Translations under genes and position numbers: made by a program | Notes under the pieces: model-generated | What the model was told of the DNA's origin: nothing | Database searches by the model: none | What the model saw: only the letters and a program-made list of their open reading frames with translations | Shown: one piece after another, positions 1 through 64,000 of the stretch | Numbering within the stretch: the first letter of the stretch is position 1 | Layout of the letters: each line of letters starts with the position of its first letter | Source of the DNA: a virus | Length of the DNA: 64,000 bases | IMG/VR virus record: IMGVR_UViG_3300029319_008461 | Location: 16,845 to 80,844 of that record | Direction: 5' to 3' (one strand)

Positions 1-1001
1 TTTTATGGTTTATGACAGATCCAAGGTTTTATGAGTGGTTGTGGGATTTTGAAGATGAAATCAGGGCAGTTGTTCCGATGGTTTATTACCATGTTTGGGA
101 TAACTATCCACTGCCTAAGTTTAACAAACCATTTTACATGTCTAACGACGTTATTGCCACAATATCGAAAGTCACGTCTGACATTGTTCAGAACGTCGCC
201 CCAGAAGTTGAGGAGCACTACATTCCGCATGCGGTTAATCCAACTATTTTTAGAAAACATGCAACACCCCAAGAACTTATATCTCTTAATAGTATCCGAA
301 GAGATAATAACTTAGAGGGTAAATTTGTCGCATTTTGGAACAACCGAAATGCAAGAAGGAAAATGAGCGGCTCTGTGGTATGGTGGTGGAAGACTTTTTG
401 TGACGAGGTAGGCCACGATAACGCCTCTCTAATAATGCATACGGACACAAACGATCCCCACGGTCAGCCACTAGAATTTTTAGCTCATGAGTTAGGACTT
501 ACCGGGGGTCAAATAACTTTTTCAAAGGACAAGGTTCAACCTGAACATCTAGCCATATATTACAATTTAGCCGACGTAACAATAAATATTGCTGACGCCG
601 AAGGGTTTGGACTTGCGACATTGGAATCGTTGTCTTGTGGAACACCTGTTGTTCTTACAAAAACTGGTGGATTACAAGAGCAAATATCTGACGGCAAGAA
701 TGAATTCGGCGTAGGTATTGAACCAACTTCCAGGGCAGTCATAGGATCTCAACAGGTGCCATACATTTATGAGGACAGGATTAACGAGGAAGTTTTTGTT
801 GCTGCCTTAAAAAAGATGTACGATATGCCTAAAGAAGATAGAGCTAAACTGGGTGACCTTGGAGCAGAGCATGTCCGTAAAAATTATAACTTTGAACAAT
901 TTAATAAACAATGGACAGATTTGATGTTAAATGTTTATGAGGAGCGTGGTTCCTGGGAGAACAGAAAAAATTATCAAGCGTGGGAGTGTATTGAATTATG
1001 A
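1..1001 (+). CDS. Glycosyltransferase family 4 (GT-B), 5'-truncated by the window edge
   Basis: The frame is open upstream of the ATG at 12 (LWFMTDPR). It has NNRNARRK and the EGFGLATLE (E-x7-E) GT4 motif, and the C-terminal helix LGDLGAEHVRKNYNF. Confidence 0.9.
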   Translation, partial: LWFMTDPRFYEWLWDFEDEIRAVVPMVYYHVWDNYPLPKFNKPFYMSNDVIATISKVTSDIVQNVAPEVEEHYIPHAVNPTIFRKHATPQELISLNSIRRDNNLEGKFVAFWNNRNARRKMSGSVVWWWKTFCDEVGHDNASLIMHTDTNDPHGQPLEFLAHELGLTGGQITFSKDKVQPEHLAIYYNLADVTINIADAEGFGLATLESLSCGTPVVLTKTGGLQEQISDGKNEFGVGIEPTSRAVIGSQQVPYIYEDRINEEVFVAALKKMYDMPKEDRAKLGDLGAEHVRKNYNFEQFNKQWTDLMLNVYEERGSWENRKNYQAWECIEL

Positions 1002-2272
1002 TTAAAGTTATATTGAAAGGTCCTATTCTGAGTCGTAGTGGCTACGGCGAACATACGAGATATATGTATAGAGCCTTAGCATCTCGGCCAGATATTTTTG
1101 ATTTGTACATTCATCCCACTGGATGGGGACAGTCAAGTTGGGTTCTGACCGGCAAAGAAACGAGAGCAGTTGAAAAATGTATTGAAAAAATACACCACTT
1201 CAAAGGTACGTTTGATTTGTCCTTGCAAGTATTAATACCCAGCGAATTTGAAAACATAGCCACTAAGAATATTGGAGTTACTGCTGCTGTAGAGACTACG
1301 GCTGCTTCAGCACAATGGATTAACAAGGCTAATCATATGGACGCTGTATTTGTAACCTCTGAACACGCAAAAAAATCTCTGGTGACTCCAAACTATTCTG
1401 TGAAAGCAGAAGATGGGATGACATATGAAATTATGATGCAAAAACCCGTCGAGGTTATTTCGTACCCGTTTAGAGAATTTGAAAACAACAAGGACACTCA
1501 CAAGAGAATTGATCTTGAAACAGAATTTAATTTTTACACGTCCGCACAATTTGGACCAAGAAAAAACTTAATGAACACTATTCATTGGTTTGTTCAAGAA
1601 TTTAAAGACGATGAGGACGTTGGCCTTGTTGTTAAAGCACACCATAAAAACAATAGTCAAATCGATCGTCAAAAGATGATTGTTCAATTATCAGCAGCAG
1701 TTCATAGTGTGCCTCATAGAAAGTGTAAAGTCTATTTGCTTCATGGATCGATGGAAGATGACGAGATGAACTCGGTTTATACGCATCCTGACATTCACGC
1801 TTACATTACAGCAACACACGGTGAGGGTTTTGGGTTGCCAATATTTGAAGCAGCTTGTAATGGACTCCCAGTAGTTGCTCCGGCTTGGTCAGGACATGTT
1901 GATTTTTTATATGACAATGTTAAAAATGAAAAATCAGGACGTGTAAAAAGAACTCCAATGTTTACGAAAGTAAAATATACACTTGGAAAAATACAACAAG
2001 AGGCAGTTTGGGATACTGTTCTCAATGCCGAGACCGAGTGGTGTTATCCAGATGAGGCAGCTTTTAAAAAGGCTGTCAGAAGTGTTAAGACTGCTTATAT
2101 AGCTAAGAAAAAGACAGCAGAGAAATTGCAAGAATCTCTTAGGGAAAGACTAGACCAAGATAAGATGCTTCAATATGTTGTCGATAGAGTCTTGGAGGTC
2201 TGTCCGCAAGATTTTGTTGAACTGGAGGGCTTCTTTAATAATCTCTCTGAAGAATTAGAAGTTCATGACTAG
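998..2272 (+). CDS. Glycosyltransferase family 4 (GT-B)
   Basis: N-terminal SGYGEHTR, PRKNL, and EGFGLPIFEAAC motif. ATGA overlap with the previous gene. Confidence 0.9.
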   Translation: MIKVILKGPILSRSGYGEHTRYMYRALASRPDIFDLYIHPTGWGQSSWVLTGKETRAVEKCIEKIHHFKGTFDLSLQVLIPSEFENIATKNIGVTAAVETTAASAQWINKANHMDAVFVTSEHAKKSLVTPNYSVKAEDGMTYEIMMQKPVEVISYPFREFENNKDTHKRIDLETEFNFYTSAQFGPRKNLMNTIHWFVQEFKDDEDVGLVVKAHHKNNSQIDRQKMIVQLSAAVHSVPHRKCKVYLLHGSMEDDEMNSVYTHPDIHAYITATHGEGFGLPIFEAACNGLPVVAPAWSGHVDFLYDNVKNEKSGRVKRTPMFTKVKYTLGKIQQEAVWDTVLNAETEWCYPDEAAFKKAVRSVKTAYIAKKKTAEKLQESLRERLDQDKMLQYVVDRVLEVCPQDFVELEGFFNNLSEELEVHD

Positions 2273-3113
2273 GATACATTTTATTGCCGATGTTTTTGCG
2301 GAACAACATCTTGGAGGTGGAGAACTAAGCAACCAAGAGTTGATAAAGTTACTAGGGCAAAAAGATAAAGAAGTTATTCAGTGTCTTTCTGCGCAAGTCA
2401 CCCCAGATTACATCTTGGAAAATAGGGGTGATAAATTCATTGTTGGGAATTTCTTAGGCCTGTCCGAGGACAGCAAGAAATGTTTGATGGACAATTGTAG
2501 TTACATAATTTACGAACACGACCACAAGTATTTAATCTCTAGAGATCCGTCTGTGTATGAAAATTATCAGGCACCTGATAGTCATATCATAAATAAAGAT
2601 TTTTATGAATCATCAGTAGGTGTTATTTGCCAGTCAAAACTTCACAGAGATGTTGTTAAACAAAACTTAAAACTTGATAATATTATCTCAGTTGGTGGCA
2701 ATCTTTGGGATGATCACACCCTTAATCTTTTACGAAAACTTTGTAACAAGGACAAACGTCAGCGCTACTCAATCTGGGATTCTGTGAATCCGATTAAGAA
2801 CACTCCAATGACAGTTGCTTACTGCAAAAGAAATGAAATACCTTTTGACTTAGTTGGCTTTCTTCCTTATGATAAGTTTTTAGAGGACATCACTAACAAT
2901 GATACTTTTATATTTTTGCCTCAAACTTTAGAAACTCTATGTCGAGTAGCTGTTGAGTGTAGAATGGCCGGAATGAAAGTTATCACCAATAAGAAAATCG
3001 GAGCCTCAAGCGAAGATTGGTTTAAATTAAAGGGAGAAGAGTTGATAGACTATATGGCAGAAAAGAAACACCAAATATGTCTTAAGGTGGAGGAGTTGTT
3101 TGATGAGTCCTAA
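2265..3113 (+). CDS. Putative GT-B glycosyltransferase
   Basis: N-terminal GGGELSN and C-terminal ETLCRVAVECRMAG (E-x7-E-like) motif; glycan-cluster context. Confidence 0.65.
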   Translation: MTRIHFIADVFAEQHLGGGELSNQELIKLLGQKDKEVIQCLSAQVTPDYILENRGDKFIVGNFLGLSEDSKKCLMDNCSYIIYEHDHKYLISRDPSVYENYQAPDSHIINKDFYESSVGVICQSKLHRDVVKQNLKLDNIISVGGNLWDDHTLNLLRKLCNKDKRQRYSIWDSVNPIKNTPMTVAYCKRNEIPFDLVGFLPYDKFLEDITNNDTFIFLPQTLETLCRVAVECRMAGMKVITNKKIGASSEDWFKLKGEELIDYMAEKKHQICLKVEELFDES

Positions 3114-3840
3114 GTTTACAATTATTATACCCTGTTATAATGCCGAGAACTATATTGAACAATGTGTCAAATCAGCGCTGAATCAAGACTATGAAAACTT
3201 TGAAGTTATTGTTGTTGATAATGATAGTGGCGATGATAGTTATGAAATAGTGGAATCCCTCCAGGATGAATATGATTTCTCCCTTGATACAGCACAAAAC
3301 TTATATCCTTTCTCTTGGTCAGAACCAGTTGAAAAGGCCCTAGAAGAATTTACGGGAGATTACTTTACTATCTTGGGTGCAGACGATTACCTGTCCCCAG
3401 ATTATGTTTCCAATATTATGAAATATATTCAAGAGTCTGATGAGGAGATCCACTGTTTTCAGAGTGCCCTTAGGACCGTAGATAAAAACGGAGAATTGCA
3501 AGGTGGAGAATTATCTCACGATTACAATGACTTAGATGATCTAAAGGAAAAATTACTCGATAGGTGCGTTGTGACCACACCGTCAGTTGTTTTTTCTAGA
3601 GAATTATTCCGAAAAGGTTTGACAAAGTGGGACTCTGAAAATTATCTTGGTGCAGCAGATTACGCTTTATATTTCTCACTTGTTGACGAGGGAGTGCATA
3701 TTCACCTTAACAAAGAGTGGTTAGGATACTACTATAGATGGCACGAAAAGCAGGCCACCTGGGGAATGCAACAACAACCTGTCAATTATGACTTTATGCT
3801 ACAGAATAAGTGGCGTCAAAAGTGGGAAAATGAAAACTAG
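3103..3840 (+). CDS. Glycosyltransferase family 2 (GT-A)
   Basis: IIIPCYNAENYIEQCVKSALNQ, VVDNDSGDDS, GADD (DxD-like), and YYYRWH. Confidence 0.92.
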   Translation: MSPKFTIIIPCYNAENYIEQCVKSALNQDYENFEVIVVDNDSGDDSYEIVESLQDEYDFSLDTAQNLYPFSWSEPVEKALEEFTGDYFTILGADDYLSPDYVSNIMKYIQESDEEIHCFQSALRTVDKNGELQGGELSHDYNDLDDLKEKLLDRCVVTTPSVVFSRELFRKGLTKWDSENYLGAADYALYFSLVDEGVHIHLNKEWLGYYYRWHEKQATWGMQQQPVNYDFMLQNKWRQKWENEN

Positions 3841-5623
3841 AGTTGTAGATTATATTGCCGACAAAATAGTAGAGCTTGGAGTTAGAGATGTGTTTACTCT
3901 AACTGGTGGCGGAGCTATGTTTCTTAACGATTGTGTTGCAAAGCATCCACAGTTAGAAGCCATATGTAATCATCATGAACAAGCTTGTGCAATGGGTGCT
4001 GTTGGTTACGCTAAATATACTAATGGGTTTGGTGTATCGATGGTCACCACAGGATGTGGCAGCACTAATGCTATCACAGGATTACTGGAAGCTTGGCAAG
4101 ATAACGTAAAGTGTTTGTTTTTTTCTGGTCAAGTTAATAAATCACAAACAACACACGGATCTAATTTGCCACTCCGACAGCTTGGGGTACAAGAGGCTAA
4201 TATAATCGATGTGGTAGCGCCGTTGTGCAAATATTCAATTATGATAACTGATGCCAATGATATTAGGTATGAGCTTGAGAAAGCTATACACTTGTGTCAG
4301 ACGGGCCGCCCAGGTCCTGTGTGGATTGATATTCCTATGGATATACAAGGGGCATATGTTGATATTGATGAGTTAAGGGGGTACAGTGAAACCCCAGAAG
4401 TTAAAACTGATGTTACAACTGATGAGATTCTTCAAATTAAACAAATGTTTAACCAAGCAAAGAGGCCAGTTCTTTTGGTTGGTAATGGGGTTAGGTTATC
4501 CGGCGCAACAAAAGAACTTAAGCAATTTGTTGAAAAATACAATATACCAACTGTAGCTACTTTTCTTGGCGTTGACTTACTAGAAAGTGACAACCCTCTA
4601 ATGATAGGTCGAGTTGGGATCAAGGGAAATAGGGCTGCAAATTTTGCAATGCAGAATGCAGACTTGTTAATAACTGTGGGTACAAGACTTGGTGTTCCCG
4701 TAACAGGATACAATTATGAGACTTTTGCCAGAGAGGCAAAGATAGTTGTTGTGGACATTGAAAAAGAGGAACACCTAAAAGATACAATCAAAATAGATAA
4801 GCTAATCGCTGCTGATGCAAAGAAATTCTTTACCTCCACCGTGCTAGATAAACAAGCGTCAAGACAGTGGGCAATGATTTGTCTGGATTGGAAAAACAAG
4901 TGGCGTGTATGTAACCCAGAATGGAATCAAGATAAAGATGGTATTGATCTGTATTACTTTACAGATAAGTTATCCAAGGCAAATAAGAAAGATTCTGTTG
5001 TTGTATCTGACGCTGGATCTGCTTATTATGTACCATCTCAATTTTTAGATATAAAAGATCAACAGAGGTACGTTACTTCTGGCGCACAAGCTGATATGGG
5101 ATTTACAATCCCGGCTGCCATTGGTGTTAGTGTGGCCAAGAACAAAGAAGAGGTTATTGGTATTACCGGTGATGGCTCTTTCCAGACAAATATACAGGAA
5201 CTTCAAACAATAAAACACTATCAGCTTCCAGTTAAGATATTTGTTTGGAATAACCATGGTTACTTATCAATTCGTACAACGCAAAACAAATTTTTTAAGG
5301 GCAGGTTTATAGGGGTTGATCAGGACTCTGGGGTCTCACTGCCGGACATTCAAAAGATAACCGAGGCGTATGGACTTAAGTATTTTAAGATTGAAAACAC
5401 AAAAGAACTAGAATCAGGCATCAGTCAAGTTCTAGATTATGATGGTCCTGTTGTATGCGAAGTTATGTGCCAAAAATGGCAGGAAGTTGTTCCTACCCTT
5501 ATATCAACCAAAACCAAAGATGGCAGAATTGTGTCACGGCCTTTTGAGGATATGTATCCGTTGTTAACTCGTGATGAGTTCTATGATAATATGATAATAG
5601 ATCCTATCAAATATGAGGAGTGA
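3830..5623 (+). CDS. ThDP-dependent acetolactate-synthase-like enzyme; YerE-like branched-sugar carboligase by context
   Basis: HHEQACAM, GRPGPVWIDIP, and GDGSFQ...WNN ThDP motif. It sits beside RfbH and RmlB, with no IlvH/IlvN small subunit nearby. Confidence 0.85.
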   Translation: MKTRVVDYIADKIVELGVRDVFTLTGGGAMFLNDCVAKHPQLEAICNHHEQACAMGAVGYAKYTNGFGVSMVTTGCGSTNAITGLLEAWQDNVKCLFFSGQVNKSQTTHGSNLPLRQLGVQEANIIDVVAPLCKYSIMITDANDIRYELEKAIHLCQTGRPGPVWIDIPMDIQGAYVDIDELRGYSETPEVKTDVTTDEILQIKQMFNQAKRPVLLVGNGVRLSGATKELKQFVEKYNIPTVATFLGVDLLESDNPLMIGRVGIKGNRAANFAMQNADLLITVGTRLGVPVTGYNYETFAREAKIVVVDIEKEEHLKDTIKIDKLIAADAKKFFTSTVLDKQASRQWAMICLDWKNKWRVCNPEWNQDKDGIDLYYFTDKLSKANKKDSVVVSDAGSAYYVPSQFLDIKDQQRYVTSGAQADMGFTIPAAIGVSVAKNKEEVIGITGDGSFQTNIQELQTIKHYQLPVKIFVWNNHGYLSIRTTQNKFFKGRFIGVDQDSGVSLPDIQKITEAYGLKYFKIENTKELESGISQVLDYDGPVVCEVMCQKWQEVVPTLISTKTKDGRIVSRPFEDMYPLLTRDEFYDNMIIDPIKYEE

Positions 5624-5625
5624 TA

Positions 5626-6555
5626 ATGTCTAAGGAAAGAAAAAAAGTAACAATCCTAACTCTTAGGAAAAATAAAAGAGAAAATAAAAAATCAGTTTTT
5701 GTAACAGCATACGACTACCCACAAGCAATGTTAGCTCATAGGGCTGGTGTGGATGGGATATTGGTTGGTGACTCACTTGGTATGACCACACTAGGTCACA
5801 AAACAACAATTCCAGTTACAATGGATGATATGATTAGGCACGCAGAGGCCGTTGCTAGGGGTGCAAAGGCTCCATTCCTAGTTGGAGATATGCCTTACAT
5901 GTCTTATCAAGCATCTAATGCTGATGCTGTTCGTAATGCTGGAAGATTTATTAGAGCCGGAATGGACGCTGTAAAGGTAGAAGGAGCAATGGTCGATCGC
6001 ATCAAAGCCATCGCTGATGCGGGCATCCTAGTGCAAAGCCACCTGGGACTAACTCCTCACACCATGGCAATGCAGGGAGGATATAGAGTCCAGGGAAAAA
6101 CAGCAAAAAGCACAGAAATAATTCTCAACCAAGCGCTAGAACTTCAGGAAGCAGGTTGTGCGTTTTTGTTACTAGAGGCAATGCCAAGAGAATCAGCGCA
6201 GGCAGTAGCAAGAGAATTATCAATACCTGTTTTTGGTATTGGTGCTGGTGATCTTGTCGATGGCCAGTTAGTTATTATGCATGACCTTGTTGGTCTTTTT
6301 TGGGACTTCAAATCAAAGTTTGTAAAAAGATATTGTGAAGCCGGTGCTATGATTCAAGATTCTCTAGAGCAATACGCTCAAGAGGTTCGAGATGGGTCAT
6401 TCCCGTCCGAAGAAAACTTTTACGAAATTAAAGACGAGGAACTGGAAAAAATTACCAATTGGAAATACGAAACTGATCAAGGATTCCCAACGAATCACAG
6501 TGCTACGCCTAATACTGTTACACCTAAAAAAGATATATTTGACGGTAAAAAATGA
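5626..6555 (+). CDS. panB: Ketopantoate hydroxymethyltransferase (PanB) family
   Basis: TAYDY, LVGDSLGM, GDMPYMSY, AVKVEG, HLGLTP, and GIGAG...DGQ motifs. Confidence 0.92.
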   Translation: MSKERKKVTILTLRKNKRENKKSVFVTAYDYPQAMLAHRAGVDGILVGDSLGMTTLGHKTTIPVTMDDMIRHAEAVARGAKAPFLVGDMPYMSYQASNADAVRNAGRFIRAGMDAVKVEGAMVDRIKAIADAGILVQSHLGLTPHTMAMQGGYRVQGKTAKSTEIILNQALELQEAGCAFLLLEAMPRESAQAVARELSIPVFGIGAGDLVDGQLVIMHDLVGLFWDFKSKFVKRYCEAGAMIQDSLEQYAQEVRDGSFPSEENFYEIKDEELEKITNWKYETDQGFPTNHSATPNTVTPKKDIFDGKK

Positions 6556-7388
6556 GAGTTCTCATAACTGGACGGAACGGGTTTCTTGCAAGGGAGCTAT
6601 CCGATCGTCTTGACGATTTTGAGGTAACCTGTGTCGGTCGCCAAGAGGTGGACCTCACTAACTCTCATAATGTTGATTTATTTTTTGAAGATAAAACTTT
6701 TGATGCTGTTTTGCACACAGCCATTATTGGTGGACGTCGAGGACAACAAGATGAGTTTAAAGATTTTTCTGACAACGTATCAATGTTCAGTAACTTACTA
6801 AGACATAAAGATAAGTTTAACAAGTTTATAAACTTTTGTTCTGGTGCGGCCTTTGGAAGATGTGCTGACATATATGAGTGGCACGAAAACAGAATCCATT
6901 CTTGGCTGCCTGGCGGAGGCGACTATTATGGAATGTCAAAAAACATAATTGGACGAGAGTGCAATAAGCTGGATGGTTTTTATAATTTAAGATTGTTTGG
7001 ATGTTTCGGGTTTCATGAAGCAGAAAAAAGGTTTGTTAAATCAGCTTTGGAAAAAGCATTAGTTGGAGAACCAATAGTTATTCATCAGAATAAAATGATG
7101 GACTATATTTCTGCTGAAGATATCTGCACAGTGGTAAGACATTATCTTGTGAGTGATATTAAAAAAGAACTTCAGGACATTAATATTTGCTATGAGGACA
7201 AAACCACTCTGAGAGGTATTGCGGTAAAAATTGTAAACTTAACAAAATCAGAATCAGAGATAATAATAGAAGAGCCAGGATTCTCTGTATCATATACAGG
7301 CAACGCTGATAAGTTGAAAAGTCTTAATTTAAGCCTGCAAGGAATAGAAAAGGGACTCTTAGCTCTCTTGGAGAAATTAATTGGATAA
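6552..7388 (+). CDS. NAD-dependent epimerase/reductase (extended SDR)
   Basis: ITGRNGFLA Rossmann motif, YGMSK (YxxxK), and LRLFGCFG. Confidence 0.85.
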   Translation: MRVLITGRNGFLARELSDRLDDFEVTCVGRQEVDLTNSHNVDLFFEDKTFDAVLHTAIIGGRRGQQDEFKDFSDNVSMFSNLLRHKDKFNKFINFCSGAAFGRCADIYEWHENRIHSWLPGGGDYYGMSKNIIGRECNKLDGFYNLRLFGCFGFHEAEKRFVKSALEKALVGEPIVIHQNKMMDYISAEDICTVVRHYLVSDIKKELQDINICYEDKTTLRGIAVKIVNLTKSESEIIIEEPGFSVSYTGNADKLKSLNLSLQGIEKGLLALLEKLIG

Positions 7389-8724
7389 GCTTCAAAAAAT
7401 ACTTTCACTAGTCGAAGAATATGCTCAAGAAAACCTTTTAGATAAAAGCTGGGAACCTGGACAATGGGTTAATTATTCTGGACCTCATTTTAGCACTGAC
7501 GAGTTTCGGGCAGCCGTCGAGGCTTTGCTAGGTGGCTGGCTTGTGTTTGGAAAGAAGGCCAGAGTTTTTGAACAAACATTCCCGGAGCACTTAGGTAAAA
7601 ACTTTGGGATGTTAACAAACTCAGGAAGCTCAGCCAACTTGATAATGACTCAAGCTTTAACTAGTAAAAAAAGCTTTATGAAAAAGTATCATTTACCTAA
7701 GGGTAGTAAGATTATCACCCCAGTGGTTTGTTTCCCAACAACCTTGAATCCTATTATACAGACAGGATATGAACCAGTATTTGTAGACGTGGACTTGCCA
7801 TCTTTGAACTTAAATTTAGATCAGGTAGAAAAAATCCTTGAAGAGGATAGTTCAATCAGAGGTATTGTTTTTGCTCACGTTCTGGGAAATCCTCCTGATA
7901 TGGATAGGCTTATGCATTTAGTTGATAAGTATAAACTTATTTTCTTGGAGGATTCATGTGATGCCTTGGGTTCTTTTTATGATGATAAAAAACTAGGTTC
8001 CTTCGGGCACATGTCAAGCTGTTCATTTTACCCCGCTCATCATATGACTTTGGGAGAGGGCGGATTTGTAGCTACAGATGACCCAAGACTCAGAAGGGCG
8101 TTGGCCAGTTTTAGAGACTGGGGTCGTGCTTGTTATTGTAACGAGCAAAAACCTGGAGACGTCACTGCTGGAACAGCTTGCGGCAATAGGTTTAAGCCCT
8201 GGCTTAAATACGGCAAAGAAAGAATAAATTATGATCACCGTTATGTGTTCGATGAGATTGGTTTTAACTTGAAGCCGCTAGAGTTACAAGCAGCTATTGG
8301 ACTAGAACAACTACATAAGCTACCGGAGATGGATTCAGCCAGACGGGAAAACTTTCGATCTTTCACTAAAATATTTTCAAAATACGAGGAGTATTTTATG
8401 CTCCCGAGGGCTACAGATAAATCAGATCCAAATTGGTTTGGATATTTGTTGACAGTTAAAGAAGGTAGCGGGTTCAGTCGTGAGCAGTTTGTCCAGCATT
8501 TAGAGGACAACAAAATACAGACAAGATCTTATTTTGCAGGGAATTGTTTATATCATCCGGCTTATGTAGAGTTCGCTAGCAAATACGACAATCTTAGGGA
8601 CGAGTTTCCTAATGCTCACAAGGCCACAGTCGGATCTTTTTTTCTAGGAACCTTTATTGGTATAACAGAGCAAAAATTAAACTATATTGAGGGGGTTGTT
8701 GATGAGTTCTTCAAAAACCTATGA
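7381..8724 (+). CDS. rfbH: NDP-4-keto-6-deoxyhexose 3-dehydrase (RfbH/DdhC/AscC, E1)
   Basis: DegT fold. SFYPAHHMTLGEGG has His in place of the Schiff-base Lys. The RDWGRACYC...TACGNRF Cys cluster is typical of [2Fe-2S] E1. YDHRY and RSYFAGN are present. Confidence 0.88.
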   Translation: MDKLQKILSLVEEYAQENLLDKSWEPGQWVNYSGPHFSTDEFRAAVEALLGGWLVFGKKARVFEQTFPEHLGKNFGMLTNSGSSANLIMTQALTSKKSFMKKYHLPKGSKIITPVVCFPTTLNPIIQTGYEPVFVDVDLPSLNLNLDQVEKILEEDSSIRGIVFAHVLGNPPDMDRLMHLVDKYKLIFLEDSCDALGSFYDDKKLGSFGHMSSCSFYPAHHMTLGEGGFVATDDPRLRRALASFRDWGRACYCNEQKPGDVTAGTACGNRFKPWLKYGKERINYDHRYVFDEIGFNLKPLELQAAIGLEQLHKLPEMDSARRENFRSFTKIFSKYEEYFMLPRATDKSDPNWFGYLLTVKEGSGFSREQFVQHLEDNKIQTRSYFAGNCLYHPAYVEFASKYDNLRDEFPNAHKATVGSFFLGTFIGITEQKLNYIEGVVDEFFKNL

Positions 8725-8725
8725 T

Positions 8726-9676
8726 ATGAAAATTATATGTGTAACTGGATGTTTAGGGTTCATACCTTCTTACTTCGTTGAAAAATGTCTTAAGCGTGGC
8801 TGGATGGTGTATGGTATTGATAAGTTGACCTACGCAGCTAACCTGGGTTTCTTAGAAGAGCTTAATAAGTATGATAATTTTAAGTTTGTAAACGCTGATA
8901 TAAAAGACATAAAAGCAATATGCGACTGTGATTATGTTGTGAACTTTGCTGCCGAATCCCACGTTGGAAATAGTATTATTAACAGTGAGGAATTTATAAA
9001 CACGAATATTGTCGGCACAAAAAACCTTCTTGATCTTGTGCGGTTCAAGCCAAGAAATTGTGGAACTAGACCCGTGTTCATTCAGATTAGCACTGATGAA
9101 GTATATGGTGATATATTAGAGGGGGAACACACAGAAGAGGATTTACTACACCCTAGTAATCCATATTCAGCAGCTAAAGCTGCTGCCGACATGCTTGTTT
9201 TAGCTTGGTCTAGAACTTATGATCTAGAATATTTGATAGTTCGGCCTACTAATAATTACGGAATCAGACAATACCCTGAAAAGCTTATACCTCTTGCTGT
9301 TAAGAATTTACTACGAGGCAGAAAAATTTCTCTTCACAATAATGGAACACCAATAAGAAACTGGTTACATGCTGATGATACAGCAGAAGCTGTTTTAACT
9401 CTTATAGACAACGAGGTTGTTAATGAGATTTACAACGTCTCTGGTGATTTTGAGCAATCAAACGCTGAGACGGTTAGAAAAGTTATACAATCATTTTTTG
9501 GAACAGAAGAAAACTGGCAAAGCCATGTTGATTATTCATATGTTAGAAAGGGACAAGACCTAAGGTATTGTCTTGGGGATTCTAAAATTAGAAATCTTGG
9601 CTGGACGCCTAAAAAAGAATTTGATAATGAGATAGACTCTATTGTAGATTACTACAAGAATAATTTTATTTGGTAA
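8726..9676 (+). CDS. rmlB: dTDP-glucose 4,6-dehydratase
   Basis: DKLTYAAN, AAESHV, ISTDEVYG, PSNPYSAAK, and NNYGIRQYPEKLIP. Confidence 0.9.
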   Translation: MKIICVTGCLGFIPSYFVEKCLKRGWMVYGIDKLTYAANLGFLEELNKYDNFKFVNADIKDIKAICDCDYVVNFAAESHVGNSIINSEEFINTNIVGTKNLLDLVRFKPRNCGTRPVFIQISTDEVYGDILEGEHTEEDLLHPSNPYSAAKAAADMLVLAWSRTYDLEYLIVRPTNNYGIRQYPEKLIPLAVKNLLRGRKISLHNNGTPIRNWLHADDTAEAVLTLIDNEVVNEIYNVSGDFEQSNAETVRKVIQSFFGTEENWQSHVDYSYVRKGQDLRYCLGDSKIRNLGWTPKKEFDNEIDSIVDYYKNNFIW

Positions 9677-9679
9677 CAT

Positions 9680-10633
9680 ATGAAACTAACATTTGATGAC
9701 ATCATAGACAAACATAAAGGAGAGACGTGCGTCATTTCTTTGCACGGCCCAAGCTTGGAGCCTTATATAGAAAAGATCCAAGAACTACAGAGAGATAACA
9801 AAATTACCAGATTCTCTGTCAATGAGTGGTTTGATTACTTTGAGGAAAAACCAGACTATTGGGTGGTATCAAATACAGAGTTTAATATAAGGGACTCTAT
9901 TCTTAATGAGAACATTTGGAAACTTAGAAAATATCCGGTCGATGTTTTCAACACATATAAAGTTCCGTTGTTCTATAATAAGGCGGCGGATCTCACTGAC
10001 CCCTCTTTTGTGGATGATAATTTAAAGTTTGATTATCTCCCGTATGACAACAAGCACTTCAAGGGGCATGGTTGCATTGAGATACTTAAAAACTTCAAAA
10101 ATTATTACGAAGAGAACAAAAATTTAAATTTTGAAATGTATGGCAACAACAAGCAAATGTGGCAGTTTCCTGACACAAAAAATGAAAACGTTAACGAGTT
10201 TTGTGCCCACGTCCACGCTGGACTAGCAGGCGGTTGGTCAAGGACAGGCCACTGTTGTCATCTTAAGGATGATAATCCAACACTACAAGAGAAACTACAA
10301 CAATATTCAGGACATGATCGCCATTGTGGAGTTGGACAAACTGTGGGGTTGTTTTGTGTGGCTTTTGCCATATTGATGGGGTTTAAAAAAATATACATTG
10401 TAGGGCTTGACTTAGATTATTCTTTGGGGTATGCTGAGGGGTACCCTGAAGACAAAAACTATTATGTCCCTAATGTTGCACAAGTTGGTCACTGGAGATA
10501 TGTGTACAAAGACTTTTTGACTGATGATATGAAAATTTTACGGGAAAGTGCTGCCCTAAAAGGCACAGAGATTATTAACCTAAACAAAGAAGCATGGTAT
10601 GATGAATTTACCAAAGGAGATTTAAAGGTATGA
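9680..10633 (+). CDS. Putative Maf/DUF115- or GT42-like nonulosonate transferase
   Basis: HKGETCVISLHGPSL resembles the GNGPSL motif, and MGFKKIYIVGLDLDY resembles the GYKEIYLxGxDF motif. It lies directly upstream of neuB and neuA. Confidence 0.55.
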   Translation: MKLTFDDIIDKHKGETCVISLHGPSLEPYIEKIQELQRDNKITRFSVNEWFDYFEEKPDYWVVSNTEFNIRDSILNENIWKLRKYPVDVFNTYKVPLFYNKAADLTDPSFVDDNLKFDYLPYDNKHFKGHGCIEILKNFKNYYEENKNLNFEMYGNNKQMWQFPDTKNENVNEFCAHVHAGLAGGWSRTGHCCHLKDDNPTLQEKLQQYSGHDRHCGVGQTVGLFCVAFAILMGFKKIYIVGLDLDYSLGYAEGYPEDKNYYVPNVAQVGHWRYVYKDFLTDDMKILRESAALKGTEIINLNKEAWYDEFTKGDLKV

Positions 10634-11466
10634 GTGTTTTTGTAATTGCAGAAATCGGTATTAACCACAACGGCAGCCTGGATATCGCTAAGCAGCTTAT
10701 TAGTGAGGCCGCAGCAGCAGGTTGTGATGCAGTTAAGTTCCAAAAAAGAACTATTGAAAAAGTTTATTCAAAGGAGGAGCTTGATAAGCCAAGAGAGAGC
10801 CCTTGGGGGACAACAAACAGAGAACAAAAGAATGGATTAGAATTTACCGAATCTGACTATGAGCAGATTGACGCTTACTGCAAAGAAAAGAATATTGAAT
10901 GGTTCGCATCTGCTTGGGATGTTGATAGTCAAATTTTCATGCGTCGGTTTAATTGTAAATACAATAAAGTTGCGTCGGCTATGCTTACACACAGAGAACT
11001 TCTAGAAGAAATTGCATCTGAAAAGAAACATACTTTTATTTCTACTGGAATGAGTACACTTGAACAAATTGATAAGGTAGTTGAAATTTTTAAAAGCCAC
11101 GACTGCTCTTTTGAACTTATGCATTGTAACAGCACCTACCCGATGCAACTTGAAGATGCAAATCTGCGTGTGATGCACACGCTGCAAGATAGGTACGGTT
11201 GTAATGTTGGATACAGTGGCCACGAAACAGGTATTATTATTAGTTGTGCTGCTGTTGCCATTGGTGCCTCATCTTTGGAAAGACACATTACTCTTGACCG
11301 AGCGATGTATGGATCAGATCAGTCTGCGTCCTTGGAGATCGTTGGACTTAAAAGAATGATGGATTATGTTAGGGATATCATCGCCTGTATGGGTTCTCCC
11401 GAAAAGAAGGTTATGGATACTGAAGTTTCTATCGCTGAGAAGCTACGAAAGGTAGATACTCTGTGA
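10630..11466 (+). CDS. neuB: N-acetylneuraminate/nonulosonate synthase (NeuB family), short form without the C-terminal SAF domain
   Basis: IAEIGINHNG, AVKFQKR, HCNSTYP, GYSGHE, and ERHITLDR; only 278 aa. Confidence 0.93.
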   Translation: MSVFVIAEIGINHNGSLDIAKQLISEAAAAGCDAVKFQKRTIEKVYSKEELDKPRESPWGTTNREQKNGLEFTESDYEQIDAYCKEKNIEWFASAWDVDSQIFMRRFNCKYNKVASAMLTHRELLEEIASEKKHTFISTGMSTLEQIDKVVEIFKSHDCSFELMHCNSTYPMQLEDANLRVMHTLQDRYGCNVGYSGHETGIIISCAAVAIGASSLERHITLDRAMYGSDQSASLEIVGLKRMMDYVRDIIACMGSPEKKVMDTEVSIAEKLRKVDTL

Positions 11467-12203
11467 GTAGAATAAATGCCTTAATACCTGCAAGGGGCGG
11501 TAGTAAAGGTGTGCCCAAGAAGAATATTAAACTTCTTCACGGTCATCCGCTAATAGCTTATTCGATCATTGCTTGTCAACAATCAAAAATGATCGATAAA
11601 GTTATTGTATCTACAGATGATCAAGAAATTGCTAATGTGGCTTTGCAGTACGGGGCAGAAGTTCCATTCTTGAGGCCATCTGAATTAGCTGGCGACCGAT
11701 CTAGGGACGAGGAAGTGATACAACACTACTTTGATTCTCTAGGCGGGTCTGATATTGCTTATGTCAGGCCTACTACACCTCTAAGAGATCCAGAAGTAAT
11801 AGACGAAGAGATTAAAAGATATTTTCACACTAAGATACTTGTTTCGACTGGTGTAAGGTCAATGCATAAGTTGCCTGAATCTCCCCACAAGATGTTTCAA
11901 CTTGATAAGAACGGTTACTGTTGTGGTTTTTTTGAGGACTTCAAGGGAGAAAAAAATTATACAAACTTACCAAGACAAGTGTTTCCAGCAGCCTATCAAC
12001 CAAATGGTTATTTGGACATTGTAAAGAGAGTTACACTTCAAGATGGTGATGCGTTTGGCGAAACAGTCTTGCCTATAATCACTGATTTTGTTTTGGAGGT
12101 TGATACTGAATATGAGTTTGAACTTATAGATTATCATCTGGCCACAAGAGGTCATAAGTTGTTGGATAAATTAAATGAAGCAAAAAGTAAAAACGAATCA
12201 TAG
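11463..12203 (+). CDS. neuA: Acylneuraminate cytidylyltransferase (CMP-nonulosonate synthetase)
   Basis: IPARGGSKGVPKKNI, VSTDD, FLRPSELA, and PTTPLR; GTG start. Confidence 0.93.
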   Translation: MSRINALIPARGGSKGVPKKNIKLLHGHPLIAYSIIACQQSKMIDKVIVSTDDQEIANVALQYGAEVPFLRPSELAGDRSRDEEVIQHYFDSLGGSDIAYVRPTTPLRDPEVIDEEIKRYFHTKILVSTGVRSMHKLPESPHKMFQLDKNGYCCGFFEDFKGEKNYTNLPRQVFPAAYQPNGYLDIVKRVTLQDGDAFGETVLPIITDFVLEVDTEYEFELIDYHLATRGHKLLDKLNEAKSKNES

Positions 12204-13440
12204 ATCCATAAACGATGGTTACCGTTTAAAACAAAACAAATTACACGACAAACGACACTCTACAGAGACCGAGGCAAACGGACACCAGGTGCCGGTTGTC
12301 TGGGATCGTGCATACGACTACAATGTCTTTGATAAGGACGGTAACAAATGGATTGATATGACCTCTGGTATATTTGTTACTAATGCTGGACATGCCAATC
12401 CACAAATTAAAAAAGCTATCAAAGATCAGGTTGATGCCGATCTAATATTTGCTTACCAGTATATAACCGAGATAAGACAGGAGTATGTTAACAAGCTTTT
12501 AGAAGCCTCTCCTAATCACTTTGAAAAATCGATACTTCTTAACACTGGTTCTGAGGCTACTGATGCAGCCTATCGACTGGTTAAATCTTGGGCAAAAAAG
12601 AACAACAAAAAATATATTATAACTTTCAACGGTAGTTATCACGGAAGAGTTCTCGGTTCGGCCTTTATATGTGGGTCCAAGGACGCAACAGAGTGGTCTT
12701 CTATGGTAGATGATGATGTGGTGTTTATAGACTTTCCTATAGATCCAGATGCTGAGTTTGATCCTAGCATCCTGCCACCCGCTGATCAGATCGCAGCATT
12801 TTTCCTAGAGACGTACCAAGGTTGGGCTGCTTGGATGTATCCACCTCAATATATTCAAGCTCTTTACAAGTTTGCAAGAGACAACGGAGCACTTGTTTGT
12901 TTTGATGAGGTCCAGTCAGGGTTCTATAGGATGGGTGAGTTGTATGGATACATGACCTATGGTGACAACATTGAGCCAGATCTTATTTGTCTTGGAAAAG
13001 GAATATCATCGTCAATTCCTATGTCAGCTATACTTGGCACAAAAGAAATTATTGATGTTGATCTAAATGCTAATCTAAGTGGTACACATGCTGGAAATAC
13101 TTTGGGGTGTGCAGCCTGTTTAGCAAACATAAAATTCTTAACAGATAAAAAGTTTCAAAAGGAACTTAACAAAAGAATACAGGTTTTTGAAAAGAGAAGT
13201 CACAAACTTCTAGACTATGATTGTGTCACTAATGTTAACGCTAGGGGTATGGTGGCCGGTATTGTTTTTGACACAACAGAAAGAACAAATAAAATTGTTA
13301 CTGATTGTATTGAAAATGGAGTCCTGCCGGTCTGTACTTTTAGAGAGTCAATAAAATTAGGACCGCCACTAACTTTACCCATTGAAGCTATTGACGAAGC
13401 TTTTGACGTAATAGAGCAATGTATCAATAAGAACATATAG
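12175..13440 (+). CDS. Class III PLP-dependent aminotransferase
   Basis: DGNKWIDM, NTGSEA, SYHGR, FDEVQSGF, PDLICLGK, and GTHAGN. Confidence 0.9.
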   Translation: MKQKVKTNHRSINDGYRLKQNKLHDKRHSTETEANGHQVPVVWDRAYDYNVFDKDGNKWIDMTSGIFVTNAGHANPQIKKAIKDQVDADLIFAYQYITEIRQEYVNKLLEASPNHFEKSILLNTGSEATDAAYRLVKSWAKKNNKKYIITFNGSYHGRVLGSAFICGSKDATEWSSMVDDDVVFIDFPIDPDAEFDPSILPPADQIAAFFLETYQGWAAWMYPPQYIQALYKFARDNGALVCFDEVQSGFYRMGELYGYMTYGDNIEPDLICLGKGISSSIPMSAILGTKEIIDVDLNANLSGTHAGNTLGCAACLANIKFLTDKKFQKELNKRIQVFEKRSHKLLDYDCVTNVNARGMVAGIVFDTTERTNKIVTDCIENGVLPVCTFRESIKLGPPLTLPIEAIDEAFDVIEQCINKNI

Positions 13441-13442
13441 TT

Positions 13443-13865
13443 ATGTTAAATATTAGACACACTGGAATAGTTGTAACAGATATGCAGAAGTCCATAGACT
13501 TCTACGAGAGTCTGGGGTTTGAGATAAAAAAAGATATGATAGAGTCTGGTCCTTATATTGATAGTTTACTTTCTATAGATGGTGGCGAGGTCAACACAGT
13601 TAAAATGAGTTTGAGGGATGGGGGTATGGTGGAACTTCTTCATTTTAAGAACCATCAAGAGGAACCGACACCTGGTAGTTTAACTAATATTGGTTGCACT
13701 CATTTTGCCATGACTGTTGACAATCTGGAAGAAACATATAATAATCTTGTAATATCGGGGGTTGAGTTTGTTAGCGAGCCACAGTTTTCACCAGATGGCT
13801 TTGCGAGAGTTGTGTTTTGTAAGGACCCCGATGGAACTTTTATAGAGTTAGTAGAGGAAGTTTGA
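13443..13865 (+). CDS. VOC/glyoxalase-family protein
   Basis: HTGIVVTD...VELL...HFAMTVD...DPDGTFIELVE metal-ligand pattern. Confidence 0.9.
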   Translation: MLNIRHTGIVVTDMQKSIDFYESLGFEIKKDMIESGPYIDSLLSIDGGEVNTVKMSLRDGGMVELLHFKNHQEEPTPGSLTNIGCTHFAMTVDNLEETYNNLVISGVEFVSEPQFSPDGFARVVFCKDPDGTFIELVEEV

Positions 13866-14638
13866 TGAAACTTGGAATGATACAAGGACGGTTGCTTAGG
13901 CCGGAGGACGGTGGTATTCAGGAATTTCCATCTTGTTGGAAAGAGGAATTTGATAGAGCAAAAAGCTTAGGTCTTAATCACATTGAATGGATTGTAACAA
14001 CTAGATCTTTCAGTTATAATGCGATTTTTTCTAAGGACTGTTCTGAGTTTCCAATCAGTTCCTTGTGTGCCGATAATCTTGTTGACGATAGATTCACTCA
14101 GAGTGATTTCTTGCGTGATAATTTAGATCCAATTTGCAAAGCTGCTATTGACAATAGTGTCATGTGGGTTACTGTACCGCTACTAGAGAAGAGTGCTATA
14201 CACGACGCACAAAAAAGACAAGCGTTCAAGCAGGAGATATTAAAGTATGCCGAAAGATATCCAAGGTTAAATTTTTCGTTCGAGGCCGAAACCACAGCAG
14301 AGAATGTTTTGGATATAGTCAAGGAGAATAAGAATTTTTGGATCACTTATGACACAGGGAATATAACCTCTGAAAGAATTGATCACAAGGATTACATCCA
14401 AAAAACACACAACAGGATAAGCAATGTGCATTTGAAGGATAGGACATTTGATGCTAAAACTGTTATACCTTTGAGCGGTGATACTCCCTTTGATGACATT
14501 TTTAACACTTTGTCAACCGTAAACTATAATAACCTATACACTATGCAGACTGCTCGTGGTGTTACGGGCTCTGAATTAATGACTATGAAACAACATAAGA
14601 ATATTTTTGAAAGGATTTATCATGCAGCGAACCCCTGA
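13865..14638 (+). CDS. Sugar-phosphate isomerase/epimerase (xylose-isomerase-like TIM barrel)
   Basis: LGMIQGRL, IEW, FEAE, YDTGN, and VHLKDR. Confidence 0.8.
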   Translation: MKLGMIQGRLLRPEDGGIQEFPSCWKEEFDRAKSLGLNHIEWIVTTRSFSYNAIFSKDCSEFPISSLCADNLVDDRFTQSDFLRDNLDPICKAAIDNSVMWVTVPLLEKSAIHDAQKRQAFKQEILKYAERYPRLNFSFEAETTAENVLDIVKENKNFWITYDTGNITSERIDHKDYIQKTHNRISNVHLKDRTFDAKTVIPLSGDTPFDDIFNTLSTVNYNNLYTMQTARGVTGSELMTMKQHKNIFERIYHAANP

Positions 14639-15449
14639 TTTATTTGACTTGTCCGGTAAAACAGCGCTAATCACTGGCGCTGGCGGATTGCTGGGACCTA
14701 AACACGCAGAGGCTCTTATTGAGTGTGGCGCACAGGTGATCATCACAGATCACCACGAGGATCGTGCTGTTGCCCGTGCAGAAGAATTGAATGAAAAGTA
14801 TGGCAAACTTGTGGCCACGTCGCATCGGATGGACGTAACTAATAAGTTAGAAATCGAAAATGTTTTTTCTAAGTACGATACGATTGATATCTTAATTAAC
14901 AATGCTGCTAAGGACCCAAAAGTAAAAAAAGATGGTGGACTTAAACCAGACTCTAGATTTGAAACTATGTCCGAGGAATACTGGTCGGAGGGCATTGATG
15001 CCGCCGTTAATGGAACTTTTTTATGCTCCCAGGTTGCCGCAAATAAAATGCTGCAAAACGATACGCCTGGTGTTATCCTAAACATATCATCAGATCTTGG
15101 TGTAATTGCTCCAGACCAGAGGATCTATAGAAAGCCGGGAGTAGAGGAGGACATGCAAAATGTTAAGCCCATTACTTATTCGGCAGCCAAATGGGCAATC
15201 GTTGGTATGACAAAGTATTTGGCCGTTTACTTTGCGAACAAGAATATTCGTGTAAACTGCTTAAGTCCAACCGGCGTGTTCAACAACCATCCAGAGGAGT
15301 TTGTTAAAAAGCTTTCTGGAATTATTCCAATGGGACGAATGGCTCACATTGACGAGTACAAAGGTGCTATTGCATTTTTGTGTTCTGATGCTAGCACATA
15401 TATGACTGGCGAAAACATGGTTATTGATGGGGGCAAAACAGTATGGTAA
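14622..15449 (+). CDS. Classical SDR oxidoreductase (similar in type to PtmA of nonulosonate clusters)
   Basis: TGAGGLLG, INNAA, YSAAK, IRVNCLSP, and TGENMVIDGG. Confidence 0.88.
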   Translation: MQRTPDLFDLSGKTALITGAGGLLGPKHAEALIECGAQVIITDHHEDRAVARAEELNEKYGKLVATSHRMDVTNKLEIENVFSKYDTIDILINNAAKDPKVKKDGGLKPDSRFETMSEEYWSEGIDAAVNGTFLCSQVAANKMLQNDTPGVILNISSDLGVIAPDQRIYRKPGVEEDMQNVKPITYSAAKWAIVGMTKYLAVYFANKNIRVNCLSPTGVFNNHPEEFVKKLSGIIPMGRMAHIDEYKGAIAFLCSDASTYMTGENMVIDGGKTVW

Positions 15450-15808
15450 ACAAAGTTTCACTAGATATGAAACACGTTGACAAAGGATGGGGCTTTGAAC
15501 GTTGGATTGTTAATAAAGAAGAATATTGTGGCAAGTTACTATTCTTTAATAAAGATAAAAGATGTTCTTGGCATTACCATAAAATAAAAGATGAAGTTTT
15601 TTATTTGCAGTCTGGTAAAATGATTGTAAAGTATGGAGACACAGATAGTCTCGAAGAGGCCAATGAGATAGTCCTTAACCCAGGAGACAACTTCTATGTT
15701 TATGTGGGACTAAGACATCAAATGATAGCGTTAGAAGATTCAGAATTGTTTGAGTTTTCAACACAGCATTTTGATAGTGATAGTTATAGGGTGGTAAAAG
15801 GTGACTAA
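15443..15808 (+). CDS. Cupin (mannose-6-phosphate-isomerase-like)
   Basis: KGWG...SWHYHKIKDEVFY...RHQM cupin motif. Confidence 0.8.
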   Translation: MVNKVSLDMKHVDKGWGFERWIVNKEEYCGKLLFFNKDKRCSWHYHKIKDEVFYLQSGKMIVKYGDTDSLEEANEIVLNPGDNFYVYVGLRHQMIALEDSELFEFSTQHFDSDSYRVVKGD

Positions 15809-16724
15809 GAAAATAAAAGTAAATCTATTTGATAGTTTAGCTCCTGATTTTTATGATGAGTATTGGGGCTTTCATAATTTTTCAAGCGAGTTTGAACCCA
15901 CCAAGGTTGAGTGGCTAAAACAAAATATTGGGATGGGTTATCCTGAGTTTGATGGTATTACAGTATTCACAGATAAAAACATAGTTGACCCTTGGGTTGA
16001 CAAAGTTAAATCAAAATACAAGGTTGCCTTTCTTGTTGAGTGTCGTGGTGTACACGACTGGGCCTACGAACAAATAAAGCGAGTTGAACATAAATTTGAT
16101 CGTATCTTTACTTTTGATGAAGAGTTGTTAGCAAGAAGTGATAAGTATGTGAAAAATCTGATTGGAACGTCAAGAGTTTCAAATGAGGATGCCGGTATTC
16201 ATGCAAAAAGTAAAATGCTATCAATGATCGCCTCCAAACAAGTTTTAACTCGTGGTCACAGATTGAGACACAAGGTAGCAGACGCCATTAAAGGAAGGTA
16301 TGAAGTTGATATGTGGGGAGGGGGATATAGACCCTTTGGAAAAAGTATATCTGGTAGGACCGCTGGGGCTATTAGAGAGGGAAAAAACGAACCTTTACAG
16401 GATTACAGATTCAGTATTACGATTATGAATTCAAGCGAAAATAACTATTTCACAGAAACTTTAGTAGATGTCTTTCGTCAAGGTACTATTCCAATTTTTT
16501 GGGGTTGTCCAAATATCGCAGAGTATTTTAATAAAGATGGTATCTTGCATTTTAACACAGGACAAGAACTATTTGACATACTAGACAATATCTCAGAGGA
16601 TCTCTACGAAAGCAAGCTTGAAGCAGTTAGGGAAAACTATGAACTAGCCAAACAATATGTCTCAATGGATGACACTTTCGCTACAAACTTAATAAACGAA
16701 TTTCCGGAGCTACTAGATGACTAG
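15801..16724 (+). CDS. GT10 (fucosyltransferase-like) glycosyltransferase
   Basis: SMIASKQ...GHRLRH and YRFSITIMNS-x4-YFTE-x-LVD...GTIPIFWG, a variant of the GT10 donor-binding motif. Confidence 0.7.
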   Translation: MTKKIKVNLFDSLAPDFYDEYWGFHNFSSEFEPTKVEWLKQNIGMGYPEFDGITVFTDKNIVDPWVDKVKSKYKVAFLVECRGVHDWAYEQIKRVEHKFDRIFTFDEELLARSDKYVKNLIGTSRVSNEDAGIHAKSKMLSMIASKQVLTRGHRLRHKVADAIKGRYEVDMWGGGYRPFGKSISGRTAGAIREGKNEPLQDYRFSITIMNSSENNYFTETLVDVFRQGTIPIFWGCPNIAEYFNKDGILHFNTGQELFDILDNISEDLYESKLEAVRENYELAKQYVSMDDTFATNLINEFPELLDD

Positions 16725-17115
16725 AAAATATTTACCAACACTTTCAGAGTTGATTGATAGATTATCTATCGCTCAACTTAAGGAGGTGTTTATCACTGAT
16801 CACAAAGAAGAGTATGCGCAAGAGATTAAAGATATCGTTCACGATATAGACTTGTGCCTAAAAGAGACAAAACATCTAAACGCAGAAGTTATTAGAGCCG
16901 TGGTCGTGTTATCTCAGATGAATCTTCACATTTGGCACAATGAATCAAATTATAGAAAAGGCATAAAGGACGGCAATAACTTGGAATTAACTCATGGTCT
17001 TAACGGTATCCGCAATACGGCCAAGAATAAAATTCAAGAGATTGCCGGTGGGCGAAAAGACTACAAAATAGATTGTCTGGCTGCGGAGTTCAAGGACTGG
17101 GATATTAGCTGGTAA
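16717..17115 (+). CDS. Hypothetical helical protein (DUF4254/DUF6165-like)
   Basis: TLSELIDRLSIAQLK...NLHIWHNE...NGIRNTAKNKI pattern, of the kind seen in glycan loci. Confidence 0.45.
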   Translation: MTRKYLPTLSELIDRLSIAQLKEVFITDHKEEYAQEIKDIVHDIDLCLKETKHLNAEVIRAVVVLSQMNLHIWHNESNYRKGIKDGNNLELTHGLNGIRNTAKNKIQEIAGGRKDYKIDCLAAEFKDWDISW

Positions 17116-17117
17116 CA

Positions 17118-17600
17118 ATGTTTTTCCCAGAGGTTAAGATTTTTGAAGCTGATATGTTTAGGGAATATCGTGGAGATATTTGGACAACGTATAAGAAAAA
17201 AACATTCCCAGTAGACTTAGATTTTGTACACGACAAGTTCTCATCCTCCAGGAGAAACGTAATCCGAGGAATACATGGAGACTATAAAACTTGGAAACTA
17301 GTAAGTTGTCTGCAAGGTGAACTGTATTTCGTTGTAGTTGATAACAGAAAAGAATCACAAAATTACCTTAAGTGGGATTGTATGATGCTTGATGACAAAG
17401 ACCGTAGACAGGTTTTGTTACCCCCTGGGTTTGGAAATGGATTTTGTGTGATGAGCGACTCTGCTGTATTTAGTTACAAGTTGGCCTATGAAGGTGAATA
17501 CTCGGACGTCGATCAGCAATTTACCTTAAAATGGAATGATACTCATGTTAACATAAACTGGCCAATAGATAGCCCAATATTACAAGCGAGAGATAAATGA
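17118..17600 (+). CDS. rmlC: dTDP-4-dehydrorhamnose 3,5-epimerase family
   Basis: SRRNVIRGIHG, KLVSC-x-QG, VVVDNR, PPGFGNGF, and WND...NWP. Confidence 0.88.
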   Translation: MFFPEVKIFEADMFREYRGDIWTTYKKKTFPVDLDFVHDKFSSSRRNVIRGIHGDYKTWKLVSCLQGELYFVVVDNRKESQNYLKWDCMMLDDKDRRQVLLPPGFGNGFCVMSDSAVFSYKLAYEGEYSDVDQQFTLKWNDTHVNINWPIDSPILQARDK

Positions 17601-18223
17601 ATATACCTGACCACCTAGAAAAAGTTAGAGAGGTATCTTTAACCCCCCAGGAGTTGATTGATTTTGAAACAAAAGTCAAAGAAACATATGAGGCTGGAAA
17701 AATTAAAGGACCAATCCATCTAGCCAAGAATAATGAAAATGAACTGATAGAAATATTCCAGTACATAAGCCCCGATGATTGGGTTTTTGTTCCCTGGAGA
17801 AATCACTATCACGCTCTTTTGCACGGCGTTGACCCTGACAAATTGTTTAATTCAATTGTAGAAGGTAGAAGTATGGGCACAAATAATTTAAAGCCAAACT
17901 TTTATGCCTCCTCGATTGTTGGTGGTATCATACCTCTTGCACTGGGGGTTGCTTTGGGGATCAAACAGAGAGGTAAAAACAATCGTGTTTGGTGTTTTGT
18001 TGGTGACATGACTATGGAGACTGGTGTGTTCCATGAGGCTTACAAATATAGTAAGAACTTTGATCTACCCATCCAGTGGGTTGTTGAGGATAATGATATG
18101 AGTGTTCACACCCCAACCGATATGGCCTGGGGTAAAAAACAAGAGGTACCTGATGGTGTAATTTATTATAGATATGAAATGGAATATCCTCATCACGGAA
18201 CAGGAAAGTGGGTAAATTTTTAA
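17597..18223 (+). CDS. ThDP-dependent dehydrogenase E1 alpha-like subunit (short)
   Basis: GKIKGPIHL, WRNHYHALLHG, SSIVGG, and GDM...EDN ThDP motif; 208 aa. Confidence 0.82.
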   Translation: MNIPDHLEKVREVSLTPQELIDFETKVKETYEAGKIKGPIHLAKNNENELIEIFQYISPDDWVFVPWRNHYHALLHGVDPDKLFNSIVEGRSMGTNNLKPNFYASSIVGGIIPLALGVALGIKQRGKNNRVWCFVGDMTMETGVFHEAYKYSKNFDLPIQWVVEDNDMSVHTPTDMAWGKKQEVPDGVIYYRYEMEYPHHGTGKWVNF

Positions 18224-18759
18224 TGAAATATAAAAGCGAACTTATCAGATCTATGAACTGGCTTGCTAAGAAGAGAGATACAGTGTTTCTTGGGCAAGCT
18301 TGTAAAGTTAGTGGTCACGCTATTTCTAGCACCTTGGTAGAAGTTCCTGATGAAAAAAGAATTGAACTACCTGTATTTGAGGAAACTCAAATGGGCATCT
18401 CAACAGGTATGGCTCTGGAAGGGTATGTGCCAATTACAATGTATCCTCGATTTGATTTTTTTATTCTAGCTTGCAATCAATTAGTGAATCATCTTGATAA
18501 AATGAGAGATATGTCAAAAGGGGAAATGACTCCTCGTGTTATTATAAGAGTAGCTGTCGGAACAAAGAATCCTATTGATGCGGGACCGCAGCATACTCAA
18601 GATCACACAGAGGCTTTTCGCAGAATGTTAACCGAAGTGAACGTTGTGGATCTTTTTGAGCCAGAGGATATCTTCGCAGCTTTTAAAGAGGCATATGAGA
18701 GGCCTGATTCAAAATCAACACTATTAATTGAACACGGAGAATTTTATGGGACAAAATAG
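18223..18759 (+). CDS. E1 beta/transketolase pyrimidine-binding subunit (short, no C-terminal domain)
   Basis: VFLGQ, ELPVFEETQMGISTGMAL, RFDFFILACNQLVNH, and GPQHTQ. TAATG coupling to the alpha-like gene. Confidence 0.82.
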   Translation: MKYKSELIRSMNWLAKKRDTVFLGQACKVSGHAISSTLVEVPDEKRIELPVFEETQMGISTGMALEGYVPITMYPRFDFFILACNQLVNHLDKMRDMSKGEMTPRVIIRVAVGTKNPIDAGPQHTQDHTEAFRRMLTEVNVVDLFEPEDIFAAFKEAYERPDSKSTLLIEHGEFYGTK

Positions 18760-19921
18760 TTTTTCTTGGCCTTTGATAAATGATAATATAACAGAGGAAG
18801 ATAAGGCTGCTTTGATTAAGTGGTTGCAAGAACCTAACGTTAGATTTACTCAATCAAAGTATGTAAAAAAATTTGAACAAGCTTGGTCTGAATGGCTTGG
18901 AGTTAAATATACAGTCTTTGTAAACTCTGGTGCGTCTGCCAACTACATTATGACTTCAATTATGAAGGAGCTTAAAGGTGGCGGCGAAGTGATTGTACCG
19001 CCAATTGGCTGGGTCTCTGATATAGCTCCAGTGGTCAATCTTGGGATGACTCCTGTTTTTGTGGATGTTGATCCTGAGAGTTTGGCCATTACTGCTGAGA
19101 ACATTGAAAATGCAATCACAGACAAGACAGTTGGGATTGTGTTAGTTCATGCATTGGGGTTCAATGGCTTGACTGACAAACTTGTAGAACTCGCAGAAAA
19201 ACACAACCTAATTTTGATTGAGGATTGCTGCGAGTCTCACGGCGCTACGTTCGATGGACAAAAGATTGGAACTGTTGGCGATATGTCAAATTTTTCTTTC
19301 TACTTTGGACACCATATCACAACAGTCGAAGGTGGGGTTGTTTGCACAAACGATAAGAATATCTATGAGCTAGCGAAGATGTTTAGGTCACACGGAATGA
19401 TTAGGGAAGCTGGGGATGAGGTATATGATGCATACACAGAAAAATATCCAGACTTAAACCCACTGTTTCTTTTTGCCGTCCCTGGATATAATCTAAGGAA
19501 TACAGAGTTCAATGCTGTGTTGGGACTTGAGCAATTAGGAAGGTTAGATAGAGCAGCTACGATTAGGGCAGAAAATTTTAAGACCTGGATTGATAACTTA
19601 GATACTAACAAGTTTCAAACAAGTTATCTTGAAGAAGGTAACAGTAGCTTTGCACTGCCACTAATTCTGAGAGAAAAAGATAAAGATTTGTTTGAAAGAG
19701 TCTGTTCTGTTTTGCGGCAAGAAAGAGTAGAGTATCGCATTGGAACCGCTGGCGGTGGCAACCAAGCTAGGCAACCTTATCTAGAAAAGTACGATCATAG
19801 GATTGTGGGTAACCTAGAGATCTCAGATCACATACATGATTTTGGACTTTACATTGGTAACCATACCGAACTTGAAAAAGAAACTATTATTAAATTGTGT
19901 GAGGTTATAAATGACTGTTGA
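18746..19921 (+). CDS. colD: GDP-4-keto-6-deoxymannose 3-dehydratase-like (ColD type, DegT fold)
   Basis: VNSGASAN, EDCCESHGA, SFYFGHHITTVEGG (His rather than Lys), RSHG, and GYNLRNTE. It lacks the RfbH Cys cluster. Confidence 0.75.
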   Translation: MGQNSFSWPLINDNITEEDKAALIKWLQEPNVRFTQSKYVKKFEQAWSEWLGVKYTVFVNSGASANYIMTSIMKELKGGGEVIVPPIGWVSDIAPVVNLGMTPVFVDVDPESLAITAENIENAITDKTVGIVLVHALGFNGLTDKLVELAEKHNLILIEDCCESHGATFDGQKIGTVGDMSNFSFYFGHHITTVEGGVVCTNDKNIYELAKMFRSHGMIREAGDEVYDAYTEKYPDLNPLFLFAVPGYNLRNTEFNAVLGLEQLGRLDRAATIRAENFKTWIDNLDTNKFQTSYLEEGNSSFALPLILREKDKDLFERVCSVLRQERVEYRIGTAGGGNQARQPYLEKYDHRIVGNLEISDHIHDFGLYIGNHTELEKETIIKLCEVINDC

Positions 19922-20888
19922 TTTTAAAAACCAAAGTGTTTTAGTTACTGGCGGGACTGGGATGATAGGCCGCCAACTTGTTGATCTGTTGGTAGAGAGA
20001 GGAGCTAAGGTATATGTTGTATCTCTTGACCCTCCGAGGGGACTGCCTGAGGGTGTGATGTACAAGCTTGCAGATCTTACAGACTTCTCTGCTTGTCAGG
20101 AAGTTTGTGAAGGCATGGATTATGTTTTCAATTTGGTGGGCGTTAAGGGTTCCCCAAAGATGTGCAAGGAACAGCCAGCAGACTTTATGGTTCCGATGCT
20201 CCAGTTCAATACCAATATGATGGAAGCAGCAAGGCGTGCAGGAGTAAAGTGGTATTTGTACACTAGTAGTGTGGGTGTTTATCATCCAGCGGAGGTTTTT
20301 AAAGAAGATGATGTTTGGTCAACTTTTCCGTCGGACAACGATAGGTTTGCTGGCTGGGCGAAAAGAATTGGAGAACTGCAAGCAGAAGCGTATAGTATCC
20401 AGTATGGTTGGGATTGTGTTTCGATCGTAAGGCCCGCAAACGTTTACGGACCATATGATAACTTTGACCCAGAGAATGCAATGGTCATCCCTTCGCTGAT
20501 TCGCAAAGCGTTTGAAAATGATAAACTGGAAGTTTGGGGAGATGGCTCTCCGATTAGAGATTTTATCCACTCCAGAGATGTAGCCTTGGGTATGCTTCAC
20601 ATGGTAGACAACAAAGTGACAAAACCTGTCAACCTTGGTAGCGGTGAAGGGATCGCAATTAAGCAGATTGTGGATATCGTTGTTGACAAATGTCCTAAGG
20701 ATCTTGATGTAGTCTGGCAAACAGACAAGCCAACTGGCGACAAAAAAAGAATCCTTGATTCTTCCCGTGCAAAAGAAGTAGGGTTTCAGACAACAATCAG
20801 CCTCGAAGAGGGTATTCAGGAAACGATCGAATGGTTTGAAGAAAACAGGAGTATGATTGATGACAGGCATAATGCCTTTAGGAAATAG
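19911..20888 (+). CDS. GDP-fucose-synthase/GDP-mannose-epimerase-like extended SDR
   Basis: TGGTGMIG, VRPANVYGPYDNF, VIPSLIRK, and VWGDGSPIRDF. Confidence 0.8.
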   Translation: MTVDFKNQSVLVTGGTGMIGRQLVDLLVERGAKVYVVSLDPPRGLPEGVMYKLADLTDFSACQEVCEGMDYVFNLVGVKGSPKMCKEQPADFMVPMLQFNTNMMEAARRAGVKWYLYTSSVGVYHPAEVFKEDDVWSTFPSDNDRFAGWAKRIGELQAEAYSIQYGWDCVSIVRPANVYGPYDNFDPENAMVIPSLIRKAFENDKLEVWGDGSPIRDFIHSRDVALGMLHMVDNKVTKPVNLGSGEGIAIKQIVDIVVDKCPKDLDVVWQTDKPTGDKKRILDSSRAKEVGFQTTISLEEGIQETIEWFEENRSMIDDRHNAFRK

Positions 20889-21594
20889 TGTACTTGTTAC
20901 AGGTGGTAACAGTGGCCTTGGTAAATACATTGCATCCAACATTAATTGTGTTGCGCTAACCAGAGAAAACGCTGAATCTGTCTTTAAAAGACACAACCAC
21001 TTTGACTTGATTATACACTGTGCGTTTAATGCCTCAAAGAAAACCAATGATTACTACAAAGTTTTACAAGACAATATTTTCTTAACAAAGCGTTTGTGTT
21101 CATTGTCTCACAACAAATTTGTATTCTTATCGTCAATTGATGTTTACCGAGAAGAGGATAGTCTTTATAAAACAACAAAATTAATGGCAGAGTCTATTGT
21201 TAAAGAAGAAGCGACAAACCCATTAATTGTTCGGACAAGTGCCATTGTTGGCCCAACAATGAGAACTAATAGTCTCTTAAGAATACTGGATGACGATAGT
21301 CCGGACTTATCCTTGTCTGAAAATTCAACGTTTAACTATGTTCTACAAAGTGATATACTGTCTATGATACAGGTGTCTGCAAAGAACAAATACTCTGGTA
21401 TTATAGACTTTGTGGCATCAAAAAATATAAGACTTAAAGACCTGGCAACTCATTTTTCTAAGACTGTAAATTTTGGAGACTACTTTTATGAAACACCTAT
21501 TATATCAAACAGGCATCTTCAAGAAAAATTCCCAACAGCTTGGTATACATCACTAGGAAATATTGAAAGATTTATGAAGGAAAGAACCAAATGA
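20860..21594 (+). CDS. NAD-dependent epimerase/dehydratase (SDR)
   Basis: TGGNSGLG, IIHCA, FLSSIDVY, and YKTTK. An alternative start at 20872 is possible. Confidence 0.75.
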   Translation: MTGIMPLGNSVLVTGGNSGLGKYIASNINCVALTRENAESVFKRHNHFDLIIHCAFNASKKTNDYYKVLQDNIFLTKRLCSLSHNKFVFLSSIDVYREEDSLYKTTKLMAESIVKEEATNPLIVRTSAIVGPTMRTNSLLRILDDDSPDLSLSENSTFNYVLQSDILSMIQVSAKNKYSGIIDFVASKNIRLKDLATHFSKTVNFGDYFYETPIISNRHLQEKFPTAWYTSLGNIERFMKERTK

Positions 21595-22550
21595 AAAAAA
21601 TTCTTTTGTGCGGTGCCACTGGGTTTATTGGTAAGAACTTGTTAGAGCACTTCTCCAGCAGAGGGAATTATAGTATTCGAGCGATATATCACAATAAACT
21701 TCCAGACATTGAGCCGAGCGAACATCCTAATGTTGAGTTTATTTTTGCTGATTTAAACAATAAGGAAGATGTAGACAGAGTAATGGAGGGCGTAAACATT
21801 GTTCTCCAGTTTGCAGCCACAACTTCTGGGGCCAAAGATATTACAACAAAGCCGTTCATTCACGTTACAGATAATGCAGTTATGAACTCTTTGTTGTTAC
21901 GATCTGCCTATGAGAATAATGTTGAACATTTTGTTTTCCCGAGTTGCACGGTGATGTACCAGCCGAGTGAAGAGGCTCTATCTGAGGACGATTTCTCTGG
22001 AGAAGACGAAATATACCCAAAATACTTTGGTGTGGGTAATACAAAAGTTTATATTGAAAAGATGTGCGACTTCTACTCTAGGCTTGGAAGAACAAAACAC
22101 ACAGTTATTAGACACTCTAATATATACGGACCTCATGACAAGTACGATCTTGAGCGCAGTCATGTCTTTGGCGCAACCGTAACTAAAGTTATGACTGCAA
22201 AAGATAAAGTTGTTATGTGGGGGACCGGAGAGGAAAAGAGAGATCTTCTACACGTTGATGATTTGTGCAGGTTTGTTGAATTAGCTTTAAAGAACCAGAA
22301 GAAAGAATATGAGTTATTCAACGTTGGCCTGGGTCAAGCGGTTCCGGTTCGTGACCTTGTTCAGAAAATTATCAACGCTTCAGGTAAGAGGCTAAAGATT
22401 GAATCAGATTTAACTAAACCAACTATTAAAACTAGTTTATACTTGGATTGGAAAAAAGCGTTTACTACGTTAGGTTGGTGCCCCGAGATAACTCTTGATA
22501 AGGGGATAGAGAAAACTTTGAAGTGGTATAAGGAAAATATAGATGTCTAA
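21591..22550 (+). CDS. GDP-fucose-synthase-like extended SDR
   Basis: GATGFIG, RHSNIYGPHDKY, SHVFGA, and MWGTGEEKRDLLHVDD. Confidence 0.8.
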   Translation: MKKILLCGATGFIGKNLLEHFSSRGNYSIRAIYHNKLPDIEPSEHPNVEFIFADLNNKEDVDRVMEGVNIVLQFAATTSGAKDITTKPFIHVTDNAVMNSLLLRSAYENNVEHFVFPSCTVMYQPSEEALSEDDFSGEDEIYPKYFGVGNTKVYIEKMCDFYSRLGRTKHTVIRHSNIYGPHDKYDLERSHVFGATVTKVMTAKDKVVMWGTGEEKRDLLHVDDLCRFVELALKNQKKEYELFNVGLGQAVPVRDLVQKIINASGKRLKIESDLTKPTIKTSLYLDWKKAFTTLGWCPEITLDKGIEKTLKWYKENIDV

Positions 22551-23553
22551 AAATGTCTTTATCACTGGTGTTACGGGAATGGTCGGCTCTCACTTAGCCG
22601 ACTTTCTTTTAGAGAATACAGATTGGAAAATTTATGGGTTCTGTAGGTGGAATGATAATTTTGAAAATATACAGCACTTATTTCCAAGAATAAACACAAA
22701 AGACAGGGTGCAGTTAATTTATGGTGACTTAAATGATTTCCCGTCTCTCATGACCGCTGTTGAGGAGTCAGCGCCTGATTATGTTTTTCACCTAGCGGCC
22801 CAGAGTTATCCTCAGACTAGTTTTGTGGCTCCTTTGGAGACTCTTGAGACAAATATCCTTGGCACTGCAAAACTTTTGGAAGCCATTAATAAATCACCGT
22901 ATGATCCTGTGATACATGTATGCGCTAGTTCTGAGGTCTTTGGAAGGGTGCCAAAAGAATATTTACCAATTAATGAAGAGGTCACGTTTCACCCCGCCTC
23001 TCCATATGCTATTTCTAAAGTGGGGACTGACCTAATCGGTAGGTACTATGCCGAAGCTTATGGTATGACTGTGATGACAACAAGGATGTTTACTCACACA
23101 GGACCAAGAAGAGGTGATGTTTTTGCAGAGTCAACTTTTGCAAAACAGATTGCTATGATTGAGTCTGGAAAACTCCCTCCTGTTATCAAGGTTGGAAATT
23201 TACAGTCACTAAGAACTTGGTCTGATGTCCGAGATGCGGTTAGAGCGTATTATTTGCTTGTAACTCACAACCCAACAGCCGGAGAGTATTATAATATTGG
23301 CGGCACTTACAGTTGTACAGTGGAGGATATGTTAAATTATCTCATCAGCCAATCAACAGTTAAGAATATAAAAGTTGAAACGGACCCCGAGAGGCTCCGA
23401 CCAATTGATGCAGATTTGCAGGTCCCTGATACGGCCAAGTTTAAAAGCCACACTGGATGGGAACCAACGATACCTTTTGAGGAAACAATGACTGACTTAC
23501 TGAACTACTGGAGAGAAAAGGTTCAGGGCGACAGGGAGTTCCTATCTAGATAA
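22543..23553 (+). CDS. gmd: GDP-mannose / GDP-manno-heptose 4,6-dehydratase (Gmd/DmhA-like)
   Basis: TGVTGMVGSHL, HLAAQSYP, ASSEVFG, SPYAISK, TRMFTHTGPRRGDVF, and RLRPIDAD. Confidence 0.85.
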   Translation: MSKNVFITGVTGMVGSHLADFLLENTDWKIYGFCRWNDNFENIQHLFPRINTKDRVQLIYGDLNDFPSLMTAVEESAPDYVFHLAAQSYPQTSFVAPLETLETNILGTAKLLEAINKSPYDPVIHVCASSEVFGRVPKEYLPINEEVTFHPASPYAISKVGTDLIGRYYAEAYGMTVMTTRMFTHTGPRRGDVFAESTFAKQIAMIESGKLPPVIKVGNLQSLRTWSDVRDAVRAYYLLVTHNPTAGEYYNIGGTYSCTVEDMLNYLISQSTVKNIKVETDPERLRPIDADLQVPDTAKFKSHTGWEPTIPFEETMTDLLNYWREKVQGDREFLSR

Positions 23554-24296
23554 TGTCTTCTAAAGTTTTAGTCATAGGCGAAAGCTGCAAGGATGTTTTT
23601 AATTACGGTAACTGTGATCGCTTGTGTCCTGACGCCCCGGTTCCTGTTTTCAACGGGACGGCAACTACAGTATCCGACGGCATGGCAATGAATGTCTTAC
23701 ACAACATTAAATCACTTGGAGTTGAGTGTGACATTATAACTAATAGCAATTGGCAACTGATTAAAAAAAGTAGGTACATTGATAACAAAACAAACCAGAT
23801 GCTTTTACGAATTGATGAAAACGATGAGGTGATAGACGAGCTTGACCTGTCTTTACTTGAAAAGAATATAAAAAACTACGGTGCGGTTATTATATCTGAT
23901 TATTGCAAGGGATATCTCTCTGAAGAAATTATGGCAAAGATATCTAAAATGCACGATAAGGTTTTTTTAGATACCAAAAAACTATTAGGCGATTGGTGTG
24001 ACGATATGGCATACATCAAGATAAACTATTATGAGCATGCCAGAACCAAACATCTACTAAAGAAAAGTTTATACGATCAGCTTATAATAACTCTTGGCTC
24101 CAATGGGTGTGAACACCGTGGCAAAACTTATCCCGTAGAGAAGGTAGAGATAAAAGACTCTTCAGGCGCTGGCGATACATTTATAGCAGGACTTGTGGCC
24201 GAGTATTTGAAAAATTATAGCATAGATGATGCAATACATTTTGCTAACCAATGTGCCACAAAAGTTGTTCAAAAGCGAGGTGTAAGTATAGTATGA
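23553..24296 (+). CDS. rfaE: Heptose-7-phosphate kinase (HldE/RfaE domain I, PfkB family)
   Basis: RLCPDAPVPV, QMLLRIDE, ISDYCKG, DTKK, and DSSGAGDTF. Confidence 0.85.
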   Translation: MSSKVLVIGESCKDVFNYGNCDRLCPDAPVPVFNGTATTVSDGMAMNVLHNIKSLGVECDIITNSNWQLIKKSRYIDNKTNQMLLRIDENDEVIDELDLSLLEKNIKNYGAVIISDYCKGYLSEEIMAKISKMHDKVFLDTKKLLGDWCDDMAYIKINYYEHARTKHLLKKSLYDQLIITLGSNGCEHRGKTYPVEKVEIKDSSGAGDTFIAGLVAEYLKNYSIDDAIHFANQCATKVVQKRGVSIV

Positions 24297-24691
24297 AGAT
24301 TGTGTGGACAAATGGTTGTTTTGATGTTTTGCATCGTGGACATATTGAATTGTTTAAATATGCGAGATCATTAGGCGATAAACTTATTGTTGGTCTTGAT
24401 ACAGATGAGAAAGTCAAAGCTGCTAAGGGCGATGATCGGCCATTTAACACTCTAGAAGATAGAGAGTTTTTAGTAAGATCGATAAGATATGTTGATGATA
24501 CAATTTCATTTTCATCAAAAAGTGATTTAGAAAGCTTAATAAAATCCATAAAGCCTGATATTCTTGTTGTAGGATCAGATTGGGAAGGAAAATATGTCGT
24601 TGGCTCACAATATGCAAAAGAACTAAAGTTTTTTGATCGTATTGGTGAATATTCAACGACTAAAGTTTTAAAAAATGCTAATCTACGTTGA
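24293..24691 (+). CDS. rfaE: Heptose-1-phosphate nucleotidyltransferase (HldE/RfaE domain II)
   Basis: TNGCFDVLHRGH (HxGH), KGDDRP, VGSDW, and C-terminal YSTT. Confidence 0.9.
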   Translation: MKIVWTNGCFDVLHRGHIELFKYARSLGDKLIVGLDTDEKVKAAKGDDRPFNTLEDREFLVRSIRYVDDTISFSSKSDLESLIKSIKPDILVVGSDWEGKYVVGSQYAKELKFFDRIGEYSTTKVLKNANLR

Positions 24692-24992
24692 CATAGACGA
24701 TACAATTTGCACTTACGAGGGAGAGCGTCACTATCCAGACGCCATCCCAATTATGGAAAGAATACAAAAAATTAATGACCTTTATGACGAAGGTCATCAA
24801 ATAGTTTATTGGACAGCTAGGGGTGGCACTACAGGGATTGACTGGACGGAGCTAACCAACCAACAATTGAAAGATTGGGGTGTGAAGTGCCATGAGATTA
24901 AGATGTGGAAGCCACCTTACGATTTGTTCATATGCGATAAAGCCATAAACACTTTAGAATATTTTAAGGAGAAAAAAAGTGAAATTATCTAA
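24675..24992 (+). CDS. Small HAD-family phosphatase (capsule-biosynthesis phosphatase type)
   Basis: VDIDDTIC (DxDxT), WTARG, and KP...FICDKA. Confidence 0.8.
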   Translation: MLIYVDIDDTICTYEGERHYPDAIPIMERIQKINDLYDEGHQIVYWTARGGTTGIDWTELTNQQLKDWGVKCHEIKMWKPPYDLFICDKAINTLEYFKEKKSEII

Positions 24993-25167
24993 TCAAGCAA
25001 TCGGGGCATTATTGATGACGTTGCAAAAATGCTTGGCCGAAGAATCAGATATTACTGAGTTGTTGTCTGACTGGAACTTGTCGGTTCAAAAGGGCGAGAT
25101 TTGGGTTGATAACCCACCTGGCGTTTACATGGCAGACGATAAAGAAAATAAGTTTGAAACAGAGTAA
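24979..25167 (+). CDS. Hypothetical protein
   Basis: GTG start preceded by AAGGAG; fills the gap in the co-linear gene string. Confidence 0.6.
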   Translation: MKLSNQAIGALLMTLQKCLAEESDITELLSDWNLSVQKGEIWVDNPPGVYMADDKENKFETE

Positions 25168-25422
25168 ATGCCAACTTATGTTTACAAATGCAATGCTTGC
25201 GAGTCGGTGTTTGAATATTTTCACTCTTATAGAGTCAAAAAGACCACTTGCGAAAAATGTGGTAAGGAAGCTTTGCAAAAATTGTTAAATACACCTATAA
25301 ACATTGCAAAAAGACCGCAGGTGCAAAGCAAAGCACCCGGCGAAGTAATTAAAGATACTATTGAGGAAACTAAAAAAGAGATGGACAAAGATAAAGAAAG
25401 ACTAAGGAGACGGACAGAATAA
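25168..25422 (+). CDS. FmdB-family zinc-ribbon protein
   Basis: MPTYVYKCNAC...FE...CEKCG (CxxC-x-CxxC). Confidence 0.85.
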   Translation: MPTYVYKCNACESVFEYFHSYRVKKTTCEKCGKEALQKLLNTPINIAKRPQVQSKAPGEVIKDTIEETKKEMDKDKERLRRRTE

Positions 25423-25731
25423 ATGTTTTCCTGGTTTCTTGTGCTTCTGTTCGTGTCTGTTTCCTTGTTCCTAGCTTGGTATGTTAGGGAATTATTAAAA
25501 AGGTTCAGATTCTTATCTGACAACAGTTTTGTTCTAAGAGAAAAAGTTGAGAGGTACGGGCAGCATTTACAGAGTGTTTATGAATTGCCTACTTTTTATG
25601 GCGACGAAACCATAAAGGGTCTTATGGCACATACGCAAGCTTTGGTACAAGATTTACAAGAGCTTGAAGAAGTATTCTTTCTAACTGATATAGAAGAGGA
25701 GGAGTACAATGCCGAAGAAGAAGAAAGCTAA
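25423..25731 (+). CDS. Hypothetical protein with an N-terminal membrane anchor and coiled coil
   Basis: Hydrophobic MFSWFLVLLFVSVSLFLAWYV followed by a helical acidic region. Confidence 0.65.
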   Translation: MFSWFLVLLFVSVSLFLAWYVRELLKRFRFLSDNSFVLREKVERYGQHLQSVYELPTFYGDETIKGLMAHTQALVQDLQELEEVFFLTDIEEEEYNAEEEES

Positions 25732-26392
25732 CTATTATTTTACCTCAGAGACCGAAGAGGCCATCATTGACTACACGAGGACTGAATGCAAACAGGTTCG
25801 TGAGGATCTTTACAGATACAAGATACAGCCAGCTTTTGATGAGTTAGTTGACAAGATTGTGTATACATATAAATTTACGTCCCTTGAAAACATAGATGTT
25901 TTAAAAGATGATTGCAAGATCTGGCTGACTACGATTTTAGGAAAATTTGATTCGTCAAAAGGAACAAAAGCATTTTCATATTTTTCTGTTGTCACAAAGA
26001 ATTGGTTCACGCACAAAGCAAAGAAACAAACTCAACGCAACAAAAGAGAAATAAACTATGATGATCTTGTAAAAGAAATAGAAGTTGTTAGCGCAAACGA
26101 AAGAAAAACTTTTGAAGAGAAGCAAGAAGATGCTGAGTTTTGGATGCACTTGCTGACAGAGATAAAAAGCTGGGATAGGCCAAACCTTAGGGATAACGAA
26201 AAATGCGTTCTTAATGCGGTTCTAACTTTGATGGAAAGCATTGACCAAATAGAAATCTTCAACAAAAAAGCGATCTACTTGTACCTTAGGGAAATTACAG
26301 GGCTTAACACAAAACAGATTGTTAGTTGCCTAAACAAGATGAGAGAAAAATACGGTACCTTCAAGAAAAAATGGGACAACGGAGAAATATAA
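25709..26392 (+). CDS. Phage late-transcription sigma factor (T4 gp55-like)
   Basis: YYFTSETEEAII...LVDKIVYTYKF...KFDSSKGTKAFSYFSVVTKN, the sigma region-2 pattern of gp55-like factors. It lies directly upstream of the structural genes. Confidence 0.75.
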   Translation: MPKKKKANYYFTSETEEAIIDYTRTECKQVREDLYRYKIQPAFDELVDKIVYTYKFTSLENIDVLKDDCKIWLTTILGKFDSSKGTKAFSYFSVVTKNWFTHKAKKQTQRNKREINYDDLVKEIEVVSANERKTFEEKQEDAEFWMHLLTEIKSWDRPNLRDNEKCVLNAVLTLMESIDQIEIFNKKAIYLYLREITGLNTKQIVSCLNKMREKYGTFKKKWDNGEI

Positions 26393-26400
26393 TAAGGACC

Positions 26401-26406
26401 TACTTA
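26401..26406 (+). promoter_or_regulatory. Candidate late-promoter core TAnTTA
   Basis: TACTTA in the first gap after the sigma gene. Similar hexamers occur at 36188 (TAATTA), 50435 (TATTTA), 58461 (TACTTA) and 58493 (TAGTTA). Confidence 0.35.
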
Positions 26407-26427
26407 CAATAAGCGGAGGTGTTGTTT

Positions 26428-26724
26428 ATGAAAAAGGATCTAGATTCTCTGATAGAGCAAGCTTTAGATAACATTAAAAACGACAGGCAAATAACAGAAA
26501 CTCTGTTGTTAGAATTACAAGAGTATATGGGTGTCCCTGGTAACCAAGATAGATACTCAGATTCTGGTCCTGTGGCCGCTAAATTTGTTGAGACCTTGCA
26601 ACGAAGCAATGAACAATTAGTAAAGCTTGCAACACTTGTCCAAAAGAAAGATGCTGCCTCAGCACAGGAAGGTTTAACCGACCTTGATCGGGAAAATATT
26701 TTTAAAATGATCAAGGAGGATTAA
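26428..26724 (+). CDS. Hypothetical coiled-coil phage protein
   Basis: GGAGGT Shine-Dalgarno upstream; helical sequence ETLQRSNEQLVKLATLVQK. Confidence 0.7.
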   Translation: MKKDLDSLIEQALDNIKNDRQITETLLLELQEYMGVPGNQDRYSDSGPVAAKFVETLQRSNEQLVKLATLVQKKDAASAQEGLTDLDRENIFKMIKED

Positions 26725-26725
26725 A

Positions 26726-28228
26726 ATGTCTAGCAGTAAGCGAGCCGTCGCAGATACTAATTCCGCAAAGGTATCTACTCCACAGCAACACAAGCTTAAT
26801 CGCCCCTATGCCCCTAGTAGAGAGGGGTTTATGGATACCCTTCAGGATGTGTTCTTCAAAGATCTTTCGGTTACCGCCAATGAAAATATGGACAAAAAAT
26901 CTCACCTTGCAACGGTTTATAGAGTTGATAAGGAGGCAGGATTTTTTGATTTCTTTTTTGGCAGTGATGTCGTGAGAGTGAGAGCTAGGATTGATGAGCC
27001 AGATAATCTACACAGCACGCTAAGAATCCCAAAGAATTTCAAAGATGAGGCCGCAATCAACTTGCTTGTTGAATTTGAGGGGAGCATTGAAGAGCTTAAA
27101 GGGGAACCAAAATTAGGCGACACGATTGAGGTTGATTTTTATAACAAAAACCACGTTACTAAGACGCATGGCAATGGTAGAATTTTAAAAATACTGCCGA
27201 CCAGCAAAGTGGCCGGAGTCAACGACACATCACTGTCAGACCTAGACACTGGACAAACACCTAATCTATTTAAGCCAACAAGAGATGAGTGTGATGCGAA
27301 TGTAAAGACAGGGGCCGCTACCGGAGCAACTTTGGTTGGTGAGAACAAAGCAGCAACAGTTAGCGAAAGAAATCCAAGAAAGCTTAACTCGCCAACAGAG
27401 GATTCGACTCCTGCGATTGCTAATTCTAGGAAGCCAGAACAACAGCCAAATAATAATAATCCAACGCCTGGTCCTACTGCTAATCCGAATGCAAAAGGAA
27501 CAAACGCAGTCTCCTCTGGTCCCGGACCATTCCAAGCATCACCGGGCTCTAATCAGGTGACCCCTAGTCAGGGGCCTAAAAAACAAGAACCTTGTGACTG
27601 TCAAATAACAACGCTTGGTGAGCTTACTAATTCTCCTGGTGCAACTGCCCCAGAGGCAGTTAGAGGACCACCGGAGCCAACTTGGGATATCCATACTGAT
27701 CGCAGAATTAAAAAAATGCACCCTGATGCAAGAAAAAAAGTTTCGCAGTTTATAAACAAGGCTGCTGAACAAGGAATTTACCTTAGGGTTACGGAAACAT
27801 ATAGAACCGTTGATCGCCAGAATCAGCTTTATGCTAAGGGTAGAACTGCACCTAAAAAAGGTAGAACAGTTACTAAAGCAAGGGGTCTACCAAAAAGTAG
27901 TATTCACCAGTTTGGTATTGCTTTTGATTGTGTCGAAGTAGGTTCAGGTAGGGACAGGAGAACTAAGAAAAAATTCAAAGCTGATTGGGCAACAAACGGT
28001 AGAACATCTGGATTTAGTAAAGGGTACCCTAGACAAAGATGGCACTTGATCGGTGATTTTGGAAAGTCGTTTGGTTTTGTGTGGGGTGGTAATTTTAGAG
28101 GATTCTTTGATGGTCCACACTTTGAAGTGTTTAGAGCAAGAGCATCACAACTTAGGAGAAAGGAGGCACGAGGCGAAATCGTTATTGATCCAAGACTTGG
28201 ACCAAACTATAAGTTTCCAAAATTTTAG
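26726..28228 (+). CDS. Baseplate-hub-like protein with a C-terminal M15 (L-Ala-D-Glu) peptidoglycan endopeptidase
   Basis: C-terminal YRTVDRQNQLYAKGR...SIHQFGIAFD...WGGNF...DGPHFE (M15 Zn ligands His, Asp, His). Pro/Asn linker. N-terminal OB-like VRVRARI...PKLGDTIEVDF. Confidence 0.8.
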   Translation: MSSSKRAVADTNSAKVSTPQQHKLNRPYAPSREGFMDTLQDVFFKDLSVTANENMDKKSHLATVYRVDKEAGFFDFFFGSDVVRVRARIDEPDNLHSTLRIPKNFKDEAAINLLVEFEGSIEELKGEPKLGDTIEVDFYNKNHVTKTHGNGRILKILPTSKVAGVNDTSLSDLDTGQTPNLFKPTRDECDANVKTGAATGATLVGENKAATVSERNPRKLNSPTEDSTPAIANSRKPEQQPNNNNPTPGPTANPNAKGTNAVSSGPGPFQASPGSNQVTPSQGPKKQEPCDCQITTLGELTNSPGATAPEAVRGPPEPTWDIHTDRRIKKMHPDARKKVSQFINKAAEQGIYLRVTETYRTVDRQNQLYAKGRTAPKKGRTVTKARGLPKSSIHQFGIAFDCVEVGSGRDRRTKKKFKADWATNGRTSGFSKGYPRQRWHLIGDFGKSFGFVWGGNFRGFFDGPHFEVFRARASQLRRKEARGEIVIDPRLGPNYKFPKF

Positions 28229-28231
28229 AAA

Positions 28232-29155
28232 ATGGTATTAAAAAGAGCACAAAGTACAGTTGGTGTACAACCATCAGAGCTAGATAAACTTAAGCAAGTA
28301 CCCAACGCTAAAGAGTTGAACAGCGGGAAGTTTAACACCACTGTTGTTGAACCTGTGCCAAATTACAACATTACAAATGCCGAGACTGTCCAAAAGGGAA
28401 AACACAACGCATTTATTATAATGGGTCGTGACAGACCAAGAGATATAGAATCAGGGTACGGCGGCATTGGTGTAACCCAGTGCGGAACAATAGATATTGT
28501 GGCCGGTCTTGGTGGTGCTTTGGCAACTGAGGTTAATGAAGAAGGCGAGACTGTCTATACGGACAAGAGCCCTGAACTCGATTCAGCCAGAATTTATTTA
28601 AGTCAGAGAACAGATGTTGATTATAATTTTGGCTTACCTGATGGAAGAGTTGGTAAATCTATAGGCAAGTCAGCAGCAGCTATAAAAGCTGATGCTGTTC
28701 GTTTAGTCGCTAGGGATGGCATTAAGTTAGTTACTGGTACCGATACCTACGACGGACAGGGTGTAAGAATTGACATCCAAGAGGGTATAGATCTTATAGC
28801 CGGAAATAATGATGAGGGACTTCAGCCCCTTGTTAAGGGTCATAATTTACAAATTGCTTTGAGAGAAATTATAGATTTGATTGCAGATATAAACGGAGTG
28901 ACTACAACGTTGGCCACAATGTATTTTAATCTTTTGAACGCTTTAGTGTTTCATACTCACATCGCCATCGCACCCGGTTCCCCAACAACACCATCGCCAG
29001 ATTTTGCTGTGACAGCAGTCAGTCAGTATTCTCAATTAGTAAAAATGTTTTTTGATTTGGGAATCCACCAGAAAAATGTCGTGGCTACAAAAATGGATTA
29101 CACTTATGAGACAGGTGGGGGTTATATCAATAGCTTATTTAACCATACCAACTAG
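28232..29155 (+). CDS. Baseplate spike / gp5-C- or gpV-like protein
   Basis: Beta-rich AAIKADAVRLVARDGIKLVT, then PLVKGHNL and FHTH...PTTPSP (an HxH apex motif). Located upstream of gp25. Confidence 0.6.
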   Translation: MVLKRAQSTVGVQPSELDKLKQVPNAKELNSGKFNTTVVEPVPNYNITNAETVQKGKHNAFIIMGRDRPRDIESGYGGIGVTQCGTIDIVAGLGGALATEVNEEGETVYTDKSPELDSARIYLSQRTDVDYNFGLPDGRVGKSIGKSAAAIKADAVRLVARDGIKLVTGTDTYDGQGVRIDIQEGIDLIAGNNDEGLQPLVKGHNLQIALREIIDLIADINGVTTTLATMYFNLLNALVFHTHIAIAPGSPTTPSPDFAVTAVSQYSQLVKMFFDLGIHQKNVVATKMDYTYETGGGYINSLFNHTN

Positions 29156-29163
29156 ATAATTTT

Positions 29164-32100
29164 ATGAAGAATATAGTAAACCCAATACCGGAAATATTTG
29201 TAGACGCAATACCTCAGCCTGTACTTAGAGATCTGACAGAGCAAGAGACTATTGATCTTAATCGTTATTCTACTGGTGACCGCACAGCAAAGTATGTCCC
29301 AGCGATAAAGATTAATAACGTCAATAAGATTATAACTGGTTGGAGTATAACTCCTGGACCTGGACAAGTCCTAAGAAACGGTAGTGGCTATGACTATGAA
29401 GATGAACGAAACAAGTTTATTATTGATATGATACATACCGCTTATCTTGGTGGGTATGGTCATTTGAATATCGGACAGGAAATAGCTAAGGCCATTAGGA
29501 ATGGAAGTTATGGGTTGAATGATGAGAATAGGTTCTTGCTCTTAAAAGATGCCATGGCTTATGCGGCACTTTATCCACAAAACGCCGCAGTTGCACTGTC
29601 GCCAACCGCTCCACCTAACCCTCAAAATCCTAGACTTAACGGCAAATCTTTTGCGCTTATTTTTGTTGGCGAGGAGGAGAAACAAAAAGTTCTCACGAGG
29701 ATCACCACAGTATTAGGACAGCGAAATGCAACAAAGAATTCTGCATTTGATACGGTAACCACAGAACAAGCTCAAAAAGCCTCTAATCAAAATGATGTTA
29801 ACAACCCTGATCCTTTTGCGCAACCTAAGAAAGCGACTTACACAGTTAAGTCTAATGGAGAAACTTTTTCTACTATTGCCAATAAGTTTAAAATAGGCAG
29901 ATTAGAATTACAACGAGTCAACCAAAATAAGAAAAGGCCACCACCTAATCAGAATCAAAATATTCTTGACGTTGATTTGAGCCCTGGTGATATAGTTGAC
30001 TTGCCTTTTAATTCAATTAACGCAAGAGTTCCTAGCATAATTCCATCGCATTCGAGACTTAGGATCAACGAGTTGCTAGAGGCAGCTACTAGGCCAACAG
30101 GTTCAATACCATCAGGACTTACAGTTATCAAGAAAGATTTATCGGAAGAAAAAAAGAAAGTTGACTCTCAAGTTGACTCATCCGATTGGACAGCCAATGT
30201 TCCTAGTGATACATCTCCAGAACAATCTCAAACGGATGTTTCATCTGATGTTGCTGTTAATATTACATCTTACAAAAGCAAAAATCTTCTTAAGAAAGTC
30301 TATTACAATCAAGCTGAAAAAAACTACTGGTGTGTGTTTAGAACTTTAGCGAAGAATCCAAAATCTTTTGATATTGCTGGCGGCGAGGCGGCGATACAGA
30401 ACATAAACAATTTTAAGTTTGACTTTGCTGTGCCCGAAATTTTAAAATTTGCTAGCAGAGATACCACTCAAAATCGTGCCGCTATTGATCCGTCTAAGGT
30501 TGAATTTCTTAGTAGGTATGGCAGTTTAAACAGGCCACAGCCTGTGCCGGCTGGACAGAGCTTTTGGATAATAGCGGTAAAAATACCCGAGTCAGAAATT
30601 GAAAAATTAAATCCCCGAGGAGCTAAGTCTAGCACGGATGATATCCCATCCCCTCTTCAGAGGGCTAAAGATTTAGTGGCTGAAAAAGGAGTGCCGGGAA
30701 AACCGGGTCTGCGCCGAGCCCCTTTTAGTATGTCAGAACTTCAATCGACAATAGCCACGGCTGCGATTGTTGTTGATAGGTATGCTGATGAACTTGACAA
30801 AGAGGGTATAACCCCCGGTATGATGACGCCCAGCACAAATGTTAGGATTAGGGCGGAGGACCTTAAAAGATTCTATAGCGTTGTTCAAAGATATGCTGAA
30901 CGTACATTGGATACAGATATAACCATAAACGACAAAATAGAATTTGTTTTCGATTCAAAATATAAGTTAGTAAATGTTTTTTACAATGGTGCTCAATACG
31001 CTGGGTTAGCTGATCCAAAAACTGGACTTTACACGGCATTTGGAGCAGTTTCTAAAGGAACATTTGCGCTTGTTTTCTATGCAAACGAAATAGCAGCGTT
31101 ATTCACAAAAGAGGACAAGCCCTCCGCCGTTGAATTTGTACAAAAATACATGTACCCAAGTCCGGTTATTAAGCCAACAGACATAAAGAACAAAAAAGAA
31201 GAGAACAAAAAGTCTAACAAAAACCCACCAGAAAATCAGAGTGCTGGCCTTGGAAAAAACACGTTTGAAACAAAACCAGAGAAAAAGAAAAAGACGAGCA
31301 AACCAAAAACAAAAGCAGAGGTAGAACGCCAGTTCCAGAGAAGATTTCAAGCGGGCGCAGACGCCTTTGGTTTCTATACCAGCGTTCTTAATAACGCAGG
31401 TTGTGAGACGCCGCTTGCAAAATATCTTAATGATGCTTTTTTAATATATCAACTTTTTGGCGGTAAAGCAAGTGTGTCACAAGTTGTAGGGGTTGTTGTA
31501 AAGCTTCTTAGAGATGAGTTTATTGAAATTAAAAAGAATGAGCAGTTATTGCTACAGGGTGCCGCTTACCTTGATGATCCTGATCGGTTTCTTAGAGACA
31601 TAGAAGCAGAAGTAAATAGACAGTTTTTTGATTGCTTTAGGGTTTTGGGTGATGTCCTAGCCAAGGAAGTTTTAGAGCCTGGCGGTGTTCCTCCTGAAGT
31701 ACAATCACTTGTTAAGCAAGGATTAACACCACCCTTCGGTATAAGTTTGGGCAAGACGCCCACTGCCGATTTATGGGCCTTGTGGAGAAAAAAGTTATTA
31801 GACCTTATAATTGAGTTTATCAAGCAGCTAATATTACAAGCTTTCAAAGAATTACTCCTGGCTGTTTCGGGTTGTGGTCCGGAGACAGTGGTTGATCCGT
31901 CAAATATAACAAAGAACAGGAACCCTAATGTTAATTCACCTTATGGTATTATAAGGATCAATGATCTGGTTGATTATGCCGGGGTTGATTTGATTGAAGT
32001 TGCTAAAGAGCTTAACATGCGAAACGTGCTGCCAAATGAGGACCGCACTGACATTATTGAAACGCCAGTTACACTGGAGCAACTTAGACGACTAAATGAT

Positions 32101-35100
32101 GATGCTTCAGATCTAATGGTTGATAATGATGTAGTAGCTATTTTACAGGGATCAGGAGGACAGGCGTTAATAGATTCTTTGTTCCGAGGTTTTAACCTGG
32201 GGTCCATTAATTTAAACGAACTTTCAGCGGCTGACCAAAGAAAAATTCAGGGCGAAGAATATAATGATACGGTCAGCAGAGCGTTATTAAATACTGTCCA
32301 AGAATCCCTGTATCCTGGGGATGTCAGATATGCCACTTTGGACCTTGATAAAGAACTAATAGTTTTATACTTTAAAAGGCTTGGACAATTAGTAGGATCA
32401 GACATTGCTCTTGGGTTAGAGAAGCCGCTAGACACGAAGGAGGCATACTGTGATAGTCGTGACCTCCTGGCTTATGGTCTTGGGTCTGGGCTTGAAGTTG
32501 GACTTGAGGAATTGGCCGACATTGGAGACAGTGGTGTTGTTGCAGGAGGGTTATCTAAAGCACAATTAGCATCTCAGATAGGTCAGGAGATTGATCGCAA
32601 CGCATTTAAGATAGAGCTTTTGTGTGAGTTGGCATCAAAGAATTTTGATTTTGCTCTAGAGATACAAAATTTTTGGGACACCTTAGGATTTGCCGAGTGG
32701 TTCATGGAACTTTTACGCCTCCTAAGCTTCGCATCTCAACAAGCTCAGGGTGTAGGAGCAAAAGCGATAGCTGATGGTATGAGAGCCAGGGGGGATCGAT
32801 TTATTGAGCAACAATCGGTTGAGTTATCCCCAGCCGAACTATCAGAACTAAAAACCAAATCCTCTCAGATATATCGATATTATCAACATTATTTTGGAGA
32901 CATAGATACCGAGGCTGATGAAATAAGCGGAAACCCCCAGTTAAACAGTCGTCAAATACTTCCGCCCGAAACTCTTAAGTTTGTGTATGAACCAGTTGCT
33001 GGTCTCGGCGACGATCGTCCTCATTATGTTATAGGTTCTCTTGACACATCCATAGGTAAGGAGGCCACTCCAAGAAATGACAGATCATTCGGTAGATTAC
33101 AATTAGATTATTTAAATGATGATGGTCTGGTTCGAGTTTATTTTAACGATAACGAACGTGCGATTATTGGCAACGAATTAGGATATAGAGAGACTCCCTT
33201 TGAACTTCTGTGTGAGTTTGGTCTTGTAGATGACAATACTCCTAATGGCGAAGGAGAGTTTTCTGTTAAGCGAGCTATAGTCAGAAGTAGGCAGCCAATA
33301 ATAAGACAAGGGCGTCCAGATGATTTTGCTAATATTATTAACGATTTCCATAAAAAAGTTATGAACGTTAGTTTTGGTTCTCAGTTAAACTTAGATGGCA
33401 CCACAAGCTTTGGTGGTGGAGAGAATACAGAAACAGTAAGAAACGCTGTGGCCGAAAATGTTTTTGTCGGGACAGGAGTTGATGGAACCGCTTTATTACA
33501 GGTAGCCACGCCTTATCTCAATAGCTTATATAACGTAACGCAAATGGTGTCAACAAACTTATATTCTAACGATCAGTTTAAAAGCAGGGTTGATGAGACT
33601 GTCATATTAGCGTCAAAACTACCTTTTGGGCCTAATGGAGACCCTTGTAATTTAGGTGCGGATGAGCAAAATGCAATCATTACCATTAATGCAATTCATC
33701 AAAGAATATTTAACTTTATACTAAATGTAGCCCCACTTTTTAACAACGGGTATGGACTAGAGACCCCTGATACTTTAAATATGTTGTCCTCATATTTGGA
33801 AAATAAAATTATAAGAGATTTTGAACAGAGAAAGATTCTTGGCTTCGTTATTGAAGGGGTTTCATTTATATCAAGAACCTGTTCAACAACAGAGATAGAA
33901 GACGGTATAGAATTTAATCCAGCATTGATATCTGATCCCCAAGAGAAACTAAGATATATCATTAAGCAAATGCTTAAGAAGACGCTTTTTAATCTTTCAA
34001 CATTGGGAGCACCTGATATATCAGAATTTTCAGGCTGGGGTGCCATGACAAGAAATATGTTTGATGACATCAATGGTGTTGATGGCGGAGAAATAAAAAA
34101 TCAACAGGGAACGGTAGTCCTTAATAAAAAGACAACCTACAAAATGTTGGCAAACCTACTCTATACCGGGAGGGGTTATGGTCCATTAGGTGATCTAGAC
34201 GCTGAAGGGCTTTCTGCGGGTGCTCAAAACAATGCTACTCGAACTTATGATTTTGGTGGCAACGTAGCATACCTTGGACAAGCTCGCCAATCTCTTGCAA
34301 ACTATGGCTTTGTCGCAACAGTGGATGGTTTTAAAGACAATCAATTTCTTGGACTTATTCCAATGCCATTGTTAGTTGGATTACAATATATTTACTTTGA
34401 TAAAGTTGTGGCCATTAACGATCAATTCCCGCAGATGGCGTATTATGCGAAGAAAAGAATAGACTCAGCAGATGAAGCGCTGAGAACCGCTATAGATCCA
34501 GCATCATCACAATCTTACAGTTTCGCACTGTCAACGCCTCAACAACCTAAGACGCTTGACGAGAGCAAACAAGACGACGCCGACCTAGAAGCAGATTTGC
34601 GTGGAGCTTTGCAACAAGAGCGGGATTTGATTGAAAATCTTAACGTCGCTGCTGAGGATGCCATACAAGAACAAACGCCTGGCGCTCCGGGACGAAATGA
34701 CCAAGGTGAGGAACTAGCTAGACGATTACAAGATGCCCCACCTGGAAACGCTCAACAACCCGCTGGACAAAGCACAAGAGATATGCAACAAGAGCAAGAA
34801 GCAGAGGGCATATCACAAAGTGAACGTGAACGCCGTGCGGCTGAAAGACGAGAGCAAGTTCGCCGGGAAGGAACACAAGGACAGCAACGACAATTACAAT
34901 CACCAACACCACCAGTACAGCAACAGCAACAAAATGATGGGTCGTTCCCCGCCCAAGTTGGACCATTTACATACGCTAATGCAGATGAGGTTAGAACCCG
35001 CAAAGCCAAGTATAACGCTTTACTTGTGCGTGTAAACAGGATAAGAGATTATAAGACTGCACTTGAGACTCGACTTAGAAGGTGCGCTGGACAGCTTCAG

Positions 35101-35769
35101 GTTGCTGAAAGGATATGGGAAGACGATGGCATTTTTAGAGGTTACGATGATCTTACCCCGTCTGGACGGAATGACTGGACGATGAGAAAATCATTAAACG
35201 TTATCCTTAACAAGATCAATGAAGCATCGTCGTTGGATATAACTTATTTTGGAAGGACAGGAGCCGGTGGCGGTGGTGGTCACCGAGCATATAACCCCAC
35301 GAGAGATTGTCTTGTCAGAGGCAAGGATATTATTAGGCAAACAGATTTTGATACCGCAGCGGCTCTTCACCCTCGTCTTCCACTTACAAGAGCACAAGCG
35401 TTTGCAACTAGGCCAGGATTACAAGATTACAAAAATTTAATGGACGAAGGTTTTAGAGGGGGAGATGCTGGTATGCGAGACAGGTTTGAGAAAACAGAAT
35501 TTTACACACGGCTAATTAATGCCATGGAAGAATTCCAAGGGTTTTCGGTACGCCCTCGTCCTGAAGCCAATGCTGATTATTCACCATTAAATCGTGCCAC
35601 TCAGGCGTCCAGAGGAAATAATTTTATAAGCATACTTGCGATGATCACAAAAGAAATAGCGGATCTTAAAGAAAGTAATCTGATAACAGATTTAAGGCTT
35701 GAGAAATGGGGCGCTGAAGAAAGAAATGATGTTGGGCGCATAATTAGAGAACTGAACAGGCTTTTATGA
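29164..35769 (+). CDS. 2201-aa putative virion protein with a LysM domain
   Basis: LysM-like TYTVKSNGETFSTIANKF...LQRVN...LSPGDIVDLP at about 29836-30006. Gln-rich segment at about 34550-34940. Lies between the spike gene and gp25. Confidence 0.65.
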   Translation: MKNIVNPIPEIFVDAIPQPVLRDLTEQETIDLNRYSTGDRTAKYVPAIKINNVNKIITGWSITPGPGQVLRNGSGYDYEDERNKFIIDMIHTAYLGGYGHLNIGQEIAKAIRNGSYGLNDENRFLLLKDAMAYAALYPQNAAVALSPTAPPNPQNPRLNGKSFALIFVGEEEKQKVLTRITTVLGQRNATKNSAFDTVTTEQAQKASNQNDVNNPDPFAQPKKATYTVKSNGETFSTIANKFKIGRLELQRVNQNKKRPPPNQNQNILDVDLSPGDIVDLPFNSINARVPSIIPSHSRLRINELLEAATRPTGSIPSGLTVIKKDLSEEKKKVDSQVDSSDWTANVPSDTSPEQSQTDVSSDVAVNITSYKSKNLLKKVYYNQAEKNYWCVFRTLAKNPKSFDIAGGEAAIQNINNFKFDFAVPEILKFASRDTTQNRAAIDPSKVEFLSRYGSLNRPQPVPAGQSFWIIAVKIPESEIEKLNPRGAKSSTDDIPSPLQRAKDLVAEKGVPGKPGLRRAPFSMSELQSTIATAAIVVDRYADELDKEGITPGMMTPSTNVRIRAEDLKRFYSVVQRYAERTLDTDITINDKIEFVFDSKYKLVNVFYNGAQYAGLADPKTGLYTAFGAVSKGTFALVFYANEIAALFTKEDKPSAVEFVQKYMYPSPVIKPTDIKNKKEENKKSNKNPPENQSAGLGKNTFETKPEKKKKTSKPKTKAEVERQFQRRFQAGADAFGFYTSVLNNAGCETPLAKYLNDAFLIYQLFGGKASVSQVVGVVVKLLRDEFIEIKKNEQLLLQGAAYLDDPDRFLRDIEAEVNRQFFDCFRVLGDVLAKEVLEPGGVPPEVQSLVKQGLTPPFGISLGKTPTADLWALWRKKLLDLIIEFIKQLILQAFKELLLAVSGCGPETVVDPSNITKNRNPNVNSPYGIIRINDLVDYAGVDLIEVAKELNMRNVLPNEDRTDIIETPVTLEQLRRLNDDASDLMVDNDVVAILQGSGGQALIDSLFRGFNLGSINLNELSAADQRKIQGEEYNDTVSRALLNTVQESLYPGDVRYATLDLDKELIVLYFKRLGQLVGSDIALGLEKPLDTKEAYCDSRDLLAYGLGSGLEVGLEELADIGDSGVVAGGLSKAQLASQIGQEIDRNAFKIELLCELASKNFDFALEIQNFWDTLGFAEWFMELLRLLSFASQQAQGVGAKAIADGMRARGDRFIEQQSVELSPAELSELKTKSSQIYRYYQHYFGDIDTEADEISGNPQLNSRQILPPETLKFVYEPVAGLGDDRPHYVIGSLDTSIGKEATPRNDRSFGRLQLDYLNDDGLVRVYFNDNERAIIGNELGYRETPFELLCEFGLVDDNTPNGEGEFSVKRAIVRSRQPIIRQGRPDDFANIINDFHKKVMNVSFGSQLNLDGTTSFGGGENTETVRNAVAENVFVGTGVDGTALLQVATPYLNSLYNVTQMVSTNLYSNDQFKSRVDETVILASKLPFGPNGDPCNLGADEQNAIITINAIHQRIFNFILNVAPLFNNGYGLETPDTLNMLSSYLENKIIRDFEQRKILGFVIEGVSFISRTCSTTEIEDGIEFNPALISDPQEKLRYIIKQMLKKTLFNLSTLGAPDISEFSGWGAMTRNMFDDINGVDGGEIKNQQGTVVLNKKTTYKMLANLLYTGRGYGPLGDLDAEGLSAGAQNNATRTYDFGGNVAYLGQARQSLANYGFVATVDGFKDNQFLGLIPMPLLVGLQYIYFDKVVAINDQFPQMAYYAKKRIDSADEALRTAIDPASSQSYSFALSTPQQPKTLDESKQDDADLEADLRGALQQERDLIENLNVAAEDAIQEQTPGAPGRNDQGEELARRLQDAPPGNAQQPAGQSTRDMQQEQEAEGISQSERERRAAERREQVRREGTQGQQRQLQSPTPPVQQQQQNDGSFPAQVGPFTYANADEVRTRKAKYNALLVRVNRIRDYKTALETRLRRCAGQLQVAERIWEDDGIFRGYDDLTPSGRNDWTMRKSLNVILNKINEASSLDITYFGRTGAGGGGGHRAYNPTRDCLVRGKDIIRQTDFDTAAALHPRLPLTRAQAFATRPGLQDYKNLMDEGFRGGDAGMRDRFEKTEFYTRLINAMEEFQGFSVRPRPEANADYSPLNRATQASRGNNFISILAMITKEIADLKESNLITDLRLEKWGAEERNDVGRIIRELNRLL

Positions 35770-35785
35770 TAAAGGGGAAAAATAA

Positions 35786-36190
35786 ATGGCGAACAAATTA
35801 GAAGGTATATCTGTTTCTCTTCCATTAACTTATGATAATGTTGATGGGCCTTACGAGCTTAACAAAACTTTAAAAGATGTAGTCAAGCAAAATTTAAAAA
35901 ATTTAGTGTTGACATCACCAGGAGAAAGAGTTATGTTGCCAGACTTTGGTGCCGGTATTCGTCGTTTGCTTTTTGAGCCGAATACAGGGCAGGTTTTTTC
36001 GACGGCCAAAGACAGAATAACTGCTCAAGTAACAAGGTATATGCCCTTTGTGCAGCTTGAAGATTTGGTAATTTTAACATCAGATCAGGACGCCAGTTTG
36101 TCTCCTAACGCAGCCAGGTTAATTTTGAAGTACAACATAGGTGCGATTAATGAGAGCGATACCTTGATAATAACTCAGAACCAGAACTAA
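35786..36190 (+). CDS. Baseplate wedge protein, gp25/GPW family
   Basis: VKQNLKNLVLTSPGERVMLPDFGAGIRRLLFEP signature. Confidence 0.92.
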   Translation: MANKLEGISVSLPLTYDNVDGPYELNKTLKDVVKQNLKNLVLTSPGERVMLPDFGAGIRRLLFEPNTGQVFSTAKDRITAQVTRYMPFVQLEDLVILTSDQDASLSPNAARLILKYNIGAINESDTLIITQNQN

Positions 36191-36214
36191 TTACTGAAGC
36201 TTAGAGGTTTAGTG

Positions 36215-38008
36215 ATGCCAAAACGCCCAATAAATTATACAAGCAGAGAATTTGAGACAATCAAAGAATCTCTTGTAAATTATGCAAAACGTTATTATGC
36301 GAATACATTTCAAGATTTCAACGAGGCGTCCTTTGGCGCACTGATGTTAGATTTGGTGGCCTACGTTGGTGATCAATTATCTTTTTACACAGATTACCAA
36401 GCAAACGAAAGCTTTCTAGACACAGCTATAGAATTGTCTAATGTTCAGAGACTAGCAAAGCAACTGGGTTATAAAATGCCTGGGTCCCCAACTTCTACAG
36501 GTGTTTGTAACTTTTATGTTCTTGTTCCGGCAGCAGCCACAACAGGCGGTCCCGACACAAACTACATTCCAATTTTAAAAACAGGAGCTATAGTTAGTGC
36601 TGATGGAGGCGGGGTATTTACTTTAACTCAGGATATAGATTTTACTGATAGCAATAACGCTATAACAGTTGCGAAAGTTGACTCAGATACTGGTGTACCA
36701 ACCGAGTTTGCCATCAAGGGTCAAGGTCAAGTTGTCTCCGGTAGACTACGAGAAGAGGAAATAACTGTTGGAAGCTATCAAAGATTCCTGAGATTGAGAA
36801 TGTCGGCTGATAATGTTTCAGAAATTATATCAGTCGTGGATTCTCAAGGTAATGAATATCATCAGGTAGACTACCTTACTCAAGATATTGTATTGTCAAA
36901 AGAGCCTAACCGAGGAACGAATAGAGATCTTGTTCCATTTATAATGAAAACCAAACCATGTCCAAGAAGGTTCGTAACAGAATTTGATAGCGAAGGAAAT
37001 GCTTTCTTACAGTTTGGGTATGGTTCAGCGGACAATATTACTGGTGACTTGATAGCGAGCCCGGCCGATGTTGTTCTAGATGTTGTCGGGAGAGAGTATG
37101 TATCCGACACTACATTTGACCCCAGTAATTTAATAAAGTCGGATAAGTTTGGGGTTGTACCTGAGGACACAACACTGACGGTAACTTATAGAACAAATGA
37201 AAACACAACAATAAACGCCGCCGCAAGCTCAGTGAATGAAGTGCTCTTATCATCCTTTACGTTTACTAATCGAGACATCTTGACTGACACGTTAGCTCTT
37301 GGGGTCGAGGGGTCACTAGAGGTAGAAAATCCTGAACCAATACTTGGGGACACCGAAGAACTCACGGCGGACGAAGTTAGAATTAGAGCGTATGCAACGT
37401 ATGCCTCACAGAACAGAGCCGTTACTAGAGAGGATTATATAAGTATATGTTACCGTATGCCAGCAGGATTCGGAAAAGTAAAGCGTGTTAACATAATACA
37501 GGACCCTAGATCAACCACAAGAAATCTAAACCTTTATGTTTTGTCTGAGGATTCTAATGGTAATTTTACAGCACCAACAAGTCAACTAAAAACAAATTTA
37601 AAAACCTGGATTGATCGTTATAGAATGATTAATGATAGTGTTGATATATTAGACGGAAAAGTTATAAACTATGGTATACAGTTCGAGGTGGTAGCTGAAA
37701 CTGGAACTAATCGTTTTGAGGTTCTAAACGCCTGTGTAAATAAGTTACAAGAGAAAGTTTTAAACGTCTCTAAAGAACTCGGCGAGCCTGTGTATATCTC
37801 TGAGTTGTTTAAGATGCTGAACAGTGTGCCAGGAGTTGTTGATACAACCGTTGTAAAGTTGATTAATAAAACTGGCGGATCTTACAGTTCTTTTAATTAT
37901 GAGATTGATAAAAACCTATCTCAAGATGGAAGGTTTCTTATAGTCCCCCCTGATGCAGTGGCGGATGTGTTGTTTCCTAACGACGATATAGTTGGAGTTG
38001 TTAAGTAA
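36215..38008 (+). CDS. Baseplate wedge protein, T4 gp6/J-like
   Basis: YTSREFETIKESL...DFNEAS...AYVGDQLSFY...ESFLDTA...LAKQLGYK, LQFG, and QNRAVTREDY. Confidence 0.9.
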   Translation: MPKRPINYTSREFETIKESLVNYAKRYYANTFQDFNEASFGALMLDLVAYVGDQLSFYTDYQANESFLDTAIELSNVQRLAKQLGYKMPGSPTSTGVCNFYVLVPAAATTGGPDTNYIPILKTGAIVSADGGGVFTLTQDIDFTDSNNAITVAKVDSDTGVPTEFAIKGQGQVVSGRLREEEITVGSYQRFLRLRMSADNVSEIISVVDSQGNEYHQVDYLTQDIVLSKEPNRGTNRDLVPFIMKTKPCPRRFVTEFDSEGNAFLQFGYGSADNITGDLIASPADVVLDVVGREYVSDTTFDPSNLIKSDKFGVVPEDTTLTVTYRTNENTTINAAASSVNEVLLSSFTFTNRDILTDTLALGVEGSLEVENPEPILGDTEELTADEVRIRAYATYASQNRAVTREDYISICYRMPAGFGKVKRVNIIQDPRSTTRNLNLYVLSEDSNGNFTAPTSQLKTNLKTWIDRYRMINDSVDILDGKVINYGIQFEVVAETGTNRFEVLNACVNKLQEKVLNVSKELGEPVYISELFKMLNSVPGVVDTTVVKLINKTGGSYSSFNYEIDKNLSQDGRFLIVPPDAVADVLFPNDDIVGVVK

Positions 38009-39516
38009 TGGCTATTAAGAGATACTTTGCGTCGCAAGACAATACCATAACAAATGCCTTCAAGGCCAATCTTAGGACTAGAGGCACAGGGTCAAATATG
38101 GGAGCATCTGATATTCTGGAGGCGTTTGTCATCCATGGGCAAACAACTGCGTCCATAGATGCTGCAAACGCCGAACAAGCTAGAATACTAATACAGTTTC
38201 CTGTGGATTCAATTGTTTCTGATGTTACAAATGGCGTGGTGCCATCCTCTAGTGTTGAGTATAGGTTAAAAATGTTTAATGCACCACACGGTGATTCATT
38301 ACCGTATGAGTATCCACTTAAGGTAGCCGTTGTCAGTGGTAACTTCTGGAGTGAAGGTCGTGGGTTAGACATGAACGAATACACTGACTTTGGTGTATGT
38401 AATTGGATTTCTAGCTCCGAGGGAATAGCTTGGGAACATCAGGGCGGCGATTTTTATAACAGTGCAAGCAGTGGAGATAGGGCTTATTCCTCAAGTTATT
38501 ATTTCTCTGGGGGACTTGAAGATCTTGATGTTGATGTGAGTTTTGCCATAGATCTGTGGCGATCTGACGGTATTGGTACAGCGTCGAATTTTGGGTTTAT
38601 GATAAAGCACGACGACGATATAATTTCAGGAACATCGGGATCGTTTTTCACCAAGAAGTTTTTTGGTAGAACAAGCGAATATTTCTTGAAGAGGCCTTAC
38701 ATCGAGGCAAGGTGGGACGATTCTAGAAAGGATCAAAGAGGTCTTAGTTTCATATCAAGTGCTCTTGCACCGCCTTCTGACAACTTGAATACAGTTTATC
38801 TCTATAATAGAATTCGAGGAACCCTAAAGGACATACCTAGCCTGGTCGGGACAGATCAAATAATATATGTTAGTTTCTTTAGTGGAAGCAATGATGACAT
38901 ACCAACAGGCCATCGTCTGCATGTTTTAGATGCGGCTGGACTAGTACAACAGGAAATAACTGGTGGAATTGTTGTTGAGAATGGTGTTGCCCAAACGGGG
39001 ATTTACAGTTGTTCTTTTGCAATAACAAGCTCTTTGGATACGGTTCACGATGTTTGGCATTCTGGTAGTATAGAATATTTTACTGGTTCGATTAACCTAG
39101 AGGGACTAACAGCGAGTTTTGTTCAGTATGAAACGCAACATATAAGCGACATAACAAATCTCAAGAAGTCTTATGTCCAAGGACAAAAACCAGTTCTTAG
39201 AGTTTATGCAAGAGAGAAAAACTGGAATCCAAATGTGTACAGTGTGGCCGCATCAGAGCCCCCAACTCAAATTATCGAGAATGCTTATTGGAGATTGTTC
39301 AGGGTAGTTGACAATATGGATGTCGTACCTTATGGTACGGGCTCCACTAATCACACTAAAATGTCTTATGATGTTAGTGGTAACTATTTTGAAATTGATA
39401 CCTCGATATTAGATCAGGGCTATGCTTATGGGTTACAGTTTGTTTATCTGCTGAATGGAAACTATGTAGAACAACCAGAGATATTTAAGTTCAAGGTTGA
39501 TGAAGAGCCCGCATGA
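38008..39516 (+). CDS. Putative virion structural protein (beta-rich)
   Basis: TAATG-coupled to the gp6-like gene. Aromatic- and Ser/Gly-rich beta sequence (ARILIQF, NFGFMIK, RPYIEARWDD). Confidence 0.65.
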   Translation: MAIKRYFASQDNTITNAFKANLRTRGTGSNMGASDILEAFVIHGQTTASIDAANAEQARILIQFPVDSIVSDVTNGVVPSSSVEYRLKMFNAPHGDSLPYEYPLKVAVVSGNFWSEGRGLDMNEYTDFGVCNWISSSEGIAWEHQGGDFYNSASSGDRAYSSSYYFSGGLEDLDVDVSFAIDLWRSDGIGTASNFGFMIKHDDDIISGTSGSFFTKKFFGRTSEYFLKRPYIEARWDDSRKDQRGLSFISSALAPPSDNLNTVYLYNRIRGTLKDIPSLVGTDQIIYVSFFSGSNDDIPTGHRLHVLDAAGLVQQEITGGIVVENGVAQTGIYSCSFAITSSLDTVHDVWHSGSIEYFTGSINLEGLTASFVQYETQHISDITNLKKSYVQGQKPVLRVYAREKNWNPNVYSVAASEPPTQIIENAYWRLFRVVDNMDVVPYGTGSTNHTKMSYDVSGNYFEIDTSILDQGYAYGLQFVYLLNGNYVEQPEIFKFKVDEEPA

Positions 39517-42500
39517 GCATAAAAAAGTTATTTGAAAATAATAAGCAAGGAAACTCTGTAGGGAAATATCTCAAGAGTAGTGCAGTAGCGTCTTTAAGTG
39601 GCGGCATTGAATCTTCGCAACACCTGAGTGAGACTCTAAGAAGGCAGCAAGAATTCACAGCGCCACTAGATTACGGTGATCCAGATGAGTTTGCAAAATA
39701 TGGCTCAGCCGAAAAATATTACGAGAATAGTTTTAATTATATCTTACAAAATTATCCTTACGATGGCTCTGGGTTTGAGAAAGAAAAATTTTATAACGAT
39801 TTAAATCCACTAGAAAAGTTTATCTTCAATGAGAGATATCCAAAGAGCACCGGGTTTGCATCTATCGGGACAAATTATGGCACTGCGGTATCTCACAGTT
39901 CTCATTATTTCTCGTCTCCAAAGACAGAGTTTATTCAGGTAAAGGGTGGGCCTCATTCAGGTACTTTGTTCGCATCAAACTTTAGGCAAAACAATCTTGA
40001 GTTTGGTGGACCGAGTGGATCGACAGTAGAATTTTTCCTTTCTAAGTCTGATATACCTGGCGGCGGAGAGGTGGTTACAACCCAATCACCAAGGCAGGTT
40101 ATATTTGACTTGTGGAACGGTGTGTCTACAGGCTCAGTAGACGATGACGAAACAAACGGCTGCTATGGTAACTTGAGAATTGAGCTTTCAAAAAGCTTAG
40201 AAGATAGATTTTTGGTTACGATGTTGTCGGGCACAAAAGGATATGTAACTCAATCTATTCCAACGACTGGCGGTGTTGGGAATTATATTACAGGTAGCGG
40301 ATTTAATCACTTTGCTTTCGTATTTAATACTTCGGAAAGTTCTCCTACAATAGATTTTTATATCAATGGGGTGTGTCATGAAACAGGGATCTCTCCCACG
40401 GGACACCAAGCAGGACAAATAAGCCTAGTAACCGGCTCGTTGGTAGCTAATATTGGTGCGCTTAGAGTTGCACCATCTGGCGTATCTGATACAAACTCAA
40501 TGGAAGGACGTGGTAAGCTATCCGGAACTCTTGATGAGTTTAGGTTTTGGCGAACCGCCAGGTCCGGCGAAGATGTGGGGAGAAACTGGTTTACGCATGT
40601 TAATGGCGGGGCCGACAAGCAGGATGCCAACTCTGCTCTTGGTATGTATTTTAAGTTTAACGAAGGGATCACAGGGACAAGCAGTGTCGATAGCGTTGTT
40701 CTAGATTATTCAGGCAGAATATCGAATGGCTCTTGGACCGGGTACGCTGCTGGCGCAAGAGACACTGGGTCAGCTATAACACAACAGGCACTAACACAGT
40801 CTGTTGCTGGAAGAACAGAATTAGAAGATCCAATAGTAATCCCATCGGCCTCGGTATTAACTACTAGAAGAGATGAGTTGAAAGAAATAGGTGAGTATCA
40901 CGACTCAAAAAACCCATCCTTTATCCTCAATTCCTTTCCTGATTGGATAGTTCAAGAGGACTCAGAATTTGGTAACGAACTAAGAAATTCAACCCAAATA
41001 ATTTCAACTTACTTTGACACGCTGTATTCGCAAATATCACACTTAACCAAGATAAAGTCGATGGATTACCTTAGTGGTAGTGCAACTGGCAGCGTATTTG
41101 AGTTTCCTCACAATGATCGTCTGGTTGAACAATTAGGGGTTGAAGCTCCAGAATTGTTTGAGAACGCTGATTTGTTGTCTCAGTTCTTGAAAAGAGGCGA
41201 AGACATAAACTTTAAATATGACTTGAGCACGATCAAGAATACGATTTACAAAAACATATACAACAACTTAAATCATATTTTAAAATCTAAGGGTAACGAA
41301 AAGGCCATAAGAAACTTAGTCAGATGTTTTGGTGTGGATGAGGAAATTATAAAGGTCAATATATATTCCGACAACTCCACATACAAACTAGACAACAATT
41401 ATAGGTCAGACACAAGTAACAAAAAATATGCTGATTTCACAGGTTTGCTGGATCAAGAATCATCAAATGCAACCGTCTATCAGTACCCTAACTCAGACCT
41501 TCCGGAATCATACGGTGTAATAAGCGGTAGCAGTGGAAGCCTTAGTTTGATAGAATATGGATTTACTGCCCAGTGTGAGTTTGTATTTCCTAATAGAAAA
41601 GAGGTAGACACCCTAACGCACACACCACTACAGGTTGTGACATCATCACTTTTTGGTTGGCACACGCCACGGGGTGAGCACAAGTTGTTGTCCTCTTCCA
41701 CGGACACAAGTTGGCACTATCCTAATGCGGACTCCGGGTTACAAGTTGTTGCTATCAAATCAGCGTCCCAGATGGCCGAGATTATATCACCAACACATCG
41801 AGTTAAAGATGTTTTCTTTAAAGTTCTAGACAGGCACAACAATGAGTTAATTGTTTCGGATGTTTTTAGAAATGTTTATGAAAACAAAAAATGGAACATC
41901 GCTTTATCTGTGCATCCTAAGAGGTTCCCGTTTGCGCAAACATCAGGAGCAAATGCAAATGTTCATGATGGATATGACATTGATTTTTACGCTGTTAATT
42001 ACGATTCCGGTATTAGACAGGAGAGTTTCTTTAAGACAGGATCATTGACATATAAATCGGGATCTGATATAGTTTCTGCTGCAAAAAGATATTATGTTGG
42101 AGCACATAGAACAGACTTTACGGGCACAGTGTTAACATCTAGTGATGTGCGTGCGTCTAGTTTCCGTTATTGGACTGATGTGCTACCAACGGGTGCTATT
42201 GATATGCACGCAAGAAGCGCAGATAATTACGGGACACTAAATCCAACTAGACAAGCATACACTTTCCAAAGCAAAAACCCAGGTGTTTATATCCCCCAGG
42301 CAGACACACTTGCCGTTCATTGGGATTTTGCTGACGTAACGGGTAGTGATGCTTCGGGAAGATTTAACGTTAATGATTTTTCATCTGGGTCTTTAGACTC
42401 AGGTAGTGGTGGTGATTTATTCCATGAATCGCCACAGCACATAAATTCAAGACAGCACACAGGACGAGGTGACTTTTTCCCGGCCTCGGATAAGCCCATC

Positions 42501-45500
42501 CGCAAGGAACTTCTTTACACAGACAAACTAGAGCTACCAGAGTATGCCGTTAGTAGCGATATGGTTAAGATAAAAAATATTGATGATGCAGCATATGCAC
42601 CAATGTTAAGACCAGAGCGATTATTTTATGCGGTAGAGAAAAGCATGTATCGAGGTATATCTGAGCGTATGCTTCAATTATTTGCCTCGGTTGAAGAGTT
42701 GAATAACCTTATTGGCGATCCTGTTAATAGGTACAGACCAAACTACAAGTCGATGGAAAAGCTTCGACAAATCTTTTTCTCAAAGGTTGGAAACACTCCA
42801 GATCTACAAAAGTACCTTGACTATTATCAGTGGCTAGACTCTGCACTGGGTCAAATGTTGGAGCAGATGTTCCCAGCTTCGGCCAAAGTTGCACCTGGTG
42901 TAAGAAATATAATTGAATCCCACCTACTCGAAAGGAACAAGTTTAATTATACCTTTATGGGTAACCGTAAAAAGTCAACCCGCCAATCAGTAGTTTCAAA
43001 TCCAGCCTCGGAAGAAATTGTTATTTCTAACGCTGAGCCTGGTGGTGTTGCCAATAATCAGGTGGTGCAAGAAGAAGATCCACCGCCAGAAAGACGCCCT
43101 GATGCAGCTAGGCCAACCAATCCACCACCAGCCATTACGGAACCAAAAGGACTTACAATATCTAACAACAACGGTGCAGGTCAAGTTGCAATACCGTATG
43201 ACAAGAAAAAAGCACCTCTGCCAGAATCGCCCCCACCAGAAAATAGAAATCGCTGGTGGTGGATGACCCGTGCCGAAAGAAACACGGTTACAATTTCACA
43301 ATCTAATCCTGGAGTTATGGCAAGTCGAGAGGCAATTTTTAGACAAGCAAAGTCTTACTATGCTCCTAATAGATTAGTAAACATCGGTGCTTTTTTACCG
43401 CAAGAAAATAAACCAACAAACCAAGGTATTGGAAACGTAAAAGAGAGCAAAACAGAAGTTGCTGTTGCCAAAGTTAAATTTGGTGATCTTAAGTTAGATG
43501 AGGACGTCAAAGATGAAATAGTTCCTAATGTCAAGAAGCAAAGGAAAGTGCGAGCCTCTGTAGACGGCGAAGATGTTAAAGGTCAGACTGTCTTACCATT
43601 TACGCCTGTGAGTTCTACCGTTAGCTCTGGGTACCAAAAACAACTACAAGATGCAGGATTGACAAATGTTGACCTGGCTAACCTACATGTTCGCCCAGTG
43701 GCGGCACAGACACCATTCACTTTGGCCCACGTTGGTGGACAACAAGCACGCTCTGCTCCGGTTGGTGCAAAACTGAACCAATCAGATAATGTTAGAAAAG
43801 AATCATATCAATTAGAAATAGCCTCTGCTGCCGGCGAGTTTGATGAAACGCCAGCTAAGACACCTAAAGGTCAGTATAAACGTGGGTCAGGAGCATCTAG
43901 ACCTGTTAATGTAGCAAACATACAGACACTTACAACTGATATTGCGCCAGAGGGCGGTGTTAGGGTTCTCGGTAACTTCTCTAAGTTTTACGAAGTATTA
44001 AACACTTCAAACCGTGCTGCTACTAATATGGATCTGGCCTTTAACCCTGATGCTTATCATACTTCTTCTTTGTTGTTGCAAAGCGGTACAATGCCATCCG
44101 CATTTTTGACAGATGTTCCAAGAAGAAATCAGGGGTTAACAGGCTCCGCTGAGTTTACGGCTCCGAGACAAAGATCGGGAGTCAGAACAAACAATACGAT
44201 CATAGCCGACAGATTCTCTGCTCCGGGCAGCAAAGAGGACTCCAAGCAATTATTTAGAGACAGAACTTCTGATCAGTTTTCTCCGAACAATGCGTTACCG
44301 TTTAGAAACATAAAAGTTAGACAGCGATTTAACACGCTTCTTAGAAGACACACCGGCTTCGGTGGGTTTCAAACTTCATCTTTGGTCACACTTTTAGACA
44401 GGTATGACTCCATAGACTTAGGAGCCTTCAATGACGGCATAGTAATACCATCAGGTGGTCTGCCTGCGGTTCACGGTGATCCACTTTCCATTCACACAGC
44501 TTCTCTAGTGGCAGTACACAAAACACAAAGAAATGGCATACTAAGACCAGAACTAGTCTCTGGCAATCTTAACTCACCGTTGGTGCCAATTATGACCACA
44601 GGTGCAGTTCGAGATAATGCCTTTGTGACAAGACCAATACCTGCGGGTGACAGATATGCTTGGTTTATGGCCTTGTCCCACTCTCAAGCAACCCCAGGCG
44701 ATCACCCTGGTCAAAATGTTGGTGACAACTTTCACAACTTCATTTTGTCTTCCTCAAGGTTCCCAGAGGATATCACGCTATACACCTCGTCGCTAGCACA
44801 TTCAGAAAAAAATCGTTTGTACCCCGGTAGTTTTGTTGTTCAAGCGAACGGAGTCTTCAGTAACTCTGGAGGTGGTTTTACTTATATATGGGAAAGAAAT
44901 GGCGCTGGGTTGTGGGCACCCTGGACTCAGACTCGTTATGGTCAGTTTACTACAAAGGGTATGTTTAACTCTAAGCAGAACTTTTATCTCATCGACGCCG
45001 CTAACATAACCACGAAGGCCGAGTCCGTTGATCAGATTACAGGTAAAAAATTAATTGCTACTGAAAAAGGCGAGACTGTAAAAGATTTTCAAAAATCAAT
45101 TGTGCAAGATCAAGACAACGCCCTGCAAATTTTCCAAGGGGGTGGGGGTAATATTCTTACACACCATATCTCAAAGAGATATAAAGAGCCACCGCTTACA
45201 TCGAGATATAAGCCATTAGTGCATCACATAAAAACCAGGAGAGGAACACCAGCGTTAACAGAGAAAAAGTCTGTTGATGTTTCCGTTAAGTATTCTTATG
45301 GTAATGAGTTGCAGGGTTTTGCTAATAGAGGGCTTAATATAGATCTTGGGAACAAGCAAGATTTTAAACTAGGGCAACTAAAAAGGCCTTACGAAGTGTT
45401 TAGAGATACATTTGTGGACGGAGTTGACCCATCGGTTGACGGCGTTGAACTCATAAAGCTGATGAGTTATAAAGAAACAATTTATCCGAAAGAGATTTAT

Positions 45501-48500
45501 ACTTACCTGTCCGCTACTAGAGCAAGAAATTTTTACAGAAATAGTTTCTGGAAGGCAGACATAGCAACAGGATCTGCTCAGGAACTTATAGCTCGAAACA
45601 TAACAGAAATGTCAGGATTGATACATGATGCTAACATAGAAGATTTTAATAACTTTTGGGAAAGAAGCGTTACTGATGAAGGTGCAGGTCGTGGCTTCTC
45701 TTCATCCTTTGACTATTTTGTTAAAATGGACGAGCAGTTTCCAGTAGCATTATTCCAGGGTGACACCTCCGGTAATGTTGGTTATCTTCCTCGTCCAAAA
45801 TTCACACCGTATGTTGATGGTGAAGGCAATCGTGCTGAGGGTACCGGATCGAAATGGCCATTAGACTCATTTTATTACTCAGAATTTTCTGGAACTTTAT
45901 TTACCTCGTCGTTTACCGGCAGCGACCCGATCCTCACCGACGCCGGCACTAATCTTCTGTTTTGTATGGCCTCAACCTTGCCGGCGGGTGAATTGATGAT
46001 GCCACATTATGGTATTGTTATGAGTGGTAACGCAGTCAACAGTGGCTCGGAGCAAGGCGGGGTTAGGTTTAATACCTCAAGCCTTAACTCTCCTCAGTAT
46101 GTTTACACCGTGCCAACTGAAAAAATTAGAACAACTGATTTGGCCAATGGGAAAGCAGTGTTTATTGCAGAAGCTCAAGCTGTGGCTGGTCCGGTAACTA
46201 GACCACCTTGGACTGCGGCAAGAAGAAGAAAATTTGTTGATGGGCCAAAGAAAAATACACTTGCACCTGCAAGATATCCGTGGTATAATAGTTACGAAGA
46301 CTGGCAACAAGAACTAAGAAATCTAGGAAAAGATTACACAATTATTCCAGAGTATAGAATTAGTGAGCTTATGCCAACTTACAAAGAGCTTGGTAATTTT
46401 GGTGCGGTTCTATCGGGGGCTCTTAGTGTTACTGGTGCTACCAATGATACAGGTTCACAAACAGCATTTAATAGTGCTGATAGAGAATTTTTGCCAAGGT
46501 ATGCGACATCAGATGCTGCGGAATACCTAAAAACATTTATGAAAGCGGGATCTAAGGATGCAGAGTTTAATAAGAGCCCAAGACACCTAGAGGTCAAGTC
46601 TGAAGCGTTATTGAAACTGCTTCCTTACGAGGGATTTTATCCTGTTCTTAGAACACTGGAATTAGCTAGGTTATTCTCGCAGTCCTATGCCCCTGTGATT
46701 GAATACTCTGGTGAGGACAACCTAGTAGCGCCAGCCGGTGGATTCTATCCAAGCTTTAAAACACTTGAACCCCCGAGTCCAGACGAATCCTCTCCTTTGC
46801 AACCTAGAGCTTTTAGGGCCATATCCCGTCCATTTTTTGCGCCAGGTATTGTTTATAACTCTATTAAAGCTGGTGTCGGTGTTCAGTATCCAATACTTCG
46901 TAAAGGCATGGCTGCTCTCAGTCCAAGTTCTATACAAGATCCATTAGACGGACACTTCAGTGCATCAATATTTTTCTCTCTTGCTACCGGCGATTTAAAC
47001 GTTTCTGGTTCACCAGAAACTGCAATTACTTTGCCTGGTGGTCGCAGAAGAAGAAAAGAGGGTACTGCTGAGAATTTTGATTTCTTTAAGCTTGATGAAG
47101 GTGTTGTAGGCGATCAGTTGAAAGACGGTAGCCGAGGAGCCCCTCACCGAATGTTCTATTCTGATGTTGTTCCTTTCGAGGGCATCTTTAAGCCGATGGA
47201 GCACATATCAATGGACAAGCGAGGTGTTGTTTTAGCCGATATAAATCCTGTGCTTTTTCAGCAAATCACAGCATCAGTGCCAACAAGCGGTGCCCTTGTA
47301 TCATTCCTGCGTCACCCAGAAGGAGAGGGAGATCTTGAAACGGTTACGGAGTTTTTCAAATTTGATGATGATTTGTATCGTCTTGGTATGTCAAACTTTA
47401 TGGCAAATATTCCACGATTCTTTTTGAAAAAACAAAAAGACGGCGGCTTTATGTCTAAATTTATTGCAGAGATCCCAGCAAAAGCACCAGCAGATAATCC
47501 GGCCGGCGCTGCGGCTGCACAACAAAATGAAGCAAGAACTGTTACAGTGTCTAAAGACAAGGCTTATATAATGGAAATTGGTATGAAGCAAACCGATAGG
47601 CATATGATGTACAGCAACCCAGCGGCTTTCGGTCCTGCTACTGCTACAGGCTCCTTTGACTGGAACGAGATGTTGGCTGGTGGTCACGATGCTTCAGCCG
47701 CTAAGGCAGTGGATTTTGGCACAAGAGCTACTGCAACTCTTGAGATTAATACCTTTGACGAAAATCAGCTTGATGGTAAATTTATTGGAATAACAGGATC
47801 GTCCGATCCTTTGGGCGTAACAACTAGAGTGTCCTTTGCGTTTGATAAAAGTGTTGCAGGAAGTTCTCCAGCTAGGTCTAGTGCTACAGAATATGTGATC
47901 GGTGCTCAGAGCCCTGCTGATGCTGTAGCTGTGGGCAATGCGATTAAAGCCGCTTTAGATTTAGCGAGCACTAACAATGATCTCAAGATAATATCCTCCG
48001 TCAATCTTTCAACTGGTGACGTTACTATAACTCAAGACCTGTTTACAGATCGTTTCAACGGGGATGAAATAGTTGGCTCTGCTGTTGAACCGCCTAACCC
48101 TGGGGTGGGTGTTACAGTAGCAGGTCCATTTGCTGGTGGTCGTATTGCTCCGCTTTATACCGCAGCGACAGCGGAGCAAACTGGCGGAGTTCCACAAGGA
48201 AGAGATTGGCCGTACTCTAGAGCGGAATTTGCACCGTATACACCAACATACTTCTATGGTCCAAGTGTAGTAAGAATAACCTATGTTCCGAGAAAATCTG
48301 GAGAGGTTACACTAAGAGATATTCTAAGTGGAGAGGATTTGTTTGTTGAGTATAACAACGAGAATGGATATTATTACGATTTTGACTCTGGGTCCTTTAT
48401 TGGAGTAAACGAGCAGATATTGAGTCTTGATGGTGTACCGGCATATGGTTTTAATCGTGCTTGGCAAAACAGACAGGATCTAGATGCGTCTTTGGTTATT

Positions 48501-50408
48501 GACAATGTTTACCCAACAGATGCGGCAGATATTTCACCACGAGATCAAAACAAGTGGGTTATTATGCCTAAATGGGAATGCCCAGTATTAGATTTCCAAA
48601 ATTCTGAAGGCGGATACAACTTTAGTGCTTCTGTTAATGTTGGAGAGCATTCCCCAGATGTTAAGGGAATGTGGCACCAATATGGGGTGATGCCATCATC
48701 CTCGGCCGAGGGCGTGTTTATGTTTATATCGGATGTGTCCGCAGACTCTACAGAATTAAGACTCCTTGGTAATCCAACAGGGTCTGGTGCTAATAGAACA
48801 ATTGAAACGAGTGGGTCTTTTGTGTCTACATTAACTGGATCTGCAAGAGTTGAAGTCGTGAAGAAGGTCCCTAAATTTGTCTTGGATTCGGGACGTGAGG
48901 TTGACTCGCTGGCAAGATTGGTTGGATTTAAGGAAGATGATATTCAGGCACCCGGAACTTTCCAGCCAGAAAAAGCGAAAAGACTTGGACAATTAGCAGA
49001 GAACGGCGAGAAGACAATATCTGAAGCTGTTCTAGCGATGCCATATTATCTAGATCCAACATCGCAAGAGATGAAAGTTATGACTCTTAAGGGTAATATG
49101 GATGCGCTTGGTCCTAAAGTAAAAGAGTTTAGAAAGAACTTTACAAAGTATTCTTTGCCTCCATCGCTGAAGAAACAGTTAGCTTCTTTATTGCCGCCAA
49201 ATTATCCAAAGGTGTCTAAGTTTATTAATCCTTTCGGCGGTGACGACTACGATTCAATTATTCCAACTGAGGAAGATGTTAATATACCTATCGTGTATTT
49301 GTTAGAACATACTGTGGCCTTATCGAGGCAAGACTTAGCAGATATTTGGCAAGGTATTATGCCTGACATTGCAGCGACTATGAAAACAAGTGTATCTGCT
49401 ATTGACCACTATATGCCAGGAGATAGAGTTTCAGGAGTAGGCAGTAAGACAATATTCCCTGAGCTTGTTCTAAAAGAGCTTGAACTTGGTATACCGAGAA
49501 ATGGTCACCCAAGAGTCGATCTAATAGATGTTGCGCCTCTTGGATCTAATGATGGATTTATACCCGACATTAAATGGATGATATTCAAAGTTAAGGAGAG
49601 AGGTGTTGATACATTCTCGACCTTCATTTCGGAAGAATTAAATGGTGGACCTGGAACATTTTCGTACGATAGTGTTTTTGGAGTGATAGCTGACAATTTA
49701 CCAGACGAACAAAAAGATTTCTTAAAGCGTAAGAAAGCGGAGTATACCAAAGGGTTGTACGTTAGTGACGATCTTGGCGTGGCTGGTAACACTTACAACT
49801 GGCCGTATGACTATTGTTCGCTTGTTGAGATGGGCAAATTGTCTATAAACGTTGGTTTCCGACCAGAGCTTGAGAGAGAGATTGAGGACATATCTGAAGA
49901 GCAAGAAACAAACGCTCGAAGCCGAGGCGAAAGAAACAAGAAAGTCTTAGAGAATAAACAACTAGAGCAGACAAGAGTAAACGCTCCAAGACAGTTGCCG
50001 CCTGTTGGCAGTGGCGTGGCACCTCAAGCCACAACCTTTATTCAACCCCCGCCTGGCGCTGAAATCATAGGGCAGCCTCCTGGCGCACCACTACCCGATG
50101 ATCTGCCATTCCCAGCCGATATCCCCGAGGGTATGACGCCTCCTGTTCCTGGGCAACAAGTTGATCCATTTGCAGGGGAATCACCCCTTCAACAAGAGCA
50201 GTTTGACCCAGGTAAAATGAACCAGGGGGATATACCGGCTGAATTTAGAAACCTCACGCCAGCACAGATGGAACGCCGCCGAACTGAGGAGATGGCCAAG
50301 AGGAATGAGCCACAACAGAATTTTACACCTAGTTCGGCACCACCTAGAAGAGGTGGCGGTGGCGGCGGAGGCACTAGTGGCGGTTCTGGCGGCGGCGGTG
50401 GATATTAA
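39513..50408 (+). CDS. 3631-aa baseplate wedge-like protein (gp7/P2 gpI motif) with LamG/ConA-like domains
   Basis: LamG-like TVEFF...FNHFAFV...FYING...LSGTLDEFRFWRTAR at about 40000-40740 and a second copy at about 41560-42330. ILKSKGNEKAIRNLVRCFG matches the gpI/gp7 motif. Pro/Gly-rich C-terminus. Confidence 0.7.
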   Translation: MSIKKLFENNKQGNSVGKYLKSSAVASLSGGIESSQHLSETLRRQQEFTAPLDYGDPDEFAKYGSAEKYYENSFNYILQNYPYDGSGFEKEKFYNDLNPLEKFIFNERYPKSTGFASIGTNYGTAVSHSSHYFSSPKTEFIQVKGGPHSGTLFASNFRQNNLEFGGPSGSTVEFFLSKSDIPGGGEVVTTQSPRQVIFDLWNGVSTGSVDDDETNGCYGNLRIELSKSLEDRFLVTMLSGTKGYVTQSIPTTGGVGNYITGSGFNHFAFVFNTSESSPTIDFYINGVCHETGISPTGHQAGQISLVTGSLVANIGALRVAPSGVSDTNSMEGRGKLSGTLDEFRFWRTARSGEDVGRNWFTHVNGGADKQDANSALGMYFKFNEGITGTSSVDSVVLDYSGRISNGSWTGYAAGARDTGSAITQQALTQSVAGRTELEDPIVIPSASVLTTRRDELKEIGEYHDSKNPSFILNSFPDWIVQEDSEFGNELRNSTQIISTYFDTLYSQISHLTKIKSMDYLSGSATGSVFEFPHNDRLVEQLGVEAPELFENADLLSQFLKRGEDINFKYDLSTIKNTIYKNIYNNLNHILKSKGNEKAIRNLVRCFGVDEEIIKVNIYSDNSTYKLDNNYRSDTSNKKYADFTGLLDQESSNATVYQYPNSDLPESYGVISGSSGSLSLIEYGFTAQCEFVFPNRKEVDTLTHTPLQVVTSSLFGWHTPRGEHKLLSSSTDTSWHYPNADSGLQVVAIKSASQMAEIISPTHRVKDVFFKVLDRHNNELIVSDVFRNVYENKKWNIALSVHPKRFPFAQTSGANANVHDGYDIDFYAVNYDSGIRQESFFKTGSLTYKSGSDIVSAAKRYYVGAHRTDFTGTVLTSSDVRASSFRYWTDVLPTGAIDMHARSADNYGTLNPTRQAYTFQSKNPGVYIPQADTLAVHWDFADVTGSDASGRFNVNDFSSGSLDSGSGGDLFHESPQHINSRQHTGRGDFFPASDKPIRKELLYTDKLELPEYAVSSDMVKIKNIDDAAYAPMLRPERLFYAVEKSMYRGISERMLQLFASVEELNNLIGDPVNRYRPNYKSMEKLRQIFFSKVGNTPDLQKYLDYYQWLDSALGQMLEQMFPASAKVAPGVRNIIESHLLERNKFNYTFMGNRKKSTRQSVVSNPASEEIVISNAEPGGVANNQVVQEEDPPPERRPDAARPTNPPPAITEPKGLTISNNNGAGQVAIPYDKKKAPLPESPPPENRNRWWWMTRAERNTVTISQSNPGVMASREAIFRQAKSYYAPNRLVNIGAFLPQENKPTNQGIGNVKESKTEVAVAKVKFGDLKLDEDVKDEIVPNVKKQRKVRASVDGEDVKGQTVLPFTPVSSTVSSGYQKQLQDAGLTNVDLANLHVRPVAAQTPFTLAHVGGQQARSAPVGAKLNQSDNVRKESYQLEIASAAGEFDETPAKTPKGQYKRGSGASRPVNVANIQTLTTDIAPEGGVRVLGNFSKFYEVLNTSNRAATNMDLAFNPDAYHTSSLLLQSGTMPSAFLTDVPRRNQGLTGSAEFTAPRQRSGVRTNNTIIADRFSAPGSKEDSKQLFRDRTSDQFSPNNALPFRNIKVRQRFNTLLRRHTGFGGFQTSSLVTLLDRYDSIDLGAFNDGIVIPSGGLPAVHGDPLSIHTASLVAVHKTQRNGILRPELVSGNLNSPLVPIMTTGAVRDNAFVTRPIPAGDRYAWFMALSHSQATPGDHPGQNVGDNFHNFILSSSRFPEDITLYTSSLAHSEKNRLYPGSFVVQANGVFSNSGGGFTYIWERNGAGLWAPWTQTRYGQFTTKGMFNSKQNFYLIDAANITTKAESVDQITGKKLIATEKGETVKDFQKSIVQDQDNALQIFQGGGGNILTHHISKRYKEPPLTSRYKPLVHHIKTRRGTPALTEKKSVDVSVKYSYGNELQGFANRGLNIDLGNKQDFKLGQLKRPYEVFRDTFVDGVDPSVDGVELIKLMSYKETIYPKEIYTYLSATRARNFYRNSFWKADIATGSAQELIARNITEMSGLIHDANIEDFNNFWERSVTDEGAGRGFSSSFDYFVKMDEQFPVALFQGDTSGNVGYLPRPKFTPYVDGEGNRAEGTGSKWPLDSFYYSEFSGTLFTSSFTGSDPILTDAGTNLLFCMASTLPAGELMMPHYGIVMSGNAVNSGSEQGGVRFNTSSLNSPQYVYTVPTEKIRTTDLANGKAVFIAEAQAVAGPVTRPPWTAARRRKFVDGPKKNTLAPARYPWYNSYEDWQQELRNLGKDYTIIPEYRISELMPTYKELGNFGAVLSGALSVTGATNDTGSQTAFNSADREFLPRYATSDAAEYLKTFMKAGSKDAEFNKSPRHLEVKSEALLKLLPYEGFYPVLRTLELARLFSQSYAPVIEYSGEDNLVAPAGGFYPSFKTLEPPSPDESSPLQPRAFRAISRPFFAPGIVYNSIKAGVGVQYPILRKGMAALSPSSIQDPLDGHFSASIFFSLATGDLNVSGSPETAITLPGGRRRRKEGTAENFDFFKLDEGVVGDQLKDGSRGAPHRMFYSDVVPFEGIFKPMEHISMDKRGVVLADINPVLFQQITASVPTSGALVSFLRHPEGEGDLETVTEFFKFDDDLYRLGMSNFMANIPRFFLKKQKDGGFMSKFIAEIPAKAPADNPAGAAAAQQNEARTVTVSKDKAYIMEIGMKQTDRHMMYSNPAAFGPATATGSFDWNEMLAGGHDASAAKAVDFGTRATATLEINTFDENQLDGKFIGITGSSDPLGVTTRVSFAFDKSVAGSSPARSSATEYVIGAQSPADAVAVGNAIKAALDLASTNNDLKIISSVNLSTGDVTITQDLFTDRFNGDEIVGSAVEPPNPGVGVTVAGPFAGGRIAPLYTAATAEQTGGVPQGRDWPYSRAEFAPYTPTYFYGPSVVRITYVPRKSGEVTLRDILSGEDLFVEYNNENGYYYDFDSGSFIGVNEQILSLDGVPAYGFNRAWQNRQDLDASLVIDNVYPTDAADISPRDQNKWVIMPKWECPVLDFQNSEGGYNFSASVNVGEHSPDVKGMWHQYGVMPSSSAEGVFMFISDVSADSTELRLLGNPTGSGANRTIETSGSFVSTLTGSARVEVVKKVPKFVLDSGREVDSLARLVGFKEDDIQAPGTFQPEKAKRLGQLAENGEKTISEAVLAMPYYLDPTSQEMKVMTLKGNMDALGPKVKEFRKNFTKYSLPPSLKKQLASLLPPNYPKVSKFINPFGGDDYDSIIPTEEDVNIPIVYLLEHTVALSRQDLADIWQGIMPDIAATMKTSVSAIDHYMPGDRVSGVGSKTIFPELVLKELELGIPRNGHPRVDLIDVAPLGSNDGFIPDIKWMIFKVKERGVDTFSTFISEELNGGPGTFSYDSVFGVIADNLPDEQKDFLKRKKAEYTKGLYVSDDLGVAGNTYNWPYDYCSLVEMGKLSINVGFRPELEREIEDISEEQETNARSRGERNKKVLENKQLEQTRVNAPRQLPPVGSGVAPQATTFIQPPPGAEIIGQPPGAPLPDDLPFPADIPEGMTPPVPGQQVDPFAGESPLQQEQFDPGKMNQGDIPAEFRNLTPAQMERRRTEEMAKRNEPQQNFTPSSAPPRRGGGGGGGTSGGSGGGGGY

Positions 50409-50444
50409 TTGTTACAGTAATTTATAACGGAATGTATTTAATGT

Positions 50445-51461
50445 ATGTCTAAGTTTTTGGATAGGAAAGAGCAAGTCATAGAAATAGAACTTACCAGGTG
50501 GGGTAGGGCGTCTTTTGCTGCCGGTAAATTTACTCCAAAATTTTACTCATTTCATGATGATGACATACTATATGATAAAGAGTTTGCCCCAAGCGGAAGC
50601 ATCCAAAAAGATAATCCTAAAGTATCAGAAGAAAAACAAAATGACATTGTTAATAGGATTAAAACAACTCCGAGAGTATCAATAATAAGTGATGGTGGCT
50701 GGGAAGTAAATCATAAGTCTTCTACTGCAACTGGCGACAAACATAAAGAAAGCGCAAATGTTGGTGCGTTAACTCCAAATCAAATTTCACCTGCTACCGC
50801 AAAATTTTTAAGACCTATTGGCACCAGCAGTCCATTCAAAGAGTTTGCTCCGGCTTGGGAAATAAAAGCCATGGCAGGAAGCGAGCCCTTATTTGTTTCA
50901 GGAACCGAAGAGTTCCCCTATCGTAACGGTGCTGAGGGTTCTGAAATAATAGTGCCTTATTTTTCTGCTAGTCTACCGCTAGAATATGATGTAGATCAGT
51001 TAACTATAAATGTTGACGCTGATGATGTCGTTGTTGAGCAGGGTGGACGAGAGGTTACTGAAAATCTATTCGAGTTAACAACTGAAGGCCGCTTGTTGCT
51101 AGACGTCCAAGAGCTTAATACAATATTTAAAACAAATGGCAATTTTGACATTGAGGTTTTTAGGGCACCGATAAGAGAGGGACGAACACTAGAATTACAA
51201 AGGCTGCATTTTATAAATGATAAGTTTGTAGGTGCTGGTGGTTTATCTGTTCAAGAAGACCCGGACGAGTACGCTAGAGCACTTGCAGGTGATGATGAGG
51301 TTATTGGACAAAATGTTCCTTTGTTAGATCCTACTTATGTTGAGTATTTTCTATCCATAAAGACTGATGGTGGTATAGATGACTTAGAGGCACCTGTAAG
51401 GGGAGAAACTCTTTATCAAGGCGGTTCATCCGATCCTGTTGATCCGTGTGAGGAGGTATAA
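50445..51461 (+). CDS. Putative virion protein; N-terminus paralogous to 58518-59558
   Basis: FLDRKEQVIEIELTRWGRASFAAGKF...FHDDDILY aligns with FLDNSGDIILDAVLTDTGRKRLAAG...VGDDEIDY. Confidence 0.6.
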   Translation: MSKFLDRKEQVIEIELTRWGRASFAAGKFTPKFYSFHDDDILYDKEFAPSGSIQKDNPKVSEEKQNDIVNRIKTTPRVSIISDGGWEVNHKSSTATGDKHKESANVGALTPNQISPATAKFLRPIGTSSPFKEFAPAWEIKAMAGSEPLFVSGTEEFPYRNGAEGSEIIVPYFSASLPLEYDVDQLTINVDADDVVVEQGGREVTENLFELTTEGRLLLDVQELNTIFKTNGNFDIEVFRAPIREGRTLELQRLHFINDKFVGAGGLSVQEDPDEYARALAGDDEVIGQNVPLLDPTYVEYFLSIKTDGGIDDLEAPVRGETLYQGGSSDPVDPCEEV

Positions 51462-54400
51462 ATGGCCAGCAATATCTCGCTAAATGAAAATAACTTTTTC
51501 CCAGATTTGATACCAGATCTTCAACGTAAGTCGGGTTTAGTTTATCTTTCCTCAAACTATCCTAGTGTTACGATAAATAGCGTTGATATAACCAATGACA
51601 TCAGGGCAGTTGGCGAAGGACAAAAAGAAGAAACAACAATCGTCACTGTCAACACGAATATATCAGAGGCCATACTAGACGAATTAGTTAACGACGATGA
51701 ATTTGTAAGGTTCTATAATACTCCAAATTATATTAGCAACTTAAGGGTAAGGATAGTCGCATGTTTTGGGACACAAGGACAATCCTTGGACTACATCACT
51801 CAAAGAATGAACGAATACCAGGCCGGACTAATGACGATCTCTGGGCAAGCTGACGCCGATGAGTTTTATATTAAGCTGATTAACAATTTGACATCCACAG
51901 AATTCTCCTTGTTGTCTTCAGCCGGACCATTCGGATCGGATACTATTTTGAACACCCTCAAGACAAACCTTCAGGATAAAATTTATTATAGCCCATCCAG
52001 TGACAACGACGGTATTATTTTATGTGACTTGCCTCTCGATGATGTTCTACAAAAAGATAAAGATGGTAACGTTCTAACGAACAAAAAAACAAGATCACTG
52101 ATCAAGAACACCACTGCGGACGGCTCTGAAAACTTTGCGAACTATGTGGTGCAGACCATAGATCTAAAGCCGTTTGTTTTTAGAATAGGATCTGCTGAGC
52201 GATATACCAACAGTGAACTATCGGATGTTAGGTTTTACGCTTTTACATATATGGATAACCAGGCTTTCTTAGAGAGTCAAGGTTTATCTAAGGATTCTAC
52301 AATAGGGGAAGAGGATCGACTTATAGAAACTGGGATGGGCTTTGTAAAAAGCGCAGTCTTTAGGGGTGTTGAATATGATTACCTAACACAGGAACAAAGT
52401 TCTGTAATCACAAACCCAGAGATTGAATCTGAAACTTTGTCCCCAATGGCTTCAAAAATGTCAGATCGACGTGGTTATCAAAGATTAAATTTAGTTGATT
52501 TTAAAAACCAAATTATCTTAAACACCACTGGGCTCCTTAAAGAACTTGATGTTAATAATAAGACCTACCAAAGTATAGAAACCAGTAATTTTTTCTCTGA
52601 CTTTTGGGTAACCAAGTGTGAAGATGACAATGCAAGGTTTGGCTTTGTGTTTGATAAGCTGGCCTATCTTTCTAAGAATAGCGAGTTCCCCTTCTTATAC
52701 TCAAATCCTAACACTGCTAAGGATCTTATGACTGGAGGGGGCGACTTACAGCTTACAGAGGACGAAATTGTAAAATGTTTAGATATTACAATGTCTAAAC
52801 GACAAATAAGAGAAGACTCTACCATTGCTGTTAATAAATTGACATTTGGTAAACAAAAAAAGTTTGATGAGTCTTACTATAGGCCGGAAGAAATAGTCGA
52901 TAAGCCAATATTAATAGATAGCTTAGGACAATTCTTGAACCCAGGTATCTCTAGAAGGATGAGCTTTTACGAGGGGTACGATACATATGCGGATGAGTTT
53001 AAGACACAGACTGCCGGAACCTTTCAGTATGCCGCTGAGGTAAACGTATATGACCCATCGTTAAACTATCTTAGAAAAATATCTGACAGACTAAGAGAAA
53101 TATCTCACAGAACTGTAAACTTATACGAATTGATTGTCAACTCACCACCAAGTGAACTGGAAAGGAAGTTAGATTTAGTAGCCGATGGGGTAGGTCTTTA
53201 TGACCCAATTAAAAACGAGAGAATTGTTGCTCTTAGTTCAATAGCCTACAATAACCAGACGGCCAAGCAATCTTTGATGTCAGACATTAGGGGCTATGTT
53301 AGGTTGTTTACAAAAATGTCCTTGACAAACACTCTTAGTTCTAATGCAGTAGAAACGATGCTAATGGCTATGGTTGAGAAAAAAGATCCTTATGGTATTA
53401 TGGAATTTAATGATGTTGTTGATTCCTTTAAGAGAGGCATTGATCAAATCATAGAAACCAAGATGCCTAAAGATCCTAATTTGGAGTCTACAACTGCGCT
53501 ACAAAAATTGGCCGCTAACACAACACCAACAAAAATAAATATACTAAACTTCAAACACTATTTTGACGACCTGTTTGAATATGGCAAAAGGTACGGAACA
53601 GGGTATCTTTACTTATCACAGGAGGTCCAGGGTAACATTCCTAATCCTGCTGGTCTGCCAACTTTCTCTAGAGATTTTTTCACAGACCGAAGACGAGAGG
53701 AGTTTAACAAATATTTTGGCAGCTATAATCAACCAGGCGCACCATCATCTTTTGCAAATCCTGATGGAACTCCATATGAGATATCAAGTTATCAATATTT
53801 TACGCCTAAGGGCATTAAGAGCTTTGGAAAAGAAATGATTGTTCAAACCTCATACCGAGCACAAGATGAAAACATTTTGTCTTATGATATAGACAGATAC
53901 GCTGATCTGTTTAATGACCTTGTTAGAAGCCGAATATATTCTTATGATTACAACTTACCCTTTTACTCAGCACAAGATTTTGATGTAACTCCAAGAGACT
54001 TATTTGACAGTGCTAATAGCTCTCTGTTTGCACACGGTTGTGTTGTTAGTGAAGGTATACAAGAGCAATTTACCATCCCCACTGTTGGTGAAAATATAAG
54101 CAAAGTAATTAAAATTGGCAAAGATGGCAACGAAAACCCAGAGGTTGATGCCCCGAGAATTGTAGGCACATTTTTGGGCGGGGACAGCGATACTGATATA
54201 GAGGCAAAAGATTTTCTTAGGACAACAGAGAAAGAACTTACTCCTTTTGCTACAGGAACTTACGGTGCTGTTTTTGATCCATCTGCAATCGATAAAGATG
54301 AGATACCGTTGGTTCCGGCCGGTCTACCGCCAACTAAATTAACTTTTGCCATACTTGGTGAACTTGAGCTAGATTCTAAAGTGGACAGCACACCATACTT

Positions 54401-55049
54401 GAAAGAAACCTTCAATTCTATGGTCAGGAATGTTAACAAGTTAGGGCTCGATGATATTAGCATCCAGAGCGCAATAGAAAACAAATATGCGCCAATTCCT
54501 AACCAACTTAAGTCAATGTTTGTTATTGCTACTTCGCAGAGAGCAAAGTCTTTGGGTGGGGCTGGTTTTGATGCTGTTAGACCACAGCTTGAGGATGCTG
54601 ACACAGCCGATTTTGTTGATTCGATTTCATATATTGATCAGAACGAAGAGTTCCCACCATATAATTCAACTCGTGATCCCATGAAGACATACGCTAAGTT
54701 TTTAACTTTTTGGATGAACTACAAGCAGATTGCTGTAATAGAATATTTATCCGGATTTGAGAACCTTGATAGCATACCATTTGGTATTAGAGTTACAGAA
54801 GATGACCCAACTTTTTCAAGAAAAGCTCTAAGACCAGTGTGGCAAAAATTTACCCCTGGCCTTTTTAACTCAACTAGTAGACAGACACTTTTGTGTCGAG
54901 TTAGAAACATATCTAAAAATGATTTAGTCGTGGTGTCTGATGATGAGTCCAGAACAAGATCGGACCTTAATAAAGGTGTGGATATAGACTTTAGAGAAAT
55001 ATTTGATCTTCCTATTTATAACAGATACTTTATTTTGAGAGGACAATAA
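51462..55049 (+). CDS. 1195-aa hypothetical protein (probably virion)
   Basis: Long ORF with a GAGGAGG Shine-Dalgarno inside the structural module; no motif recognised. Confidence 0.6.
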   Translation: MASNISLNENNFFPDLIPDLQRKSGLVYLSSNYPSVTINSVDITNDIRAVGEGQKEETTIVTVNTNISEAILDELVNDDEFVRFYNTPNYISNLRVRIVACFGTQGQSLDYITQRMNEYQAGLMTISGQADADEFYIKLINNLTSTEFSLLSSAGPFGSDTILNTLKTNLQDKIYYSPSSDNDGIILCDLPLDDVLQKDKDGNVLTNKKTRSLIKNTTADGSENFANYVVQTIDLKPFVFRIGSAERYTNSELSDVRFYAFTYMDNQAFLESQGLSKDSTIGEEDRLIETGMGFVKSAVFRGVEYDYLTQEQSSVITNPEIESETLSPMASKMSDRRGYQRLNLVDFKNQIILNTTGLLKELDVNNKTYQSIETSNFFSDFWVTKCEDDNARFGFVFDKLAYLSKNSEFPFLYSNPNTAKDLMTGGGDLQLTEDEIVKCLDITMSKRQIREDSTIAVNKLTFGKQKKFDESYYRPEEIVDKPILIDSLGQFLNPGISRRMSFYEGYDTYADEFKTQTAGTFQYAAEVNVYDPSLNYLRKISDRLREISHRTVNLYELIVNSPPSELERKLDLVADGVGLYDPIKNERIVALSSIAYNNQTAKQSLMSDIRGYVRLFTKMSLTNTLSSNAVETMLMAMVEKKDPYGIMEFNDVVDSFKRGIDQIIETKMPKDPNLESTTALQKLAANTTPTKINILNFKHYFDDLFEYGKRYGTGYLYLSQEVQGNIPNPAGLPTFSRDFFTDRRREEFNKYFGSYNQPGAPSSFANPDGTPYEISSYQYFTPKGIKSFGKEMIVQTSYRAQDENILSYDIDRYADLFNDLVRSRIYSYDYNLPFYSAQDFDVTPRDLFDSANSSLFAHGCVVSEGIQEQFTIPTVGENISKVIKIGKDGNENPEVDAPRIVGTFLGGDSDTDIEAKDFLRTTEKELTPFATGTYGAVFDPSAIDKDEIPLVPAGLPPTKLTFAILGELELDSKVDSTPYLKETFNSMVRNVNKLGLDDISIQSAIENKYAPIPNQLKSMFVIATSQRAKSLGGAGFDAVRPQLEDADTADFVDSISYIDQNEEFPPYNSTRDPMKTYAKFLTFWMNYKQIAVIEYLSGFENLDSIPFGIRVTEDDPTFSRKALRPVWQKFTPGLFNSTSRQTLLCRVRNISKNDLVVVSDDESRTRSDLNKGVDIDFREIFDLPIYNRYFILRGQ

Positions 55050-55050
55050 C

Positions 55051-58000
55051 TTGGCAGCCGGCGATAGAAATCAAGAACAAGAACAGTCACCAGATCTTCG
55101 ACAACAGGAATTAGTCCGAGAGAGGAGAAGGTTTTATGACCGCCTCACCAATGTGGAGTCTGGACAGTTTGTCGGCAGCGGGGTTGATTTCTATGAGTTT
55201 GTGCAGCCAGAAGGAGCAGTCAATCAAAAAGCGCAATCTATCGATGTTTTGTCGGGGGAAAGAAGCCCGGACTTTGTATCAAGACAAGTCATAGCACAAA
55301 GAAATTTAACTACTCTTGACCCAATAAACAGATACTACGCTATGGGCGGAGATAGAGTGCTTAGGGCTAAGGTTACTTTCACGCCACTAGAGTCAAACGA
55401 TGCTTATGGGAACCAAAGACTGACCCCAGAGGCACCCACATCAGTGAATGTCAATTTTAATGTTGGCGGTTATAAGCGTGAGGGGTCTAGGACAGAAATT
55501 AAAGGGGTTGTCCGATCGCAAAAAACAGACATTCTAAATGCTTTCTCTAATACAGCCGTGGAAAAAAATCCTAACCTTCCTTTTGCTGAAGGAAAATATA
55601 GAGGGTTTGTTTTCCCAAGAGGGTCTGGACGCCAAGAAGAACCGTTTAATTTTTATACTGAGATAAGTAACTTGGCATCTGCTGGTGGCGGAGAAGTCTT
55701 TACAACCTTTAGTCAGGTTGAGGCGTACTTTCCCCTGTCTCAAGGTGGACGTGGACAGGGAAGACAAAATGGGCCTCTGACTAAGACTATTGGCGGTGAT
55801 CCAGAAGTGGTCGATACCCCAGGGGGACAAAGAAGCTTGTTTGCTATAAGTCCGAGAATGGAAAGAATTCTTAGAGTCTTAGATTATGACACATTTGAAG
55901 AATTCACGACTGATCACCCGATGTTTAGAACTGAGCCTGTTGGTGGATTTGGTGCTGGATATTCGGACAAACAAGTGCCGCAGAACAGAGGTGGTTCTCC
56001 TTATGATGGATACACTAATGAAATCAGGGCAGTCCTTGAAAGGATTAGAGACTCATATGATCTTAGTAAGGCTTTGGAGGCCGCAAATGCTACATTGACT
56101 AGGACAGAAAGAATTATAATACAAAACCAACGAGATCCTGTCGTATATGAATTTTATGATTTTGAAACTAAGACTAGCTTTGTAGACGATCCTTATATTT
56201 CTGTCTTGAACCAAAATGCAGGAACTCGGCCTCAAAGACAGTTATCCGTGTCACGTTTTCGACCTGCAAAGGTAGAGGCTGTTTTTAATTATGCACTTGA
56301 GGGCTACGATAATAATATTGCAAATCGCACTATACCTGAATCTGCTCTTCCTAATTTGTATGTTTATCAATTAGCGGTTGGAGCAGATCCCATCCAGGGG
56401 CTGACCGGGGAAGGTTGGGACGCATCTCCTCAAGGAAGAGAGGTCAAAAGAGGATACGATGGGTTAGTCACTTTAAACGAATTTATATCTGGAACTTTGC
56501 CAAGGCTTAGGGCAGATCAAAATGGTGAAGACGGAGCCATTTCTGAGTATCTAACTCAATATGGACAAGCTACCCAGAACTCAAATGTTGTTGTTGATCT
56601 AACTTCCTCAGTTGCTAGAAGATATTATAATCAAATCACTGATGCGACATCAATGAATTTGTATGAAGAGTTTAATCAGTACAAACATCAGTTCCCATTA
56701 TATAATGAAGTATCCATTCCGATGACAGAAAGAGGTAGTCTTAACACTTTGTTAAACCAAAGTATTGGCGCAACTTCTATGGTGAATTCAATCTTAAATG
56801 CTACCCCGGAAACAACTCCATTTAACTTTACAAGCTATGGTGCCATAGCACCCGGTGTTAGAAGCTTTGGCGGCGAAGGGGATGAACAACGAAGAGAGAT
56901 TGCAATCGTTGAGGCCAATTTAACAACTAAAGTTTACAACTTTGACACTTGGTTAGATGCGACCTCTGCTGCACTTAATCTTGATGATACGGCAGAACTA
57001 AGCTTGAATGGACCCTGGCGAGAAAGAAATGGTGGACAAGCCGCTGTAAGTGCCTGGAAGAACCAGGTTAGGAGTCTTGTTACTAGAGAAGCTCGTCAAA
57101 AAATGATAATGTATAAAGATTTGCTAGAGGGCACCAGAACACTAAGTGATTCAACCACTATCATGTATAAGTTGGTAAAGTATGCAGCAGGCGATAGAAT
57201 ATATGACACCCAAAAACGAACAGTTGTGCAGAACTTCTTTTTTGCTAACACTAATGAAATAGATCTTTTAAACTTTGTCGATACACAGGTAAAGTCAAAT
57301 AAATTCTATCAGTATGAATTATACGCTTATGATGTTGTTTACGGTTCTAAGTTTGAATTTAGAACAAGATTTGCAACATACCCAGTTGAGGGAGACACTA
57401 TAATAGAAAGAAGATCTCAAACTCGTGGTACGTTGGCCTTTTTCTCTTTTAACGTGAACACTAAACCAAGCGTTAAGATAGTTGAGTATCCTTTAACAAT
57501 TGGTGGCTGGCGACGCAGGATAACAGTTGGTCCGCAGAAAGGTCAACTAGGCACCGTTGCTGTCCCGACCATACAAGAACGGCCAGATCTCGTCATTGGT
57601 GGTGTAAGCTACCCTATAACAAAAATTATAGCTTCGCCTCCATTGGCACCGGAAGCTAGTATTCTGTCGTACCAAAACACTAGCAATAAGATTCTAATAA
57701 ATTTACAAAGGTCCGTTGGAGAATATCTAGGGCGTGATGCATTGCCTTATGTAGCATTTAATGAAACGGAAGAAGAATTTTTAGCAGACTTGTCAGCAAA
57801 CCAAAAACTGGCCGATCCAAACCAAAGGGGTAGAACAGTTGCATACAAAGCGGCAAAAGGAGCCCCTCAGATGTTAATATACAGAGCCGACCAAATAAAT
57901 ACTGACGTTGCAACACCTCTTGATTTTTATAAGTCATTTTCTGGCAAACTGTACAAGACCTTAAACATTACGCAAGGAGCTAATCTTCAAAACTCTGCTC

Positions 58001-58434
58001 TAGCTTATGACTTTGTTGACAACATAGAGCCAAACAGAAAATACTATTATACTTTCCGATCGGCCGTTGGTGATCTTTTTTCTAATCCCACACCCATTTT
58101 TGAGGTTGAACTTAAATTAACCAACGGCTTTTATTCTCCAATAGTTAAGGAATTTGTAGCTAGCGCTTCAACAACTCAGATGCCAGCCAAAACTATGAAT
58201 AGATTTATAGAAATAAAAGGTGCAGATATTCAAACTTTACCTTTTGCTGAGGTTAGTCAAAATAGTGGGTTTGTGGACGCCAGAACTGGACTTTTTGCAT
58301 CCGAAAAAAGCCTTGTTGAGCAAACAGGTATCAATGGAATTACCGGGAACAAATTTATTGTTAGGTTAACATCCAGAGATACGGGGCGAAAAGTTAATAT
58401 TGTTCTGGACTTTACGAGCAAGGAAAACAGGTAA
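55051..58434 (+). CDS. 1127-aa hypothetical protein (probably virion) with possible FN3-like C-terminal domains
   Basis: FVDTQVKSNKFYQYELYAY and FVDNIEPNRKYYYTFRS resemble FN3 strands; TTG start. Confidence 0.55.
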   Translation: MAAGDRNQEQEQSPDLRQQELVRERRRFYDRLTNVESGQFVGSGVDFYEFVQPEGAVNQKAQSIDVLSGERSPDFVSRQVIAQRNLTTLDPINRYYAMGGDRVLRAKVTFTPLESNDAYGNQRLTPEAPTSVNVNFNVGGYKREGSRTEIKGVVRSQKTDILNAFSNTAVEKNPNLPFAEGKYRGFVFPRGSGRQEEPFNFYTEISNLASAGGGEVFTTFSQVEAYFPLSQGGRGQGRQNGPLTKTIGGDPEVVDTPGGQRSLFAISPRMERILRVLDYDTFEEFTTDHPMFRTEPVGGFGAGYSDKQVPQNRGGSPYDGYTNEIRAVLERIRDSYDLSKALEAANATLTRTERIIIQNQRDPVVYEFYDFETKTSFVDDPYISVLNQNAGTRPQRQLSVSRFRPAKVEAVFNYALEGYDNNIANRTIPESALPNLYVYQLAVGADPIQGLTGEGWDASPQGREVKRGYDGLVTLNEFISGTLPRLRADQNGEDGAISEYLTQYGQATQNSNVVVDLTSSVARRYYNQITDATSMNLYEEFNQYKHQFPLYNEVSIPMTERGSLNTLLNQSIGATSMVNSILNATPETTPFNFTSYGAIAPGVRSFGGEGDEQRREIAIVEANLTTKVYNFDTWLDATSAALNLDDTAELSLNGPWRERNGGQAAVSAWKNQVRSLVTREARQKMIMYKDLLEGTRTLSDSTTIMYKLVKYAAGDRIYDTQKRTVVQNFFFANTNEIDLLNFVDTQVKSNKFYQYELYAYDVVYGSKFEFRTRFATYPVEGDTIIERRSQTRGTLAFFSFNVNTKPSVKIVEYPLTIGGWRRRITVGPQKGQLGTVAVPTIQERPDLVIGGVSYPITKIIASPPLAPEASILSYQNTSNKILINLQRSVGEYLGRDALPYVAFNETEEEFLADLSANQKLADPNQRGRTVAYKAAKGAPQMLIYRADQINTDVATPLDFYKSFSGKLYKTLNITQGANLQNSALAYDFVDNIEPNRKYYYTFRSAVGDLFSNPTPIFEVELKLTNGFYSPIVKEFVASASTTQMPAKTMNRFIEIKGADIQTLPFAEVSQNSGFVDARTGLFASEKSLVEQTGINGITGNKFIVRLTSRDTGRKVNIVLDFTSKENR

Positions 58435-58474
58435 AAGGATCAAAAAGGTAAAAACAATACTACTTATTAAGAAC

Positions 58475-58486
58475 TTGAACGTTCAA
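58475..58486. repeat. Perfect 12-bp intergenic palindrome TTGAACGTTCAA
   Basis: Self-complementary, and flanked by CTTATT (58463) and AATAAG (58485), in the 83-bp gap before the gene at 58518. Confidence 0.6.
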
Positions 58487-58517
58487 TAAGAATAGTTATT
58501 CACAAGAGGGAGCCAAA

Positions 58518-59558
58518 ATGGCGTTTTTAGATAACAGTGGCGATATCATCTTAGATGCGGTTTTAACTGACACAGGTAGAAAAAGATTAGCAGCAGGTGA
58601 CGGAAGTTTTCGTATTGCAAAATTTGCTGTTGGTGACGACGAAATAGATTACAATCTTTATAGAAATAGTAATAGTTCTGAGGGTGCTCATCCTAGCGGC
58701 TCTGCTTTCTATGATGTTAACATTCTTCAGTCTCCTGTGCTAGAGGCCTTCACTAACAACACATCTATTATGAACCACAAGCTGGTGTCTTACTCTCGTG
58801 ACGATTTGCTTTATTTGCCCGTTATCAAGAATAATGATACTGTTTCTCAAACAGTCGATAAAAACACAACTGCATTTACAGATATTCCAGTTGGTGGATA
58901 TTTGGTAACTACAGATTACACAACATCTGATCCTGACACGTTTTCGTCAGCTACGTCTACTTCTCCATTTAGAACGTTTGTGGGTGTTGTTCGTGGAAAT
59001 CGCAGCTTCGCAACTGCTGGTCAATTTATTTGTCTTGATCAGGGTATAGATAATACAGACCTGTCTGTGCAGAAACTAGACAGCGCAGATGCGCTTAGAG
59101 AAACCCAGTATCTTGTAGAGATGGACAATAGATTAGTTCAAGTGTTGTCTTTGGATGGTACCACCGTAGCTCGGCCTTCATTCATTGATGATGATAATAT
59201 TGCAAGCTACTACTTCTCTTTAAATTCAAACGCACAATACTTTGCAGCACCGGATGGACAAGCGCCAGGTGTAGCAGAGTTTAATAGATCCACCAACGAA
59301 GATTCACCTGCCGATACATTTTCAGTTATAGGCGATACAAACGGTGGACGTTATGGCACTAGGTTTGCTTTCCGTCTTTTGGCGGCAGAAAACCTACAGA
59401 CTAGCAACGTTCTGTTTGATAAACTAGGTGGCAATACAGCGTCTAATTACGTTAATAGCGGTGCTGTGTTTAGGTTTATTGACTCAACAATTAGAGTCAC
59501 AGGTTTTACAACTGGATATAGAGTTGATATTCCTGTTAGATTTGTAAAGAAAACATAA
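58518..59558 (+). CDS. Virion protein resembling the N-terminal half of a tail-collar/fibre-attachment domain
   Basis: AVLTDTGRKRLAAG...IAKFAVGDDE resembles the P2 gpH/DUF3751 N-terminal LLTxxGxxKLA...ITHMAVGDG motif. Confidence 0.6.
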   Translation: MAFLDNSGDIILDAVLTDTGRKRLAAGDGSFRIAKFAVGDDEIDYNLYRNSNSSEGAHPSGSAFYDVNILQSPVLEAFTNNTSIMNHKLVSYSRDDLLYLPVIKNNDTVSQTVDKNTTAFTDIPVGGYLVTTDYTTSDPDTFSSATSTSPFRTFVGVVRGNRSFATAGQFICLDQGIDNTDLSVQKLDSADALRETQYLVEMDNRLVQVLSLDGTTVARPSFIDDDNIASYYFSLNSNAQYFAAPDGQAPGVAEFNRSTNEDSPADTFSVIGDTNGGRYGTRFAFRLLAAENLQTSNVLFDKLGGNTASNYVNSGAVFRFIDSTIRVTGFTTGYRVDIPVRFVKKT

Positions 59559-59572
59559 ATAAGGGTTAAATA

Positions 59573-60721
59573 ATGGCGACATCATTCAAAACATTACAGG
59601 CTTCTGATATACAATCATCAAGAACTAGACTTCACGAGGCCATTCCGATAACAGGAACAATCGTCTCGGGCACCTATTTGGTCGCCAATGCATCTACTAA
59701 TGTAAAAAACTTTAGTCACGGGATGTTCCAGAGCGTTTTTGACTATCCTTTCCTGAGTTCATCTGCGAACCACATATTTGACATTACAGTCGGACTTAGT
59801 GCTAACTCTGCCTTGTCCGCTTCAACAAATACTCAGGGCAAGCAAAAACTTCAATTGTACAATCAAATGGCTCAAATTCTAGTGGGACACGATGCTACTG
59901 GTAGTATTAGAGAGTTTGATAAAGATGGAGATTTGACGTCAGGAGAGAAGTTTCATGACGCACTGTTCTTTAACTTTTCAAGATTGTTGGTGAAAGATGA
60001 GATTCAAAAGGGTACGTTTAGGATGGAATTTAGTGTCGATCCTACAGGTGCTTATGATCAGATCTCTAGAACCAACCGTGTCATTAAGATTGAGGACTCG
60101 TCCGGCTCAAATTCATTTAAGACAAATTCGCCTGCTGGCGAATATGGTATTTTGTTTGTTACCTCGTCAACTAGTGGTACTCTTAATACTGACCTTGAGC
60201 ACAACCAAGGACTTCCTTGTGGGCTCTTGTATTATCAAGCCGGCATCGCTGTGCTTACATCATCCTTATTCAAGGTCCACGCAAGTGGTGGTCTTCTTGG
60301 TAATGAGTTATATGGTTGGGGTGGAAACTTAGCTCCAAACACGGGCGGTAAAGTTACCATGGACAGTGCCTCAAATCGTAACATTGACGAGACGCTGAAG
60401 TTAAATTCAATCAGCGGATCGGCCGATGATCTAAGGAACAGACTTCAGGATATCTATTTTGCTAACACGACGGAGCTTAACTCAACGATTTATTTCTGCC
60501 GTGCAAATGCAACAGATTTTAATTACTCAAGTAACCCAACGTATTTGTCTAAGAGTCAGATTCGTGTTAAAGAGACCAGAGAAGATTCGCCCGTGTCGTA
60601 TATAACGACGGTTGGCTTGTATGGTGCAAACAATGAGTTGCTCGCTGTTGCCAAACTAAGCGAACCACTTAAGAAGACTCCAGCGAACGAGTTTACCTTG
60701 CGGGTTAGATTAGACTACTAA
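59573..60721 (+). CDS. Virion protein resembling the C-terminal half of a tail-collar domain
   Basis: C-terminal YITTVGLYGANNELLAVAKLSEPLKK...LRVRLDY. Confidence 0.6.
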   Translation: MATSFKTLQASDIQSSRTRLHEAIPITGTIVSGTYLVANASTNVKNFSHGMFQSVFDYPFLSSSANHIFDITVGLSANSALSASTNTQGKQKLQLYNQMAQILVGHDATGSIREFDKDGDLTSGEKFHDALFFNFSRLLVKDEIQKGTFRMEFSVDPTGAYDQISRTNRVIKIEDSSGSNSFKTNSPAGEYGILFVTSSTSGTLNTDLEHNQGLPCGLLYYQAGIAVLTSSLFKVHASGGLLGNELYGWGGNLAPNTGGKVTMDSASNRNIDETLKLNSISGSADDLRNRLQDIYFANTTELNSTIYFCRANATDFNYSSNPTYLSKSQIRVKETREDSPVSYITTVGLYGANNELLAVAKLSEPLKKTPANEFTLRVRLDY

Positions 60722-60733
60722 CGGGGGTGCAAA

Positions 60734-62080
60734 ATGCCGTTCCTCCATGAGTTTGGTCCCGACGATATTTTCCAGAACGACTTGGAGACAAGTCCAACTA
60801 AGAGGATTACTGCGTACAGTGGATCTTTGTATATTGATGAGGCAAGATTCAAAGGCCTTAATGTTGCCACGTCTTCGATAAGTTTATATGAGTTAAACGT
60901 TGATAGGGCAGCTACCCTTGACGACATCAATAGTATTCATGCCTTTGTGGTAAAAGACGGCAGCAATATGTCGTTCAATAGCATAACAACAGGAACCTAT
61001 AGTGAAGCAGAATATGGAACAAAGCTGACAGGTGCCTACCCGATAACGGCTAGTATTGACAGACAGTATATTTATGGTGGTAGAACTTGGCCGTTTGGAC
61101 ATTTGTTTAGACCAAATAATGCTGACAAATTACCAGAGGGAACAACTGACTTATATTTTAGCCAAAGTAAAAGTTTGTTATCTTTAAGAACATCAATTGA
61201 TAAATATAAAAAATATAGCAGTCTTTATACTTTCTCCGGAAGTAAAACAGTAGATCCAACTTTGCCTCCGTTTTTAACTGGGGCAATCAATCTTATAAGT
61301 ATACCATCAATATTTTATGGATCTACCCTCGAAAAAGGTAGTGTGGAATTAGAGTTCTACTACAGCGGTACTCTCATGGACAAGTGTCGTGATGAAAGAA
61401 GGAATGGGGAACTTATTTCGGGACAACCGGGAGCCCTAACCAGTGGAACAACAGTAGGGCTTGTTTTATATGATGAGGGCTTCATCTTGCTGTATAACGA
61501 GGAGCCTATAAATGGTGATGACGAAATATTAGATTCATACTCGGCTACAGGGTCCGAAGGCGCTGGCAAGGGGTTTAGACCAAATTGGACATATTTTTGG
61601 TCGTACAACACAGGGTCATCTGGTAGTCAGGGTATTGAAGCCGCAGACGGCGTTGACCACGCCCCTGGCGGTGCGACTAGAACAGATGCTAATTTCGGAT
61701 ACTTTCCAAGCTCCAGTCACTTTGTCATGAGCTTTAGGGGTAAAAACACTGTTCCAACAATGACCATGTTTGCCAACGCACCGGCCGGGAAATTAAATAA
61801 TTCACTGAACCCAACTTGGATATCTTCATCTTATTCTAGCTGGAAAGAGCAAATACATTTTGATAGCTCATCTTACATAGAACCTAAAGAGATCGCTATT
61901 AAGAACACTGTTGAGTCAGAATATTGCAACTTTGAAGATAAGTTTGAAAAGCAAACATTTATTAGTAAAGTTGCAATATACGACGAGGATAAAAATCTTC
62001 TGGGTATTGCTAAATTGGCGACCCCAGTCTTGAAAAAAGAAACAGATTCCTACACATTTAAACTTAAGCTTGACTTCTAG
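60734..62080 (+). CDS. Virion protein, paralog of 59573-60721
   Basis: C-terminal FISKVAIYDEDKNLLGIAKLATPVLKK...FKLKLDF. The two proteins also share KG[TS]xxxEF and G-L-x-x-Y-x-x-G blocks. Confidence 0.6.
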   Translation: MPFLHEFGPDDIFQNDLETSPTKRITAYSGSLYIDEARFKGLNVATSSISLYELNVDRAATLDDINSIHAFVVKDGSNMSFNSITTGTYSEAEYGTKLTGAYPITASIDRQYIYGGRTWPFGHLFRPNNADKLPEGTTDLYFSQSKSLLSLRTSIDKYKKYSSLYTFSGSKTVDPTLPPFLTGAINLISIPSIFYGSTLEKGSVELEFYYSGTLMDKCRDERRNGELISGQPGALTSGTTVGLVLYDEGFILLYNEEPINGDDEILDSYSATGSEGAGKGFRPNWTYFWSYNTGSSGSQGIEAADGVDHAPGGATRTDANFGYFPSSSHFVMSFRGKNTVPTMTMFANAPAGKLNNSLNPTWISSSYSSWKEQIHFDSSSYIEPKEIAIKNTVESEYCNFEDKFEKQTFISKVAIYDEDKNLLGIAKLATPVLKKETDSYTFKLKLDF

Positions 62081-62092
62081 TATAATCACAAT

Positions 62093-62671
62093 ATGATTTT
62101 AGGACTAGATGTATCGACCACTATGGTCGGCTATGCTGTTGTAGATCCAGACACCCGTTCACTTGTGGAGGTTGATTCTTGGGATATCTCAAAGAGCGAT
62201 TCTATTTTCGATAAGGCTGAGATTATTGGGTCTGAATTGTATACCTTAAGGTCAAAATATAACATTGATAAAGTCTTTGTTGAGACAGCGCTTAAGAAAT
62301 TTCTCCCAGGCAGATCTCGTGCGGATACAATAATAAAGCTGGCTAAGTTTAATGGTATTATTTCTTGGGTATCGTTTGAGTGCTTTGATATGGAGCCAAC
62401 TTACATTAATGTCAATACAGCTAGAACACTTTATGGATTATCTTTTCCTCGTGGAACCAAAGGACCACAAAGAAAAAGAATGGTCATTGAGGCTGTCATT
62501 GAAAAAGAGAAAACATCCTTCAAGTATGAAATGGCCCGTGGTGGCAAGAACTATAAAAAGGGAACAGATGACAAAGCAGATGCTGTTGTTATAGCTCGTG
62601 CCGGCGAATATATTCTAAGGAACAAAGATAACAAGGGTTTCTTGACAGAGAAAATAATATTAGTAGACTAA
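62093..62671 (+). CDS. ruvC: RuvC-like Holliday junction resolvase
   Basis: MILGLDVSTTMVGYAV, VFVE, and DKADAVVIA form an RNase H-fold acidic set. Confidence 0.8.
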   Translation: MILGLDVSTTMVGYAVVDPDTRSLVEVDSWDISKSDSIFDKAEIIGSELYTLRSKYNIDKVFVETALKKFLPGRSRADTIIKLAKFNGIISWVSFECFDMEPTYINVNTARTLYGLSFPRGTKGPQRKRMVIEAVIEKEKTSFKYEMARGGKNYKKGTDDKADAVVIARAGEYILRNKDNKGFLTEKIILVD

Positions 62672-62678
62672 AAATTAC

Positions 62679-62706
62679 TTGACCTGGCAAGAACTTGTGG
62701 TATTAT
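62679..62706 (+). promoter_or_regulatory. Sigma70-type (early/middle) promoter
   Basis: TTGACC-N16-TATTAT with an extended -10 TGn. GGAGGT Shine-Dalgarno at 62717-62722 before the ATG at 62729. A second candidate, TTGACA-N16-TAGACT, lies at 62642-62669. Confidence 0.6.
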
Positions 62707-62728
62707 ACTCTTGGAGGGAGGTGTCCCT

Positions 62729-63334
62729 ATGAGATACCAAGTTTTTAGTGATATGGATGGTGTCCTCGTCAACTTCGAGGAAGGTGTCCTGAGTTATATG
62801 AACAAGCGCCTGCGAGAACTTCGCCACGAGCCTGATCATCCTGATTATAAACTCGCCCGTTCGGCAGCCAAAGAACTTGGCGGCTGGGATGTGGTGATCA
62901 ACAAGTGGCACATTGCCCGCTCTGACCAAGAGAGTAGCCTGCCTCGGAACTATCGTGTCCGAGACTTTATGTACCGAATGGTTGAGGATGACGTTGATCT
63001 CTGGGCCAATCTTGGCTGGGAGCGTGGCGGCAAAGAACTGTGGGATTACATCAAAGATATTCCAGGGTTGGAGATTTTGTCTGCTCCGATGGCTGAAGGT
63101 TCCAAAGTCGGCAAGCGAATCTGGGTTGCTCGTGAGTTGGGGCTGCCAGTTGAAAAGGTCAACTTGTCTGATAGCAAGAAACCCTATGGAGTTTGGAACG
63201 GCAAGCAGGGTCTCCTGATCGACGACCGTGACAAGTACGTTAACGAGTTCCGAGAGGGCGGTGGTATTGCCATCAAGCACGATCCCGATAATGTTGCGGC
63301 AACGATCGCTCAACTTAAAGAGCTAGGACTGTGA
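62729..63334 (+). CDS. 5'(3')-deoxyribonucleotidase-like HAD hydrolase (NT5C type)
   Basis: FSDMDGVLVNF, LWANL, ILSAP, GKRIWV, LLIDDR, and GGIAIKH. Confidence 0.85.
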   Translation: MRYQVFSDMDGVLVNFEEGVLSYMNKRLRELRHEPDHPDYKLARSAAKELGGWDVVINKWHIARSDQESSLPRNYRVRDFMYRMVEDDVDLWANLGWERGGKELWDYIKDIPGLEILSAPMAEGSKVGKRIWVARELGLPVEKVNLSDSKKPYGVWNGKQGLLIDDRDKYVNEFREGGGIAIKHDPDNVAATIAQLKELGL

Positions 63335-64000
63335 TTGTTTAACGACCCTAACTCAGCAAAGAAAAAGAAAATCCTTGATGAAATCCTTGGCCGACCATAC
63401 CGCCAAGGCAAGGAGTTTCTTTATCCTTCTCGCTGCTGTTCGCACCATAAACAGAAACTATCAGTCAACTTTGACAAGAATGTTGCTAAGTGCTGGACAT
63501 GTGACTGGCGCACCAAAAATTTACGACGCCTTGTCAGGCGTTGGGGCGATGTAAGTCAAGTCCATAGATGGAAGGACTTTGACGCCGATATTGAGCTAGG
63601 TGACCTAGACAACCTGTTTGCCAAGGAAGAAGATCTAAAACAGCGAATCGACCTTCCAAGTGAGTTTCAAACACTAACTGGTCGTTCTCATCCTGCCTCG
63701 GCAAGGGTGCCCCTAAACTATTTACGCAAACGTGCCGTTGGACAGAAAGACGTCCTTTATTGGAAGATTGGCTACTGCGCTTCTGGGGAATACAAAAATA
63801 GAATTATTCTCCCATCATTCGACGAAGAAGGTTATTGTAACTTTTTTACTTCCCGCACATATGACCCTAATGTTTGGCCTCCCTATCTCAACGGACCCGG
63901 TAACAAAGACATCATCTTCAACGAACTGCTGATTGACTGGGAACGAGAAGTCACTCTGGTTGAAGGCGTTTTTGACGCTATCGTTGCTGGCGAGAACAGC
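63335..64000 (+). CDS. DNA primase (Zn-finger + TOPRIM), 3'-truncated; missing from the supplied ORF track
   Basis: My translation from the TTG at 63335: ...YPSRCCSHHKQKLSVNF...KCWTC...NYLRKR...KIGYC...NRIILPSFD...FFTSR...LVEGVFDAI. The frame is open to the window end. Confidence 0.88.
   Translation, partial: MFNDPNSAKKKKILDEILGRPYRQGKEFLYPSRCCSHHKQKLSVNFDKNVAKCWTCDWRTKNLRRLVRRWGDVSQVHRWKDFDADIELGDLDNLFAKEEDLKQRIDLPSEFQTLTGRSHPASARVPLNYLRKRAVGQKDVLYWKIGYCASGEYKNRIILPSFDEEGYCNFFTSRTYDPNVWPPYLNGPGNKDIIFNELLIDWEREVTLVEGVFDAIVAGENS

Follow-up and report, generated by a model that had tools for sequence, protein, structure and literature searches.

Why would a virus carry panB, a gene known from pantothenate synthesis, in the middle of a sugar cluster? 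The carrier is an uncultured marine T4-like phage (IMG/VR record IMGVR_UViG_3300029319_008461; 80.8 kb, CheckV completeness about 45%), of which we analyzed a stretch of 64,000 nucleotides (positions 16,845 to 80,844 of the record), referred to here as the window. What can be read directly from the sequence is which families the genes belong to, that their catalytic residues are intact, that their linkage is conserved and that one gene slot is equivalent between clusters. Taken together, these features suggest that a rare carbon-branched deoxy sugar is the most likely product of the cassette around this gene, that the viral PanB probably makes a side-chain building block for it, and that the panB common in ocean viruses probably serves glycan rather than vitamin synthesis.

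The cassette and its surroundings

The cassette (3830-9676) consists of five genes, for a YerE-like ThDP carboligase, PanB, an SDR, an RfbH/E1 3-dehydrase and an RmlB-like 4,6-dehydratase, with neighboring genes overlapping or abutting at the junctions; this order and these families, as given in the initial annotation, were confirmed by ORF, Pfam and NCBIfam profile matches. It sits inside a ~25 kb sugar cluster of the phage, with PhoH and exonuclease genes upstream and gp25 and Baseplate_J genes downstream of the sugar region. The features are as follows:

12-1001 and 998-2272, + strand: two GT4 glycosyltransferases (Pfam Glycos_transf_1)
2265-3113, + strand: 282-aa protein accompanying the GT4 pair
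3100-3840, + strand: GT2 glycosyltransferase (PF00535, 94.6 bits), adjoining the ThDP gene on its upstream side
3830-5623, + strand: putative YerE-like ThDP-dependent carboligase (ORF 3788-5623, likely start ATG 3830; three TPP domains, TPP_N/M/C)
5626-6555, + strand: PanB-family hydroxymethyltransferase of the virus/ThDP-linked clade (ORF 5620-6555 opens with GTG 5620, likely start ATG 5626; PF02548, TIGR00222)
6552-7388, + strand: extended SDR (PF01370 and RmlD N-terminal domain)
7381-8724, + strand: RfbH/E1-type NDP-4-keto-6-deoxyhexose 3-dehydrase (NF011936, 450.6, over the 423 cut-off)
8726-9676, + strand: RmlB-like NDP-hexose 4,6-dehydratase (ORF 8687-9676 opens with TTG 8687, likely start ATG 8726; TIGR01181, 307.8, under the 365 cut-off)

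The GT4 pair is conserved 5' of the cassette in many related viral loci (tblastn synteny GT4a-GT4b-unk2265), together with the 282-aa protein, which has no Pfam or NCBIfam match and whose copies in related loci are 41-57% identical. The GT2 gene comes before the ThDP gene in the listed type-A viral loci and is a candidate transferase for the cassette product. A trace of expression consists of a few short contigs from one RNA library that possibly contains DNA.

The initial annotation had also remarked on the absence of panC, panE and ilvC from the window, and this holds across the whole 80.8-kb record (about 45% complete), in which panC, ApbA/panE, ilvD and ilvC (KARI_C) gave no match, nor did glucose-1-P nucleotidyltransferase (PF00483) or NAD_binding_1 (E3-like). 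Five related viral records, two of them at least 90% complete, also lack panC and panE, the search for ilvC and ilvD having covered the window's own record.

A PanB clade paired with a YerE-like enzyme

The ThDP enzyme shows the GDG...NN ThDP-binding motif in alignment and falls under every acetolactate-synthase (AHAS) equivalog cut-off (for TIGR00118, 380 bits against 538). Among solved relatives the YerE-like JanthE scores best (8RPH, 439 bits versus 263 for the best AHAS), and it is by comparison with JanthE that the YerE-like assignment was made. The 80 cellular homologues (42-56% identity) lie mostly beside a 4,6-dehydratase, RfbH and an SDR, and the window gene is likewise clustered with RfbH, a 4,6-dehydratase, an SDR and a glycosyltransferase. 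By family and neighborhood we regard it as a YerE-like enzyme and putative carboligase. For the distant ThDP type found in other viral loci the margin is slight (JanthE 321, AHAS 286 bits).

PanB, whose start ATG 5626 is preceded by a GAGGAG Shine-Dalgarno sequence, scores over the cut-offs of PF02548 (325.6 versus 28.7), TIGR00222 (286.7 versus 207.55) and NF001452 (318.4 versus 272), and automated annotation will go on calling the gene PanB because the equivalog cut-off is passed. It is about 50% identical to housekeeping PanB, has no added domain and, aligned to the E. coli enzyme (1M3U), retains the catalytic residues. The Mg- and substrate-binding residues of E. coli PanB are D45/46, D84, K112, E114, H136 and E181 (PMC13488298); those of the window enzyme, D51, D90, K119, E121, H141 and E186, are invariant across 68 viral-type and 75 housekeeping sequences. 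Clade-specific changes in the pocket motifs (in the window V218 for L, Y/F205 for L/M/I, H147 for Q, T148 and S140) are few, and since the pocket hardly differs from the housekeeping one, the viral product may be plain ketopantoate; we found no literature report of a YerE-like enzyme accepting this hindered donor.

The viral enzymes also carry a C-terminal extension with a Trp-Lys motif, which housekeeping enzymes lack and which is common to the viral clade and to independent bacterial ThDP-linked PanB copies. In the PanB tree a branch with SH-aLRT 99 separates all 68 viral-type sequences from the housekeeping PanBs, so that the window PanB falls outside the housekeeping group, in line with the earlier proposal of a PanB inserted into a sugar module. 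A single origin of all ThDP-linked PanBs was not rejected (p-AU 0.466), and no PanB-ThDP fusion appeared among the matches listed (120 of 194 longer homologues), a weak negative.

In 78 of the 80 related viral loci PanB has a ThDP gene on the same strand no more than 300 bp away, and the remaining two loci are cut by contig ends; the ThDP gene occurs in three arrangements (upstream and of the close type in 31, upstream and distant in 16, downstream and distant in 31). Among the 80 nearest cellular PanB loci, taken as a control, 2 are paired with a ThDP gene, a further 49 clearly are not, and the remaining 29 could be assigned to neither class. Because 78/80 viral but 2/80 cellular loci are paired, the linkage is not due to chance; the viral loci are mutually related and do not represent 80 independent events. 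Thus the association of PanB with YerE/RfbH-type genes, first noticed in this window, recurs in other genomes, giant-virus (NCLDV) contigs among them.

PanB and the ThDP enzyme are the only strictly conserved pair among the 80 viral loci searched (SDR1 was matched in 47, RmlB in 57 and the RfbH query in 68), and type-B loci have additional radical-SAM and RmlC-like genes. Both observations would suit a different product, in which the two enzymes produce a small molecule in free form, for example a hydroxy-aldehyde, an acyloin or a hydroxy acid, that is attached as a non-carbon-branch substituent or to an acceptor other than a 3,6-dideoxy sugar. We consider this unlikely: the ThDP enzymes group with YerE-like enzymes, whose natural acceptors, so far as the available part of the literature describes them, are NDP-4-keto sugars; the viral loci show no acyltransferase or ligase conserved alongside the pair; and a His-type 3-dehydratase lies beside it in all three contexts examined, the DegT-family gene adjoining the cassette being of this type in phage type-A, phage type-B and giant-virus loci alike.

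The bacterial relatives suggest what PanB contributes to a branched sugar. Of 80 cellular YerE-type ThDP genes, 40 have an HpcH/HpaI aldolase within 3.5 kb, 13 have a class I/II aminotransferase, one has both and 3 have PanB; the other 23 have none of these, and PanB and the aldolase never co-occur. HpcH-type aldolase is absent from the window and from the 80 viral loci, and the window ORFs scanned with Pfam include none of the BphI/DmpG type (ErwI type). HpcH aldolase, aminotransferase and PanB each yield 2-oxo acids, and the kind of donor enzyme follows the ThDP tree. Judged by these neighborhoods, PanB fills the slot of other 2-oxo-acid-forming enzymes in homologous bacterial clusters. The four bacteria with a ThDP-linked PanB, a gene whose carriers include Bryobacteraceae and Flavobacteriaceae, have two PanB genes each, and the other copy adjoins panC in three of the four. 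The neighborhood of the viral PanB is thus not that of a pantothenate-pathway member: it has no link to panC or panE in the viral records searched, and in the four bacteria the ThDP-linked copy is a second one.

A predicted route to a branched sugar

The SDR of a YerE-type cluster in Campylobacter concisus matches the window only at 6552-7388 (31% identity, E 1e-26), and the window SDR is probably the side-chain ketoreductase, in the role of YerF/ErwF. The best solved relative of RfbH is Yersinia E1 (3BCX, 338 bits); aligned to it and to bacterial RfbH, the window enzyme carries His where aminotransferases have Lys and keeps the Cys cluster of the [2Fe-2S] centre. No dedicated E3 partner (DdhD/AscD) was found in the record, and tblastn detected E3-like genes in 4/80 cellular YerE-type loci and 0/80 viral loci. 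With both E3 and the nucleotidyltransferase missing, the pathway would be incomplete without the host. The 4,6-dehydratase is dTDP-type-like, a CDP-type enzyme being rejected (TIGR02622, 80 bits, versus 307.8 for TIGR01181).

From these genes we infer the chemical steps, and with them whether PanB or the ThDP enzyme acts first, which 2-oxo acid and which nucleotide are involved, and what the glycan target is. The RmlB-like enzyme would convert an NDP-hexose, presumably host-made since the phage lacks a nucleotidyltransferase, to NDP-4-keto-6-deoxyhexose, and the E1-type RfbH, with a host reductase replacing the absent E3, would take off the 3-OH to give NDP-4-keto-3,6-dideoxyhexose. PanB would use methylene-tetrahydrofolate to hydroxymethylate a host 2-oxo acid, with pyruvate giving 4-hydroxy-2-oxobutanoate, 2-oxobutyrate the 3-methyl form and 2-oxoisovalerate ketopantoate. 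The YerE-like enzyme would decarboxylate this donor on ThDP and join it to the C4 keto group, creating a tertiary alcohol with a 3-hydroxyacyl branch; the SDR would then reduce the branch carbonyl, and neighboring glycosyltransferases would transfer the sugar to an acceptor.

It seems to us reasonably probable that PanB stands here where the erwiniose/caryophyllose scheme has an aldolase, and that the donor it provides is a 4-hydroxy-2-oxo acid. [quoted passage not shown] E. coli PanB, according to the available part of one study, has aldolase activity towards various 2-oxo acids and gives 4-hydroxy-2-oxo acids (PMC10127515). We found no description in the literature of PanB acting in such a sugar pathway.

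The other option in the initial annotation was a lengthening of the acetyl branch by PanB. The two enzymes might also act in the reverse order, the ThDP enzyme adding acetyl from pyruvate (as YerE does) and PanB then hydroxymethylating the sugar-bound acetyl branch or another enolisable or ring carbon of the NDP-keto sugar. To our knowledge, folate-dependent C-hydroxymethylation of an NDP-sugar is a reaction class without precedent. With pyruvate as the ultimate source, this order would yield the same skeleton as PanB acting first. The window gene order (ThDP, then PanB) agrees with it, but is inverted in 31 of the 78 paired viral loci; and while the clade's pocket changes and Trp-Lys motif could suit a larger substrate, the residues binding the 2-oxo-acid carboxylate and Mg are all invariant and an enzyme about half identical to housekeeping PanB has gained no extra domain. 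The aminotransferases and aldolases that share the slot act on free acids, and the analogous order was experimentally excluded for ErwE (PMC9306805), all of which makes it improbable.

Least credible, and in our view very improbable, is that these are ordinary auxiliary metabolic genes, with PanB and an acetolactate-synthase-like enzyme raising host pantothenate/CoA or branched-chain amino-acid synthesis: the PanB scores and catalytic residues would allow it, and an ocean virome paper, in its available part, interprets viral "pantoate transferase" in this way (PMC8940887), but the record lacks panC, panE, ilvC and ilvD (and the five related records, two near-complete, panC and panE), the ThDP enzyme is YerE-like and under every AHAS cut-off, the pair is always surrounded by sugar genes in the viral loci, and bacteria with the linked copy retain a separate panB (next to panC in 3/4).

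If PanB does supply the donor for a branched sugar, a fourth enzyme family would join the few known routes to carbon-branched sugars. The predicted, undescribed product would be a 4-C-(1,3-dihydroxypropyl)-3,6-dideoxyhexose or a methylated form, the missing step from yersiniose (C2 branch) to erwiniose (C4 branch). The reading of a common ocean-virus gene would change as well, "pantoate transferase" being, in the available part of one marine virome study, the most abundant vitamin-related auxiliary gene and read as a CoA boost (PMC8940887). That T4-like phages and giant viruses of eukaryotes share this cassette points to glycan-pathway gene flow across virus realms, and also to viral use of rare sugars on the virion or host surface. 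For biocatalysis, PanB and a YerE-like enzyme would offer a natural way to turn simple 2-oxo acids into functionalised tertiary alcohols in two steps.

Comparison with known systems

Housekeeping PanB (E. coli 1M3U) and the viral enzyme share the fold family, scores over curated cut-offs and all six EcKPHMT pocket residues; the viral PanBs differ as a separate clade that never adjoins panC/panE and has its own pocket changes and C-terminal Trp-Lys extension. The setting resembles that of marine pelagi- and cyanomyophages, in which an LPS/glycosyltransferase-rich hypervariable region lies beside the tail-fibre module (PMC7029224): here too, in a marine T4-like phage, an island of sugar genes immediately precedes the baseplate and giant structural genes, although the available part of that paper makes no mention of PanB, ThDP enzymes or branched sugars.

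The initial annotation had called the locus a yersiniose-type module. The yersiniose A pathway of Yersinia pseudotuberculosis (DdhA-D, YerE, YerF) does share with it the E1-type 3-dehydrase, YerE-like carboligase and reductase; yet YerE, as far as the available part of its description goes, takes pyruvate and needs no donor-forming enzyme (PMC12247030), whereas PanB is an obligate neighbor in the window type. The cassette is better described as a variant of the erwiniose/caryophyllose scheme than as yersiniose proper.

This "unifying scheme" for acyl-branched sugars (Steitz et al., 2022; PMC9306805) covers the erwiniose, caryophyllose and gastriose clusters, with ErwI/ErwJ-ErwE-ErwF in Pectobacterium atrosepticum, MMAR_2331/2332 in Mycobacterium marinum, and MygI/MyGE/MygF. 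The window follows the same logic with three of the four enzyme roles, having the YerE-like carboligase, the NAD(P)H reductase and the 4-keto-3,6-dideoxyhexose genes. In the scheme clusters an enzyme making the gamma-hydroxy-alpha-keto acid adjoins these, and bacterial homologues of the window ThDP gene sit in such clusters with an HpcH aldolase. The window departs from them in its RmlB-like, not CDP-type, 4,6-dehydratase, in lacking a nucleotidyltransferase and E3, and in being carried by a virus. Where the scheme draws its donor from a pyruvate aldolase, the window has a folate-dependent PanB in that predicted role, and PanB as the donor-forming enzyme would therefore give a C1-extended unit, that is, a C3 branch or a methylated C4/C5 branch.

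The cassette and its phage setting

The initial annotation had described five overlapping or abutting genes running from an ALS-like ThDP enzyme through PanB to RmlB, and this order was confirmed both by HMMs and by inspection of the start codons:

Genes of the cassette in window coordinates (HMM and start-codon inspection)
3830-5623, ThDP enzyme
5626-6555, PanB
6552-7388, SDR
7381-8724, RfbH/E1
8726-9676, RmlB-like 4,6-dehydratase (by sequence comparison nearer to the dTDP-type than to the CDP-type)

The absence of panC, panE and ilvC, reported there for the window, extends to the whole 80.8-kb source record (about 45% complete by CheckV; the window is its bases 16845-80844), from which ilvD, a hexose-1-phosphate nucleotidyltransferase and an E3-like reductase (the partner of E1) are also absent. 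Likewise, no panC, panE-type reductase or nucleotidyltransferase occurs in five related viral records, of which two are at least 90% complete.

By HMM annotation, the sugar genes form a single co-directional block from window position 12 to about 24700, with a PhoH-like gene and an exonuclease upstream and a gp25 baseplate wedge gene, a Baseplate_J-like gene and two giant ORFs downstream. A T4-type Gp23 capsid gene is present on the closely syntenic record L005 (PanB 86% identical) which, together with the baseplate context, identifies the phage as a marine T4-like myovirus. A tblastn search of 50,697 phage records found no close match for either PanB (best, Microcystis phage MaAM05, 44%) or the ThDP enzyme (matches at no more than 32%, most of them bacterial contamination), and the nearest cultivated relative of the baseplate protein was Microcystis phage Mel-JY01 (32%). 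Marine and seawater metagenome runs from several studies contain this stretch or close relatives. In the RNA library X20, which may contain DNA, 5% of the sampled words were present, and contigs matched 337 nt within the ThDP gene and 178 nt spanning the SDR/RfbH junction, besides short partial matches; this is weak evidence on which we base no conclusion about expression, and nothing is read into the parts that lack RNA matches.

Other features of the island and its flank (window coordinates)
9680-15808, MptE/Maf-like protein, short NeuB, CMP-sugar synthetase-like gene, class III aminotransferase, glyoxalase-fold protein, TIM-barrel protein, SDR and cupin
17118-19921, RmlC-like gene, 208-aa E1-alpha-like gene, 183-aa transketolase-pyrimidine-domain (E1-beta-like) gene, followed by a His-type DegT-family dehydratase
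22543-24691, GDP-mannose-dehydratase-like gene, PfkB kinase and small cytidylyltransferase-like gene, reminiscent of a split HldE
29164-35769 and 39513-50408, giant ORFs of 2201 and 3631 aa flanking the gp25 and Baseplate_J genes

The first of these groups looks like a nonulosonic-acid module, although no Pse/Leg/NeuC precursor genes were recognisable within it, and several related phage loci keep it behind the cassette. The second is another ThDP module, unrelated to the YerE-like one, that may attach a C2 branch to a different sugar; the E1-alpha/E1-beta pair directly adjoins PanB in some related loci (L019, L063, L068). The third hints that the island has a heptose branch, and PfkB plus the transferase accompany PanB in many type-B phage loci. 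The giant ORFs are presumably fibre or baseplate proteins and are possible targets of the glycosylation genes. Upstream of the window, a 224-aa ORF (L002 15040-15714) reaches 27.9 bits, barely over the Pfam cut-off of 27.4, for the anthrax-lethal-factor N/C-terminal domain family; it probably has a metalloprotease-like fold.

An LPS-gene-rich hypervariable region has been described in marine myophages, with host-surface modification proposed as its role; as far as the available part of that account goes (PMC7029224), the present island resembles it in adjoining baseplate and tail-fibre genes. The glycan may serve in host-surface modification or, equally, in virion glycosylation.

A distinct PanB paired with a ThDP enzyme

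PanB homologues number in the thousands, and the best 120 (72-96% identical) are all metagenomic, many of them marine. The initial annotation had called for a survey of gene neighbourhoods, and we compared 80 viral loci (PanB identity 49-86%) with the 80 best cellular ones. In 78 of the 80 viral loci PanB has a ThDP gene on its own strand no more than 300 bp away, and the remaining two are truncated by contig ends. Of the cellular loci, only two show this pairing; it is clearly absent from 49, and 29 lie too near a contig end for a call. One of the two paired cellular loci is a Prochlorococcus single-cell contig whose PanB falls inside the viral clade, and the other is a Chloroflexota MAG. The 80 viral loci are interrelated and do not represent 80 independent events, so the weight of this evidence rests on a pairing that persists through shuffling: a ThDP gene of the window's type lies upstream in 31 loci, one of a distant type upstream in 16 and downstream in 31, and the flanking genes vary from locus to locus. 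As a weak negative, no PanB-TPP fusion was seen among the 120 listed of 194 longer PanB homologues; fusion partners among those listed included PanC, PanE and others.

In a PanB tree of 146 rows (161 before identical sequences were collapsed; IQ-TREE quick mode, LG+G4), a branch with SH-aLRT 99 separates all 68 viral-type rows from the nearest housekeeping PanBs (Bacillota, Chloroflexota, Thermodesulfobacteriota and others). Of the outcomes that the initial annotation had named as refuting its reading, neither a grouping with housekeeping enzymes nor a lack of linkage to YerE/RfbH in other genomes was thus observed. The bacterial copies at L165, L175 and L179 form a long-branched clade of their own; an AU test did not reject a single clade for all 35 ThDP-paired rows (p 0.466), which does not in itself establish that clade. 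All four bacterial genomes in which a PanB is ThDP-linked carry a second PanB gene, and in three of the four panC adjoins this other, higher-scoring copy. The gene context points to the linked copy in bacteria being a dedicated paralogue.

The viral PanB keeps every one of the six residues given for the pocket of the E. coli enzyme (in the accessible portion of PMC13488298). Alignment of 68 viral-type with 75 housekeeping rows revealed few differing positions within the pocket motifs:

PanB positions differing between viral-type and housekeeping rows (window numbering), with the four bacterial linked copies
140: S in 64/68 viral-type; G in 71/75 housekeeping; linked copies G in 4/4
147: H in 57/68 viral-type; Q in 75/75 housekeeping; linked copies Q in 4/4
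148: T in 68/68 viral-type; S, F or A in housekeeping; linked copies N, S, S, S
205: Y or F in 68/68 viral-type; L, M or I in housekeeping; linked copies Y, Y, Y, L
218: V in 68/68 viral-type; L in 71/75 housekeeping; linked copies V, V, V, I

Of the viral rows, 99% have a C-terminal extension that bears a Trp-Lys motif and is absent from housekeeping PanBs; two of three independent bacterial linked copies have the Trp-Lys motif and the third has Trp-Ile. At the equivalents of E. coli I202 and I212, which we take to line the nucleophile pocket, the residues remain hydrophobic. These pocket-motif and C-terminal changes give no clear indication of the 2-oxo acid that PanB uses.

The cassette in giant viruses

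A divergent PanB subclade (L069-L082, 49-52% identical) sits on records with NCLDV major capsid genes (5/5 tested) and no Gp23 (0/5), whereas phage-type records had Gp23 on 3/5, both near-complete ones included, and an NCLDV capsid on 0/5. Judging by these markers, the cassette is evidently carried by giant viruses of eukaryotes too. The order there is PanB, ThDP enzyme, SDR (on the opposite strand), DegT-family gene and 4,6-dehydratase, as in this example:

L074 10001-15563, PanB, YerE-like enzyme, SDR, His-type dehydratase and 4,6-dehydratase, adjoining a GT34-family glycosyltransferase

The DegT-family genes of the type-A phage, type-B phage and giant-virus loci all carry His at the aminotransferase Lys position and are therefore 3-dehydratases; among the loci compared, the Fe-S Cys motif is restricted to the RfbH of the window and bacterial RfbH. 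By gene content, a predicted core of 4,6-dehydratase, 3-dehydratase, YerE-like enzyme, PanB and SDR is common to three very different genomic settings. Type-B phage loci also have a B12-binding radical SAM enzyme immediately upstream of PanB (L013 8416-9984) and, downstream of the ThDP gene, a radical SAM/SPASM enzyme (L013 14185-15405), which suggests that the branched sugar is C-methylated or tailored further.

The proposed donor slot and known branched-sugar pathways

The ThDP enzyme scores under every acetolactate-synthase equivalog cut-off, and among solved structures its closest relative is 8RPH, at 439 bits where the best AHAS reaches 263. 8RPH is JanthE, a YerE-like enzyme, according to the part of PMC12188165 available; JanthE is also best, narrowly, for the distant viral type (321 vs 286 bits). 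A search of genome contigs yielded 80 cellular homologues from many phyla (42-56% identity), most of them accompanied by a 4,6-dehydratase, an RfbH (37-41% identity) and an SDR related to that of the window, and we take these to be genuine YerE-type sugar loci. The Campylobacter concisus locus reads nucleotidyltransferase, 4,6-dehydratase, ThDP enzyme, HAD hydrolase, HpcH/HpaI aldolase, SDR and RfbH; a Bryobacteraceae chromosome and a marine Flavobacteriaceae MAG have nucleotidyltransferase, 4,6-dehydratase, RfbH, ThDP enzyme, PanB and SDR.

Neighbours up to 3.5 kb from the ThDP gene, counted over the 80 cellular loci
HpcH aldolase, 40
Aminotransferase, 13
Aldolase and aminotransferase together, 1
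PanB, 3
None of the three, 23 (several of these truncated)

PanB and an aldolase never occurred together within this distance in the 80 cellular loci, and neither the 80 viral loci nor the window has an HpcH-type aldolase. The cellular ThDP enzymes nearest to that of the window, among them each of the 14 closest bacterial ones (within L163-L178; e.g., L164 6844-8022), have a class I/II aminotransferase encoded immediately upstream (gap of 41 bp or less); solved relatives place it in the aspartate/aromatic type, and it would constitute a third, undescribed donor supply for a YerE-like enzyme. Three unrelated enzymes that make 2-oxo acids thus alternate in one slot, so that PanB would be supplying the donor, and we consider this alternation the strongest argument for such a role.

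The ThDP tree (117 rows, thinned from 161; quick mode, LG+G4) agrees with the slot argument. One clade holds the aldolase-linked enzymes (42 rows, 17 of them with no detected partner); a second unites the window's type with the aminotransferase-linked and three bacterial PanB-linked enzymes (39 rows, SH-aLRT 98); and a third, PanB-linked throughout, joins the distant viral type and the Chloroflexota enzyme (34 rows, SH-aLRT 100). Because PanB-linked and aminotransferase-linked enzymes interleave in one clade and the aminotransferase is of the aspartate/aromatic type, the bacterial aminotransferase might give the same donor, 4-hydroxy-2-oxobutanoate, from homoserine.

The best reading, which we hold with moderate confidence, is that PanB would make the donor for the YerE-like carboligase. 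As its 2-oxo acid, pyruvate and 2-oxobutyrate jointly receive, as a rough estimate, about half of our expectation, and 2-oxoisovalerate, just as roughly, about a third. Used as an aldolase with formaldehyde, E. coli PanB converts a series of 2-oxo acids to 3-substituted 4-hydroxy-2-oxo acids (from the accessible part of PMC10127515), and its chemistry therefore gives the donor class preferred by ErwE-type enzymes.

A literature search for PanB in a sugar pathway found no paper, and an ocean virome study, in the portion available, treats viral PanB as a vitamin-B5 auxiliary gene (PMC8940887). The long-branched sugars erwiniose, caryophyllose and gastriose share one scheme (Steitz et al., 2022; PMC9306805), in which a pyruvate aldolase forms a gamma-hydroxy-alpha-keto acid, a YerE-like enzyme (ErwE, MMAR_2332 or MyGE) joins it to CDP-4-keto-3,6-dideoxyglucose, and a YerF-like reductase completes the branch. 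ErwE rejected pyruvate and took 4-hydroxy-2-oxobutanoate, -pentanoate and -hexanoate; the same paper notes amino-acid transamination as an alternative source of such donors, and its main text makes no mention of PanB. The kind of pathway is thus already known, and what would be new is PanB within it: the donor-forming slot is filled by an aldolase in the erwiniose, caryophyllose and gastriose scheme and would be filled by PanB here.
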